Position numbers and translations under genes: made by a program. From the NCBI GenBank assembly GCA_973895155.1, contig OZ316891.1, positions 13,733,037-13,797,036 on the forward strand: a DNA stretch of 64,000 nt, in the 5' to 3' direction. The DNA is from Marsupella aquatica (lineage: Eukaryota; Plantae; Marchantiophyta). The notes beneath the pieces were generated by a model. That model did not search any database and was not told the origin of the DNA. It saw nothing but the letters and a program-made list of their open reading frames with translations. Within the stretch, counting starts at the first letter, position 1, and each line of letters begins with the position of its first letter. Shown in pieces: positions 1 through 64,000 of the stretch.

Positions 1-500
1 TGGAAAGACCAGCGCACAATATTTGATCGGAGTAGCCCAAGTTTATTGGAGGATGACCCGATATGTTGGAAGAACGACACCTCTCACCGAACATTGTGGA
101 GATATCCTTGAATGGTCCGCACAGGGGTAACGTGGATGTTAGTAAATGCCCGAATGAAACTCGAGACTGTTTGGACAACTGCACATATGACTTTTCATGG
201 AGGATTTCCATGTAACGACACAAGTGTAGTCTTGAAATTCATTCTGAAATGAGACACGGATCACTGGCAATCTCCACAAAATTCAGCTAAACCAGATGGC
301 TCTCCTACATTAGAAGACTCGATGCTGCTCATTAAAACGTATAAACGGAGGCAAGGTGCATCTGGCCGAACACAGCTGCGGACTAACCTCATTCAATGAA
401 AGCAGGTAGGCTGTGATACATACAGGTAACAACCTCTATATCATGGAGTAGCAAATCCCGCAATAGGGCAAAAGTTCCTCAAGCGCATAATTAAGGCAAA
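1..500 (+). mobile_element. possible highly degenerate LINE (L1-like) 3' ORF2 remnant
   Basis: Broken frames give short peptides (e.g. FHGGFPCND, RLDAA) loosely resembling the zf-RVT/C-terminal region of the LINE at 55.3-56.0 kb. No intact ORF. Confidence 0.25.
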
Positions 501-974
501 GAATCACGGACCATCAACAGACAAGACTACCAATCGATATTGCTGGTGTGATATATTTACCGTATTTACTACTGCTGAAAATTTAAATCGCAAAATTTGA
601 TCACTGCAGGTACAATGACCTCCACATAGTACACAAGTAGCAAGAATATTTACATACTTGCTGAGCTTTGCTGTATAGGTTAACAAGACCTCACATCGCA
701 GACGTCTCTCTTGCCGTACAAATGACCCTTCGTAGGAGGAGTTGATTCAGACCCAATGGGGCACGGATTCTAACTACCTCCGAAATTTCAGGGTGCTCAT
801 GATATGTGCCATCCGCAGCAGGCTCGTTGTTGTCTTTACTCTTCTTTTCGATCTCCTCGTCACCCTTGGTAACCCTGTGCTTACCATCTTCATCATCTAC
901 TGCTGACCTAGTTCCATGCTCAGAGCGTAGTCGTTTTAAGCAACAGCTGCCATCCCCAACTAGAAGGAATCAAC

Positions 975-1352
975 TCATTTATCTTTCGTCGAGACCCCAT
1001 ACTTCTCTTGCAATTTCGTGAGCTCTTCCTCCTTCTTCCGCTGGTCTATCTTCTTCGACATCTTCGCTTGCTGGTAGTACAAGACGATGAGGTATCGGTT
1101 CGCCACATTGAACCCCGAAAGATGATCAACTGCATTTTTAGCATCGTAGATGTCCTCGTACACAACAAACGCAGTGCCTCGTGTGTCTTTCGTGTCACCG
1201 ATGCGAATTTGCCGAATAGCGCCATACTTCCCAAATATATCATACATCTCCTCTGACGAGATATTAAACGGAAGATTCCTTACATACAGAACTCTATTAA
1301 CCTCCGGTGGCAGACGTGCGTTACCTCTGCGGATGCTCAGCGCAGCAGCCAT
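975..1352 (-). CDS. SF3B6: Splicing factor 3B subunit 6 (p14, U2 snRNP branch-site RRM protein), 125 aa, single coding exon
   Basis: [40 protein letters not shown]...[37 protein letters not shown] is the p14 signature. A probable 5'UTR intron spans 1355..1616 (GTGAGA...ACAG immediately before CT-ATG). Confidence 0.97.
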
Positions 1353-1462
1353 AGCTGTATCAGATCAGTACCTCCCTCGCAGAATCGCTTTCAATAAAAC
1401 AATATCCGCGTCCTCTCGATACTCTTTTCACAACATACGATTCGAACGAAGTGAAGAACCTG

Positions 1463-1471
1463 AAACCCTAA
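1463..1471 (+). promoter_or_regulatory. telo-box (AAACCCTAA) in the 5' region of SF3B6
   Basis: Exact AAACCCTAA about 110 bp upstream of the ATG. Telo-boxes are typical of plant translation and RNA-processing genes. Confidence 0.5.
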
Positions 1472-1732
1472 GGGTATGATATGGTCGGCCCTTCTTTTCT
1501 TTCTGCTCAAAGGGAGGTCGTCCGCTTGAAGACAGCGGATTGCAATAACACGGTGGAATTTGCTTCAAATGTACATTGGGGCCTCGCCCGTCGACCGCAG
1601 CCGGCTCAATTCTCACCCCGCGACACCGTCTCCTCTGCGCTCTGCTCTCCGTGTCTGTCTGTGTCGTTCTTCGTCTCGAGCTCGAGCACTTTCATTAGAA
1701 GGAAGGAACCAGCCAAAAGCCTTGTGCAGTAT

Positions 1733-2100
1733 TAGGGCGTCTCAAACCTTCTGTTCGGCGTAGGTTACACCCGACCTGAATGTTGCGGGTCTCAAACCTT
1801 CTGTTCCGGGGCGGAGATTTTAGAGGACCAGAATGCTGCGGGTCGCAAACCTTCTGTTCCGCGTAGGTAGGGCGTCTCAAAACCTTCCGTTCGGCGTGGG
1901 TTACACCCGATCTGAATGTTGCGGGTCTCAAACCTTCTGTTCCGGGGCGGAGGTTTTAGAGGACCAGAATGCTGCGATTCGAGAACCTTCAGTTCCGCGT
2001 AGGTTACACGCAATCTGAATGTTGCGAGTCTCATACCTTCTGTTCTACGGGGGATGTTTTCTGGGAGCAGAATGCTGCGGGCCCCAAACCTTCTGTTCTG
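1733..2100. repeat. higher-order minisatellite: about 8 copies of core (GAATGYTGCGGGT)CTCAAACCTTCTGTTC separated by two alternating spacer types; higher-order period 135 bp
   Basis: TAGGGCGTCTCAAA recurs at 1733 and 1868. The spacers GGCGTAGGTTACACCCGAYCT and CGGGGCGGAGRTTTTAGAGGACCA alternate. Confidence 0.85.
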
Positions 2101-2924
2101 CGGTGGACGTTGAACGTATAGAGCAAAAGTCACGAGTAAAGTACTCATTAGAGTGCATTATAGGATATAATGCCAAGCAAAACCAGAGCATCATCTCAAG
2201 TTTTGAGGGGTTATTATTGCACATAATAATTAGCAAATGAGACTTTATTATAATTAATTTATAGCCCAAGAGATTTTTATTTTTAGTACAAGTAGTGGAG
2301 AAACTTACTAGAGAGGTGATCCAGATCTTGACCAGGGCATTATGTTCACAGACTGCCCTGAAAAATACTATGGGAAAAATCATGAAGGGCATCAAGTGTA
2401 AGGTAACCCATGGCCCCAAGGGGTTTATGGGATACAATCTCTCGAGGGCGGTGAGCCCAAGGTGGCTAAAGCCATGGCCCTTTAGTGGCCATGGGTTGGA
2501 GAGCATAACCCTCCAGTGTATTCTTGCTCTTATTTTGATGTGAAAGTTGCTCTTGAAGTTGGATAACCCTCCATGTTGGCTTGTCTGGTGGTCAAAATCT
2601 TCACAAACCCTGGGCCAGGCAGGGGTGGGTTATGGCTCATATCCATTGATAGAACTACAAGTAGGAAACGACAGGGTGGTTGATGCAATGTAAAATCGCC
2701 CATCTCACTGCGGCCTGAGGTAACATCAACGCCTGGCCTTGCAGCCAATGGTTACTAACCAGGGAATGTTAGCACCGATGGGTTCCTGCCACTCTATTTT
2801 CAGTGACAAATTTGTTGGATTTCACCCCTCTGAAATGCATTCTTCCACTTTTGAGAGACTTTTGACCGATTTTGTTTGTTTCCCTTTAGCCTCAATGCCC
2901 CACTTTGCTCAGGCCCATAGTTGT

Positions 2925-3450
2925 CTTCCCCACTTGTTGCCTCACCTAAAACTTGTCGGCCCTGAGAGTCACCTTTTTGCCTTCCCCACATGTTGCCTCA
3001 CCCAAAATTTGCAGGGCCCTGAGAGTCACTTTCTAGCCTTCCCCACCTATTGCCTCACTCCTAAACTTGGTGGGCACCCATAGCCACATTCTGACCACAT
3101 CACTTTTGCCTCAACTTTATGTTTGACACAGCCTACTGCCCCAGCCCATCTACCTTCACTTGCTCAATCTCCATAATGATAATTTTTTGATGGACTCTAA
3201 TTTTCTTCGTTCTTGCTGGGCTTTGCTATGGTTGCCTTGGTATGTTCGATTTTACTCTTCAGCATTATTTAGATGGATAATCCATGGCGACACTTATGAT
3301 TTTTGCTATATCCATCACTTTTGCCACAATTTCAGGTTTGACACGTCCTACTGCCCCAGCCCATCTACATTCACTTGCTCAACCTCCACAATGATAAGAC
3401 CTTAGTCGATTCTAGTTTTCTTCTTGCTTGCTAGGTGTTGCTGTGGCCGC
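2925..3450. repeat. degenerate tandem repeats (~59-bp unit x3, then ~215-bp duplication)
   Basis: CCCAC.TGTTGCCTCACC...CCCTGAGAGTCAC is repeated across 2930-3080. CACTTTTGCC...CCTACTGCCCCAGCCCATCTAC.TTCACTTGCTCAA occurs at ~3100 and ~3316. Confidence 0.7.
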
Positions 3451-4792
3451 CCTCTCAGGCAGAGGAGACAGTTCTTGAGTTCGGGCTCGAAGGTAACCGG
3501 CTGGATTTTTGCTTGCTTTCAGTGTTGGCAAGTATAGGAAAAACACAATTTGGCAACACTTTCAGAAAAGCTATTGTGATATTAAAAAAAACACTAACTT
3601 TTATGTGATTATTGGTATGAACCTGAATGCCCATTCCTTGAATGACAACAGAGATGATGCACAAATCAACATGCATCATCATCTTGACATACAATACATC
3701 AGATCCCCTCCGTCCAGGCCCTAGAGTTCTGATCTAGAGTCTTCACTCTAGAAGCCTAGTCTCCAATTGTAGCTTCTGTTCGCGAATTAGTAGTAAGATG
3801 AGTACAGTGGGAATCTACTGCAGTGGCATTGGCAGTGGCATTGGCATTGGCCAAATTGAACCGATCAGCAACAATATCATCCACCAGTCATTGGCTTGAC
3901 ACCGAGTCGCCCATCCCTTTGCCCATCATTCTCATCTACCGTGTGGTGTCTATCGCACATATTCCTTGTGTTACTTTACTCTACTCTGCATTGGAGATAT
4001 GAGCCAACTACATACAAACGGCACTACCTTCTCAATGATGAAGATTCATCAAGATTTAGACAGGTAGCTTTTGCGAGGGAAGACCAGAGCCTGTTCACAT
4101 TTGCAAACATAAAAAGGTAGGACAAGCTTGTGCAGATGCAATTCATCTATAACAAGAGGCTAACCCAGGAACGAGGCAATTGTACTCGGTCAAGCAACTG
4201 ATTGCTATCTTTATAAAATCACAAAGTCCTTTGAACACTAGTTCAAATTCACACCTCATTTTCCGTATGTACGAGACAGTAACATCAATACTACAACCGA
4301 CACAGTTTCACTGCTAAAAGGCTGAAATCCGGATTTGCCTTAATACCTTCAATTGAAGGTTCTATCATCCCTACAGTAATGGCTCTGCCCCCTGACAACT
4401 ACTTTGCTGACAGTAGGTTTGTACGACAGGATGTCCAAATATCGAAGAGAAAATGATTGAAATTAAAGCCCTTGGCCAACCTGGCATGCGTGTTTCAAAA
4501 AGCATATCACCCTGATGACAGTGATCAGGACAAAATTTGTAGGACTTGGACCACAGATAATTTACAAGGCTGAGATTCGAGGAAGAATTTACACAGCAGC
4601 TCATGTTACAATGCTGAAAATTTCTGCCCAGCACACCATGAGACTACGGGTGTCTTGATTCCTTTCTAGTGTTTCAATGGTGGTTGGAAACCGTGATAAA
4701 AGAATAGAATGGGAATAAAATTGCTAACAGAGATGACTGGCAAACACCCCATGCCGTACAAAAACAAACCGGGTAGATTCATTCAATCAATG

Positions 4793-10337
<5,545 letters not shown>

Positions 10338-11627
10338 TCCTCTCTTTCGGGAACCTGCTCTTGAAACTGCTACAACCCACGCCCATTAAACTCTTATGGC
10401 GTTTGCTCACGTCGTTCCTTAGATATAGAGAACCAGAAGTGGCAGGGCATTGACAGTTAGCCGTCAATTTCCAGCATTAGATTGAGCACGAAGTTGCAAA
10501 TAAACATCGCGTGGTACAAATCAACCTGCCTCCCAGTGGCAATTCTCGACCACAATTCTACGATTCTAAGCAATGCAATCCAGATAAAATCCTGGACACT
10601 CTCGACAGTACTAGGCCCGGCAACAAGTAGTAACTGCAGTACTGTAGAGACTCGATGCAATCCATGCATTACAAGAACGGAAATGCTCACTGCACTACGA
10701 CCTGACGACAATTTTAGAACTGTCTTCCAGACTTCCGAAGAAAACTCATGCCCGCTTATGGGAATCCTCACCCAAAAGGAAATGACCGGAAGTCACCCCA
10801 CTTCAAGCTGTCTTCTGTGACTTTCCGTCTTCCACATAAGTTCACAAACCCTCATCAGCGAAAAATCTCTCTAGCTGCACGCATCAACACACATAAAAAT
10901 ATTGTGTATGAGTCTTCGTACAAGTCCCATCATTTAGCAATGCGATTCTGACAGTACCTGTCAGACCACCCTACTTCAAACATTCGAGCTGCAAACGATC
11001 GACGAGGCCAGCTTCGACTAAGCGCGAGTGGCGGTCCTGGAAACAGCGCATAATACAGATCTGACGGAACATCTTCAGCAAATTTCGTAGACATATGATA
11101 TGATTGGAAGAGCTCAACTTATTTCATCACGTGCTAACTAACTGGCTTCGCATAGTGTACTCGTACTCTTATCGTTATCCTTGAACCTGGTTTCACGAGA
11201 TAATTACCATTATTGGATTCAGATTTTTTCTACTCCATTTGCAATGGAAAAACCTACAATCAACTCATACCGACCTTTGGTTGAAAGAGTGTGCCAGATC
11301 AATAGCTGCAATAAACGCTAGAAGAATAATATCGTGCACCAAGGACAGATGTAACACTGCGACTACACATAGGCTTGAAGAAAGAGCTTGAGCAGTTCAG
11401 TAGAAGCATAGTCTCCGATTCCGGTAGCTACATCGACAATCGGCCGTCATTGTCAGTCCACACCGTTTCCTGAACACGACTGTCTCTGCTGATGAAAATA
11501 CCGACACCACAGATTCCAAGCACACACGCGCTGCGCTTATAGGGCAATCCATTCCAGTGATCTCCACTCCTACGAACAACTAGCATCTACGATGAGTTTC
11601 TGTAAACGGACTCGACATCCAATCCGC

Positions 11628-11659
11628 GACACACACACACACTCACACACACACACACA
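11628..11659. repeat. (CA)n microsatellite in the copine 5' region
   Basis: Interrupted CA run seen directly. Confidence 0.85.
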
Positions 11660-14639
11660 TGGAAAGAAGAAAACCTCCATGGTTGGTTATCAAATGATGC
11701 AAATCGCGTATCGAGCTCACCTCCGAAAGCGTGCGCTCTTCGAATCGACGCGTTCCGTGCCGCAGAACATCGCCAACTGAAATGGAATCCTCCAGTGTCA
11801 AATCGAATTCCGACGACGGGACCGTTTTCGCCGCTCGCTCTTCGCACGGGGCCTAGAGATCGATCTACAAAGACGCAAGTCAAACAGGCGCGGAAATTCT
11901 TCGGTGAACAATATGTACTCACGGCAATAAAACTGTCCTGGGGCTTAAAATGAATGGGGCATTTATTATTAGAAAGTGAGGTGAGATAGAGATACCGTAG
12001 TCCATCCGGATTTCCAGGAAACCGACTTGGCATTTTTTATGTCGCGGAGTAATGCCATATTAAGATAGTCCATCCGGATTTCTAGGAAATTCATCCTGGG
12101 GATTTATGTCAACGGACCAATAGTCCTGGTTTTCTTTTTAATAAACACCCAGAGTCCAGAGAAATGTTGAGTTGAAGCACATTTTTTAGGTTAGTACTCT
12201 GTTGTACAGCGTTGCTCATAAGTTGATGGTGTGTACATTTTCCAGTTATAAATGTAATGGTGCCCCAATTGCTGTCTAGACGTTTCACTTTAGAGTGTAG
12301 GCTCTCATCTTAGCCTACATGCCCAAGCTTAGCTAATAAGTAAAGCAATGAATATCAATCATGCCGGCTTCTAATTCCACCCCTAGCCCTACTTATGTCC
12401 CGGAGTCAAGGTCTAGAGATTTCATTTTAGATAGTAGGCTGATTTACTAGTTTTTAATCACCCCTTATCTTAGATTGATAAACTAGGATGTGAATAGTTG
12501 CCTTCAAAAACAAAATCATTAATTAATTAAGGCAGGATAGGATCTCCATCCAAATTGAATCCTACCCTCACAGGGATGCCCCCTATGTGGTTCCTTTCTA
12601 CTTTTTAGAAAGTTGCATGGAACCTTTGATGTCAACCTTTGAATTGAGGTGGGGTGCCGAAATACTCTTTGTCCTAAAGTCAATTCATGTCATCTTCGTG
12701 AAAATGTAAATTCCCATAGATCCCTGCAACCTTAAACTCCTATCCTAGCAAAACATTTGGGATGGGGTCCCATCCGAGCTTGTAGCTCTAATGCCTTCAA
12801 TGACGTAGAAAAAATGGGAAATACAAAGCTACCCTATAGGAAACTAGGCCCATAAGAGCATTTTTCCAGTCCGTTTACTTCTACCTTTTCAAAGTCTATT
12901 TTTCTTTTGACTTCACCATTTGAATTTGGAATTCCAATGCATAAAGCACTTTAGAAAAATTGTTGCATTTATAGTAAGTAAGGGGGTTAAACAAGTAAAA
13001 AAACAATATCCAAGAGCTGTCCATGTGGGTTGCTATGGTCCATATGAACGTCTAGTCAAACATTGTGGTCTATGGGAGCTTCAGTTTCCAGCATATAAGT
13101 AAACTTGGTGTTCTTTCAGTAAAGCCAGGACTCCAGTATTACTATTGTATGACCATGTGGTGGAGATTTTGGCCAGCCTCTCCAGTTCCTACACTTAAAC
13201 CGATTACATAGTTACTCGCATTTTCACCCGCCAGGGCATTAATTCAATATACATTTTTGGAATACCACCAATGATTATAGGAACTTAAACCCAAGTATGA
13301 AAAAATGCTATTATAGATTTTTGCAACTCGGATAGAATTTGGCAAAACATACTTTGACATTATCTATTACACAATACTAGGCTGTTTAATCCTCTTGGCA
13401 AAGGTACTGAATAGAGGCCTTTTCTATAGTATTTGAGAATGCAACAATAGATTGAAAGTGCTGTTTCAACTTGGTGAATGTGGGGATCATGATGGTTCAT
13501 GAGGGTGCAACACATGTTCCTTGCTACCACCAAAAAGATCTAGAAACCCTCATAGATGTGAGTAATCCATGGTTAGAGTAAATCACAGGCAAGTCATAAA
13601 ACAGATTGCTATGGTTGGCAGGAATTGTCCAAAGTTGAGTTGGAAATTCTCAAAGTCAATATAATCAATGAATAAGGTATCATGTGAGAAGATATTGCTG
13701 CCAACTTACGTAGCTGTCACACAATAATAGAACAAACTAAAACAAGGGTTTCATAGACAAGTTGCAATATTGTAGTGCTTGGGAACACCGTGCAACAATG
13801 CAATTTGCCACCTTTTTATGCAACATTTTGCAAATCTTTTTGGTGAGTGAGAAGCAGGTTAAAATAGACTTATTGAGAGGCCTTGGCTGGTTTTTAAAGA
13901 GTCACAGTTTTGCTATGTTTTCTGTATTTTGCCCTTCAAGGAGAAAAAAGCAAAAGACAAGTGTTGGGTGATAACTTCTAAATGTGTTATCTGGATATTC
14001 TTGTGTTACCTTGGTTTGGGAGTCTCCTTAGGTTACTTTGTTTTATTGAGATTTTTCTAATGCATTTTTGTTTCAATTTTTAGGCCAGGTGCATCCTTTG
14101 TAGAATTGGACTTTGAAATTATTTATACCCTACTTTTAATGCTTTAATTTTTGCTTTGGAGACCCCGTCTTTAGGTCTAGGTTTTTTTCAATGTAGCCCA
14201 TCTTTTGTTATGTTTATGTTCAAGTTATATTAAATTGGGTTTTTGTACATAATGTAACCCCTGCCTTTTAACTACAACTCAGTTTTGTTGCCTAGCTTAT
14301 GGTAGTGAGTGACTTATGTGAAGCTAACTACAGTCATTATGAGAAAATCATGAGAGGCCCACCACTTTTTTGAAATGGATTCACAATCGCTTGGAAGCTA
14401 AATAGTTGTCAACTAGAAAAATGACATGTATGGTTTACATTAAGTGGGGCCAACACTTTGTAAGGGAATTTAAAGCACTAAGGACAGGGCATAGGTACTC
14501 CAGTCACACCCAAAACTGATTTACTTTTGCACCATATATCACCATTTCTGTGATTTCTAAAAAGAACTCATTTACAACTCTAATTTTTTTTTGAATACCT
14601 AATGTTCGGGGCTGGCCCCCTGCCTTCCAAGGACTAGGC

Positions 14640-14830
14640 ATTTTAGGATAGAGCGGATCATCAGTGCTTAAGTTACACAAATGGCGTCTTCTTTGACCCT
14701 CGATAGCTTTAAATTCCTCAAAAGTAGTAAAGGCCTCTTGGGCGAGTGCCCTTTGGGCCATAGGGTTTGGGTTGGGGCCTGCTGGAGGGGGAGAGGGGGC
14801 AGAAAAAAGGACAGTTTTGTGGCACGAACG
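14640..14830 (+). repeat. dispersed repeat (TE fragment), copy 1; related copies at ~41020-41420
   Basis: ATAGCTTTAAATTCCTCAAAAGTAGTAAAGGCCTCTTGGGCGAGTGCCCTTTGGGCCATAGGGTTTGGGTTGGGGCCTGCTGGAGGGGG also occurs, diverged, at ~41077 and ~41278. Confidence 0.7.
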
Positions 14831-15484
14831 CCTGCCTAATAACGCAATATGCTAGTCATGCGGTTATTCTTTTTAACATCAGGATTTTAATGAGAGAGAA
14901 ACACTATAAGACAAGCCACTTCTTTTGGGGAATCCAAACATCTTTAGTCATCTCAAAGAAATATGATTTTGCTGATACGATAGTCCTAAAAGCTTTATAA
15001 TGCCATTTGGGAAAGGCTGCTTAAACTTGGAGCAACCTTATCTGCATCATCAATGAAAAACATAGTTGCACACAGTGCAAACATTGGTGTTAATTGACAA
15101 ATTTCACCTACTCTTGAAAATATTAGGGTTTCAATGCAACCTTGGATAGGCTAATTGGAGTAAGTTCACCAGAGTTAACATTTGTCATTTATCTGACTCT
15201 TCATGAAGGGATAACCTTCTTTGTATCTTATGGAAAGAGTACACTTAGTAGTTGTGAACTTGGTTTGAGAGAGTATTAGGACCATGGAGCTATGGTGATA
15301 TATACATTTTGTATTCATAGTGGAGCTCTTGGTGCAACCGTGGATGTGTGTAGCCCTGGCGGGGTGAACCATGTATCTTTGTGTTAGTGTACTTGAATGT
15401 GTGCTATCAATTTGATCATGGTTGGAAATCTTGGAGACATCATGCTGTCCGTTTTGATCCTACAGAAAATGCATGAGTTTGTGA

Positions 15485-15710
15485 GACTGAGGGGCTGGAG
15501 GGCGGAGAGCTATGGGATGGAGGATGGAGGGCTCTGGGCTGAAGGCTACTGGGTGGGCCAATGGAGGGGGTGAGCTAGGGTCTGGAGGCCACATAGCTAT
15601 GGGATGAAGGGGCAGAGCTATGGGCTAGAGACCATAGGACTACTAGATGGAGGGTGGAGAGCTATGGGCTGGAAACCACAGGGCTGTGGGCTGGAGGCCA
15701 GAGCACTACT
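15485..15710. repeat. degenerate G-rich minisatellite (GGGCTGGAGG / AGAGCTATGGG units)
   Basis: Repeated AGCTATGGG and GGGCTGGA motifs. Confidence 0.6.
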
Positions 15711-18147
15711 GCCTTATTGGCAAGAGGGGTATGGGATGGCAGGTAGCATAGAAGTCAACTTTAGGTAATGCAAATAAACCTGTACATAACAATTTTTATT
15801 TGAGGACTGGGTCTTAGTGTGTGTGGCTTTAAAGGGTATGCAGCCAGTAATGATGCATCCCTTTAGTGCCCATTCAAGGAAGTATGTATACATCCAGAGA
15901 AGATCAGGCTTCTAAGATCTCTCATTGTCTTCTCTTCCAATTACTAATTATAGTGAAGTACCTGTCCTCTAACCACTCTTATAGGAATTTGGAACAATTT
16001 GAGTGATAATTGAGCATCATTCAGCTGTGACTAATATAGATGGACATAGATTAACCATCATTTGCTTACAAGACTTATTGTAATCACATAAGGTGTTTTT
16101 CCTTTTGCATTGCAACAGTCAGCACTCAAAAGTGTTTGTCTGAACAAAGTGAGGTCAAGCAGTGGGACCTCAAAATCTGCAATTTATATGTAGGCTAGCG
16201 TAGTGTACTTTTTAAGGGCAACTACAAGGGAGAACGGGGATGGTTTGTGCTGTCTTGTGTGACCAAACTGTTGTTGGTCACACACCTGGTATATTTGAGT
16301 GTTGCCACAATGACCATCGATTATTGTGACCAAGTATGACTGAAAGAGAAGAAGTAGAAATAGAAAACAAAAGATACTAGGATTTACATACCTTGCCACT
16401 AAATTTTTCCTATTTATTACCATGCCACACTTTTGTTATGGGTTAAAAAAACTAACCCATGTTAGCTGCATCACATCCAATGGCTGTCATCACACCCAAT
16501 TTAATAATTAGATGGCCTGAGTCTCCCTCATTGTGACTTTGACCATCCTCAGGAGGACAAGGGCAAAGACTATGCACAGGTTTAGGCTAACATTAGACAG
16601 AGGCCATGCTTAGGTGGGGGGACAGGACTGCCCAACCCACTCCTTGGTAGATCAGCTGACCCAAGGGTGGTCAACGTCATCTCGAGGGAGATGTCACGGG
16701 CCATTTGAATACATAACTGGGTGTGACGATAGCCATTGGATGTGAAGGAGCTTACATAGGTTAGTCTTCTTAACCCACAAATAAAAAGAGTGACATTGCG
16801 ATAAACAGAAAAATTCAGTGGCAAGGAACGTATTATGACACAAAAGAGTGGCAACCTACTAAAATCCTAGATAAAATATATGGCTGCCCCAAAATCTTAT
16901 GTTATTCATATCAATGAAATTTTTTGACAGTAGACCGTGCAACATGCATATTGTCATTATGGACTACTATAGCTTTAATAGGAAATTCATTTATTGTCCG
17001 GTATTATGCACGAAAAACTGAAGACATGAGAGTGTATGTCTTAGTTTACATTTCTTAATGCGACTCAATAGGTGAAGGCATGAGGGTGTATGTTGTCATA
17101 TTTCTTAATGCGACCCGTGGTGCGCAGATCCACATAAAGTGTTCCTCTACATTATTTGTCATAACAAACTTAGCCTAGCCCCAAGCCTAGCAGTAGAAGT
17201 CTCACATCAACAAGTAAGATTCTGGGTTCAAGTTTCATTCCGCAATCAACTTAATTCCAGAAACCCTTTACACACAAAATATCCACATGAAGAAAATTGG
17301 AGGTAACATTCTTATCAGTGAGATGGAAACATGCATGATAACAACATCTATATTAAGAGTGGGACCCAAGGTGTTGTAATAAATGAGTTTCCCCCATTTT
17401 GCCCCTCTTTCCCCAATTTTTACAGCTGAAGGGGGCTAATTTGGAGAATTTATGAGCTCCACAACTATCCTCACCAACTATGTGTCGTCTCAGGTTAAGC
17501 CAACCCACACAAAAAATTGGGCGCAACCAGGTAATTAAATTAGTTTGAGGGAAAGATGAGTACTTTTGACTAGTTTGGGGATAAGCAAGTAAAGATGGGG
17601 TGAAAAAACTTCTATAATTTCTGTTGAATAATAAAAGCCATGTGAAAAATTTACTGTAATTTCTACAAGGCCAAAAGCCATCACCCCTTATAGAATCTCC
17701 ACATGTTACTGGGTTTTGTTTAGGCTATACATTTAAAAACCCACTACTGACGCATGCTAGTTTTATTGTATGATGTGAATGGGGTTGAATAAAGGGCAAG
17801 CCCACTAGTAAGTGTTGCTCTTCTCCTAAGGTGCACCAATGAATAGATCTTCAAGTTGGAAAACCCAGCAACCAAAAAGAAGTAAATTCTGTATACAACA
17901 GTCTCAAAAACATTCCATAGTGCCTCTCAAAACCAGTTCCAGTAACAAAAACCTAAGTAAACAGAATATGCAATACCATAGTTGTAAGTTGGTTTGTAGT
18001 CTTCAATCTTGAAAAATTAATTTAATTTTGTGTCAGGCTGGTCTATCTGATTGCAGAATTTTCCTAGCCAAGAAGTTTTTTAATGTAGGTTTTCCTTTTT
18101 TGCTGACACCTACCCAAAACATGTGTTTGCAACACATTTGAACAGAT

Positions 18148-21100
18148 TGTTAGACTCTACCTTGACCGGATGACCGGATCAGCCGGTCATCCTGGCACCA
18201 CCATATGTACCATTACCGAGACTATACTGAGACCATTGTTATCACCATCAAACACGTTATCAGCACGAGAAGCAACCAGTGGAGCTGAGAAGAAAGAGAC
18301 TCCAATTCTAGTGAATGATTGGCAATTGCGGGAAAGAACACACGTCTGCAGCGAAATCAATGTTTGAGTTAGGGGGGCCCTAAATTTCTACGTCCAGAAT
18401 TGGTTTTGAGAAGTTGAGCAATGTTTCAAACCCGGCTCCATTGTCCAAGTGGAACCAGATGGCGATCGATCATGCACGAATACCAAAGTCTGTACCAACA
18501 AGAGATTCTCGCTCGTGGATAATCAAGCAATGATCGAAGGCGAATCAAGCAATTGACAGGAACATGAGCGAAAGGATGCCGCTGCCGAAAAAGTGAAGCA
18601 TATATCGTTAAGGTTTGATCGGTAACTCGGATGGAGAGGAATCCATAAGAGAGCGAAGCAGGAAGAATCGAGAAGAAAGAAGGAGCGTGTGACCCCGATG
18701 GTAACCGATAGCTGACGCGAGCCCGATTCAAAGTAACGAGAGGAGAAAAGAAAAGAGGCCCATCCCGGAATCGAATTAGACTGCAGCAAGAAACGAATTG
18801 ACTTTTTTTTTGAAGATCGGGAGCAAAGGAAAGAAGGGCAACCCGACACAGGAACGAGATTTAGAAGGGAGGCCACCATGAACCAGAAGCACTTGGGAAA
18901 GCGAAAGAAGAATTTGAGGCGAAGGATCTCGAGAGGGACTAAGGAGATACCTAAAGGCAGCATCGGAAGGGAAGCATTGAAAATAAAAACACCGATCATG
19001 ATCGAGAAGCGTAGTATCGAACACAAGAAGGCGTGAATTGGAGAGGATCCCGATAAGCGCGGAAGGCTACGACTGCAAAAACGAGATCAAAAGGTCAAGA
19101 GGAGCGGACAACGAGGGAGAAAGCACAACCTGAAGACCACAAAACTTTGAGGAAGACCTTATGGCAGATTGAGGAAGCCAGAAGAAGACGAGATTTTAAG
19201 GAGAGCACCAACCAGGCGCAAGGAGGCATACAAATCTTGCAACATCAAGGCTCAAAACAACGAAGAAATGTCGAACCCGAATCAAAACCGCTAAGTGCAC
19301 GCCTCATAACTGCAACATAACCGCAAAATCTCCATACGTGCATTCTGTAGCAAAGGGAATTTACTTTACAAAGCCAAATTTGCACATAACCAATGCAAGA
19401 GTAAACATAAATCATACCTGCAACCCTAAGTGCACAAGTGGATAACTGCACAGTTTAACAAAGAAAAAAGCATATACAAAAGAAAATTTGCAGTTAAACA
19501 AATACCAAGAAAACCCTAAACCATAAGTGCAAAACCTAAAAAGGAATTTCAGATTTGCATGCGTTCTCCACCCAGCTCCACCTTGCATGCCGCATAAATG
19601 TGCTTAGTCATTCCTTACTATACTTACTAGTATATAAACCTCAACCACACTTAAAAGGAATCCAGCCATCAACCCTATGACGAACCTCGAGAAACTCAAC
19701 TTTCCAGCCCTTGACATCGACGGTAGTAACTACCTAGAATGGTCAATGAACCTTAGAGAGAACATTACATCGCTAACCCTACTCCCAGCGATAGGAATGA
19801 CACAACCTACCCTTGCCGGCGAACCTCAGCCAGATCTACTAACTAAAGCCAACGAATCTAAAGCCCTAGTATTCCTGAGACGCCACATCCATAGGTTCCT
19901 CCAACGACAATACATGCACTTGTCGACCCCTCGGGAACTATGGACAGCCCTACAGACTCGATTCGACCACCAGAAACTGGTCGAATTACCCAAAGCCAGG
20001 CAAGACTGGCTCAACCTCAGAGTCCAGGACTTTACATCGATCTCAACATACAATAGTGAACTCTTTAGAATAACCTCAACCCTCGCACTTTGTGGCGAGC
20101 CCGTGACGGACAAGGATCTATTGGAGAAGACCTTGTCGACATTCCATTCATCAAATGTGTTGCTATCAACACAGTATAGAAACATGAAGTTTGGACAATA
20201 CTCCAAACTCATAGCGCACCTCTTAGTCACCGAAAGAAACCAGGAACTTCTTTTGGTAAACTCAAGAAAACGCCTAGCAGGCACGTTGCCCTCAGGACAA
20301 GCGAATGAAACCCACAACATAGAAACTACTGAACCCTCTACATCGAGGCAAAGCACTAAACGCACTAAGAATAGCAACCGCCAAAACACCCATAACAAGG
20401 GGAGCTTCTAAAACCAACGTCCACAATACAACTCCCAATGAACCTTTCGAGGATGCGGAGGAAGAGATGGACGAGGAGGACGAGGCGGACGTGGCGGACG
20501 CGGTGGACGCGAAGGACGCGGTGGTGGTAGACCATACAACAACAACTGTAAGAATGATCGGTCACAACCCCGACAACAACGGGAACGACCAAAATGTCAT
20601 GAATGTGGCATGACAAACCACTTCGCGCAAAACTGTAGAATCCCACAACACCTCAGAGATTTATACCAACGGTCCATCCAGGATGGACAAACCTCAAGAC
20701 CACCACCCCGTGAAACCCACGGGGCATTTATGGAGTCTAGTGATCCATTCCAAGACTTCTCAGACCTACCCACACAACCCGAGGCACACTTAGTGGCCAG
20801 TAGCTACACTACCCCAGACTTAGATAGTCTAAGCACATGTATCATTGACAGTGCCACGACACACACTATCCTCCAGGATAAACACCTTTTTCACACGATT
20901 ACACCATCACGTAGGTCCCTGACCACTATAAATGGTCCTAGTCAAATAGAAGAGGGCTTCGGCCCAACCTCTATTAGACTCCCGAAGGGTACTGAAATAC
21001 ATATAGAATCTGCCATTTCGCCCCAAACGCAACTCGTAATCTCCTTAGCTTTAGAGATATACGAGCAAATGGGCTACATGTCCAAACGGGCGATACCAGA

Positions 21101-24100
21101 GACCAAGAGGTCATTCACCTGGTTGAAAACACCCTTAAAGGGAAAATAATTAAAGAGACACTTTTCTCGTATCCCTGCGGGTTTTACATAACACAAATTG
21201 AATGCCTGCATAACAACGCCAATACAAGCGAATTGCATGCGCTATGGCATGCACGCCTTGGCCACCCCGGCCAATCAATGCTAACAATAATCATTAAGAA
21301 TTCAAGTGGCATTCCAATCAATACACGCCACATCCCAGTGAGCACTCCATGCAATGCATGCTCACGCGGCAAGTTAATAACAAGGCCCACGGCATCAAAA
21401 TTGCCAACTAAAATACCCCAATTCTTGGAAATAATCCATGCTGATGTTTGCGGGCCAATTAACCCACCAAGCGGACCTTTCCGCTACTTTATGGTTTTAA
21501 TCGACGCATCAACCAAATGGTCAAATGTGACCTTGCTTTCAACGAGGAACATGGTAATACCTCGCATTTTGACGCAAATCTTGCGCGTGAAAGCACAATT
21601 CCCAGGTCACCCTATTAAGACACTAAGGGTAGACAATGCATGGGAATTCACATCCGAAACGTTTGATGACTTTTGCACATCACTTGGCATAAACGTACAA
21701 TATCCTGTACCTCATGTGCATTTCCAGAATGGATTAGCTGAAGCGGTCATTAAATGCCTTCAGTTAATTGCATGCCCATTACTAATGCAGTCAAAACTCC
21801 CCGTCTCAGCATGGGGACACGCCATATTATAGGCGAATGCATTAATCCAATATCGCCCATCGGCATTTAATACCTATAGCCCATACCAAATAGCTAACGG
21901 TATTAAACCTAATCTATCACATCTTCGTTCATTTGGATGTCAAGTAATGGTCCCCATTACTCCACCCAAACGAACCAAGATGGGACCCCAACGACAGTTG
22001 GGGATATACATCGGATTCGACTCACCGTCCATAATCCGATACATGGAGCCCACAATTGGCGATGTTTTTAAAGCCAGATTTCTAGATTGTCATTTTGACG
22101 AACACATTTACCCACCATTAATAACCCCTAAAAACTCACAACCACCTTTGGAGTGGGAACGACACTCGCCATTTTGGCAAGACCTTAGAACAAATCAAGG
22201 GGAGAAAGAAGTTCAAAGAATTTTACAACTCCACAAGATTGTGGAAGAACTTCCCGACGCTTTCGTCAATACATCCCAAGTCAGCCGCTCACATATTCCA
22301 GCTGCGAGAGCATCTGCTCGCATCGAATTATCAAGTGAGCCAGCTAGTACATCCCAACCTCGTGCAAAATGAGGCAGACCTTTGGGATCCAAGGATAAAC
22401 AACCAAGAAGGCGCGGTTTATCTATACCACCTTCACCTGACATCGACCACACAGAATCCACAACTCACGAAGAGATTTCTATCCACTTCGCACACACCGG
22501 TGAGATGTGGGATAGAAATACTACTTCCATAGATGACGCTTTTGCATTAATGGTGGCAACAAATATCACTAATGAGACACCAGAACCAATATCCATTTTA
22601 GAATGCCAAAACAGACCAGATTGGCCTGAATGGCAGAAAGCTATAAATGGAGAATTAGATTCCCTACTAAGCAGACACACTTTTGGCCCAGTCGAGCCAA
22701 CACCGCAGGATGTACATCTTGTTGTCTACAAGTGGACATTCATCCGCAAAAGAAACGATAAAGGCCAAGTTGTACGTTACAAAGCACGTCTGGTAGGGAA
22801 AGGATTTACCCAACAACCGGGAATTCATTACGATGAAACTTACTCACCAGTTATGGATAGCACAACATTCCGATATCTTATCGGATTTGCCATTTTCCAC
22901 CAACTACAAATGCGACAATTAGATGTTGCAACTGCATATTTATATGGCACTTTAGACACTTGTCTATACATGCGATCACCTCCCGAGTTGGAGCAACGTC
23001 GCCGAGCTTTAGCTCAAGGCGCTAAATCGCATATCCCATATCTACATAAGATTATAACACAATTATCTCAAGTTACACCAAATGTGTCATCTACACATGT
23101 AACTCATAATAACGACACCGCTGTGTCAACCGTACGGAATACTCGCCGCGGACTAGCTATCCGTGTGTTGAAGGCATTATATGGCCTGAAACAAAGTGGC
23201 AGAGTATGGTATCAAAGATTTACTGATGAAATGATTGCCATGGGTTTTTCCCATGATGCCATTACACCATGTTTATTTATTAAACATGTGAATGATGAAT
23301 ATGTCATCGTTTCCATTTATGTTGATGACTTAAATATATTTGGGACACCCCAAATTACCGAAGATACTATTACACGTCTTAAATCAACATTTGAGATGAA
23401 AGACCTTGGACATACAAACTTTTGCTTAGGATTACAACTGGAGATCTTACCTACTGGCATGATACTCCATCAAACTACACAAACTGAAAAGATCCTAAAA
23501 TAGTTCAACATGAACCTAGCACACCCATTGACGTCACCAATGGTTGTACGTTCATTAGAAAACACCACTGATGTTTTTCGCAAGCGCGAAGAACATGAAC
23601 CTATATTAGGACCAGAAACTCCATATCTTTCTGCAATAGGAGCATTAATGTACCTAGCAAATCAGACTAGGCCAGACATTGCATTTGCCGTTAATTTACT
23701 AGCCAAACATAGTGCAACTCCCACAGCCAGACACTGGAATGGAGTTAAACACGTATTTAGATATCTACGTGGAACCACCGACACTGGGTTATTTTACCCA
23801 TTCGGCGCAAACCACGAGCTCATAGGATACGCAGATGTCGGATATCTCTCCGACACTGATACCGCAAAATCCCAAACTGGATATGTTTTTACCATAGGGG
23901 GTACCGCTTTCTCTTGGAAAAGCGTGAAACAGACCCTAACAACAACCTCATCGAATCACTCAAAAATATTAGCTCTACATGAGGCTAGTCGTGAAGCCGT
24001 TTGGTTACGATCATTTATAAACCACATCAACACCAAATGCGGCCTACAACCACTAACGAAGCCTACTAACATTTTTGAGGATAACGCAGCATGTATACAG

Positions 24101-24760
24101 CAGATCACAAAAGGCTTCATCAAAGGCGATCGCGTGAAACACATAGCTCCAAAGTTTTCCTACACCCACGAGCTACATGGAAAAGAGATCAACATTTTGC
24201 AGATTTCAAGTGCAGACAACTGCGCGGATCTCTTCACCAAATCACTACCGCCATCAGTCCATCACCGACACTGCCAGGCGATTGGACTACGGAGCGTGCG
24301 ACGCATGATGACCATGGAGGCTGCTGCTCCACATGATACTTGATGATATGCTGACTTGATGATATGCCGAGCCAGATGTTAAACCTAGTTTTACTATAAC
24401 TTTAACTTTATATTGACATTTACTACGACGAGGACTGTTAGGCTGCACTCTTTTTCCTTTAGCACTCATATTATTATTATTATTTTTTTCTCTGCTACAC
24501 TGGTAGAGCTTTTACTAAGCTAGAGTTGATAAAGGTTTTTTAACGAGGCAGTCTACCTCGATTGTACTTATATCATGTACCCCTATGAACATGATATAAT
24601 TTAGGTATAGTCTATGTTGTCTATATAGTTGTCACTATATATCCAAAGGGGAGTGTTAGACTCTACCTTGACCGGATGACCGGATCAGCCGGTCATCCTG
24701 GCACCACCATATGTACCATTACCGAGACTATACTGAGACCATTGTTATCACCATCAAACA
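18148..24760 (+). mobile_element. full-length Ty1/copia LTR retrotransposon, Bianca lineage (6613 bp)
   Basis: Identical 107-bp LTRs at 18148-18254 and 24654-24760 (TG...CA). TSD CAGAT at 18143-18147 and 24761-24765. PBS CGTTATCAGCACGA; PPT AAAGGGGAG. Bianca-type gag start (NLEKLNFPALDIDGSNYLEW), protease CIIDSATTHTIL, integrase HADVCGPINPPSGPFRYFMVLIDAST, RT YVDDL, RNaseH YADVGYLSD. Confidence 0.96.
19677..24343 (+). pseudogene. gag-pol polyprotein of the Bianca copia (gag, RGG tract, CCHC knuckle, PR, INT, RT, RH), disrupted
   Basis: One reading frame broken by stops at 20409 (TAA), 20439 (TGA), 21830 (TAG), 22370 (TGA) and 23501 (TAG), and by one frameshift near 21015. Confidence 0.92.
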
Positions 24761-25046
24761 CAGATAAGTGTTTTCCAGAGCATTTTACCTCATATTAATA
24801 TTTCAGGATGATGTGTGTGGAATCATCTTCTCTAATGTGCTAGATATAGACTTACTGCACTGGGTGCATATTTTTTTCCATTAATTATTTTATGCGCAAA
24901 CCCAGATACCAGTACTTAGCAATCCAATGACCATTGTGCTGTTTTAATTGACTTGATATTTATGGTGTTAGTGTTACATGAACAAACCCAATAACAGATG
25001 GAAATGCTCTAAGAGCAAAACTTGAGACTCCTTATTATATAAATAC

Positions 25047-25391
25047 TCCTGAGCATAGACAACAATCGCAAAGGCAAGCCCATGAACCATCCAGTGCACA
25101 AGTGTTGACACAAAGAGATATGTGATTCACCTCCCCATGAGACTACATCAAAGGGAACACACAAGAGCTTTACTGCACTCTAGGCCGATCAACCATACCA
25201 AACATCCACAACACAAGCTCTCCCTATCTCTCAATTGGCTCCATAACAATGAGCCTGAGTTCCTACTCTCCAAGCAAACACCACTTGGGTATAGTGTGTG
25301 CACAACATGACTAACCTAACCTAGTCTGCAACTAAGGTTAGCCCTAACTGCAGTACAGTCGTAACTCTAGACTTAAGAGTAAATCCTAACA
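25047..25391. mobile_element. solo LTR (345 bp), copy 1
   Basis: Flanked by AATAC/AATAC (25042-25046, 25392-25396) and ends CTAACA. The first ~220 bp are homologous to 45950-46170. The 5' TG has decayed to TC. Confidence 0.8.
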
Positions 25392-25799
25392 AATACGGTA
25401 GAGAGGAGAAGGCACCAGCTATACCCAAACAAAGATCTCAAAGGCAAGAAACCCAATAATGGGGTGAGAACAACTAAGAGGAACAAAAAACCAGGAACAA
25501 AGAAAGATGAGCCAGAAAGCCCAAGAGCCCCTATTGACACCAAACTTGCATACAAAAGCTTCAACTTCCTTAGTGAATTAATTTCCCTTTGTACTTTCCA
25601 CTGCATTTAAGAGAAGAAAGCCCAGTCAAATTTTGGATCTGTCTCTTTAGGAAAATTTTGGATGGGTGTGTCAAATCTACACCAACTTAATGTTCCCCCA
25701 CTTCTGGGGCCCTTTAGATTGCCTTCCCATTCCCCAATGCTGTTGCCTGCTTTGGCCCGATGTATTTTGTGCCATCAAATTTGAGTTTATGTTCTGGCA

Positions 25800-25941
25800 C
25801 CCTTCATTTTTTGGTCGACCGAAGCTCAAGAAATGGTACCACTTGCCCCTTCATTTTTTGGTCGACCGAAGCTCAAGAAATGGTACCACTTGCCCCTTCA
25901 TTTTTTGGTCGACCGAAGCTCAAGAAATGGTACCACTTGCC
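25800..25941. repeat. perfect 47-bp tandem repeat x3
   Basis: CCCTTCATTTTTTGGTCGACCGAAGCTCAAGAAATGGTACCACTTGC is repeated at ~25800, 25847 and 25894. Confidence 0.95.
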
Positions 25942-26492
25942 GCCACTGCAATACATGGATGGAAGCACGGGACCAGTGGACAATAACAGCCCCTTGAAAC
26001 TATTGGGCTAGTGACAATCATAGCCCCTCAAAACTCGAGCCAGAGCTCTCGTTTTTTACGGGCATATATTATATCAGACAAGCCTTCCTTAGACATTACT
26101 CTCTCTCTCTATATATATATACAAAAACATAATTATTCAATCCTGTGGGTTTCATTCTCGTTCGAGGATCCAAAGGGATCATTTCATTGATTGCGACCCA
26201 TTTGAGTAGTGACCCAGCTCACAAGGGAAAGATCGTCCTCAAGTGAAAGCCCCAGAACGCAGAAGATCACAAAGCGTCACGACGGGAGCGATAGGATTCC
26301 TTGATCGGGGCCTCTCCCCTCCCATTCTCCACACCTCGGCCGGAAAGGGCGATGCGAGACAGAGGATTCGTTGGACGAGGAGGAGGTTTGTTGACGGAAG
26401 GGGCTGTTGGGTTTCGCTGCCTTGGAAGAATTGCCCGTTTGCTGAGCTGTTGTTGTGGAGTTGTGGAGTCGGTAGCAGCGTAGTTGGTAGCC

Positions 26493-27347
26493 ATGGTGGT
26501 GATCGCTACGGGAGTGGTGTCATCTTCGCTGCTGTCCATCGAGCACATCTCGCAATCCCCATGCGTGGCGGCGTCGTGTGTTTCGGAAGGAAAGCTACGG
26601 CAGCAGCAGGAGAGATGGGTTTCTTCGTCGTCTTCTCTCAACATTTCTTCTCGCTCAAGCAGCGTCGTCCATGCTCGCTCCACCTCTTCGCTTTCTGCAT
26701 GTGCATCTTCTCGTGATGCCGACAACTACGCGATTCGGAGGACGAATGCTATCGGGCATGGCGATGCTCGAGCTAATGCTAATCTGCCGAGGCCGGCGAT
26801 GGGTACTCGCCCGGCTGCGTTCGTCAGTGGTATCAATGCCGGGGTAGTCCATGCGGCAATTGCGGAAACTGCAGGGGAAGGGCTGAAATGGTGGGAGAAA
26901 GGGGGTGCTCCAAACATAGTAGATGTGCACAACACGGAGGAATTCGTGGAATCCTTGTCTGCTGCTGGTGATAAGCTTGTAATTGTGGAGTTCTATGCAA
27001 CCTGGTGCGGCTCATGTCGAGCACTTTATCCCAAGTTCTGCAAAATCGCAGCGGAGTACAACGATATTAACTTTTTGAAAGTGAATTTTGACGAAAATAA
27101 ACCTATGTGCAAAAGTCTGAATGTGAAGGTTCTCCCATTCTTCCATATCTATCGCGGAGCCGAGGGGCGCCTAGAGTCTTTCTCGTGTTCTCTGTCGAAG
27201 CTTCAAAGATTGAAAGATGCAATTACGAAGCATCATGATTGCGGTGAGGAGTGCACTCCTCCCGAGGAATTAGATGGTGCTCTCAGTTCTTTGCTGGACA
27301 AGACCTCAGCTGATCAATCTGCAGCAGCTGCAGGATCCTCAGAATGA
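26493..27347 (+). CDS. ACHT: Atypical Cys/His-rich (Lilium-type) thioredoxin ACHT1/2-like, probable plastid transit peptide, 284 aa, intronless
   Basis: LKWWEK...[29 protein letters not shown]...[43 protein letters not shown], with a Ser-rich N-terminus. The first ATG is at 26493; the ORF track starts at TTG 26484. Confidence 0.93.
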
Positions 27348-29259
27348 AATGGATTGTCGGGACTGTCTTTCTTCTGTAGGTGTAGTAAGTAGGTCTTCTT
27401 CAGATTTATGTACTTTATCCATTTCCCAGATTAATAATTCTCCAATGTGGTATGATTTATTAGCACAGATATAGTTACCTTTGATGGAATCAGCAGCTGG
27501 AATTTAGACTGTAGAGTAAACGGAATCGACAGGTTTAAGGTGCTTTGCAGATGTTTAGGCCCTGGTACGTAACTCTTGGAGGTTAATTCTCTCCGTGCAC
27601 TGAGAGAGGAGGCTATCTGTTTACCTTGCTCTAGCAGGATTCGGGTCTCGTCTTCAGCGACTCCTCTAATTCATTACGGGTCTTCTTTCATCGACCCTGT
27701 CGATTGATGAGAACGTATGGTTCACTTTTTATTTTTGCCTGACATGTAGTGCGTGGTGGATTTGTTTTTCGTTCCCTCTGCTCCTCCTGGAAACATTCAG
27801 AGTCTTTTCCTTCTCTTTCAATCTGTTTGGCAGGCATTGGCAGGCATTGCAGTCCTGTTTTTTAAGTTAAGCTTGGCAGAATGCAAGTACGTAACCAGTT
27901 TGTGATGTGCTTGGTCGATTGCTCCAGTGTTAAATTCACAATTTCCCATTTTCCTCTAAGCCTGGAACCCTGCGTTTATATTTATGTTGGATTTCGATTC
28001 TCGCACGAGACTCTTTCACGTGCCACGGAAATGGTTAGTTTATGGACGCTTCATAGTTTTGATCTTGATCGACATTTTGTTTGCTGTTGTGTTGTCTTTC
28101 GTATGATCACCGATACAACCTACGCGTTGGAAGCTTGGAGGGTATAGGTCTGTAGGGCAGCCCCGACACGGACCAGCGTGGACTATAAGATGTCATTTCT
28201 TTACGGTTGTACGCACCGTGTGGAACTGCAACCTGTAGAAAGTGGAAGGGCAAGATTGCTTGAGGTGTGCGTTCGATTAAGATTGAACTACGATGGAACG
28301 GATATTTTTTACGCTTCACGGCTTCTGGGCTGATTGAGTACAGTTGCTGGCCGTGGCTAGGTGGTAAGCCTATGGTGTAAAGTAGTTCTGCGACATTGTC
28401 CTACAGCTCCAGTCTCGTACTCTGCTTGAGATGTGTTTTTCTGCTTCAAGTTACGAGGTCATTTTCGAAGAGTTCAAGTATGTCTGCCTCATTTATAGGA
28501 GTGGCTATTAAGACGTTCCTCAGCAGGAGAGATGTGATCTTGGATAAAGTTCATTAAAGGAGACTTACTATTGTCATCGTACCAGTGCATCGTCCTATCA
28601 GCCTATGCCTTGTTCATCATTTGTTCAACAGTTTTCGGAATCAAACGAGCCCGATTATCAAGTCCCACGTCTAGATGTTTGAGAAGGCTTGCTTTTAGGG
28701 CCAAGCACTTCCCTTGGCCGGTTTTTCTGTAGCTGAATTGTGTGTTATGATGGCTAGATCATCCAAGTAAATTAGTAGATTGCAGAGCCTGATGAAATCT
28801 GACAATGGACCCCTACGATTACAGGAGAATTTGAAAGTTCACATCTGGATAATGCCCTATCAGCAGAACCTTTCTCCATTATTATCGATAAAATTGTGGG
28901 TCCTTGTCTGCCTCAAGGCTACTTTGGTGATGACTGTTTTTACTTACATCCTTGTTGTGTTCTGATTAGCGTCGGGGGAATTCATGTAGTTCGCTTGATC
29001 CACAGTTGGATGATTAACATCACGCAAGGGGCAGTCAAACTGAAGATTCCGGTTTGTCACTCGGATTTTACCCTAATCAAGTATTGTTTATTTGCCAATT
29101 GTCAGTTCTGGGGAATATTATTAAACATGACACGGATCTGTTCTCCTTGTCGGGCTCTCCAGTCTGCACTGGGTATTGACATGGAATTCATATCTTCTTA
29201 TAACCGTCTTGCTGGAGAGATGGGAACATTGCGAGCACCACTTCACAGAGGGTTGGATT

Positions 29260-29430
29260 GCAGCAGGACCCGGGACTAGTCATTGCACCGAGTGTTTTGA
29301 AAGGACAGAGCACAAAGTAACTGCACCCAGTATTTTGAAGGGACAGAGCATAGGAAGACAAAAGTAACTGCACACGGTGTTTGAAGGGACAGAGCATAGG
29401 ACTAGTCATTCCACCGAGTATTTTACGGGA
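29260..29430. repeat. short degenerate tandem repeat (TTTGAAGGGACAGAGCA / AAAGTAACTGCAC / GGACTAGTCATT units)
   Basis: Motifs recur 2-3 times. Confidence 0.7.
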
Positions 29431-29814
29431 CACCAAAGAATTGGTGTTACTTGACCAAAATTAATACATGTTTGCATCATAGAGTCATTGAATTAGTGTT
29501 TTCCTCAAATGCATGGGCCGACATTTCCGGACATCTCTGGCAGTCGAGAGTGGATGGTAACTGCGTCGGTAGATGATGAGTTCCTTTTGATGCAGGGATC
29601 ATGAACCTCACAAAGGTGTTAGAAACAACAGGAAATCTTGGTGGACCTGTCCCTCGAGCAAAGTTGCCATTATTCTCGTCCTGACCTGTTGTCATATTCA
29701 ATGCCTTGTTAGTAAAAAAACATCACACTTAAATTTAAAACCAATCCAGATCTGACCAAACCCTCCATCAGAGAGGTCGTAATAGTCAAACGAGTAAAGC
29801 ATGACACATTGCAC

Positions 29815-30600
29815 ATGCGGTCTAGACTGAAGTATCTGACCAATTCTCTAGGGGAAAGGTACTAATATGTGTGTGGGTGGGATGAATTTTGTGAGTAGTG
29901 GATGTGAGTTGGGACTATATCCATGGCCCCTGGTTGTCCGCTTGTGACCCTGATTTAATCCTCAATCCCTCCTTGTGCGGGTTCTGTTGAATCCATGGGG
30001 GCTCAGGGCTCACCCTGAGATGGGTTCCTTAAAAGGAGTGTATGTCATTATTGGGGTAGGGAGAATTTTTTAAGTGGGCTCAGGGCTCACCCTGAGATGG
30101 GTTCCTTAAAAGGAGTGTATGTCATTATTGGGGTAGGGAGAATTTTTTAGGTGTTCTTCCTCATTTCCTTTCAAGACAAAGAAGAAAGGGACTCCTAATC
30201 TAATTAGTCTAAACGAAAGCACCACTTCACTCCTCCTGTCTAGTTTGGAGGGGCACAGTGAGATGGGTTCCTGCAAAGGAGTGTATGCCACTATTGGGGT
30301 GGGGAGAGTTTACTAAATGTTCTTCCTCATTTTCCTTTCAAGACAAAGAAGAAAGGTACTCCTAATCTAATTAGTACAAACCAAAGCACCACTTCACTCC
30401 TCCTGTCTAGGTTGAAGTTGGGAGGGGGCTCACCTTGAGATGGGTTCCTGCAAAGGAGTGTATGACACTATTAGTGTGGGGAGAGTTTACTAAATGTTCT
30501 TCCTCACTTCCTTTCAAGACAAAGAAGAATGGTACTCCTAATCTAATTAGTACAAACCAAAGCATCACTTCCTCCTGTCTAGATTGAAGTTACACTTTGC
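29815..30600 (+). repeat. repeat-family copy with internal 75-bp and ~170-bp tandem duplications; left arm of an inverted pair
   Basis: GGGCTCAGGGCTCACCCTGAGATGGGTTCCTTAAAAGGAGTGTATG occurs twice. TTTCAAGACAAAGAAGAA...CCTAATCTAATTAG occurs three times. The reverse complement matches 34300-34730. Confidence 0.75.
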
Positions 30601-30639
30601 GCCTATGGTTTGGAGTGAAGCCTCTAACCAAGTACGCAA

Positions 30640-31120
30640 TCTGGAAGGCCCACATCTAATTAGTAATGCTTGAAGCAAAGAGCATCCTCCATGTACTGAA
30701 CAATCTACCTAGTAATGGCCATAGCAAAGTTACACTTCCACTTACAGTCTAAAATGGAACTTCTGGACCTAAAGTGAAAAGTGACGTCCTAATAATCTAA
30801 CTAGTAATGCACAAAGCAAAGCTACTCTCCGCGCCAACAGTTTAATATAAAACTTCTAGATCTAAAGTGAGAAGTAAGGTCCTGATACTCTGACTAGTAA
30901 ATGCACAAACCAAACATACCCTTTACGTCTACATCCCAAAATGAAGCTTCTAGATCCAAAGTGAGGTCCTAATAAACTAACCAGTAATGTGCAAAGCAAA
31001 CCTACACTTCACGCCGACAGTAAAAATGAAGCTTCAGTGACATCCTAATAATCTGACTACAGTACTGCACAAAGCAAAGCTACACAATTCACGCCTACGC
31101 ACTAAAATAAGCTTCTACAC
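30640..31120. repeat. degenerate ~80-120-bp tandem repeat
   Basis: CCTAATAATCTAACTAGTAATGCACAAAGCAAAGCTACAC-like unit, about 5 copies. Confidence 0.65.
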
Positions 31121-32668
31121 CCTGACTCTTGGGAAGATGAAGAGGGCAAAAGGGGTGGGGACTACCCGGGAGTAACTGTGGGACAAATTCTTTCCCAGTA
31201 TTAAATGCCACAGCATGGGCAGTCAGGCTACTTATATATTATTCCCGTGACAGGCTACTGTCGTTAGAATTATTCCCTACTGAACGGGAGAACCGGGAGG
31301 GCGTCCTAATTCTCACCATGATTGCGCAGGAACTTCGGTCTACGCTACAGGGGTCACATGAAACACGTCCTCCGTGCTCGAGACAAATTTTCCTAGGGGG
31401 AGGGGAGGACCGAGGAAGGGTGTGTTTCATGAGTGGAGTATCGTCCAGAACTGGGTATGATTGAGCGATGGAGATTAGCCTGGCAGATCGTCTCGTTAGG
31501 TCAAGATTGCGTCTCGGCAAAAGCGCTTCGAGAGTACCGCTGCGAAATAATGGTGGAGATTTAGATTCGATCAGCAATTGAAAACATGCACTGAACTGTT
31601 GATAACATGCTGTTGTTGTATTTATTCCGGATCCCAACTAAGGTCTCAAGAGGACCGCAATTGTTGGAACAGTACATTAAAAAATCGTCGCTCAGACCTA
31701 AAACAGAAGGTCGGTGCAAGCTTTCAGACACAGTCGCCAGCTGCTGAGATCTGAGCTGTGTATGCACAACTGCACTGGAGTACCTGCACCCGACACCGAG
31801 CGCAAGATCAACTGGCGATGTCTCTGCCCAGCCGCTGCATACTGTGAAACTGTTCATTTCGTGTAAACGAAAACCTGCAGACGTGTATTCTGCAGAATGC
31901 TACCACTATTATCCCTTCTGAGTTTGGAGTAGGGAAGAGAGAATCTAAGCGCCTGCTCGAATGATGTCCGCAACTGAATGGGACGAAATGTATCGGTCGA
32001 CCGCCTCCAGCAGATCCTTCTAAGAAGACATTCGTGAACTGCCCCTCTCCCCGCCGCTTGGAAGCGGACGATTGTGTGAATGTCACGACTAAGTTGTCGC
32101 CCGTCCGAGAAATGTCATGCGAATTTGGAAATTGCGACTACCACCGCTATGAAACCCGGGCGTTGATGGCCCTGGGCCGGTGACTAAGTGACGAACGTAT
32201 CAAGAGACTAGGTGACGAACGTATCAAGAGACAGCAGAAGGTAGGGTGAGGTGCAAGCTCTCACAACTCCCCCGTGCAGTATTCAGAGTCCTGATCGACA
32301 GCACTGACGCTGTCGACGACCAACACCACGGCTGCTGAAACTTGAACGCGGAGAAGCTCGAGAATAGTCAGTGAAATGTGATGTCGTAAGAATCATAAGC
32401 GCCATGAGTGCATCATTCTACATTCTCATGATTAGGTTGCACCGGCAACTACTTACATGATTTATCACGGCTTGCCCTTCCCACCCACATGATATGAGGA
32501 CACCCGGCCCAATCGAATTCATCACTGCCTTCCCGAATCGAGCGAAATTGTGCCGGCTTCAGATTTTCCGTGCGCTCGTAAGTGATGAGTAATAATGGCC
32601 AAACGAGTTAGAATCATTGAAACTACTAGTATCTTCCGAAGACTACTGGCCAACAAAACGAAATCGTA

Positions 32669-32866
32669 TCAGGTCAGCCTCGCTCTTTTCGTAGGGTGCA
32701 CAAAGCAAGATTCAACAGAAGTAGCGGGTGCCTTGGCAGGCGACGATTGTATGCGTTTCCTGATCAGCCTCTCCTTCATGTAACTCAGCCCATGGTGCCA
32801 CACGAATGCCTTGACGCTAAGGAACATCTGGTCCGCTGATACCATTTTCTGGGAGATCTCTCCCAT
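32669..32866 (-). CDS. candidate small protein, 65 aa, unknown family, C-terminal NLS-like PTKRARL
   Basis: ATG follows a (GA)n leader in a non-repetitive, CpG-rich island. TATA-like sequence lies at ~33080-33100 on the minus strand. No family recognised. Confidence 0.4.
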   Translation of the reverse strand: MGEISQKMVSADQMFLSVKAFVWHHGLSYMKERLIRKRIQSSPAKAPATSVESCFVHPTKRARLT

Positions 32867-34299
32867 CTCTCTCTCTCCTCGGCGGTTTTCCTCTCCCAGT
32901 CCTCGAAAAATATCACGCAAAGTACCGTATTAATCGGACCGATCCACGCCAGTACGAATGCTCCTTCGTATCGTGCTTGCCGAGGTTGGATTGGACTAGC
33001 AATCCAATCCAAGAGAGAGCTGTTGCCTCGACAGAACAGGTTGCAGGCAGGCAGGGACAAGTGAACCGGCTGCACATAGATATATGCGTAGTATACATAA
33101 GGCCGTCGCATGGAGACGACGAGTCCAAGAATTCCGGTACATGTGAATCGCAACCGTGTCGACGACTGTCGACCTCCGCAGAAGTGGTGTGGCAGGTAGC
33201 TACTCCAGCTGCCTCCCTTGCAGGCGTGCTGTGCTCCTTCTTCGGGTTTCCGAATTTGACTTGGTGGAGGAGGTCGCACTAGGCCTACAGTAGTACTACT
33301 AGAGTGTCGACACCACCACTGTTGTAGCTTCCCGCGGTGCTGTGCTTCTTCTGCTGCGCCATGCGCTGCGTTCGCTTCTTCCCAAGAGTTCGATACGATC
33401 CCTGGATTCGGAGCAGCGGAGACGCGAAAGGCGCAGTCCAGCGAGGGCAAGCGAGTAAGCGACAATGATGGTAGAGTTTCCCAAACGGATCAGCCGACGA
33501 AAGGACGCGGAATCGGTGCGAAAGTGCCGTCTCTGACGAGATCACGCGGATTCCAGAAGCTGTGGAATCATGTCTTTCTCGTGAGCTGCCGAAGTGCCGA
33601 GTAGTTATTCACTTATTCGGAACCCGCGACCGAAGTTCAAGTGCAGTGTGTAAAAAGTCTGCGTCGCAACAAAACAGAACAACAGCACTGACATGACTAC
33701 CTTAGTGCGTAGTGCCATCCCTGCTCGCGCAGTACCTGCGCCGCGCTACATTCATTATTTTCCATTTTAATAATACGGAAAGGCCACGGAAAGTGAAAGC
33801 CGAGATGGGCCACCATGTTGGACAGAGTGCTCACGTGGACCACATTTTGGTGGTCCATCTGAGTTTTGGGGCCTTTAAATTGATGATTATGACTCTTAAA
33901 AATAATTTTAAAATTTTCACATGCAAGGGCAACTAGAGAAGGAGAGGACGTTAAGAAAGAAAAGCCCTAATACTTCATATTAACACTATGAAAATTAATC
34001 TAATAGAATTTATCACTCGGCATTCCATGATGAAGAAGTGAACCAAAATGGTCAAAAATTCATTGTCACTTTTATAGAAGTGTAGCTTGCCTACTCCTCT
34101 AGCACATACTCAAAAATAAAAAATTATTTGAATATATGATCATCAAATTATTATAACTAAACTCAGATTTGGGTAAATGTGATCCATGGGGATTTCAAAC
34201 CACCAAACTTAAGTTGCAGTCCATGGGAGCATCACTTTCCAAGGCCAGGTCTCTCAACTTATCTTCTTTTCTTGTCTAGAAAGGATATAGTATTATTTT

Positions 34300-34730
34300 T
34301 GTCTAGAAAGGAAACAAGGAAGATCAACCAAGAAGAACACTTAGTAACTCTCCCCACCCCAATAGTGTCATAAGTCCATTGTAGGGAACCCATTTCAGGG
34401 TGAGCCCTCATGGACCCAACAAGGATCTGCACCAGGAGAGAGAGATGATTAAATAGGATCACAAAGACATTCATTCGTTGCAGGGAACACATTTCAGGGT
34501 GAGCCCCCAAAGATTCGACAGGAACCCGCACCAAGAGGGAGAGAGTATTAAACCAGGGTCACAAAGTGGGCAACCAAGGGCCGAGCAGATAATCAGAACT
34601 CCTACCCACTACCCTCAAAACCCATCACACCTGCACATATAACTTCCATACCTGGGACCCCTCAAATCCAGGCTAATTCCCTAGCCAACTGATCTATGCC
34701 AGTGGTTAAATATTGCAATCCTAGACTATT
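34300..34730 (-). repeat. inverted copy of the 29815-30500 repeat family
   Basis: GGAACCCATTTCAGGGTGAGCCC and CAGGGTCACAAAGTGGGCAACCAAGGGCC are reverse complements (diverged) of motifs at 29925-30030. Confidence 0.7.
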
Positions 34731-35674
34731 TTGATTCTTTCAATTATTTGAGGAAATAAGGCAAGGCAAGGCCAGGCCTCTCAATTCTCAAAGAAAATTT
34801 TAGTCTATCAATTGAGGTATATTAATTTACGTATAGGACACTTACAGTCCGGGCACAGGTTCACTAGGCTGAAAACCTATGATCCGAAAAGCTGACCAGT
34901 GGAAGCTTATCATTCTGGGAGCATAGTTCAGACTAGAACTCCATTCCAAACCGTCCGTATAGTCTGCAAATATAGTATGGAAAAATGTTAACGTCATGAC
35001 TTTCCGGGCAGAAGATTATGGAAATAGAAAGGACCTCCAAAAATGGTTAGACACCTGTTTCTTCCTTAGCAAATTTAGCATTTGATGGACCCCCCAAAAT
35101 GAAAAGTGTTACATGATGGGACCCCTGAGTGATTCAGACCACTAATAGACATTAATAAGTCAAAGCCCAGAGCCTCAGGGGTCCCATCAAGTATCTGGGG
35201 TCGATTAGACAAACAATGATTCTCATTGAAACTACTAGGGAGTCTTAAAAGCTTAGCAATACTAGTCTCAATGCTTGGCAGTACCACGATAAAGTGTATA
35301 TTAACTCAAAAATTATGGGAACTCCTAGACTACCTTAGTCTGTAGTGCCATCCCTGTCCGCGCAGGACCTGGACTGCAATACATTGATTATTTTTCATTT
35401 TAATAAATAAGGCAAGGCCATGGCAGGTCTCTCAATTCTCAATAAAATCCAATTCTTTCAATTCTCAACAAAACATGATTCTACTACAGCGTCTCAAAGC
35501 TCATCAACATGCACCAGTCTCAATGCTTGGTGGTACAAGGATTACATCTACCCTAATTCAATCATGAAGAACTCCAAGAAAAGTTGTGAGAGCCAATCTT
35601 TGGCTACTGTATGGAAAACCCACGGGCTCAACATTTAACCAACAACCTTAACAACTTTCCCATAATTTTATGCT

Positions 35675-35720
35675 CAGTTGCAACTTTCCGGAAATCTGGA
35701 AATCCGGAAAGTTGCAACTG
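35675..35720. repeat. perfect 18-bp inverted repeat with 10-nt loop
   Basis: CAGTTGCAACTTTCCGGA-AATCTGGAAA-TCCGGAAAGTTGCAACTG. Confidence 0.9.
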
Positions 35721-38700
35721 CGCTGGCTTTGAGCTTGACGTGGTGGTGGCTTTGCATTTTGGGTGATGGACAACCGAGAATGAAAGAAAAATGATATGTG
35801 CCATCATATTAAGATGAAGCCATAACCCCTGTCTTTATGGGGTGGGCAATGCTGCCTCCTCCCATTTTAAAAAATCCTTAATTGGATCCAATAACCAAAG
35901 TTATGGGATGTACCATGAATTTTTTAACTTTTGGTCATGGACTAATAGGTTCATGGGAAAGCTCTTTCCAAGCCTTGTCTCACAACCCAAGAAAATAAAT
36001 TCTATTGGATATCCAAGCAGATAATGAATGTCAAATTTTGGAAGCCTAAAGTGCGGATAGTGTCCTATGGAGTGGTCTTTAAAAATTCATAACTCTCTCA
36101 ATTCTTCATGAAAAGTACTGTGGAGGTATCAGACTTGCAAGAGAGGTCTTTTTAAGCCACTTCTAAGGAGCCCAAGAATAGTCAATTCTGCTAGATAGAA
36201 AAGGAGATATTGAAAGTCAGACTTGCTATTAAGAAATTTTTTGAAAAGAGAAGGGTGTCAATGAGTGACGATGTAAAAGTCATGACGGTCCATGGGGGTT
36301 GCATATTTCATGGGCTCCGTCCATGGGAGCATCACTTCCGACAAGCCATTATTTTTCATTTGAATGAAATTAAAGGCAACCACAGAATATTGAAATTTGC
36401 ACCATCACAATCTCTGTGTTCTCTTTTATTTGAGATTTTGCTCACGATGCAAATGTGTGCAATCTGTCTAGTATTCTTTGAAATAAGTCTCCCTTCATTG
36501 TTCGGTTGATTAAATTGCTTTGGGCCCACTTTTTGCTCCAAATAGTGTAATGCACAAATTGGGATCAGTGCCTTCTTTACAAATGGAATAGGTCTTACCC
36601 TAATGTTATTGAATGCACACAATATTAGTGCTAGTCCCTAATTAACACTTGTAACTCTAATTGAAGAGTAATAACAGCAATTCTGGGCTACACAAGTGGT
36701 GTTAGCAAGACCAATTAGGTCACTACCCTCCTCACCATTATTAGGCTTAATTACACACCATTTAGTGTAACATACAGTTATAATTAGTTAGGCTAATTTA
36801 AGTGACCAAGCCTATTGTGACAAAAATAATTGTAATTATCTCTCTTTTTGCACCGTGAATAATAATTATTCCATATTCTATATTTATTTTTATGACTGTT
36901 AGGGAAGGTCCCCATAGACGAGTGGCCCACAGACAAAAACAATGGCAATTTGATAAACAGAAAAAAATGGTAGAGTGCAGGGTGTGCTAATGACTAAAAT
37001 TTGGATTACCTCTTGTGGTATGATTTTGAAGGATACTTATGGCTAAAATTTATAGTACCTCTTGAGGTGGATCTGGAAGGGCTTTCTCTTGGTCTCTAGG
37101 ACAATGGAATCTTATCACCACCCTCTTTGGTCAGGACGCAGTCTAACTCGCCCATTTGACAGTGTAAGGTAGAACACACGCGAGAGGTTCATTTCTCATG
37201 TAAAGCCAAGTAGCTATAGCTTTACACAAACAGGGAATCATTGTGCTAACGTTTTCCCATAACAATTCACCGACACCCAAATCAAAATAGTAGAAAGGAA
37301 TCAATGACTAAGGAGAGTCAGGAATCCCTGTCATAAGATCAACAATAAAAAAAGTGCTAGCGAAGGGGGCTTTACAAGAATTGGGGGGCACAAATACTTA
37401 CTTTTCATCCATTGCATGCATACACTAGTTAAAAATGCTAGAGTCAATATGTGTCAGGTAGAGAATGAATGCAAGATCCTGAATAGAAATGTACCAAGGA
37501 AAAGAAAGCAAAACCCAAAATGGAACAAGGGATGCATTATTTTGACCACCTCAAGAATGAGGGGTCCAAGATTTTGAAAAAAAAAAGCTTGGCCACATCA
37601 GCAGAAAAAGGGTCCTACAAGGGACCCACTAGCAAGTGACTAGGATAGGTACTGGTTTTGCCAGATTGTGCACGCCAGTGCAAGTACAGGGTAGTCAGGT
37701 TTGTTCACTCATTTTGAATGGCTAAGATTGCATCTCACACATAGGAAAAAGGACAGGCTTATGAGTTATTGGAAAGCCAAAAAGTGAGATTTCCTCCAGG
37801 TCCATGTAGTGGTCTGAAAAACAGACTCAAGGACATGACACTTAAACACAGGTAAACACAAGAATAGTGGGAACCACTGCAATCTATCGATAAACGTTCA
37901 CACCAAATGGCCTCTTCTAGTAAGGTCAAGAAGTACCACCCACTTGAAAAGAACAGCGTAATCTCAATCTCCAAAAAGGTGAAGTTCAAATAAAGAGTTT
38001 GTTTAGCACTGCAAGCAATTGCTTTTTGCCCTAAATGTAGTTCATGATAGGGAACTTACACATGTGGAGGGTCCAGGCAACAGACTTTTCTGTGGAATGT
38101 AACATAGAGCATAATGTTTTTTTTTTGGTTGTGTGTGTGTGTGTTGTGGGGGGTGGGGGGGAAGGGGGTGGTCTGAAAAAGGCAACTCCCCATGGAACCG
38201 GGAGGGTGGCTCACCTATCCTCCCCCCAACTCTGTTCAGAGTAGGTGGCTAGTTAAAGCTTATCTCGAAGGAACTGTTGGCCTTGAATGGTCCTTCTATG
38301 ACTCATGGTAGGGAGGATATGTTGAAGTACGAGATCTGAAACCACAATTGAACATGAGTGGCCCACACTCATTTGTTCCACCTTGTATACAGGATGTTCT
38401 GGTCCACTTAAGGAGGTGCTCCTGGAAATTACTGTCCTTTTGTGATGCCTCGCAAATGGATTTGTGAAAGTATTAGGCCAACATCCTACTAAATTGACAA
38501 GCATAATTGGATGGAACTATTGTATAGTCGTCTGGTCAGATCTTTGAGTACTCTCTTTCGTTTGGCATACAGTTAAAAAAACTTTTTAGGACGAGTATGG
38601 CTATTAGGTTGTCTGGAAGTCATGATGTAAGTTTTGATCACAGTTGGTCTTGCAAAAGATTGTGTAATCTCAAACCACATGTCCTGTACTGTGGTTTTAG

Positions 38701-39284
38701 ACTAACGGGAGAAAACATAGCACAATCTTTACTTCTGTTTTTTGGGGTTACGAATAGGCAAGTGAAGGTTTCCAGTCAATCCTGAATGCCAAGCTTTGCT
38801 AGTAAGAAGAGGGTGAGTAGCTACTATCTCCCTACATTGTGCTCGTTTGCAGTTTGTTTTTCACCCCACCCCAACCATCTCCCTCCGTCATGCTCGTTTC
38901 CAGGTCATTTTTCACCCACCCCCACCATTAGTTTTGCTCCCAGGGTCAGTCTAGAGGCTTTACTCTAGACCATAGGCCCCTCCCTAGCTTTTGCTGGTGT
39001 CTTAAGATAGATTTACCACAATGCCACCTTGGTGTACTTGCTGTGAACTCTGAATTTTCTTTGTAGATGTCACATCTCTGCGTCCACCTTTTATTATGCT
39101 TCTATCACATTGGCTTTCTTTATTCAGGTTTTGTTAGTTATTCAGGTTTTCTTGCCAAAATAGGGTAAACCTGATAGGGTTTTCTTGCCAAAATGACAAA
39201 ACACTGAAACTGTACTTGATGTCCCGAGCTTCGATATCTTCCTGTTTCCGATGGAAATGACACCTCGAAGCTATTGCAGAATAA

Positions 39285-39700
39285 AGAGATTTGACACTTT
39301 AACCTTGGCCCCTTTTACCACCAAAGATAGATGACACTTCTTTCCCCTCTAAGATAAGAGACTTGACACTTTAACATTGGCCCTTTTTACCACTAAAGAT
39401 AGATTTGACACTTTTTTTCTCCCTCGAAGACAGCTGAAAAAGAGATTTGACACTTTAACATTGGCCCTTTTTTACAACTGGATAGATTTGGTACTTTTTT
39501 TCCACTCGGAATCAACTGGAAAAATTGAAATTTGACACTTCAACATTGGCACTCGTAAAATAAATAGATTTGACACTTTTTCCTCCTCGAAAGCAAGTGA
39601 GAAAGAGATTTGACACTTTAACATCGGCGCTTTTTCACTAAAGAGAGATTTGACACGTCTTCCCTTCGAAAGATACTGAAGAAGTGAATTTGACACTACA
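39285..39700. repeat. tandem array of ~40/85-bp units with core GATTTGACACTTT
   Basis: About 10 copies of AGATTTGACACT, alternating with TAACATTGGCCCTTTT and TTCCCTCGAA spacers. Confidence 0.8.
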
Positions 39701-40426
39701 AACTTGCCCAGTTTTTACAGTAAACGTTGGTGGGTCCTGCCCAATTGCATGTTGTTATTCCACTTCACTCACGACCAGCCTTCCTCTGCTCTGTCCCTTG
39801 CAAATTTGTGGTACACAGCCGAGCTCCTCGGCCATCCAACTCGCAACTCAAGTGTTGTAATGTCCTTATCTCTCCAGCAAGATTGTCGTCTTCGTGAACG
39901 AGATGATTTTGCAAGTCGACATTACGTTCGATGGGAGATCTTACCAGTTGCACAGTGATCAGTGTTATCTTCAAGAATATTTTACAACACTGGTGTTTGG
40001 CAGACGATCACTTTCTCTGACGGGGTACTCTGAAAGAGTTCATTAAATGACCAGCTCCCGGAGGACCATCTCTGCTGAATGAATGTCCGAGCGGATATCT
40101 GAAAGATTTGATTAGGTGACCAACTCCTGGAGGGCCATCTCTGCTGAACGAATCTCCAAGTCGCAAACCAAGTTAACAAAAGCCACTGCATAAATACTGC
40201 CTATCATCAAGTATCCAAGCTTTGGAAGCAGGTTACATGGACTCCAAGGGGTTGTAGGGGCCGGCAATTAGAACACCAAGAGGATGACATTTTATCACAG
40301 GACAATTGAGGCAGTCAAGCCACAAAATTTGAGTGATTGACACCCCAGGGAGAGAAGTTTACCTGACTGGATGATCCAGATTTGAAGTTTCTTGTTCCCA
40401 TGTTCTCTAAAAGGTCCAATTCAGAT

Positions 40427-40580
40427 CAAGAATAGACTTAACAGGACCCCTCTCGCCATCTCCTGGACTTAACAGTCCAGCAAGATGCCATGAAGACTTA
40501 ACAAGACTCCCCCTAACTGCCTATTTTGCCCAGGTCTTCATGGCATTTTACTCACAAGGGTCCTGTTAAGTCTTTTCTTG
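40427..40580. mobile_element. small MITE-like / foldback element
   Basis: Terminal IR CAAGAATAGACTTAACAGGACCC / GGGTCCTGTTAAGTCTTTTCTTG (22/23 match), plus internal IR TGCCATGAAGAC / GTCTTCATGGCA. Confidence 0.6.
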
Positions 40581-41019
40581 TTTTCCTATTAATCCACGCT
40601 CTGTAATGTACTTGCACGAGATTCTATAAGGATGATTACTATACGACAAAAGTCAGTGACGGGTCAGTGCTTGGCCAGAACGGCAAGCTTTAATGCACAC
40701 GGGTCCTGAATTTCATTACGTTCAGATGATCGAAACTCAGCAATTTTCAGGAGATCTATCTGGAGTTTGATACTTGGGGGTTGCTAGACTCTGAAAGTCA
40801 TGTGCTTACGACCCAGCCACTGACGGAAATTTAAAACAGAATCAGTCCACGAGTTGTGAAGCGTGCAAAACCACCTGACGCTTTGGCCACATTCCGTGTA
40901 TCACAATGTCACGTCCTTCTTCCTGGTTGCCTCTAAAAATTCAACGCAAACCTCAACCAAGGTGACCTTTCCACCATGATTGATTACAAGTTGCAACACA
41001 ATGTAGACAAACGTGAGAT

Positions 41020-41420
41020 TTATGACAGAGTGGATCAGTGCTTAAGATACACAAAGGGCGTCTTCTTCAAACCTGGATAGCTTTAAATTCCTCAAAATTA
41101 GTAAAAGACTCTTGGGCCACATGGTTTGGGTTGGGGCCTGCAGGGGAGGGGAGGCTTGGGGAGCCCCGAAAGTGAGTATCTTACAATGTGATACTGGATG
41201 GGCAGAGGTACCAGCCTGAATCAAAAGTATAGGTTACTTTTATCAAAGATAAAAGTGGATTTTGTAGTTAAACCTAGATAGCTTTAAGTTCCTCAACAGT
41301 AGTAAAAGACTCTTGAGCGAGTGCCCTTTGGGTCATATGGTTGGGGTTGGGGTCTGCTGGAGGGGGGGGGGGGGGGGGGGGGGCTTGAGGAGCCCCCAAA
41401 AGTGCGTACCTTGTGAATGT
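41020..41420 (+). repeat. two tandem copies of the dispersed repeat seen at 14640-14830, with a long poly-G run
   Basis: Sequence similarity as described for copy 1. G-run at ~41362-41383. Confidence 0.7.
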
Positions 41421-41809
41421 GATACCGGATTGGGAGGGGAGGCAGTAGGGCTACTCACTAGCCCTAATAGGAGTAACTACTATTGTTATCTGTTGGTTTT
41501 AGTATATATGCTTGTGAAAGTAAAATATTTTGATACGCCTAAAAGGATTAAATATCCTTAATTAAATTGAAATGTGGAAAAAGGGGGAGGTCTTGGACAC
41601 TTCCCCTTATATAGGGGAAGTTGTGGTTTAAATTTAAAGCATGTTTCATCGAACAGGGGGGGTGTTGTAGGCAGAAGAGGCCTTGAGCACATTCATATTG
41701 ATCAAGAGCCACTTGCATCCTGGGAAATTTAATCCTATACAAATTAGTCCTGAACTGCTGACCTTAGTTTTGCAATCTTCCCAGGAACCTTGATCACTTC
41801 GCACTGAAA

Positions 41810-41946
41810 CAGCAGTCAGATCATTCTCGCCCCAGACCCTGGCCAGTGGGTATGTCCACCAAACTCAGAGCCCACTGAATCAGCAGTCAGATCATTCTCG
41901 CCCGAGACCCCGACCAATGGGTATGTCCACCAAACGCAGAGCCCAC
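41810..41946. repeat. 71-bp tandem duplication
   Basis: CAGCAGTCAGATCATTCTCGCCC...GGGTATGTCCACCAAAC.CAGAGCCCAC at 41810 and 41881. Confidence 0.85.
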
Positions 41947-43078
41947 ATGTTGAAATTGAAGTATAGTTATTCCAATAAAAAGAGAGAATGAGAGACATAG
42001 GGTAATTATAAAATGACTCATTAGTGTAAAACTGTATGGTATCATAGCAATAAGATTACAAATAATAAAAAGGTAAAGGTGACATAGAGTAAAGGTGACT
42101 TAGATTAGACGTAAGCACTTTCAGACGAGATACTTCTTTTAGGGACCAAAGACCTGATGAAGGGCACGAGACAAATGCCGGCCTAGTCGATGCTGATGTA
42201 ATGGAACAAACACAAACCCAGCACGTCTAAGCTCCAAAATTGCAATTTCAATTGATGATCATCTGAAACCTAACCAGCCGCAAACAGAATGCTGATCGAG
42301 GGAACAAAAATATCGAACATGTATAAGATGTGGTCGGACTTCAAATAATTACCCAGGTACGATTTTGGGCTTAGAAACCGAAGGGAAATCATGGATTCAC
42401 GGGTGATTGGATATCAATTTCTGGAGCAGAGCACTTATAATCATTTGTGCTTTGCTGTAAACGTAGAAAGCTTGCGGGAAACTCTGAAGTTGTATAGGGA
42501 CCCCAGTCTTCACAGCTTGGGCTCGACACGAACAAGCTAACATTAAGCTCGTTGTATAGCGGCCTTAGCCTTCACAGCTCGGACTCAACATGGATAAGCT
42601 AACACAAAGGTCAGTCTGACGTGCATGACTTTCGTCTATACAAAGGGTGCGGTGAACTGATCTGTATTCACCAGCAAAACATCTCTATATGCTCTAAAAC
42701 TCAGTGTATGATACATTATGAGGTCTTTCATCCCTCGGAATGTCGGACTAAGGAACATCTACAAGCTAAAGCTCAGTCCAACGTACACAGCGCTAATCTA
42801 GAAAATCTGTGTCTAGAATGGGTTCGAGTGGAGTGACCTAATCAAAAACAAAAATTCGGTAAAACTCCTATATCATTTGTATGGTACAATATGAGGGCTT
42901 TTTCAAGCCCTGTACTACCGAGTAAAGAATGGCTTACAAGGACGAGTTTGGGCTCATACATCCAGATCTGCAAACAGTTGTCTTCAGCCAAGCTTACAGC
43001 TAAGTCTTGGCTGGTCGACACTTTGGCAGAAGAAGTTTCCAGAGGCGGAGAATCGAACCCAGGGTAAAGGGAGCCGAG

Positions 43079-44392
43079 TCATGAACATCCAAATTCGGTT
43101 AACCCGTGATAATCCAAGTACCAATCCACAAATGTTTTGAGACCAGTGTAAGGATCGGTGGTTGGGTGGTACCCAAGCTGGGCCCTCGCGAGACTTATAT
43201 CAGCATACATGAAGGGAACACTGCCATGACTGGGCATCTCAATGACACGAACCTTAGCTTTAGCTTGTAGATGTTCCTCCAGGATGTTCAGCAAGTTGAC
43301 GATTGTCACTGGAGACGGACACCCAAGGTTAAAGGTGCGACATTGGGCACGGCTTGACTTCCTACCGCCACTGCCTGTGCTCTGCTCCGCACTGTCAATA
43401 GCAGCAACACATCCTTGCACAATATCGTCGATGAAGGTCCAGTCACGAACCAAATCGGCCTGATTGGGACCCTCGTAAATGGTGATTTCCTTCCCACGAA
43501 GAATATCTCTAGCAAAAATCCAGTATGCCATGTCTGGTCGCCCCCACGGCCCATACACAGTGCCGAGTCGTAACGTGGTGCTGGAGAGCCCGTGCGTGTG
43601 ATTGTAAACATGGACCAATCCTTCCCCTGCCTGTTTGCTAGCTGCGTAGAGACTCGCTGGCTGATCGGATCTGTCACTTTCTGAGGATGGCAATGACGAA
43701 TTTAGTCCATAAACTGAACTTGACGACGTCCACACGAAAGCCGGCTGGGGAGTTGCTCTTCTGCAGGCTTCCAGGAGAGTCACTAGCCCTGCAATATTGT
43801 TCTGGACGTACGCACCTGGATTCTCCGTGGCATTACGAATGCTGGGTTGAGCGGCCAAATGCAACACGTGAGTGCAGGGGATCATGTCAAATAGCTTCCT
43901 GAGAAGTATGGCATCGTTGATATCTCCGCGGATGACAAACACAGAACTCTTCTCCAGTATTTCCAGTCGCTCGCGCTTCAATGCGAGGTCGGAAGAGTTG
44001 CTCATATTGTCGAGTCCGACCACTCCATCACCTCTTTGTTTCAAAGCTAGACAAGTGTGAAGGCCTACAAAACCTGCTGCGCCAGTTACAAGAACTACGA
44101 TCCCTCTCTCCCGTCTCACTTGGCAAGATTGGTGCACTTTCGACATCCAATCTTGGTTTTGCCACCTCTCCTGCGCCCTGGCCTCTTCATTCAAATCATC
44201 GCGGGCCTCTCCACAGGCTCTGTTGTCTGACGAAGAATCCCCGCTGAATAGGAACGGCATGACACACGCCAAAACCACCAAAACCGAGATGCAGAGAGCA
44301 AGAAAAATTCTGTATTCTGCGCATTCTACATCACCTATCAGCCGAACCTGTCCCATGAGATCCTCGAATCCCATGACTATACTTGAAATCAT
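43079..44392 (-). CDS. GAE: UDP-D-glucuronate 4-epimerase-like (GAE family, extended SDR, type II membrane anchor), ~437 aa, intronless CDS
   Basis: TM segment IFLALCISVLVVLACVMPFLF; VLVTGAAGFVG; HVLHLAAQ; SSSSVYG; QPASLYAASK; TVYGPWGRPDMAY; FVDWYLDY. The start ATG is uncertain (44392 or 44374). Confidence 0.9.
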   Translation of the reverse strand: MISSIVMGFEDLMGQVRLIGDVECAEYRIFLALCISVLVVLACVMPFLFSGDSSSDNRACGEARDDLNEEARAQERWQNQDWMSKVHQSCQVRRERGIVVLVTGAAGFVGLHTCLALKQRGDGVVGLDNMSNSSDLALKRERLEILEKSSVFVIRGDINDAILLRKLFDMIPCTHVLHLAAQPSIRNATENPGAYVQNNIAGLVTLLEACRRATPQPAFVWTSSSSVYGLNSSLPSSESDRSDQPASLYAASKQAGEGLVHVYNHTHGLSSTTLRLGTVYGPWGRPDMAYWIFARDILRGKEITIYEGPNQADLVRDWTFIDDIVQGCVAAIDSAEQSTGSGGRKSSRAQCRTFNLGCPSPVTIVNLLNILEEHLQAKAKVRVIEMPSHGSVPFMYADISLARAQLGYHPTTDPYTGLKTFVDWYLDYHGLTEFGCS

Positions 44393-45949
44393 GCTGCCGC
44401 TTTGTGGACACACTTATGCAACATCCAAGCTACCCATCTGTTCCGCTTTCTTCGCACTGAACTCCTAAACCTGTCTCCATCATATCAAACAACATTACCG
44501 CCAGTGGAACACCCTAAGTTCTATGCCCAATTCACAGCACGAGCGAGTAGCCCTTTCACAGTCGAATCGCGGTGGGATACTGTCGCAAAAACCTGTACGT
44601 AGAATGCCGACGGTACGATCCAAGTGACAGCAATCTGCAGTTTTACAGAAAACTAAATCCATGGCAACTGCAAACTTAGCGGTCGTCGAGCAGCCTCTTC
44701 TCCATAGACCAGATTTTGTGCCGATTATTCCTGTCCCGTCCTTTCCACCGGAAGAGGCATCGACCAGAGCTCCGGCAAAAGAGCCTCTCAAAACGAGGAC
44801 GCAGGAAGCATGTCAGACGAACAAAAGGTAAGTGTAAGCCAGTGTCACCGACCAACGAAACCCGCGAGCAGAGAAGTGCCCTGCGACCAGCGAAAAAAAT
44901 CCACAAGGCTGATCTGCGGGAGGGAGAACGCGAAAAGGGAATTCTCCTTCCAATTTCACGACCTATTCCGTCAACTACGCCACCTACTGTGGGCTCCCTC
45001 TGCTCATCGAGGCGACACTGCAGGTTGAGATCTCCCGCACGTCCCTCCAGCCACGCGACCTGAAGATCATTCAAACGAGCCCGATTCGTCGGCCTGCGCA
45101 GCGCTTCTCTCGCACAGATTCTCCACAGAACTCTAGGCTGTAGCATTCTGCTCCCTCCGACGCTCGTGCCAGAAACGAACTTACAGCAACGCCGTCGCTC
45201 CGTTGTCTTCGTAATTTCGTCAGTAATGCGATTCAGTACAGTAGTGACTGTGTCGTTCGTCAGTCCACGCTCTCCTGTACATTGCATTGCAGTTATGCAG
45301 TTATGCAGTACAGTACAATGATTGCCAAAACTCGCGGGAGGGTGCCGTTGAACGATTTCCTAAACCCCTACATACAGTAATTAACGCTCTCTAAGTGCAC
45401 GCTCTTGGGAAGACGGATCTGGTATGCACTAAACCAGGTGTTGCATTCCTTGATAAACCCACACCCCCTACAAGTGCACTTATTGATGCGTGTACTTGAT
45501 TCAGATCCCTTTGTTTGAATATAATCAATAAGGGTTCACAGGGGTGTGATACCAAGTTGTGTTGGAGATCTCAGATTGAGCACCACAAACTGAATGAACA
45601 ACAAGAGGGACTCAAAACTCCCCATGCACATTGTATATGCTATATTATACTCAGACCAGATCACACAAAGAATCTGTGAAAACAAAGTGTTACTACATGA
45701 CAACATTCTGTGTCTGTCCAATGTGTTGTAAAATAAAAAGAAGAAGTGGACTACAGTTCCTACATCCAGACTACACAACATCTTCAGTGTGGACAGAATT
45801 AAAATTAAGGCCCACCCCTCAACTAAGGAGCTTCCTGGCTGGTCCACTTCACCCTTTGCTGCCTAAACATTGCATTTCCCTCCCTAAGTGCATTCATAAC
45901 TCTACTAAGAATGTGCATGCATTTATCAGTAAATGGAAATGCAATTTTT

Positions 45950-46294
45950 TGTTGAGCATAGACGACCGTCGCAACGGCAAGCCCATGAACCATCCAACGT
46001 ACAAGAGTCGACACAGAGAGATACGTGGTTCACCTCCACATGAGGCTACGTCCACGGGAACACACAAGAGCTTTACTGCACTCTAGGCCGACCAGCCATA
46101 CCAAGCATCCACAGCACAAGCTCTCCCTATCTCTCAACTAGCTCCGTAACAATGAGACTAAGTTCCACCCAGGGTCTGGCATCAGCCCTGACTATATACA
46201 CAACAGCACTAGCGCTAACATTAGCTAAATCCTAACCCGAGTTAGACTAACTGTGATTAGCTTATGAATCACAAGACTAGAACAATATCTAACA
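45950..46294. mobile_element. solo LTR (345 bp), copy 2
   Basis: TGTTGAGC...CTAACA termini with flanks TTTTT/ATTTT (4/5). Contains GATACGTGGTTCACC...GGCTACGTCCACGG, typical of plant copia LTRs. Homologous to 25047-25391. Confidence 0.8.
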
Positions 46295-48587
46295 ATTTTA
46301 TGGTTTTGTGCTTTTAATGATGAGAGTATAGAGACACTTATTTAGGGTAAGGGCTCATTAAGTTGTGGTTTAGCAAAACTATTCTAGCCCTATGTGTGCT
46401 TAGAAAATAGGTTAAAAAATGCTTATCCCATCTTTTAAAAAAGGGAAGAACAAGATGCCCTGCACAAATCAAGGGTAAGCACTTATGGTGTGCACTTAGA
46501 TAGAGCCGAGAGTAATGTATTTTTCTTTGTATTTTAATGGATGATTATGAGCCATTGCCCCTGCCAGCCTAGCCGGATTATGAGACTTTGGTCACCTTGG
46601 TTAGGCAGCCCTTCTAGAGGGTTATCTGATTTGAGGTGCATTTTTCAGTTGTAAATAAAGTAAAATTACACTTAGGGCTTAAGCCCCGGCTTAAGCTTGT
46701 TAATCTAGGGTCACTCGGGGACTACGGCTCAATCCTGTTGGCTCACCACCCTTGAGGATTACATCCCATAACCCAGTGGAAATGGACCCCTCACCCGAGA
46801 TAATATGTACATTGCCACTCTTTTTTGTATCAATCACTTTGCCACTAATTTTGTCTAGATTGTGGGTTAAGAAAATTAATGGGAGTTGTGTCCTGGATAT
46901 CTGACGGCTCTAGTCGCACCCAGTGGCCAGATTGAACGGGCATACATCCCCTCAGATCACTAAGACCAACTTAGGGTCAGATGATACAGGGGTGAGTTGG
47001 CTGCCCCAATGCTTTTTCTTGTGTCATGCACAGCCGGGTCTTTTAATCTGGCTGCTGGGTGCAACTACAGATGTCAGATTTCCAGGACAGAACTCAAACT
47101 AGCTTTCTTAACCAAAAAACAAATGAAATCAGTGACAATGTACATTTTATCTTGGGAGGGGGGTTGCGGTCCATTCCGGCCCATGGAAGTGACACATCAT
47201 GTGCTACAAAGGATAGACGCATTGTTTAATCATTCTGAAAAAAACTTATTAAAATGTTAATGGAAAGATAGAGTTCTAATGGAAGATGCCACGTGTCATC
47301 ATATGATTGTTGCCATATAACTTTATTTAAAATGATTAAGGGGGTCCATAAAGAACCTAATCCATGGCATGATTATGATTTGTGGCCCTCCATATATATA
47401 TGGACTCAGTGATCCCCAACTGTTCAAGCATATCATACCACTAAATCCCAGAACTTAGGGTACCAACACAGTCTTGAAGCAACATTTGCAATTCTACTTC
47501 TGCAAGTTTTTCACCTGTAATATCCTCGTACTCCACAACTTTTGAATTAGAAAATTTTGAAAATGTGTCATGTGCAATGTGTGACAAGTTAAACTAGGGA
47601 AGATTAATATATTCTGCTTGATCCCACGTGTATCTTTTAATTGCTTTGCTATTTAGATCCAATCATCCATCTCTAAGTTGGTAAGTGTCACTTGGAAGTC
47701 AACCTGGGAGACAATCTCTATGTTGTCTCTAAAGCGGTCCACTTTGGCCATTTACCCCTGCCTGAACAGGTTCTGTGATTGAAAAGTCTTGGAGGCAAAA
47801 AATTGTGCTAAGTGTCACATACAGGAGATAGTAAAATTTGCACCTGATGGTTTCACATTCTCAAATCCCTACAAGAACATCTGACAGAAAAATTTCAGAG
47901 GGGGTCTAAATTGTTGTAACAAAACTTTATTTGGGTCTAAACATTATAACAAAATTTTCATGGCGGTGTATGGTGGTCCATCAATTAAGCTTTTAGCTAA
48001 GGAGTCTAGAATCAAGCATATATGTACCTGCTTTCCAAGACCATTTCTTTTTTTATTCCCTTCGAGATTAAATCTGGACCCTAGGGGGTCTACCAAGCAT
48101 ATGTCCTTGAATGTAAAGCCAACCTGATTTTTACTGGCCCAATATTATGCTTTTCCACAGGAAATTAAGGCACCATGTACCCCAGATTGCCCATGCCCAT
48201 CCCTGTTCACAAGGACACTGTCTAGTCAAAATATGAAAATGTACTCCTACCAAAGAGCTTTTGGCTGGGCCCATGGCTTCATTCTAAAGAGTAGATCATG
48301 AGGGGTACAGTCACTAAGATTGCAAGTTACAATAGCCCCCAAAAGGAGGGCTGCAGCTTGAGTTTTGAGGGTCGACTAGCATTACTTAGGCATAATACTA
48401 TGATAACAGGACCTCAATACTTTTGAAAGGCCTAGTAAGCAAGTTTTACTCCATATATAATTATCACTTTTTGCTACCATGTATCCCAAACTGATCTTGT
48501 CTCTGGGTTTGGCCCATTTAGTTATTTGGCGATGTGATACATATAATTGTTAACCTTTCTCCCTAGCTACAGTGTCACTTCTTGCCT

Positions 48588-49181
48588 CCCATTCTGTATA
48601 TGGGGTTAATTTTAACTAAACAATTGCAGTTAAGCCAGTGTCCCCCATTTGATTGGTCTGGTGCCATATGACAATTTAACGTATGTAATTGAATTGATCA
48701 TGTCAAACCCTCCCTGGTCAACATTGCCCCAAAACCTGGCAGGCCCGTCCCAAGGCCCATCCCCATCACAACTGCAGGCAGGAGAGGCTTGAGTCACAAC
48801 CTTGCTCACCCGCTTGCCCGCCCGCTTTCTCGATAGCCCTCTCAATGGTTGACGCTGTCAGTTTGTCTCACCCAAGTTTCCCTTGAGAAGAGCTACTGAA
48901 TGTCCCTACATTTGGAATCCGACCATGAGGCAGGATTGGATTGGCTGAGCAGCAGTTGACCCCAGGGGAAGGTTTGTAAGTGTGGGAGGGGTATGGTCTA
49001 TGAGTGTGGGAGGTGGTATATGACTGCAAGTGTGTTGCAGGGGCTGCCATTTGCTGCTGCTGTGGCTTTGATGAGGTTTGGCAGGACCAGTTGCAACTTG
49101 CATTGCCACATGGCACTGGACCAATCAGGAGGGCCTCGGGTTAAACTTAAGCAGTTTAGCTAACCCAATCTATGACATGGG
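48588..49181. mobile_element. degenerate MITE-like element with long imperfect TIRs
   Basis: TGATTGGTCTGGTGCCATATGACAA (~48650) pairs with TTGCCACATGGCACTGGACCAATCA (~49103). Weaker complementarity extends outward. Confidence 0.5.
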
Positions 49182-50000
49182 GTTAAGGTGGAAATTAAAA
49201 TACTTTGGGGGTCAGATAAAGTACAAACATAGATCAATTTGGGGAAGAGGTTAGTAAACAATGATGGTATGTAATCTGGCTTGTGACCAAGGGTCACATA
49301 TTTCTGAACCTACTATAGGATATCAAGTCCCACACACCACCTCTCCCCATATGGATCCAGTGAGGGTGTTTAGCCACACTAGCTAGCCAATCCCCCAAAA
49401 CCGTAAAGATGCAGACACTAATCAATTCAAACCACAACAGGCCATATACAAGGGGAAGTGTACAAGAACCCCCTTCTCCACTCACTTCTCACCTCTATCT
49501 GCCAGTTTGCTCCACAATTTCAAGAAATAATTAATTTTAATAGTGATACCTGATGGATCCAGGATTTGTCATGGCTAGTGGAGGTTTAAGACACATAAAG
49601 TGTCCTCAATCATCCTCTACAATGAGTTTTATTTTGCATTTCAGTTATGTCAAGACCCACATTATAGTCTTTATCACAAGCACAATGTTTATTGCAAAGG
49701 AACAAAATGATGTTATTATCATGTTTGCAATACATATTTCTCCATATAGCATGCTCATCCCGGAACTTGCTTGATTTTTTTGTCTTGTAGTGATATGTAA
49801 AGTGAAGTTTTATGACACAAGGATGCTACTATTTGTGCACTTAATTCAATGTGCCTTATGAATGACACTCATTTCAATAAAAACCATAAATTTAGTAAAG
49901 AAAGACTGAAATTAAGACACTATGTGTTCATGTTATTCAAAATCATTTATCTCTCATGAGAATACTTTGTTCAAGTGGTGGAGCTCATTGGTTTCATCTC

Positions 50001-50032
50001 TTTTTAATTTTTTTAAAGGGAAAGCGACGGTG
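50001..50032 (-). mobile_element. 3' end and poly(A) tail of the LINE at 54776-56878, displaced by the 4.74-kb insertion
   Basis: Removing 50033-54775 and one TSD gives, on the minus strand, ...TTTGCGCACCGTCGCTTTCCCTTTAAAAAAATTAAAAA. Confidence 0.65.
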
Positions 50033-53000
50033 TGTGGTGCGTCCCATGGCTCCCCAAACCCAAGAAACCCCCCCGCACAAGCCGATTCCTGCAAGTTTCG
50101 TGCTCGGCGAGGCCGTTTTCGCGGCTTAGCGGCATGGGACGCTGCTAACCTCCTTCTACTACTACTATTAACATTTTACACACATATACTGGACAGATCC
50201 TTCATCGGGTCATGAGATACGTAGTCGGCCTAATCCAGGCCTTCTCTTGTCCTTCCCTCCTGTTGGTTAGGTATATTTGAATTCCGCCGCCGGAATGATC
50301 CCCAATTGGCTTGGTTAAGCCGCTAAGACCTCTCTCAGCTCGACACATCCAACTCTCACTCCCTTGCTTACTTCCTTTCTTCTACTTGTTGATGTGGGCA
50401 CTCTTCACACAAGTTAATGCGACACACAAATAGCAAAATGACTCCTTCTGACTGAGTTATACCATGCACTTGCAATACAAACAATACGTCTCATACACAA
50501 GCTCTGCAAACTAAGCCGTGAGGCCAACTCTATTCAATTCTTAGGTATGAGGAAACATGAATATACACAAGGGTCACTGTATAACTAACCGAGAGCTTCT
50601 CTTACTACTTGATCCCAGCCCTGCTGGTGCAACTAAAAACTTGCTAAAGAAGAGGCCCGAAACTCCCCGCAGCCCAGGTACTTATCCTGGCTGTGGATCC
50701 GCCTGATTCCTTGCAGCGTAAGCCTAATCTACCTACTATAATCTTCCTAACTATAATCTACCTATGTACAGCGAGGCAGGAGCACAAGTGTTGCCCTTAC
50801 CCGTGGATCCGCAATCCCACTAATCTAAGTGTCAGGGCCGTCTCCTGGTCTTGATCCTAAGTCTAAACTTGGAGATCAGCGCCCGCCCTACCCACTCACG
50901 CCTCCTACCTCCACGTCCGCCCTCCCTAAAAGGGACGGCGCCCTTACACCATCACGACATCGGTGGCTGGTCCTCAATGGACGCCCCCAACGCTTCCTCC
51001 GCAGCCATTGCCGTTGGTCCGTCCTCTGACAGATTACCTGCCGCTGACCGAGTCAACTCTTCATTGGCCTGACTGGGTCCACCCTCGGCTTCGGCCTCTG
51101 ATACGGCTACGGCCTCCCCGGCATGTTCTAGTGGAGGATCCGGTACCTCGGCTTCATTACTGAGCATTTCGGTTTGGGCCGTGACATCCCCGCCTACTAG
51201 GGTAGTTGGATCTTCTGCCGTGACCCTGCCCGTTGTTGGTGTTGGGTTTTCCTCCTTGGTTACAACGGCTTGAGAAGCCGTGTTACTCCCTGACCCCGGA
51301 GGTTTTCGCTTCTTCTTCTTCCCTGTTTCGGCAACTGGTCCCTTCCCTTTGCCACCTACCTCCGGCACCGGGGCATGTGTATCGGCTTGTCCTTTGGCCA
51401 ATACCACTCCTGGTAACGGGGTTCCCACAATTGGAGTTGGAACAGATGAAGCTAAGCATTTGAATACTGCAGCCTATTTCTTCAGCCGCTCTGTTTGATT
51501 GTCGGCCCGCCGCTGTAAGTTCTCCATCTTCCGCGTGCTTTCCTCCAACTCCTCCTGGGTCTCATCCAGGTCCTTGCGCGCCTCCTCCAGCTCCTTATTG
51601 GCTTCCTCCAATTCTTTCTTCAAGGTAGCCCTCTCCTCCTGGGTTGCTCTTAGCTCCTTGTCGAGCTCTACTACGACCACAGACTCCATCTTATTCATCT
51701 TGGCATAAGTCTGGTCGAGCTGGTCATCCTTCTCACGCAGGTCGGCCTTGAAGCTGGTCGTCAGGGATGCAAGCTCCTGCTGTAGCAGAATAATCCCTTG
51801 ATAGGATTTCCCTAACTCGGCCTCCTTCTGCTCCAGGGCTCCGCGGATATCCTCGAGCTCCCCCTTTAATGCCCTTTCCCTTCTCTGGGTCTCCGCCATG
51901 GCCCGGTTGTTGGCTGCTATGTGGGCCTCCTCTGCGTCCCTCAGCTCTTGCTTCCACTTCTCCCTCTCCTTGATTACTTTGGCCAACTCTCCTTGGGTCC
52001 GAGTCAGTTTATTCTCGATAATCCGGTTATCAGACTGTGCGGTATCCAATTGCCCCTGCATGATGTTTAGCTCATGCCGCTTAATCCGCAGCTCATCTTG
52101 GGCTTTAATTTCTTGGCCGCCTTCAGGTCTTCTACTTTGGCTTCCCTTGCCCTAAGCCGACAGATGACCTCGTCCTTCTTGCTTCTTTCCAAAGCCACCG
52201 CTTCTTCTAATTGGCGCTTCTCCAACATCTCCCTCTGAAAAAAGGGTCCCTGCTCCAACTCCTCCCCAAAGATGTTGAGTGCGAGTTCTCCACACATCTC
52301 CCCGTACTCCATGGCTCTATCTTTAGCATAGGTGGAGTAAGTAGACGTCATCGGCATCAACCACCGCGGCCTCTGCTCCCAAGCCGCCCTGCGGATTTCT
52401 TCTATGGTGACAAGAGGGTTGCTTCTTTTTTCGGCAAGCCGCCTGATGTCCTCCGGCCAATCTCCTCCTAGTAAATCTTTCTCCTTAGCTAGGGCTGCCT
52501 TCTCTTCCTCCCTAAGTCGCTCCTGAAACTCTTGTGCCGTCTGCTTTATATATGCCGTCAAATCTCGGGGGAGTAATATCTGGTGGGGGAGACTCGGGGC
52601 TACTCTGCTGGTTGGGGTCCCCTCGAACTACTCTTGGAAGCGTGGGAATAAACCGGCCACAGGTCCTTACTCCTGGAACATGATGATCCGACCCATATCC
52701 GGAGTTATTATTGCTGTAGTCCTCCACCGCCTCCTCTACTGCTTGGATTCCCGGCTTCCCCCTCTGCCCCTCTAGTGCTGCCGTGAAGATGGCCTCACAG
52801 ATCACGGGCTCTGGTTCCTCTGGTTTCCAGGCTGTCATCTCTCTCTTCTTTCCGCGGGGAGGAGCCTTTGGCTGCTCTGCCTCTGATTCAGGGCTTGAGG
52901 CTCCCACGTACATTCCTGACTTGTGTTCCGGCCTAAATCTCTCCTTGGTTCCGATAAAGGGGTTTTCCCCTTTGAGTCCGCTTAGGCCGACCTCTGGGGC

Positions 53001-54775
53001 AGCGTCCTGTATCGGTGCCATTGCCGTTGTCGTTGCCGGAACCAGTGCCGGTGCCGTTCTCTTTTCCTTCTCCAGCAATTTTAGCAGATTTTGCATGCCT
53101 GGTTGCTGCATCGGCAAGTCTTCTTTCCTTGGCCGAAACACCCGCTCGATTGTCGGACTGTCGGGCTGGTTGGGCTTCTCTGGTGCCGGCCTTTGCTCCG
53201 GAACCTTCTCCGGTGCCCTTGCCGATAGGGGAAGTACTGGGGCAAAGATTTGACTTCTGGCATACCGGCACAACAGCGGCATGTGATAGCCAAGCCGGGA
53301 CACGCTTCCCATGCCGATCACCTGCTGTTCCTCCTTCAAGATTTTCTTCAGTTGGTTGAGGAGGTACCCGTTGTAATCCCGGCTTGGGTCTGGCCTTTCT
53401 GCCAGGTAGACCTGAGCCTTGCCGATCTCTGCCCTCGGCAAGTTACAATGCATGGTCACCCGCAAGAAATCGATCATCTCTCCGATGTGCGGGTTGGTGC
53501 AGGTGTTCCGGAAGAAGCCATTCTTTGTTGATGGTCCTGGGAACGACCGGAACTCCTTGTCAGGTAAGGTCTTCCTGGTATCAACCTTGGTCTTATTACC
53601 CATCGGCAAGCCAAACACCTCGGCAATCACCCGGGGAGTGAGATAGAAATCCTTCCCATACACCCTCGTGGAATTGGTCTCGGGTTCCCATGATCCCACG
53701 AATTCTAATAAGTCTGAGTCCGGCACCTCCGGCTTCAGCCATGGTAATCTTACGAAGGCTTCCAAGCCGGATCCGGCCATGAAGCCCTGGTACTTCTTGG
53801 TCTGCATGGCCGTAAAGCATGCATCCTCCTCCCGTGCAAAGTGTAATTGCACTTCCTCCGGTAGGGTCGCCGCCCAGCCTTTCCAGGTGTCATCGTTTGT
53901 TGGAATGGCATTGATAGGATCAACCTCTTCCTCTTCGGCTTCTCCCTGCCTCCTGCTCTGCTGCTCTGCTGGCTTCCTAGGTGCCGCCGACCTTGTTCTT
54001 TTTGCAGGGGTGGCCTCTTTGTTGTTGTTTCCTTTCCTCTTCATCTCGGCTGCCGTGGATGTTTCTCCTAGCAAGGTTGCCTTCGTCCACCCCTCCGTGT
54101 TACCCTTCAACTCCCAGTGTAGGTCGTTGCAGCGATTGATGGCTTCCCGGATGCCGACGATTCTGTTTTTGCAAAACAGAAGGTCGTCGAGCTGATTGGC
54201 AGTAGGAGTCCACAAGAACTCGGCCTTGATAAGTTCTCCTCCTAAGAAAGCCGTCTTCTGCAGTTCCCAGAGCCGAGCGAGCTCCTACCATTCTCGAGCT
54301 GCTCTCTCCGATTCTTCGTCCTCGTAAGTCCTAACGTACTCACTTGCCCATTCGAACAGGCATCCCCAAAAATGTGCTGCTTGATTGACGTTGCTCATAC
54401 CCTCCTTGAGTCGATCGTTGGTATCTGTTCCCACCTAGAGTGCTTGCCTAAGCAGCTGACAATAGTTGGTCTCCCGTAGTCGTCTGCCCAGTTCGTGCTT
54501 GCAAATGAGCCACCATTCCTCGCGAGCGGTCCTTACCCCTCTCCTCCTCTGGTCTTCCCTCCCGTTGGTCACCCCTAGCCGCCGACGCTTAGCGCGCCCT
54601 AACCCTAATCGTGTTCTCTCCCCCGGCGTCCTTACTTCCGGCCTCGGCCCACGTTCCATAGTCACCCTTAATTGTTTATATTTTCCTTGTTTTTGTTCCT
54701 ATACTAAGGTGTTTCCAGGGTACACTCCTGCTTTACCATGTAAACCGGCCTAGTGATTCCTGGCTAGGCATCACA
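50033..54775. mobile_element. 4743-bp integrase-type insertion (TG...CA, 5-bp TSD) without terminal direct repeats; giant solo LTR or deleted Gypsy (Tat/Ogre/Athila-like) derivative
   Basis: TSD CGGTG at 50028-50032 and 54776-54780. Termini TGTGGTGC / GCATCACA. No gag/pol motifs seen. Confidence 0.8.
50952..54659 (-). pseudogene. ~1230-codon accessory ORF: plant mobile domain (PMD)-like region + low-complexity linker + long coiled coil
   Basis: ORF-track pieces 54435-54665, 52512-54215, 52067-52561, 51474-52061 and 50952-51428 join via 3 in-frame TAGs and 2 frameshifts. EFVGSWEPETNS...LTPRVIAEVFGLP resembles the PMD motif W.PET...T...V...LGLP. Confidence 0.65.
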
Positions 54776-56878
54776 CGGTGCGCAAATGTATTCCAGAACC
54801 CACGCTGCAAAAACCAGCGAGAGAAGAAAAAACAAGCCCTAAGGGCGACAACAACACCATCACACCAAGGAGCCCAAGCCAGGCCACCATCACGCCGCAA
54901 CATGGCATCACAACAAATGAGGCACCAAGGCGACTAGCAGACTTTGGGCCTCAAGTGGATCTGAATCAACCAGCGGTCAACCGGAAGACAGTGGGTCCAA
55001 ACACTAGCCGAGAAAGTCAGGAACCAGGTCCAATAGATCCAGACATTGAAGTCCCAATGACTCTCGATACTATAACACTCATGCATCACAAAAGCTCTAT
55101 TCTTGTGAGCAACACACGGACTATAAGTCACAATCTCAATCATTCTACTTTTGCTACTCCTGTAGTTGATCACAAGGCTGAAACTAGCCTTGTCATCATC
55201 CCGGTCATCATCAAGACTAAGTTTCTCTAAGTAATGGTAGCAGTGAAGGCCTAAAGTAGTATAAATCGCATGCATGGGTAATATTGTCAGGGGTAGTAGG
55301 AATCCTATTCAGAGTATGACGGATCATAACAGTGAGTTCAGTCAACGTCCTCTGTAGACTCCGTGCTAAATGGTAACATTTTTTGTGCGTTGCATAGTAG
55401 CATGAACATTCACAATGGCCCCATGAAGAATGAGTTGCAGGGGGAAGTGAGTAGCATTATCCTGGTAGGTGCGTTGTCGTCTTTTAATCCAATGCTATGT
55501 ATCATCTGATGGATGGTGAGGAGAAATCATGGGTTTCTCTCTTGTGATCGGATGGCAGTGTCAACTTTTCCAAAGAAGGGACAGCCAATAGCCTTATGCT
55601 GCCCAGTACCTACAACAGATAGTTCAAGCTGATTCCATCTGGTCTGCAATCTAGGGCACTCAAAGAACATGTGTTCAATAGTTTCAATCTGCTCATGACA
55701 TGCAGTGCACTTCCTGTCACCAACATCCCACTTAAGAGCCCCAAAATTGGAAAAGAATCCAGCATTGAGTACCTTCCAAAAATCTAATTTGACATTAGGG
55801 GAAGACCAGCCAGACCAGAGGTGAATCCACCGCCTTTGCCAGGTCTCAGGAGAGTCCAGAGAGAACCACCTCCTATTGAGTTTCTCAGTAGGTGTGGAAT
55901 GTTGTTGCAACATCAAGGCCCAAGTTCGAGTCTGAAGAGTCCACCCTGTTTTTCCTCCTTAGTTTGGTCCATCTCCAAATCCACCCATTGGTGTTGGTCA
56001 AAGTGTCAATAGTGGGTCCCCGAGATCTGTGCAAAATCTCCAAAACAAGTTGCACCAATCGTAGTGCATTGCTTCTGGTCGATCTCACGGCTCCCTGAAA
56101 CTGCTCATTAGTCTTCCATCCAAAGTCTTGAGTAATCAAGTCAGCAACAATAAAGATTTTTCTCGTTGCCATGAAGCTTTTGAACTCATGTTTCTCTCTG
56201 TCTGTACTGTCATTCAGCTGCCGGCCTGCTTATGAGAAGAAGTAGCCGCTCAATAGATAGGTGGATAGGGATGTTCCCAATGGTGACCTCAAAGTGAAGG
56301 TTTCTGTGAGTAGATTCTCATCCTCTAAGCAAACAATTAAAAGTAGGAGCTGAGGCATTTTTAATGCTTGGGAGTAGAAGGAGGACGTTGCTGGGATCCC
56401 ATAACTTGCGCTCTCTCTTATGTGGGCCCTTCCTAGCATTCAGTCTGATCAAGGACCTTGCCATGTGAATCCACGCAGTGTCGAATCCACTTAGTAGCTT
56501 GGTGACGCTGCACATTTTGCAGGCCTGAGCTTGTAGAGCAAAGGGCCTTATGGCTAGGTCTCCCTCCGCGCCTCAAAGGGTCGGGTGATTGTGTCCCATG
56601 CAACAAGAGCAATTTTGTCAGCTCTAGGGGCACTCTTGCCCCACAAGAAGATTCTGCAGAGTTTTTCCAGCTGCTTGTATCCAGTTTTTTGGATGTTGAG
56701 CAACATAATATGGTAGATAGGAATAGCCCTAAGCACATGCTTAAGTAGGACCAGCCTCCTAGCTTGGGTGAGGGTTCTGTTGGTCTAGTGCCTGAGTCCT
56801 TTCTTGACTTTACCAAGTAGGAATTCAGTTTCCTGGTGAGGCCTTATTTTATTACCGATTGGACAACCAAGGTAGGTA
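54776..56878 (-). mobile_element. LINE (L1-clade) 3' fragment: RT C-terminus, zf-RVT, 3'UTR; degenerate
   Basis: YLGCPIG (~56875-56855), HVLRAIPIYH...CRIFLWG...LVAWDTITRP, FWKVLNAGFFSN...CTACHEQIETIEHMFFECP. Frameshifts and stops are present. Confidence 0.85.
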
Positions 56879-58104
56879 CACTACTACATATTTGCCATTT
56901 TTGCGAAGGTCAATTACAAGGGGATAAACGCACCGCAAAGCGCCATTCATCGCTCATCTTGCGATGCAAACCGCATCTCAAACTGCGACACTGACACTCT
57001 CGCAACCATTATTTGCGAAACCAACATCTTCGCAAATATTTGCGAAACCAAATATCTCGCAAAATGTTTCTGAACCTTTGAGCATTCTACTTAGTACCGA
57101 TGTTTACCGTTTCGCAAACAACTTGCGACGCCGATTGCATTGATAACGTTGCAATATTTGTGTTATCGGAAATCGGCGTGCGATGCAAAATTAATCGCAA
57201 TACAGTGAAACTAAGAGAATCGCTAGTTTGAGAGGTGGTGTGGCTCGCAAAATCATGGCGCCTTAGTGGTTCTCTTTAGAGAAGGCTTGAGTTTTGGAAA
57301 GTTGAGATGCGCGTTGCTTCGGAATGTAGCGATGGTTTTGGGATGGGATCTAGCAATGAGGTAGGGATCGTTAATGTAGCCATTAGGTTGAGATGGGTGG
57401 GGGTTCGCAAAATGGTTCGGAAATTTGGTTTTGGGGTTTGTCAGATTTAGAAAGGGCATGGGACAAGGAATGGAGGGAGGAGGGTCAAGGAGGGAGGAGG
57501 GAGGAGGGAGGAGGTACACTTTAGGAAGAAAAGGAGGAGGAAGGGTTGACTTAAGGGGGGACAAGGAACAAAGGGAGGAGGGCGGTTTAGGGTGCACAAG
57601 GAAATGAGGGAGGAGGGAGCGTTCCTACCTACAGTTTAGGGAGGGAAAAGGAAAGGAGGGAGGAGGGAGGGAGGGTGGAAGGTATAGGTTTAGGAGAGGG
57701 ACAAGCCAAGGAGGGAGGAGCATAGGTTGAGGACAGTGAAAGGTGGAAAAAATTGAGGGCATGTATAGGTTTTAAAAAGGAAGGGGTTGAGACAAGGGGA
57801 GGAGGGAGGTGGGTACAAGTACTAGAGAGAAAGGCTAGGGGGTGGGAGAAGGAAAGCTACGAGGAGGAATGACTACAAGCGACATGAGTTTTCTTTTCAT
57901 AAAGTGTACCAAAAGGTGTGGGAGTGTACATAGGACTGTGGGGATGGAAGATGTAAAAAAGCCACATTTAAAATTGATATACTTACAAGATTGATTTGGG
58001 CAAACATAAATTTATTAATAATTTAGAAACACATATTTCTCCAACCAAGAAGAGAGATCCTCATATGTTCAAATCTAACTATATATCCACATTACATATA
58101 CCCC

Positions 58105-61100
58105 TCAAACTTGGTCCTCATCCTCTTCAGGTTGGGACACAACCAGAATATCTGGCTTTTCCCCAACAACTGAACGAGATCGTGGCACATATGTGATGAC
58201 AAGTGACCATTCCTCTAGGTTTGGGGGGTATGAAATATAAAAACATTGTTCCACATGACTTGGAAAAGTGAACGGCTCCGATGTTTGCCAATGAGATGGC
58301 TGGAAACTAGTGGCAGATGTCTTTAGCCATGTAAATCCACGTGCACACTCATCTTGAAGCACGGTGGGATTGTTACCTGCAAGGTTCACTTTGAACCACT
58401 TGCACTTGAAGACATAGTCTTCAAACTTTGATTGTGCATCATAAGAGATCACTAGGATCTCCTCTATCTTTCCATAATGTGGCACAACATCTCGAATAAT
58501 ATTTGTGTCATGGCGATTGCTGCGGGAATCTTGAGAGAATTGTCCTTGAACTCCACAATCAAAGGTACGACCCCTCTTCTCATCAAGGAAAAAAACCCTA
58601 AAATCCACCAAACCATAAGGACATGTTACAAAAATAGGCATAACCATATAACAATTAATATCACATGCCAAAAAATTGTCTCTTCAATATATGTGGGTGT
58701 ATTACACATAAATTAAAATCACCATAGATGAAAGGTTACTAAGGTACTTGGAAATAACCTGAAATGTCTCCCTTGTGTCCACATTGCCGTCCTTGTTGTA
58801 ACCATTCTCAAGGGACCATGAACAATGGTACGGACATCATCTGTGATAGCTGGAAAATGTAATAATTCTCTCCCCTCGCTACCATGTCATCCACCTCAAC
58901 CAACTTCTCCTTCATGTAGTCATGGTACTTTGGAAAGATCCTTGGTCTTCTACTGGTACTTATGGCATCCTCATAGAAATCCCTCCATTCTTCCATGATA
59001 GTGTTGTTACTCAACATGAATGTGGTTAGTTGTTTCAACTCCACTGGTGTCAACATGCAGGTTTTGATAGCACCTGTTAAACGATCCTCCTCATCTTCCC
59101 TCTCCTCTACCCAAGTACGGGGAGAGGTACGATCAATTGTGGCCAATATGTTACTGCAATAGAACATACTCTCTGCTGCCAAGTATCCTGTAGCCATGCT
59201 TCCCTCAACTCGTGCCCGGTTACGTACATAACCCTTTAATACTGCCATGTACCGTTCCAACCAATACATCCACCGACAATGCACAAGACCAGCAATGGCC
59301 ACCTCATGAACAAGATGAACAAGTAAATGCACTTGGCAATCAAAAAAGGAAGGAGGAAGGGCCTTTTCTAACTTGCATACCACCTCTGCTGCCAGTACCT
59401 CCATTCCCGGGATCTCTTCACAGTATATCTCCTTAGAACATACCCATCTCAATAGTTTTCCCAATGACCAATGGCATCTTGCACTTCTGAACTTGCCAAA
59501 CCTATAATTATGGCCACGGGCAATATATGTTGCAATAACCGATGATAGTCATGCGTCTTGAGATACATTGGCCACTTATGATTGTCCTCCATCCCAAAGG
59601 CCTTCCGAAGATTGGCACCATAACCAGTAGGAAACCGCATGCCTCCTATGCGATTCCTAAACTCCCTTCTCTGGACAACAGGAAGCACCCATGGGGCTGA
59701 AGGTCGATGTTCTATCCGTGTGATAGGATCAATTGTGACCCATACATCTGGATGCATCTCAAGATCCTCACAAGCCTCCCTGAAGTTAGTGTCATTTTCT
59801 CCATAGAAAGCCTTTATCAAAGCCTTTCCCACATTTCCCTCAATGTGCATGGGGTCTAATAGATGGCGGATCTTCAACTCTCCCCAATAAGGCAAAGTGG
59901 TTAATATACTCCATCTAGTCAACCCGCTACCCTCAAATTGCATGGGATCCTCCGGGTTTGCCACTCTATCAGCCAAGTCTTTCCAATGTGCAAAAGTTGT
60001 TGGCTCTGGTATATCACGTTCATCACCAAAGGGCATATCAATGGAGGAAAATAGTAGTGGGTCAAACCTCATCTGATGGCCCATTGGCAGAAACTTTGTA
60101 TGCCCAAGATAAACAATCTTGTGAAGGTGTGATGAGTACTTGGCTATATCACCAAGACTTGGGCCACAAGTGGAGCAAGCCTTGTAGCCTTGGGTTTGCA
60201 ACCCACTCACAAAGCCAAATCCTGGTCAAATAGACACACATAATGTAGAATTAGCACATGGAAATGATGGGATAACATGCATTATCATATCATGCTGGAT
60301 GTAAACAAAAAAAGTGTCGTAGTTTCATAGTTCTTACCTGGGTAGTCATGCATGGTCCACATACAAACCCCTTTTAGTTAAAAAACCCGTGGGGTACCCC
60401 CTGTAGTCTTTCGCCCGTCATATGCCCATATTCCATCCCATAATTTTTGGAGTTCCTCAACCACTAATGCCAAATAGGTGTCCATGTTCTTCACCTTCTT
60501 TGGCCCTGGGATAATCAAAGATAGCAATAAAAAGCCCTTTTTCATGGACAACCATGGTGGAAGGTTGTAATTCATGAGAACCACCGGCCAAACTGATGTA
60601 GGTCTCCCCTTCCCTCCAAGTGAATGAGGGCTAACCGCATCTGATGCCAACCCAAGTCGCACATGCCGAGGGTCACGCTCAAAATCTGGCCATGTTGACT
60701 TCACATGTTTATGAGCAGGAGAGTCAACTGGTAATCGCATCACACCGGGCTCCGAACGATGCTTCTTGTGCCATACCATCAACTCGGCCAAGTCAGAACA
60801 TCTATACATGTGCAACAAGCAAGGAATAATGGGGAACCAACGAACTGCTTTTCTTGGCACCTTCCCGGTTAGCATGTTTGGGTCATACCGTGGCTCATGA
60901 CATACTGTGCATTCTGTCATATGGGCTTTGTCCCCATGAAATAATATGCAATCATTCACACAGGCATGAATGATATGGTAATCCATGCCAATGGATGAGA
61001 GAATCTTCTTTGCATCCTTCCAAGTTCCAGGCAACACATTCTCCAAGGGTAACATCAAGTCATGACAATATTCAAATATGTCTGATAACATAGAATTGCT

Positions 61101-62926
61101 TGCCTTATGTTTGGCCTGAATGTTCAACAACCCCAATATGGCTGACAAACGACTCAACCGAGCACCCTCAAAGATAGGTGTCCGGGCATGTTCCTCAGCC
61201 TCCTTCCATTGTTGTTGTCCCTCTGGAGTATGTTGTGGTCGTGGGTCATTTTGGGGGGCAGCTCCTTCAACACTAATGTCAGGGACACCATCTTCAACAT
61301 CAACACCAAACCAATCAACCATGAAGTCATCCATGGCTCTGTCCTGGTCATGCATGACCTGGTCATCAGTCTGAGGTGTTGCTTCCTCATCACCATGATC
61401 ACTTACATCATTACTTGATGAGGAATCATCCTCTGATGGTTCTCCCTCTTCTGGCATGCCCATCTCCCAATATGCTACTCTCAACCTTCGTGGTAACATT
61501 TGTTGAGATGGTTGCACATTCTACGCACGACACAACCAAAAAACCTCTTGATGTATATTTCACCAGGTACAACAAAAATAGACTTCAGACCATTCATTCA
61601 AGACAAATTAACAATCAGTTTTAAGGATTGATTGCATGCATTCACATTAAGAACTTAAGTGAAGGGCCACACCAAAATTATACTACTCCAAAATGAGGCC
61701 AGAGGACATGTATATAATGAAAAGTGTGAAGTACACACAAGGTACAAGAGGATGTATGACATGGCTCCCTAATCCCACTCATAGTGTGTGAATAACTCAT
61801 CTCCAGCTCTAATAGTCCTAGTGGCAAGAACTAAGCAATGGTCCTTATGATATGTCGTTCCATATGGTGCCGGCATTGGGCCATCAGTAAAAACCCACTC
61901 ACAATTGGCCCTACGCTTGGGTCGAGTCCCCACAGTACTATTTATAAAGCGAGCAATATTCCCATTACGTACGGGATCACCGTCTATCACCCGCTGCTCA
62001 CTATACCTTCTAGTGCTACCATGAAAAGTATCCATCTCTAGGGCATATGTTTTCCACTCAGGATGTTGTGCAAGGATCATGTTCCAGTGTCTTCTCTGAC
62101 TTGTAGATGGGTCCACCATATGGGAACAAAGTAGGACCCTCTCTACCACGAGCACTTGACCCACTCCCATCATCCATGATGATATCCTCACAAGCAAATA
62201 CTCCATATCCGTGTCTCTCTCCAAGTGTGGAAGCTTTCACAATCCAACGTCTACCCCAAACCACAATCTCCTCATCATAACCGGGAAAATAAGGCAAGCC
62301 AAGAGTCATAGGATCCCAATCTTTGATGATAGAGGCACACTTGCCAGTGAATGAACAAATGCCCCACCTACCCTCAACTAGTGTTCTTGATGGGTCATTG
62401 GGTGCTCGTGGCCTCCTCTTGGACTGGGGCCTGGACCGGGGTCTTTGTGTCTCAGTGGGCACATGAGACTGTTCCTCTTCAGTCCCATGATTGGTACTGA
62501 TCCCTACACCCAAGGCTTGTGAAAGTGCATTGCCTATAGCATCTAAAACTCCTTGTGATGGGACATAGGGTGGTGGTGTCACCGGTCTACGCATACTGGA
62601 TCCCTATTCCATGCAAAAACCCACAAAAAACCATATGTGTAAACATTGATTCACTTATGAAAATATGAGGGAAAAAAGGCAAACAATTGAAATCCATGTA
62701 CCATATGGGATGAAGAAGCCCCCGGAGTAAGACCCCTGTGACGTCCATATCTCTCAATATGTTGAGCACACACATAAGATTTTTGAGAAACTTGGCCCAC
62801 ACATCTGGTGCACTCACAAAGTCTCCGGGGAGGACCACGAGGACCGGTAACCTCAGGTTGAGGAGGAGGGGGTACATCATCGGAGGAGGAGTACTCACTA
62901 CTGGATAGTTCGGGGGAGGATGACAT
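58105..62926 (-). pseudogene. CACTA transposase (TnpD-like: transposase-associated Zn motif, Tnp_21, DUF4218, DUF4216), disrupted
   Basis: Inferred exons 62926-62702, 61520-60338, 60221-58759 and 58597-58105. Motifs: CECTRC...HIERYG, IHACVNDCILF, RLGLASD, SVWPVVLMNYNLPPW, WTMHDYPG, RHLLDPMHIEGNV, LKTHDYH, PPSFFDCQVHLLVHL, RWMYWLER, FKCKWF. A TAA at 60378 and frameshifts near 59500 and 58860 disrupt it. Confidence 0.9.
61769..62603 (-). pseudogene. SET-domain protein exon inside the CACTA element (one frameshift near 62095)
   Basis: WIVKASTLGERHGYGVFACEDI ... LFPYGG ... YALEM ... IDGDP..NGNIARFINS ... ANC ... LATRTIRAGDELFTHYEWD*. All canonical SET motifs are present in order. Confidence 0.88.
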
Positions 62927-64000
62927 ATCCACTGCCACATTACATTGCATGTAGGGCATGATTAGAATCCCTCTCGGCCAAAAAATATCCTAAAACTAAA
63001 CTACAAAAACCCTTTTTTGTTTAGCATGAAACCCAAAGGAGAGTGTCATGCACAAAAATATCACATTGTCACCCTTGGGAAAATTGTAATGGTCTAAGCC
63101 CTGAATTAGGTTAGTGAATTACCTGAATGAGACCCGGGCTCAACAGTGCCTATAGGTCGTGTGGCTCAATGAACATGAGCCAAATCTAGAAGTAGAACAG
63201 AAAGCCTTAAAGGATGGGTCCAAGGCCTTAATTCTCTTTTTCAAAATTTTCTGATTTTCCAAAATGTCATAAAAAAACAACACAAAAAATCATCATATAT
63301 TTAATATTTCCTGACCTTGGACTTTCACACCATAATTAACACAATGCTTTAGACACAAGTTTTTTCATAATTAATATTTCCAATTTGACTCCTCAATATA
63401 AGTCTCAACATTGGAGTTTGGGCTCAAAGATCACCAACAAATTAAATGTTACAAGAAAATATCCTCTTTATGAACAAAGTCACTAACAACATCAGAGATC
63501 AGAAGCCTTCACCCATCACAAATCAACACTCAATTGCCCTTGGCAGCCTATGTTTAATCGCTAATTGCCCATGGTCCTATACCCTTTACGGGTTACATGT
63601 TGTCATTTTGTCCATCGCAGCTGGTCGCAACTCGCCCATTGCAATGTGCCTATCATAGCTCACTCCTGAGCTCACTCATCTTCCATCATGGATTGTTGTT
63701 ACCCAACTTTGCCCTTTGCCTTTTAAAAACCTAAGCTTAGTGTATTCATGAAGCTTGTGCATCCAAAAGCTTCATGAATTCATGAATCCTGTTTTCAAGA
63801 TTCTTTAATCTTGATCCAAGATTCTTTGTCATGAATTCATGAAGGGAATCTGGCATCAAGTTTGGGAATCTTAAAAAGAGAGAAAAATTGCATACAAACA
63901 TAAAGAAAATAATTAAAAGAAAGGTTACTCAAGACAAAGAAAATGACAAAAAAAGGAACAAAAAATGATTCAATTAAGACAAAAAGAGTTATGGATGAAG

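Follow-up and report, generated by a model that had tools for sequence, protein, structure and literature searches.

A SET-domain gene carried by CACTA transposons of bryophytes

The 64,000-nucleotide stretch of Marsupella aquatica DNA analysed here (the window) carries a SET-domain gene among the exons of a CACTA transposase. This raises the question of whether the gene is a piece of a host gene caught by a transposon or a gene that the transposon keeps, and of what its product might do. A preliminary description had proposed a transposon-encoded chromatin writer. The gene has a SET fold, lies within the element, is repeatedly linked to the transposase and is under purifying selection, and the window holds a dead copy of it.

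The SET domain (PF00856) is encoded by two overlapping reading frames on the minus strand. The frame at 62058-62603 holds GYGVFACEDI and PYGG, and the frame at 61769-62236 holds IDGDP, NIARFINS and ATRTIRAGDELFTHY, followed by EWD and a stop. All of the SET motifs that had been quoted from two overlapping frames are therefore present on this strand. HMMER, which had been proposed as a check, finds the SET domain above the cut-off of 22.4 bits. The downstream frame alone scores 31.7 bits (E 2.2e-07), and the read-through protein with X at the break gives an E-value of 3.8e-07. A first model, built from 19 sequences, had low confidence (pLDDT 49) and was set aside. The model of P0010, an intact relative, was built from 74 aligned sequences and has a SET fold with a pLDDT of 92.9. 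This model matches ctPRC2 and COMPASS Set1 with a Z score of 12.1 (rmsd 2.5-2.7 over 124-133 residues), and Foldseek matches it to SET8 (E 1.7e-07). The matches to Set1/COMPASS, PRC2, SET7/9 and SET8 are tied (Z 11.5-12.1, about 16-23% identity), no class is clearly ahead and therefore no substrate follows from the fold. Viral SET models also match the fold of the family. A PDB sequence search with the single read-through protein gives no hits; among solved sequences, the family profile matches LegAS4 best (E 5e-06).

The domain had been described as a minimal SET. This is correct in that the SET protein has no Cys-rich pre-SET or post-SET region and ends three residues past the catalytic Tyr, but the core follows a conserved flank of about 45 residues, which is folded confidently in the P0010 model. 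The Pro/Arg-rich linker of the SET exon is a possible nuclear localisation signal. Host plant SDG classes (E(z), ASH1, TRX, SUVH and ATXR5/6) were compared by flanking domain. The 11 SET-bearing proteins scanned contain SET only, with none of the CXC, AWS, Cys-rich pre-SET or post-SET, SRA and PHD domains of host SDG proteins. The next cluster by features in the ESM Atlas is a 207-aa SET family found mostly in Basidiomycota, which could be a fungal transposon-borne counterpart and is a lead only.

The single frameshift that breaks the SET gene of the window copy, and that had been noticed before, results from 4 bp inserted near 62096. Related copies in all six public runs examined (X1-X4; X1, X2, X5, X10) lack the four bases, so the change is an insertion in the window copy. 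At 61951 the window has the Arg codon of NIARFINS where other copies have a Gly codon. The family motif is NIAG[YF]INS, with Gly in 66, Ala in 8 and Arg in none of the 74 aligned sequences. The Arg appears to be peculiar to the window copy and, because the other copies and the family never have Arg here, the canonical-looking RFIN is regarded as a coincidence. The transposase is broken as well. It contains an in-frame stop at 60378-60380, with a different base at 60380 in other copies, and it differs from those copies by 1-bp indels near 59469 and again near 58864. With the SET insertion, the transposase stop and these indels the window copy is dead, and the biology therefore concerns the family.

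The features of the element are listed in Table 1. Transposase_21 (Tnp2), DUF4218 and DUF4216 (the last just under its cut-off), together with the terminal inverted repeats and subterminal repeats, identify it as a CACTA (En/Spm) transposon. The Pfam pieces and the terminal repeat at 56879 bear out the placing of the SET gene inside this element, on the same strand and between exon 1 and the catalytic exons. The Pfam-matching Transposase_21 piece of exon 2 spans 60378-61520. The element is inserted into the decayed end of a LINE ORF2. Its single located end is at 56879; no second end is found within the 64-kb window, and the other end probably lies past 64000.

Table 1. Positions of the SET gene, the transposase and the neighbouring features in the window.
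Feature	Position	Strand	Details
First coding exon, 75 codons	62702..62926	-	ATG at 62926; GT donor at 62701, phase 0
Predicted 98-bp intron, exon 1 to SET exon	62604..62701	-	GT...AG, in frame
SET exon	61769..62603	-	Pfam SET; 45 homologues; intact relative P0010 pLDDT 92.9; SET-fold matches. Pro/Arg-rich linker, conserved N-flank, SET core to ELFTHYEWD-stop; broken in window copy
4-bp insertion shifting SET frame	62096..62100 (place approximate)	-	Absent from related copies
Spacer, SET stop to transposase exon 2	61521..61768	-	3' part of predicted 1181-bp alternative intron
Transposase exon 2 (Transposase_21/Tnp2)	60338..61520 (lower limit approximate)	-	PF02992, E 2.1e-32
Transposase middle, remaining Transposase_21 and beyond	59449..60225	-	PF02992, E 1.1e-08
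Transposase DUF4218 part, frameshifted	58808..59548	-	PF13960, E 3e-32
Transposase C-terminal DUF4216 part	58105..58683	-	PF13952, E 4.8e-06, slightly below cut-off
Subterminal palindromic repeats TGCGA-N(9-13)-TCGCA	56956..57200	.	4 of the 6 matches within the 64-kb window, at 56984-57199
Terminal inverted repeat, downstream end of element	56879..56893	+	CACTACTACATATTT on +; matches downstream ends of L021 and L026
Degenerate LINE retrotransposon ORF2 end	55527..56878	-	zf-RVT, E 4.5e-08; coding frame reaches the terminal inverted repeat

Related elements are found at 37 metagenome loci (L001-L037). These loci count as one family, because 36 of the 37 are of one Sphagnum type and several represent one insertion sampled twice. 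The upstream ends of five Sphagnum-type loci start with CACTACAAC (CACTAC), and the far end in these relatives lies about 3.4 kb upstream of exon 1. In one locus the element is complete, at about 9.9 kb (L026:6075-15967); it has CACTA ends on both sides, the downstream one with one change, and encloses the SET gene. The TGCGA-N(9-13)-TCGCA repeats are again close to both of its ends. A 3-bp target-site duplication (ACA) flanks it, an observation from this one element.

The Sphagnum-type element also contains a second, divergently oriented gene of several parts in the upstream 3.4 kb (L026:6740-8639, minus strand). This gene is present in L004, L006, L013, L016, L033, L035 and L037 as well, and is about 70-85% conserved among copies. 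It has no meaningful Pfam or Atlas match and no homologue inside the window, and is possibly a TnpA-like factor. A repeat of 820 bp (L023:2190-3010; ends of L024, L028, L031, L032 and L010) is shared by several Sphagnum-type loci, is inserted in or beside the element in various copies, and is probably another abundant repeat.

The SET family is large. The read-through protein has 45 relatives, the named ones coming from seven Sphagnum species and Calypogeia fissa, and no gene of a host SET class is among these named matches. One 90% cluster of the family contains 360 sequences. When representatives at 50% identity are searched with the family profile, 132 match with E<=0.001, of which 43 are at 1e-30 or better and at least two of the weakest (P0203 and P0227) look unrelated on inspection. 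The 20 profile matches that were looked up include six Riccia sorocarpa models, one from Calypogeia and one from Ginkgo biloba. A quick tree of 77 rows, built from sequences of the family, groups the window with two Calypogeia and three named Sphagnum sequences in a clade of 17 rows (SH-aLRT 99), and the Riccia families and Ginkgo branch farther out. A pattern search of viral contigs gives 40 matches, none of them a relative of the SET family. Distant members that likewise lack the motif III His, P0230 (Ginkgo biloba Gb_21150) and the long-branched P0165 and P0171 (Calypogeia), may lie on transposons or be domesticated.

The first coding exon begins with a Ser-rich and acidic stretch, which is followed by a CxCxxC-x11-H-xxxxG zinc-binding motif. 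This motif is also found in Sphagnum, Calypogeia and Riccia gene models. Exon 1 of the window has no Pfam match; its homologue P0147 matches Transpos_assoc weakly and under the cut-off (E 0.031). Annotated proteins of Sphagnum and Calypogeia use the join of exon 1 to SET, and Riccia models also place exon 1 on SET. Transposase exon 2 begins at 61520, directly after a second AG acceptor that lies 1181 bp on from the donor and keeps the frame of exon 1. The same phase-0 donor fits both the SET and the transposase acceptor, in the window and in Sphagnum-type loci. In the 16 loci inspected the donor GT is kept, and most also retain the SET acceptor AG, a few having a mutation there, while the intron bodies differ between loci despite the kept splice sites. 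L003 retains the donor and the SET acceptor and ends before any transposase match. The conserved splice sites and the gene models suggest that one promoter very probably gives two products, a zinc-finger SET protein (Zn-SET) and a zinc-finger transposase (Zn-transposase). This probable sharing of exon 1 goes beyond the preliminary description. Among the joints displayed for the public-run contigs (15 of 51 in one set) none fits the predicted introns; these contigs are not on record as RNA, and the result speaks neither for nor against splicing. A read-through fusion of SET and transposase, as in the models P0022, P0150, P0173 and P0177, was also considered. These models are treated as gene-prediction chimeras, because their SET domains are mostly incomplete and the SET stop is kept in 16 of 16 loci.

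The SET gene occurs beside the transposase again and again. Tnp2 lies directly downstream of SET in 22 of the 37 metagenome loci; 12 others end too soon and three are interrupted copies. An exon 1 homologue is found upstream of SET by tblastn in 16 of the 37. The order exon 1, SET, Tnp2, DUF4218, DUF4216 recurs in the Sphagnum-type loci. Three Riccia models (P0150, P0173 and P0177) have SET or pieces of SET joined to Transposase_21. The window family, with 70-78% nucleotide identity to the Sphagnum-type family, and the Riccia models provide independent support for the linkage. Identity to the window is 82% for SET and 74% for the transposase in the Sphagnum-type family, and 36-45% and 42-46% respectively in Riccia; by this measure the two genes diverge in step.

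Selection was estimated as pairwise NG86 dN/dS. Between the window and the metagenome loci dN/dS is 0.11-0.17 for the C-terminal half of SET (nine loci), 0.28-0.51 for its N-terminal part (seven loci) and 0.08-0.13 for the transposase (seven comparisons). For L003 against 15 Sphagnum-type loci it is 0.28-0.37. Within the Sphagnum-type family dN/dS is 0.77 for SET (105 pairs), and 0.51 and 0.73 for pieces of the transposase (three and six pairs). A value of 0.77 within the family is expected, because copies decay after insertion. Of the 19 loci scanned from the SET acceptor, five have an unbroken frame and a further one reaches the end of its contig, which shows that the SET gene is not kept in most copies. 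These estimates indicate that in the active lineage the SET gene is selected almost as strongly as the transposase. The gene was said beforehand to be the transposon's own, a view that a recent, neutrally evolving host fragment confined to this copy would have contradicted. It is instead present in many copies, linked to Tnp in several families and under purifying selection, and the dN/dS values and repeated linkage leave that view standing. The SET gene is almost certainly standing cargo of the transposon and not a captured fragment of a host gene.

For the role of this cargo we propose the following. The SET gene is an old accessory gene of a bryophyte CACTA lineage, kept by purifying selection beside the transposase. 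One transcript would be alternatively spliced onto the common zinc-finger exon 1 to give Zn-SET and Zn-transposase. Zn-SET would act as a SAM-dependent lysine methyltransferase, and its zinc finger or a partner from the transposon would bring it to the element's own copies. A histone mark on or near these cognate copies would then oppose host silencing by PRC2/H3K27me3 or H3K9 methylation, so that the element stays expressed or mobile. We give this whole chain, including the anti-silencing role on histones, a probability of roughly 45%; its targeting and its mark are proposed by analogy only. A wider version is unlikely: that a sequence-targeted histone methyltransferase of a new, His-less SET class, spliced onto the zinc finger of the transposase, protects cognate elements by the mark that it writes, and that this old family, spread from liverworts to Ginkgo and perhaps horizontally between leafy liverworts and Sphagnum, helped CACTA elements to their leading share among the classified repeats of peat mosses.

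The substrate might not be a histone. In this case an active enzyme would methylate the transposase, another accessory protein or a host silencing factor and so tune transposition. SET7/9, which is also known to methylate non-histone proteins (PMC10889763), is among the tied best folds, and the common first exon would place SET with the transposase. Most of the best matches are nevertheless histone enzymes. All eight relatives that were checked have a SET core with a net negative charge of 1 to 7, which is weakly suggestive of a basic substrate and counts to the same small degree against this alternative. We consider it quite unlikely, although it is the best placed of the alternatives.

The proposal also depends on catalysis. 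In SET enzymes GxG, the aromatic residue of motif II, and the Asn, Glu and Tyr residues have catalytic roles. The family has motif I GxG and motif IV ELxxxY with the catalytic Tyr. Among the 74 aligned relatives GxG is conserved in 70/73 and 71/74, the motif II Tyr/Phe in 74/74, the motif III Asn in 66/74, the Glu in 64/66 and the final Tyr in 60/65. Motif III departs from the canonical RFINHxCxPN (PMC3980110): the family has AG[YF]INS, in which Asn is kept and Arg and His are absent. The NS in place of the usual NH that had been pointed out in the window copy extends across the family, with Ser at the His position in 71 of 74 relatives. Because LegAS4 also lacks the His, the absence of these residues lowers the chance of activity without removing it. 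A catalytically dead or weak SET could instead be kept as a binder, which reads a histone tail to find insertion sites or serves as a decoy against host SET proteins. Such a binder fits the absence, throughout the family, of a post-SET and of both the Arg and the His of motif III. Against it, the motif IV Tyr, the motif III Asn and GxG persist in relatives with as little as about 25% identity, and an active enzyme without the His exists. Motif III of LegAS4 reads YINFS and LegAS4 methylates H3K14, so the His is not strictly needed and activity is plausible. From its conserved residues the family SET is probably an active methyltransferase, and we regard the binder as improbable.

The enzyme might instead write a repressive histone mark, limiting the element itself or shutting down neighbouring genes or host defence genes. 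Chlorovirus vSET writes a repressive mark on H3K27. By sequence and by fold, the best matches of the family include PRC2 chains, and across the alignment a small or aliphatic residue stands two positions ahead of the catalytic Tyr, a feature that permits di- and trimethylation. The PRC2 matches are, however, weak (E 0.003) and tied with enzymes of activating marks, and the plant transposon accessory factors VANC and TnpA are described as anti-silencing. This alternative has a low probability, the lowest of the three that assume a maintained gene. A recently captured and neutrally decaying host SET fragment (transduplication) is extremely improbable, despite the broken window copy and the dN/dS of 0.77 within the family: selection almost as strong as on the transposase rules out simple transduplication, with dN/dS of 0.11-0.17 between families in the C-terminal half of SET, the same gene position in families only about 40% identical, no host SET class among the named matches and solved host SETs at about 20% identity.

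SET domains have been described in other DNA transposons, and the idea of a SET writer encoded by a transposon is less unprecedented than the preliminary description implied. The accessory gene PAG2 of the red-algal Plavaka transposon, a member of the EnSpm superfamily, has a SET domain (bioRxiv 10.1101/2025.02.11.637652). PAG2 and the bryophyte gene share PF00856 as an accessory gene of an EnSpm-superfamily element. As far as the two can be compared by description, the bryophyte gene differs in having SET without another Pfam domain, in belonging to a land-plant CACTA with Tnp2, DUF4218 and DUF4216, and in its predicted common exon 1. The PAG2-type cassette, which has SET with a DNA methylase domain together with PAG1 and PAG3, is not seen here; PF01555 is absent from the family members scanned.

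SET genes are also reported in HarbingerS and in MuDR elements of Phytophthora (PMC12730594), and Helitrons with captured SET are reported in a preprint on Bostrychia (bioRxiv 10.1101/2025.02.11.637652). These are likewise DNA transposons with a SET of their own, for which an epigenetic action has been proposed. They differ from the bryophyte element in belonging to other superfamilies, and the descriptions consulted report neither a shared-exon layout nor a biochemical test.

TnpA and TnpD of maize En/Spm, and of Arabidopsis EN/SPM3 and EN/SPM7, are made from one gene by alternative splicing (PMC13547354; bioRxiv 10.64898/2026.08.24.746577). The bryophyte element is predicted to resemble them, in that one CACTA transcription unit would yield both the transposase and an accessory regulator. 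As TnpA is described there, it is a DNA-binding factor derived from the transposase, whereas the predicted spliced partner here is a SET-fold protein, and the Sphagnum-type element has in addition a separate gene on the opposite strand. VANC of VANDAL (MuDR) is an accessory protein acting on the epigenetic state of its own element, a role that the bryophyte SET may share; unlike it, VANC is described as a sequence-specific anti-silencing factor and not a SET protein.

Primate SETMAR also joins a SET domain to transposase-derived sequence. Domestication has made SETMAR a gene of its host, and its transposase is inactive (PMC8704517), whereas the bryophyte SET is cargo of an element with many copies and would share only a small N-terminal exon with the transposase. 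Legionella LegAS4/RomA lacks the motif III His in the same way, and compact viral SET models match the fold. These proteins have about 22-29% identity to the family and a different context, and no descent is claimed.

The literature consulted contains no land-plant CACTA with SET; Repbase or preprint supplements may hold a prior description. The differences from the known cases are the land-plant host, the canonical Tnp2-type CACTA, the stand-alone His-less SET and the predicted common exon 1. A histone writer encoded by a land-plant transposon, if this is what the gene is, would be a strategy unlike that of the sequence-specific binders TnpA and VANC. PRC2 is described as silencing transposable elements in bryophytes, which makes Marchantia and Physcomitrium suitable for testing it. 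With about 200 residues and no motif III His, the compact SET family also offers a clean biochemical target. CACTA is the most abundant classified type of repeat in Sphagnum, with 6.8% of the genome (PMC9946827). Hundreds of Sphagnum protein records belong to the SET family, and many of the models annotated as 'SET domain-containing protein' in Sphagnum, Calypogeia and Riccia are probably transposon genes.

The window element (56879-64000) and the Sphagnum-type family (L001-L037) have similar termini and splice sites and 70-78% DNA identity. The window SET is about equally close to its relatives in Sphagnum (70%) and Calypogeia (68%). Leafy liverworts and Sphagnum share the bog habitat. Liverworts and mosses split about 473 Ma ago (PMC9946827), and such DNA identity and similar termini across this split are a hint of transfer. 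Horizontal transfer between leafy liverworts and Sphagnum is a tentative reading of these sequences, somewhat more doubtful than not. It is not claimed here, because dS is about 0.9-1.2, which is near saturation, and the comparison covers the elements alone. Sphagnum paralogues have Ks peaks at 0.41 and 0.64 (PMC9946827), which could mean slow rates if the duplications are old and would then leave room for vertical descent.

Several other features are found in the window. A host gene for a UDP-glucuronate 4-epimerase is present at 43082-44413 (minus strand). Its identity is 90% to the protein of Calypogeia fissa and 64% to that of Marchantia, which points to a leafy liverwort as the most likely source of the window. 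A candidate first exon at 26484-27344 (plus strand) belongs to what we take to be a plastid thioredoxin-like protein. The region 51474-54284 (minus strand) has long open reading frames, one of 590 aa followed by others of 186 and 225 aa with a coiled coil. These have no Pfam match above the cut-off, and a different mobile element probably carries them as cargo or accessory genes. By appearance, 18145-24761 holds a near-complete Copia-like LTR retrotransposon, with gag-, integrase-, RT- and RNase H-like frames whose motifs were recognised by eye. It is bounded by direct repeats of 111 nt that are 99% identical, which suggests that its insertion is recent.

Follow-up and report, generated by a model that had tools for sequence, protein, structure and literature searches.

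Within the window (the whole 64-kb stretch of DNA analysed here), the minus strand from 63185 to 56879 contains most of one CACTA transposon, a member of a bryophyte family in which a short coding exon with a Cys/His module, here called exon 1, stands before two in-phase partners, a SET exon and a transposase exon. We document this layout, its phase-0 splice signals and their conservation, the Pfam identities of the SET and transposase parts and the mobility of the family. In intact copies it is likely that exon 1 would be spliced either to the SET exon, as a captured alternative last exon, or to the transposase. One coding exon with two in-frame partners is what the earlier note had proposed, and for the family the proposal is supported by conservation in three lineages and by a weak but specific match of relatives to the Pfam family PF13963. 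The join of exon 1 to SET appears in predicted gene models and that of exon 1 to the transposase is predicted from DNA only; for the copy in the window, which is dead, the proposal fails.

The element belongs to the CACTA class. In the transposase frames Pfam identifies PF02992 (Transposase_21, E 2.1e-32) and PF13960 (DUF4218, E 3e-32), together with PF13952 (DUF4216) at E 5e-06, below the cut-off of that family. Three minus-strand exons carry these domains. The one opened in phase 0 by acceptor 2 (60338..61520) has a conserved Met at 61499, an acidic linker, a Cys cluster and PF02992; the next (58759..60221), with two frame changes, holds the remainder of Transposase_21 and DUF4218; and the last (58105..58597) is DUF4216-like. 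Relative to the window near 59620, locus L057 has about 145 extra bases in the transposase (13104-13248), probably an intron of the Sphagnum-type copy that is absent from the window.

The 3' end of the element (56879..57430) consists of a terminal CACTACTACA, read on the plus strand at 56879, and subterminal repeat families at 56955-57430. Compared over 12 bases with the corresponding repeat at the 3' end of L057, this terminus agrees in 11. The 5' end of the window's element falls outside the window, and no second copy lies within the 64 kb. Among relatives the shared 5' end is CACTACAACA, which has differing flanks in 15 of the 17 long loci listed, two of these sharing one flank. L057 carries both CACTA-type ends, with one mismatch in the 3' pentamer, and a 3-bp target duplication, ACA, on both sides of 6542-16434 (the single element with both ends); an alternative 3' end at 17420 was dropped for 16434, which has the duplication. 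The start at CACTACAACA with differing flanks, the two ends of L057 and its duplication thus identify mobile CACTA elements of about 10 kb. No TnpA-type accessory gene was found downstream of the transposase. Sphagnum-type copies also contain a multi-ORF, probably spliced gene that runs from exon 0, described below, toward the 5' end (L057 7550-9200, L019 7870-9400, and L018, L034 and L015, on the minus strand of the loci). Its product combines a stretch rich in Lys and Glu with a helical, Trp-containing part, the latter being reminiscent of TnpA/Myb-like DNA-binding proteins; the gene gave no informative Pfam match and was not detected in the window.

Scanning metagenome contigs with an exon 1 alignment yielded 66 loci, 65 of them Sphagnum-like and one, L029, representing a third lineage. 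The SET part is found in 24 proteins at 73-86% identity, the named organisms being Sphagnum species and the liverwort Calypogeia fissa. Viral contigs gave no match to the transposase; three matches of 33 residues in such contigs were set aside, being unconfirmed by tblastn.

Alignment of the window with L029, L057, L034 and L011 reveals a conserved non-coding 5' exon, exon 0 (63123..63185, minus strand). It is 63 bases long, has stops in all three frames and is bounded by the acceptor TCTAG|ATT and the donor CAG|GTAATT; the likeness of relatives' contigs ends at 63120, near its 3' edge. Because exon 0 is conserved upstream, exon 1 is the first only among the coding exons and not, as the earlier note had taken it, the first of all. 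A conserved motif lies just before the exon 0 donor, within 63123-63185, and a similar motif precedes a second possible donor near 63315, as if exon 0 had been duplicated. Within exon 0 itself, both the window and L029 contain a short upstream ORF. The predicted intron 0 (62932..63122, 191 nt) has an identical join in gene model P0093.

Exon 1 itself spans 62702..62931 on the minus strand, with its ATG at 62926, 225 coding bases (75 aa) and a phase-0 end at 62702 with the donor ATG|GTACAT. Intron 1 (62604..62701, 98 nt) runs from the shared donor GT at 62701 to acceptor 1, AATAG|GGATCC, which opens the SET exon at 62603 in phase 0. The SET exon (61769..62603, minus strand), a predicted alternative last exon, is followed by an AT-rich spacer (61521..61768; 248 nt, 63% AT) that ends in acceptor 2, CGTAG|AATGTG, and the transposase exon starts at 61520, again in phase 0. 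We predict that the spacer comprises the SET 3' UTR and the 3' end of a long intron. The 60 bases preceding each acceptor are 44-46% T. The positions of exon 1, the donor and both acceptors had been given correctly in the earlier note.

The same cannot be said of the claim that acceptor 1 opens the SET frame. In the window copy the frame from 62603 stops after 181 codons at 62058, short of the SET core, and the Pfam SET match lies in a different frame at 61769-62236 because of a 4-base insertion at 62096-62099. The insertion is missing from all seven aligned loci and from contigs in each of eight runs, where 2-100% of the depth is without it; 23 of 24 SET proteins cross the site in one frame and the 24th begins after it. 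In the transposase frame there is a premature stop at 60380-60378, with later frame changes near 59500 and 58850. The window copy is dead, and neither full protein can be made from it. The shared-exon layout is real at the level of the family; it does not hold for the copy in the window.

The identity of the SET exon rests on PF00856, which matches the window frame at E 2.2e-07 (31.7 bits against a cut-off of 22.4). Three of four intact relatives pass the cut-off and one stands at 21.7, and the Atlas clusters closest to the SET part are SET proteins. SET catalytic motifs are GxG, YxG, N-H-x-C and ELxxxY. The family keeps GYGVFA, PYGG and GDELFTHY, and in most rows has N-S at the N-H position, with Ser where His is usual; no post-SET cysteines were found in the SET alignment. 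AlphaFold2 gave no confident model of either the complete Zn-SET protein or its SET part alone (mean pLDDT 34 and 35), and a PDB sequence search with P0001, A2 and A5 returned no matches at E<=10. A conserved segment before the SET core (window 62380-62250), with GRWGxCxFTGKC followed by W-rich strands, is without a Pfam match.

Synonymous divergence between the window and other lineages is 0.7-1.3. Nei-Gojobori estimates of dN/dS come to 0.07-0.17 in the 3' part of exon 1 (62845-62702, compared with four other copies), roughly 0.22 in the SET core and 0.09-0.11 in the transposase exon. They derive from 4, 4 and 3 pairs respectively, and since every pair includes the window, the pairs are not independent. 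On these ratios exon 1, SET and transposase are all under purifying selection.

PF13963 is normally N-terminal in CACTA transposases. Exon 1 encodes a Ser/acidic/Pro-rich leader and then the Cys/His module, a likely zinc-binding motif C-x-C-x2-C-x13-H-x4-G (62744..62818, minus strand) in which three Cys and two Gly are invariant in 20 of 20 rows and the His is kept in at least 90%. The earlier note had matched this motif to PF13963. A direct match is not borne out: the window exon hit no Pfam family at E<=10, and PF13963 was likewise missing at that threshold from ten further exon-1 sequences. For 4 of 16 exon-1 relatives, PF13963 was the sole and top family among 24,736 (E 0.025-0.14), scoring 13-15 bits (best 15.2) against a cut-off of 27.7 and covering profile positions 31-63 of 74. 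As the family had been named in advance and came out on top, the match speaks for a distant relationship that falls short of the Pfam cut-off, and supports reading the module as a divergent PF13963 relative, not a member. Pfam detected no PF13963-like module in the transposase exon. A predicted complex of exon 1, transposase residues 90-380 and two zinc ions scored 0.00 with alignments unused, and the zinc module had no usable match in Atlas. In a poplar element, according to PMC8455832, a separate PF13963 ORF lies about 850 bases before the Transposase_21 ORF. We infer that the coding sequence of the ancestral transposase may have begun with exon 1, as a PF13963-like exon.

Turning to the splice sites, an AG that opens a frame of more than 60 codons lies in T-rich, non-coding sequence at only two places between 62701 and 61300, namely the two acceptors. 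A phase-0 YAG coincides with a stop codon, and an in-frame TAG is therefore partly built in, so it is conservation that has to carry the argument. Three lineages retain the donor and both acceptors, while the spacer between SET and transposase is hardly alignable between them. The donor GT of exon 1 is found in 55 of the 56 sequences that reach the site, the exception, L066, being an internal deletion. That deletion (L066 3174-3656) removes SET and most of the transposase: exon 1 breaks off midway and continues directly with the last part of the penultimate transposase exon. Val, encoded by a GT codon, directly follows the end of exon 1 in all 18 read-through ORFs, down to 35% identity (full HMMER search, 20 proteins, aligned with others). 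Contigs of relatives cease to match at 62699, 3 bases into intron 1, in at least three of eight runs, among the loose ends listed. Some of the contig pieces listed from these runs continue across the acceptors, and neither predicted junction is among the joints listed; such contigs bear neither on expression nor on splicing. Most relatives have the donor GTAAGT, and in three runs GTACGT occurs in every contig covering 62697, which makes the weaker donor of the window copy a late change. Scored with a plant weight matrix, the element's clear donors reach 4.7-6.9 and exon 0 reaches 6.6; exon 1 scores 2.8 in the window and 4.9 in most relatives (mean 4.5, range 2.8-5.0). Between the exon 1 donor and acceptor 2, no phase-0 GT common to all lineages scores above 0.7. 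As the SET exon and spacer offer no conserved in-phase donor, acceptor 2 would be fed by exon 1 or by exon 0.

Acceptor 2 reads TAG|AAT in all eight sequences that reach it (the window, six Sphagnum-type loci and L029). In the seven that cover the transposase Met it lies in phase with this residue, 7 codons (once 6) upstream, and the sole indel in between is of 3 bases. The intervening peptide keeps N-V/I-x-P-S despite third-position changes, P0034 retaining PSQ. The adjoining spacer, by comparison, is 139-248 bases long, 63-72% AT and 19-29% identical across lineages, a figure lowered by length differences; in one contig from another organism the match is lost in the spacer and resumes at 61521. 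If, as in En/Spm, it is exon 0 that is shared, being spliced either to exon 1 followed by SET or directly to acceptor 2, the transposase would start at the Met seven codons in, without a zinc module. Exon 0 is indeed conserved and has the strongest upstream donor, and the MLPRRLR Met occurs in the window, six loci, P0034, P0036, P0040 and P0041. Such an arrangement would, however, leave the PF13963-like module on the SET protein only, and explains neither the phase between acceptor 2 and the Met nor the kept peptide before it. We prefer exon 1 as the shared exon because of the relatives' PF13963 match, the module-free transposase exon and the ORF order in poplar, and regard sharing of exon 0 as improbable.

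As to acceptor 1, among 12 exon-1 proteins, all predicted gene models, eight have the acceptor 1 join, three are read-through ORFs and one is joined elsewhere; none joins exon 1 directly to the transposase (the search covered 15 candidates, and long proteins can be crowded out of it). Gene models with the acceptor 1 join carry the names of several Sphagnum species and of C. fissa. The junction peptide of P0031 almost equals that of the window, whose lineage is closest in this peptide to Calypogeia proteins. Across lineages intron 1 shows 56-65% identity, most of it within the final 45 bases, and conserved intron sequence beside regulated exons is common. Of 32 Sphagnum-type copies, 6 no longer have the acceptor 1 AG; for all ten TAG sites counted the figure is 24 of 283, a total that includes the acceptor 1 site itself. 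Since acceptor 1 is lost no less than other TAG sites, the losses reflect decay in dead copies and give no sign of selection within the lineage.

These losses speak for another reading, in which exon 1 belongs to the transposase only and SET is a nested passenger that is skipped or started from its own Met; most copies do have a Met within 3-5 codons of acceptor 1, the point at which many gene models begin (263 aa). Against this, acceptor 1 and the intron sequence preceding it are conserved across lineages, P0006 is without a Met after acceptor 1, the 98-118 bases between exon 1 and the SET exon leave little room for a promoter, and SET is under purifying selection. We accordingly give a passenger SET very little credence.

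A third possibility recalls SETMAR/Metnase, a domesticated host gene in which SET and transposase are joined by splicing into one fusion protein; the bryophyte element differs in being mobile and in having mutually exclusive predicted products. Use of a donor within the SET exon, yielding a Zn-SET-transposase fusion, is the least credible reading, with only the slightest chance of being right, for although two predicted Sphagnum gene models (P0032 and P0093) do reach the transposase from inside SET, they use two different acceptors and remove the SET C-terminal motif, the donor T|GTGAGT is in phase 1, out of phase with acceptor 2 and missing in L029, and the SET stop codon is in the same place in all eight aligned sequences.

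In the favoured model, with exon 1 as the shared exon, transcription would begin at one promoter and run through one or two non-coding exons into exon 1. Use of acceptor 1 and of a 3' end in the spacer would give a Zn-SET protein of about 345 aa; skipping of SET and splicing of exon 1 to acceptor 2 would give a Zn-transposase. Since the SET transcript would end in the spacer, each transcript would make one product or the other. The SET exon may have been captured into the first coding intron of the transposase, borrowing its start codon and module. The two junctions at the RNA level, the capture and the 3' end in the spacer are all what the sequence leads us to infer.

It is tempting to speculate on what such an arrangement would do. 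Our committed guess is that Zn-SET would be an accessory lysine methyltransferase that keeps the element active on chromatin, with splice choice setting the ratio of Zn-SET to transposase. More tentatively, and with doubts that outweigh our confidence, the shared module might, as the earlier note proposed, steer SET to the element's own copies or to the transpososome; its marks might then keep the family active. The arrangement would then be an exon-swap switch, in which the zinc module of the transposase serves as an address label and splice choice toggles between self-editing and jumping.

Transposon-borne SET genes and alternative splicing in CACTA elements are both already in print. For maize En/Spm and for EN/SPM3 and 7 of Arabidopsis, passages of PMC13547354 and PMC2613891, and further of bioRxiv 10.64898/2026.08.24.746577 and PMC1636069, report that TnpA and TnpD arise by alternative splicing; PMC4158355 added nothing on exon 1. 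According to these passages En/Spm resembles the bryophyte element in being a CACTA transposon with one transcription unit, a transposase plus an accessory protein, and a non-coding 5' exon. The accessory protein of En/Spm is, however, the helix-turn-helix DNA-binding TnpA, which is transposase-derived, whereas in the bryophyte element it would be a SET enzyme, probably captured and encoded ahead of the catalytic exons. Furthermore, the bryophyte products would share a coding Cys/His module, and the En/Spm passages describe none. The parallel that the earlier note had drawn with En/Spm thus holds for alternative splicing and breaks down over the large ORF, which in En/Spm lies inside intron 1, and over the shared protein module.

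For the SET cargo, a close precedent lies in red-algal Plavaka (EnSpm) elements, whose accessory gene PAG2 includes SET PF00856 (bioRxiv 10.1101/2025.02.11.637652, in part). Here too SET is carried within the EnSpm/CACTA superfamily; as described in the passages seen, PAG2 is nevertheless a separate gene with an additional DNA methylase domain and no shared exon, and the transposase lineage and host are different. SET genes are also reported, with a proposed anti-silencing role, in Phytophthora HarbingerS and MuDR families and in Helitrons (passages of PMC12730594 and bioRxiv 10.1101/2025.02.11.637652); these belong to other superfamilies and are described there as accessory genes. Neither the bryophyte family nor a coding exon common to a SET protein and a transposase came up in the literature searched; Repbase lay outside the search and may describe the family. 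The phrase 'SET domain' is absent from the text of PMC9946827 and PMC12513842.

The relationship between the moss and liverwort elements raises a further point. P0004 and P0006, one from each group, are 62% identical over Zn-SET, and each is 82% identical to the window SET core. The synonymous divergence given above seems low for the moss-liverwort split. For so old a split, such values make horizontal transfer between moss and liverwort possible (window against L034, L056 and L029; P0004 against P0006).

Elsewhere in the window, plus-strand positions 19638-24343 hold a gag-pol interrupted by stops, presumably a Copia-type retrotransposon. We take 26484-27347 (plus) and 43079-44413 (minus) to be host genes, for a thioredoxin-like protein (WCGSC) and a UDP-glucuronate 4-epimerase-like protein respectively. 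The minus-strand segments 50952-54284 and 55527-56843 hold long coiled-coil and low-complexity ORFs without a convincing Pfam family and, immediately next to the 3' end of the element, what are presumably LINE-like remnants.

For Sphagnum, these findings bear on gene annotation. One 'SET domain-containing protein' cluster from Sphagnum has 360 members, and many gene models so named are probably transposon cargo, not host genes. According to a portion of PMC9946827, CACTA is the most abundant classified repeat in Sphagnum, at 6.8%. For the family itself, insertion into an intron would be a cheap route to a chromatin enzyme, with promoter, start codon and N-terminal module all borrowed. Zn-SET would thereby be a candidate for anti-silencing in bryophytes, and the element may give access to the uncharacterised Cys/His module that CACTA transposases carry at their N-terminus.
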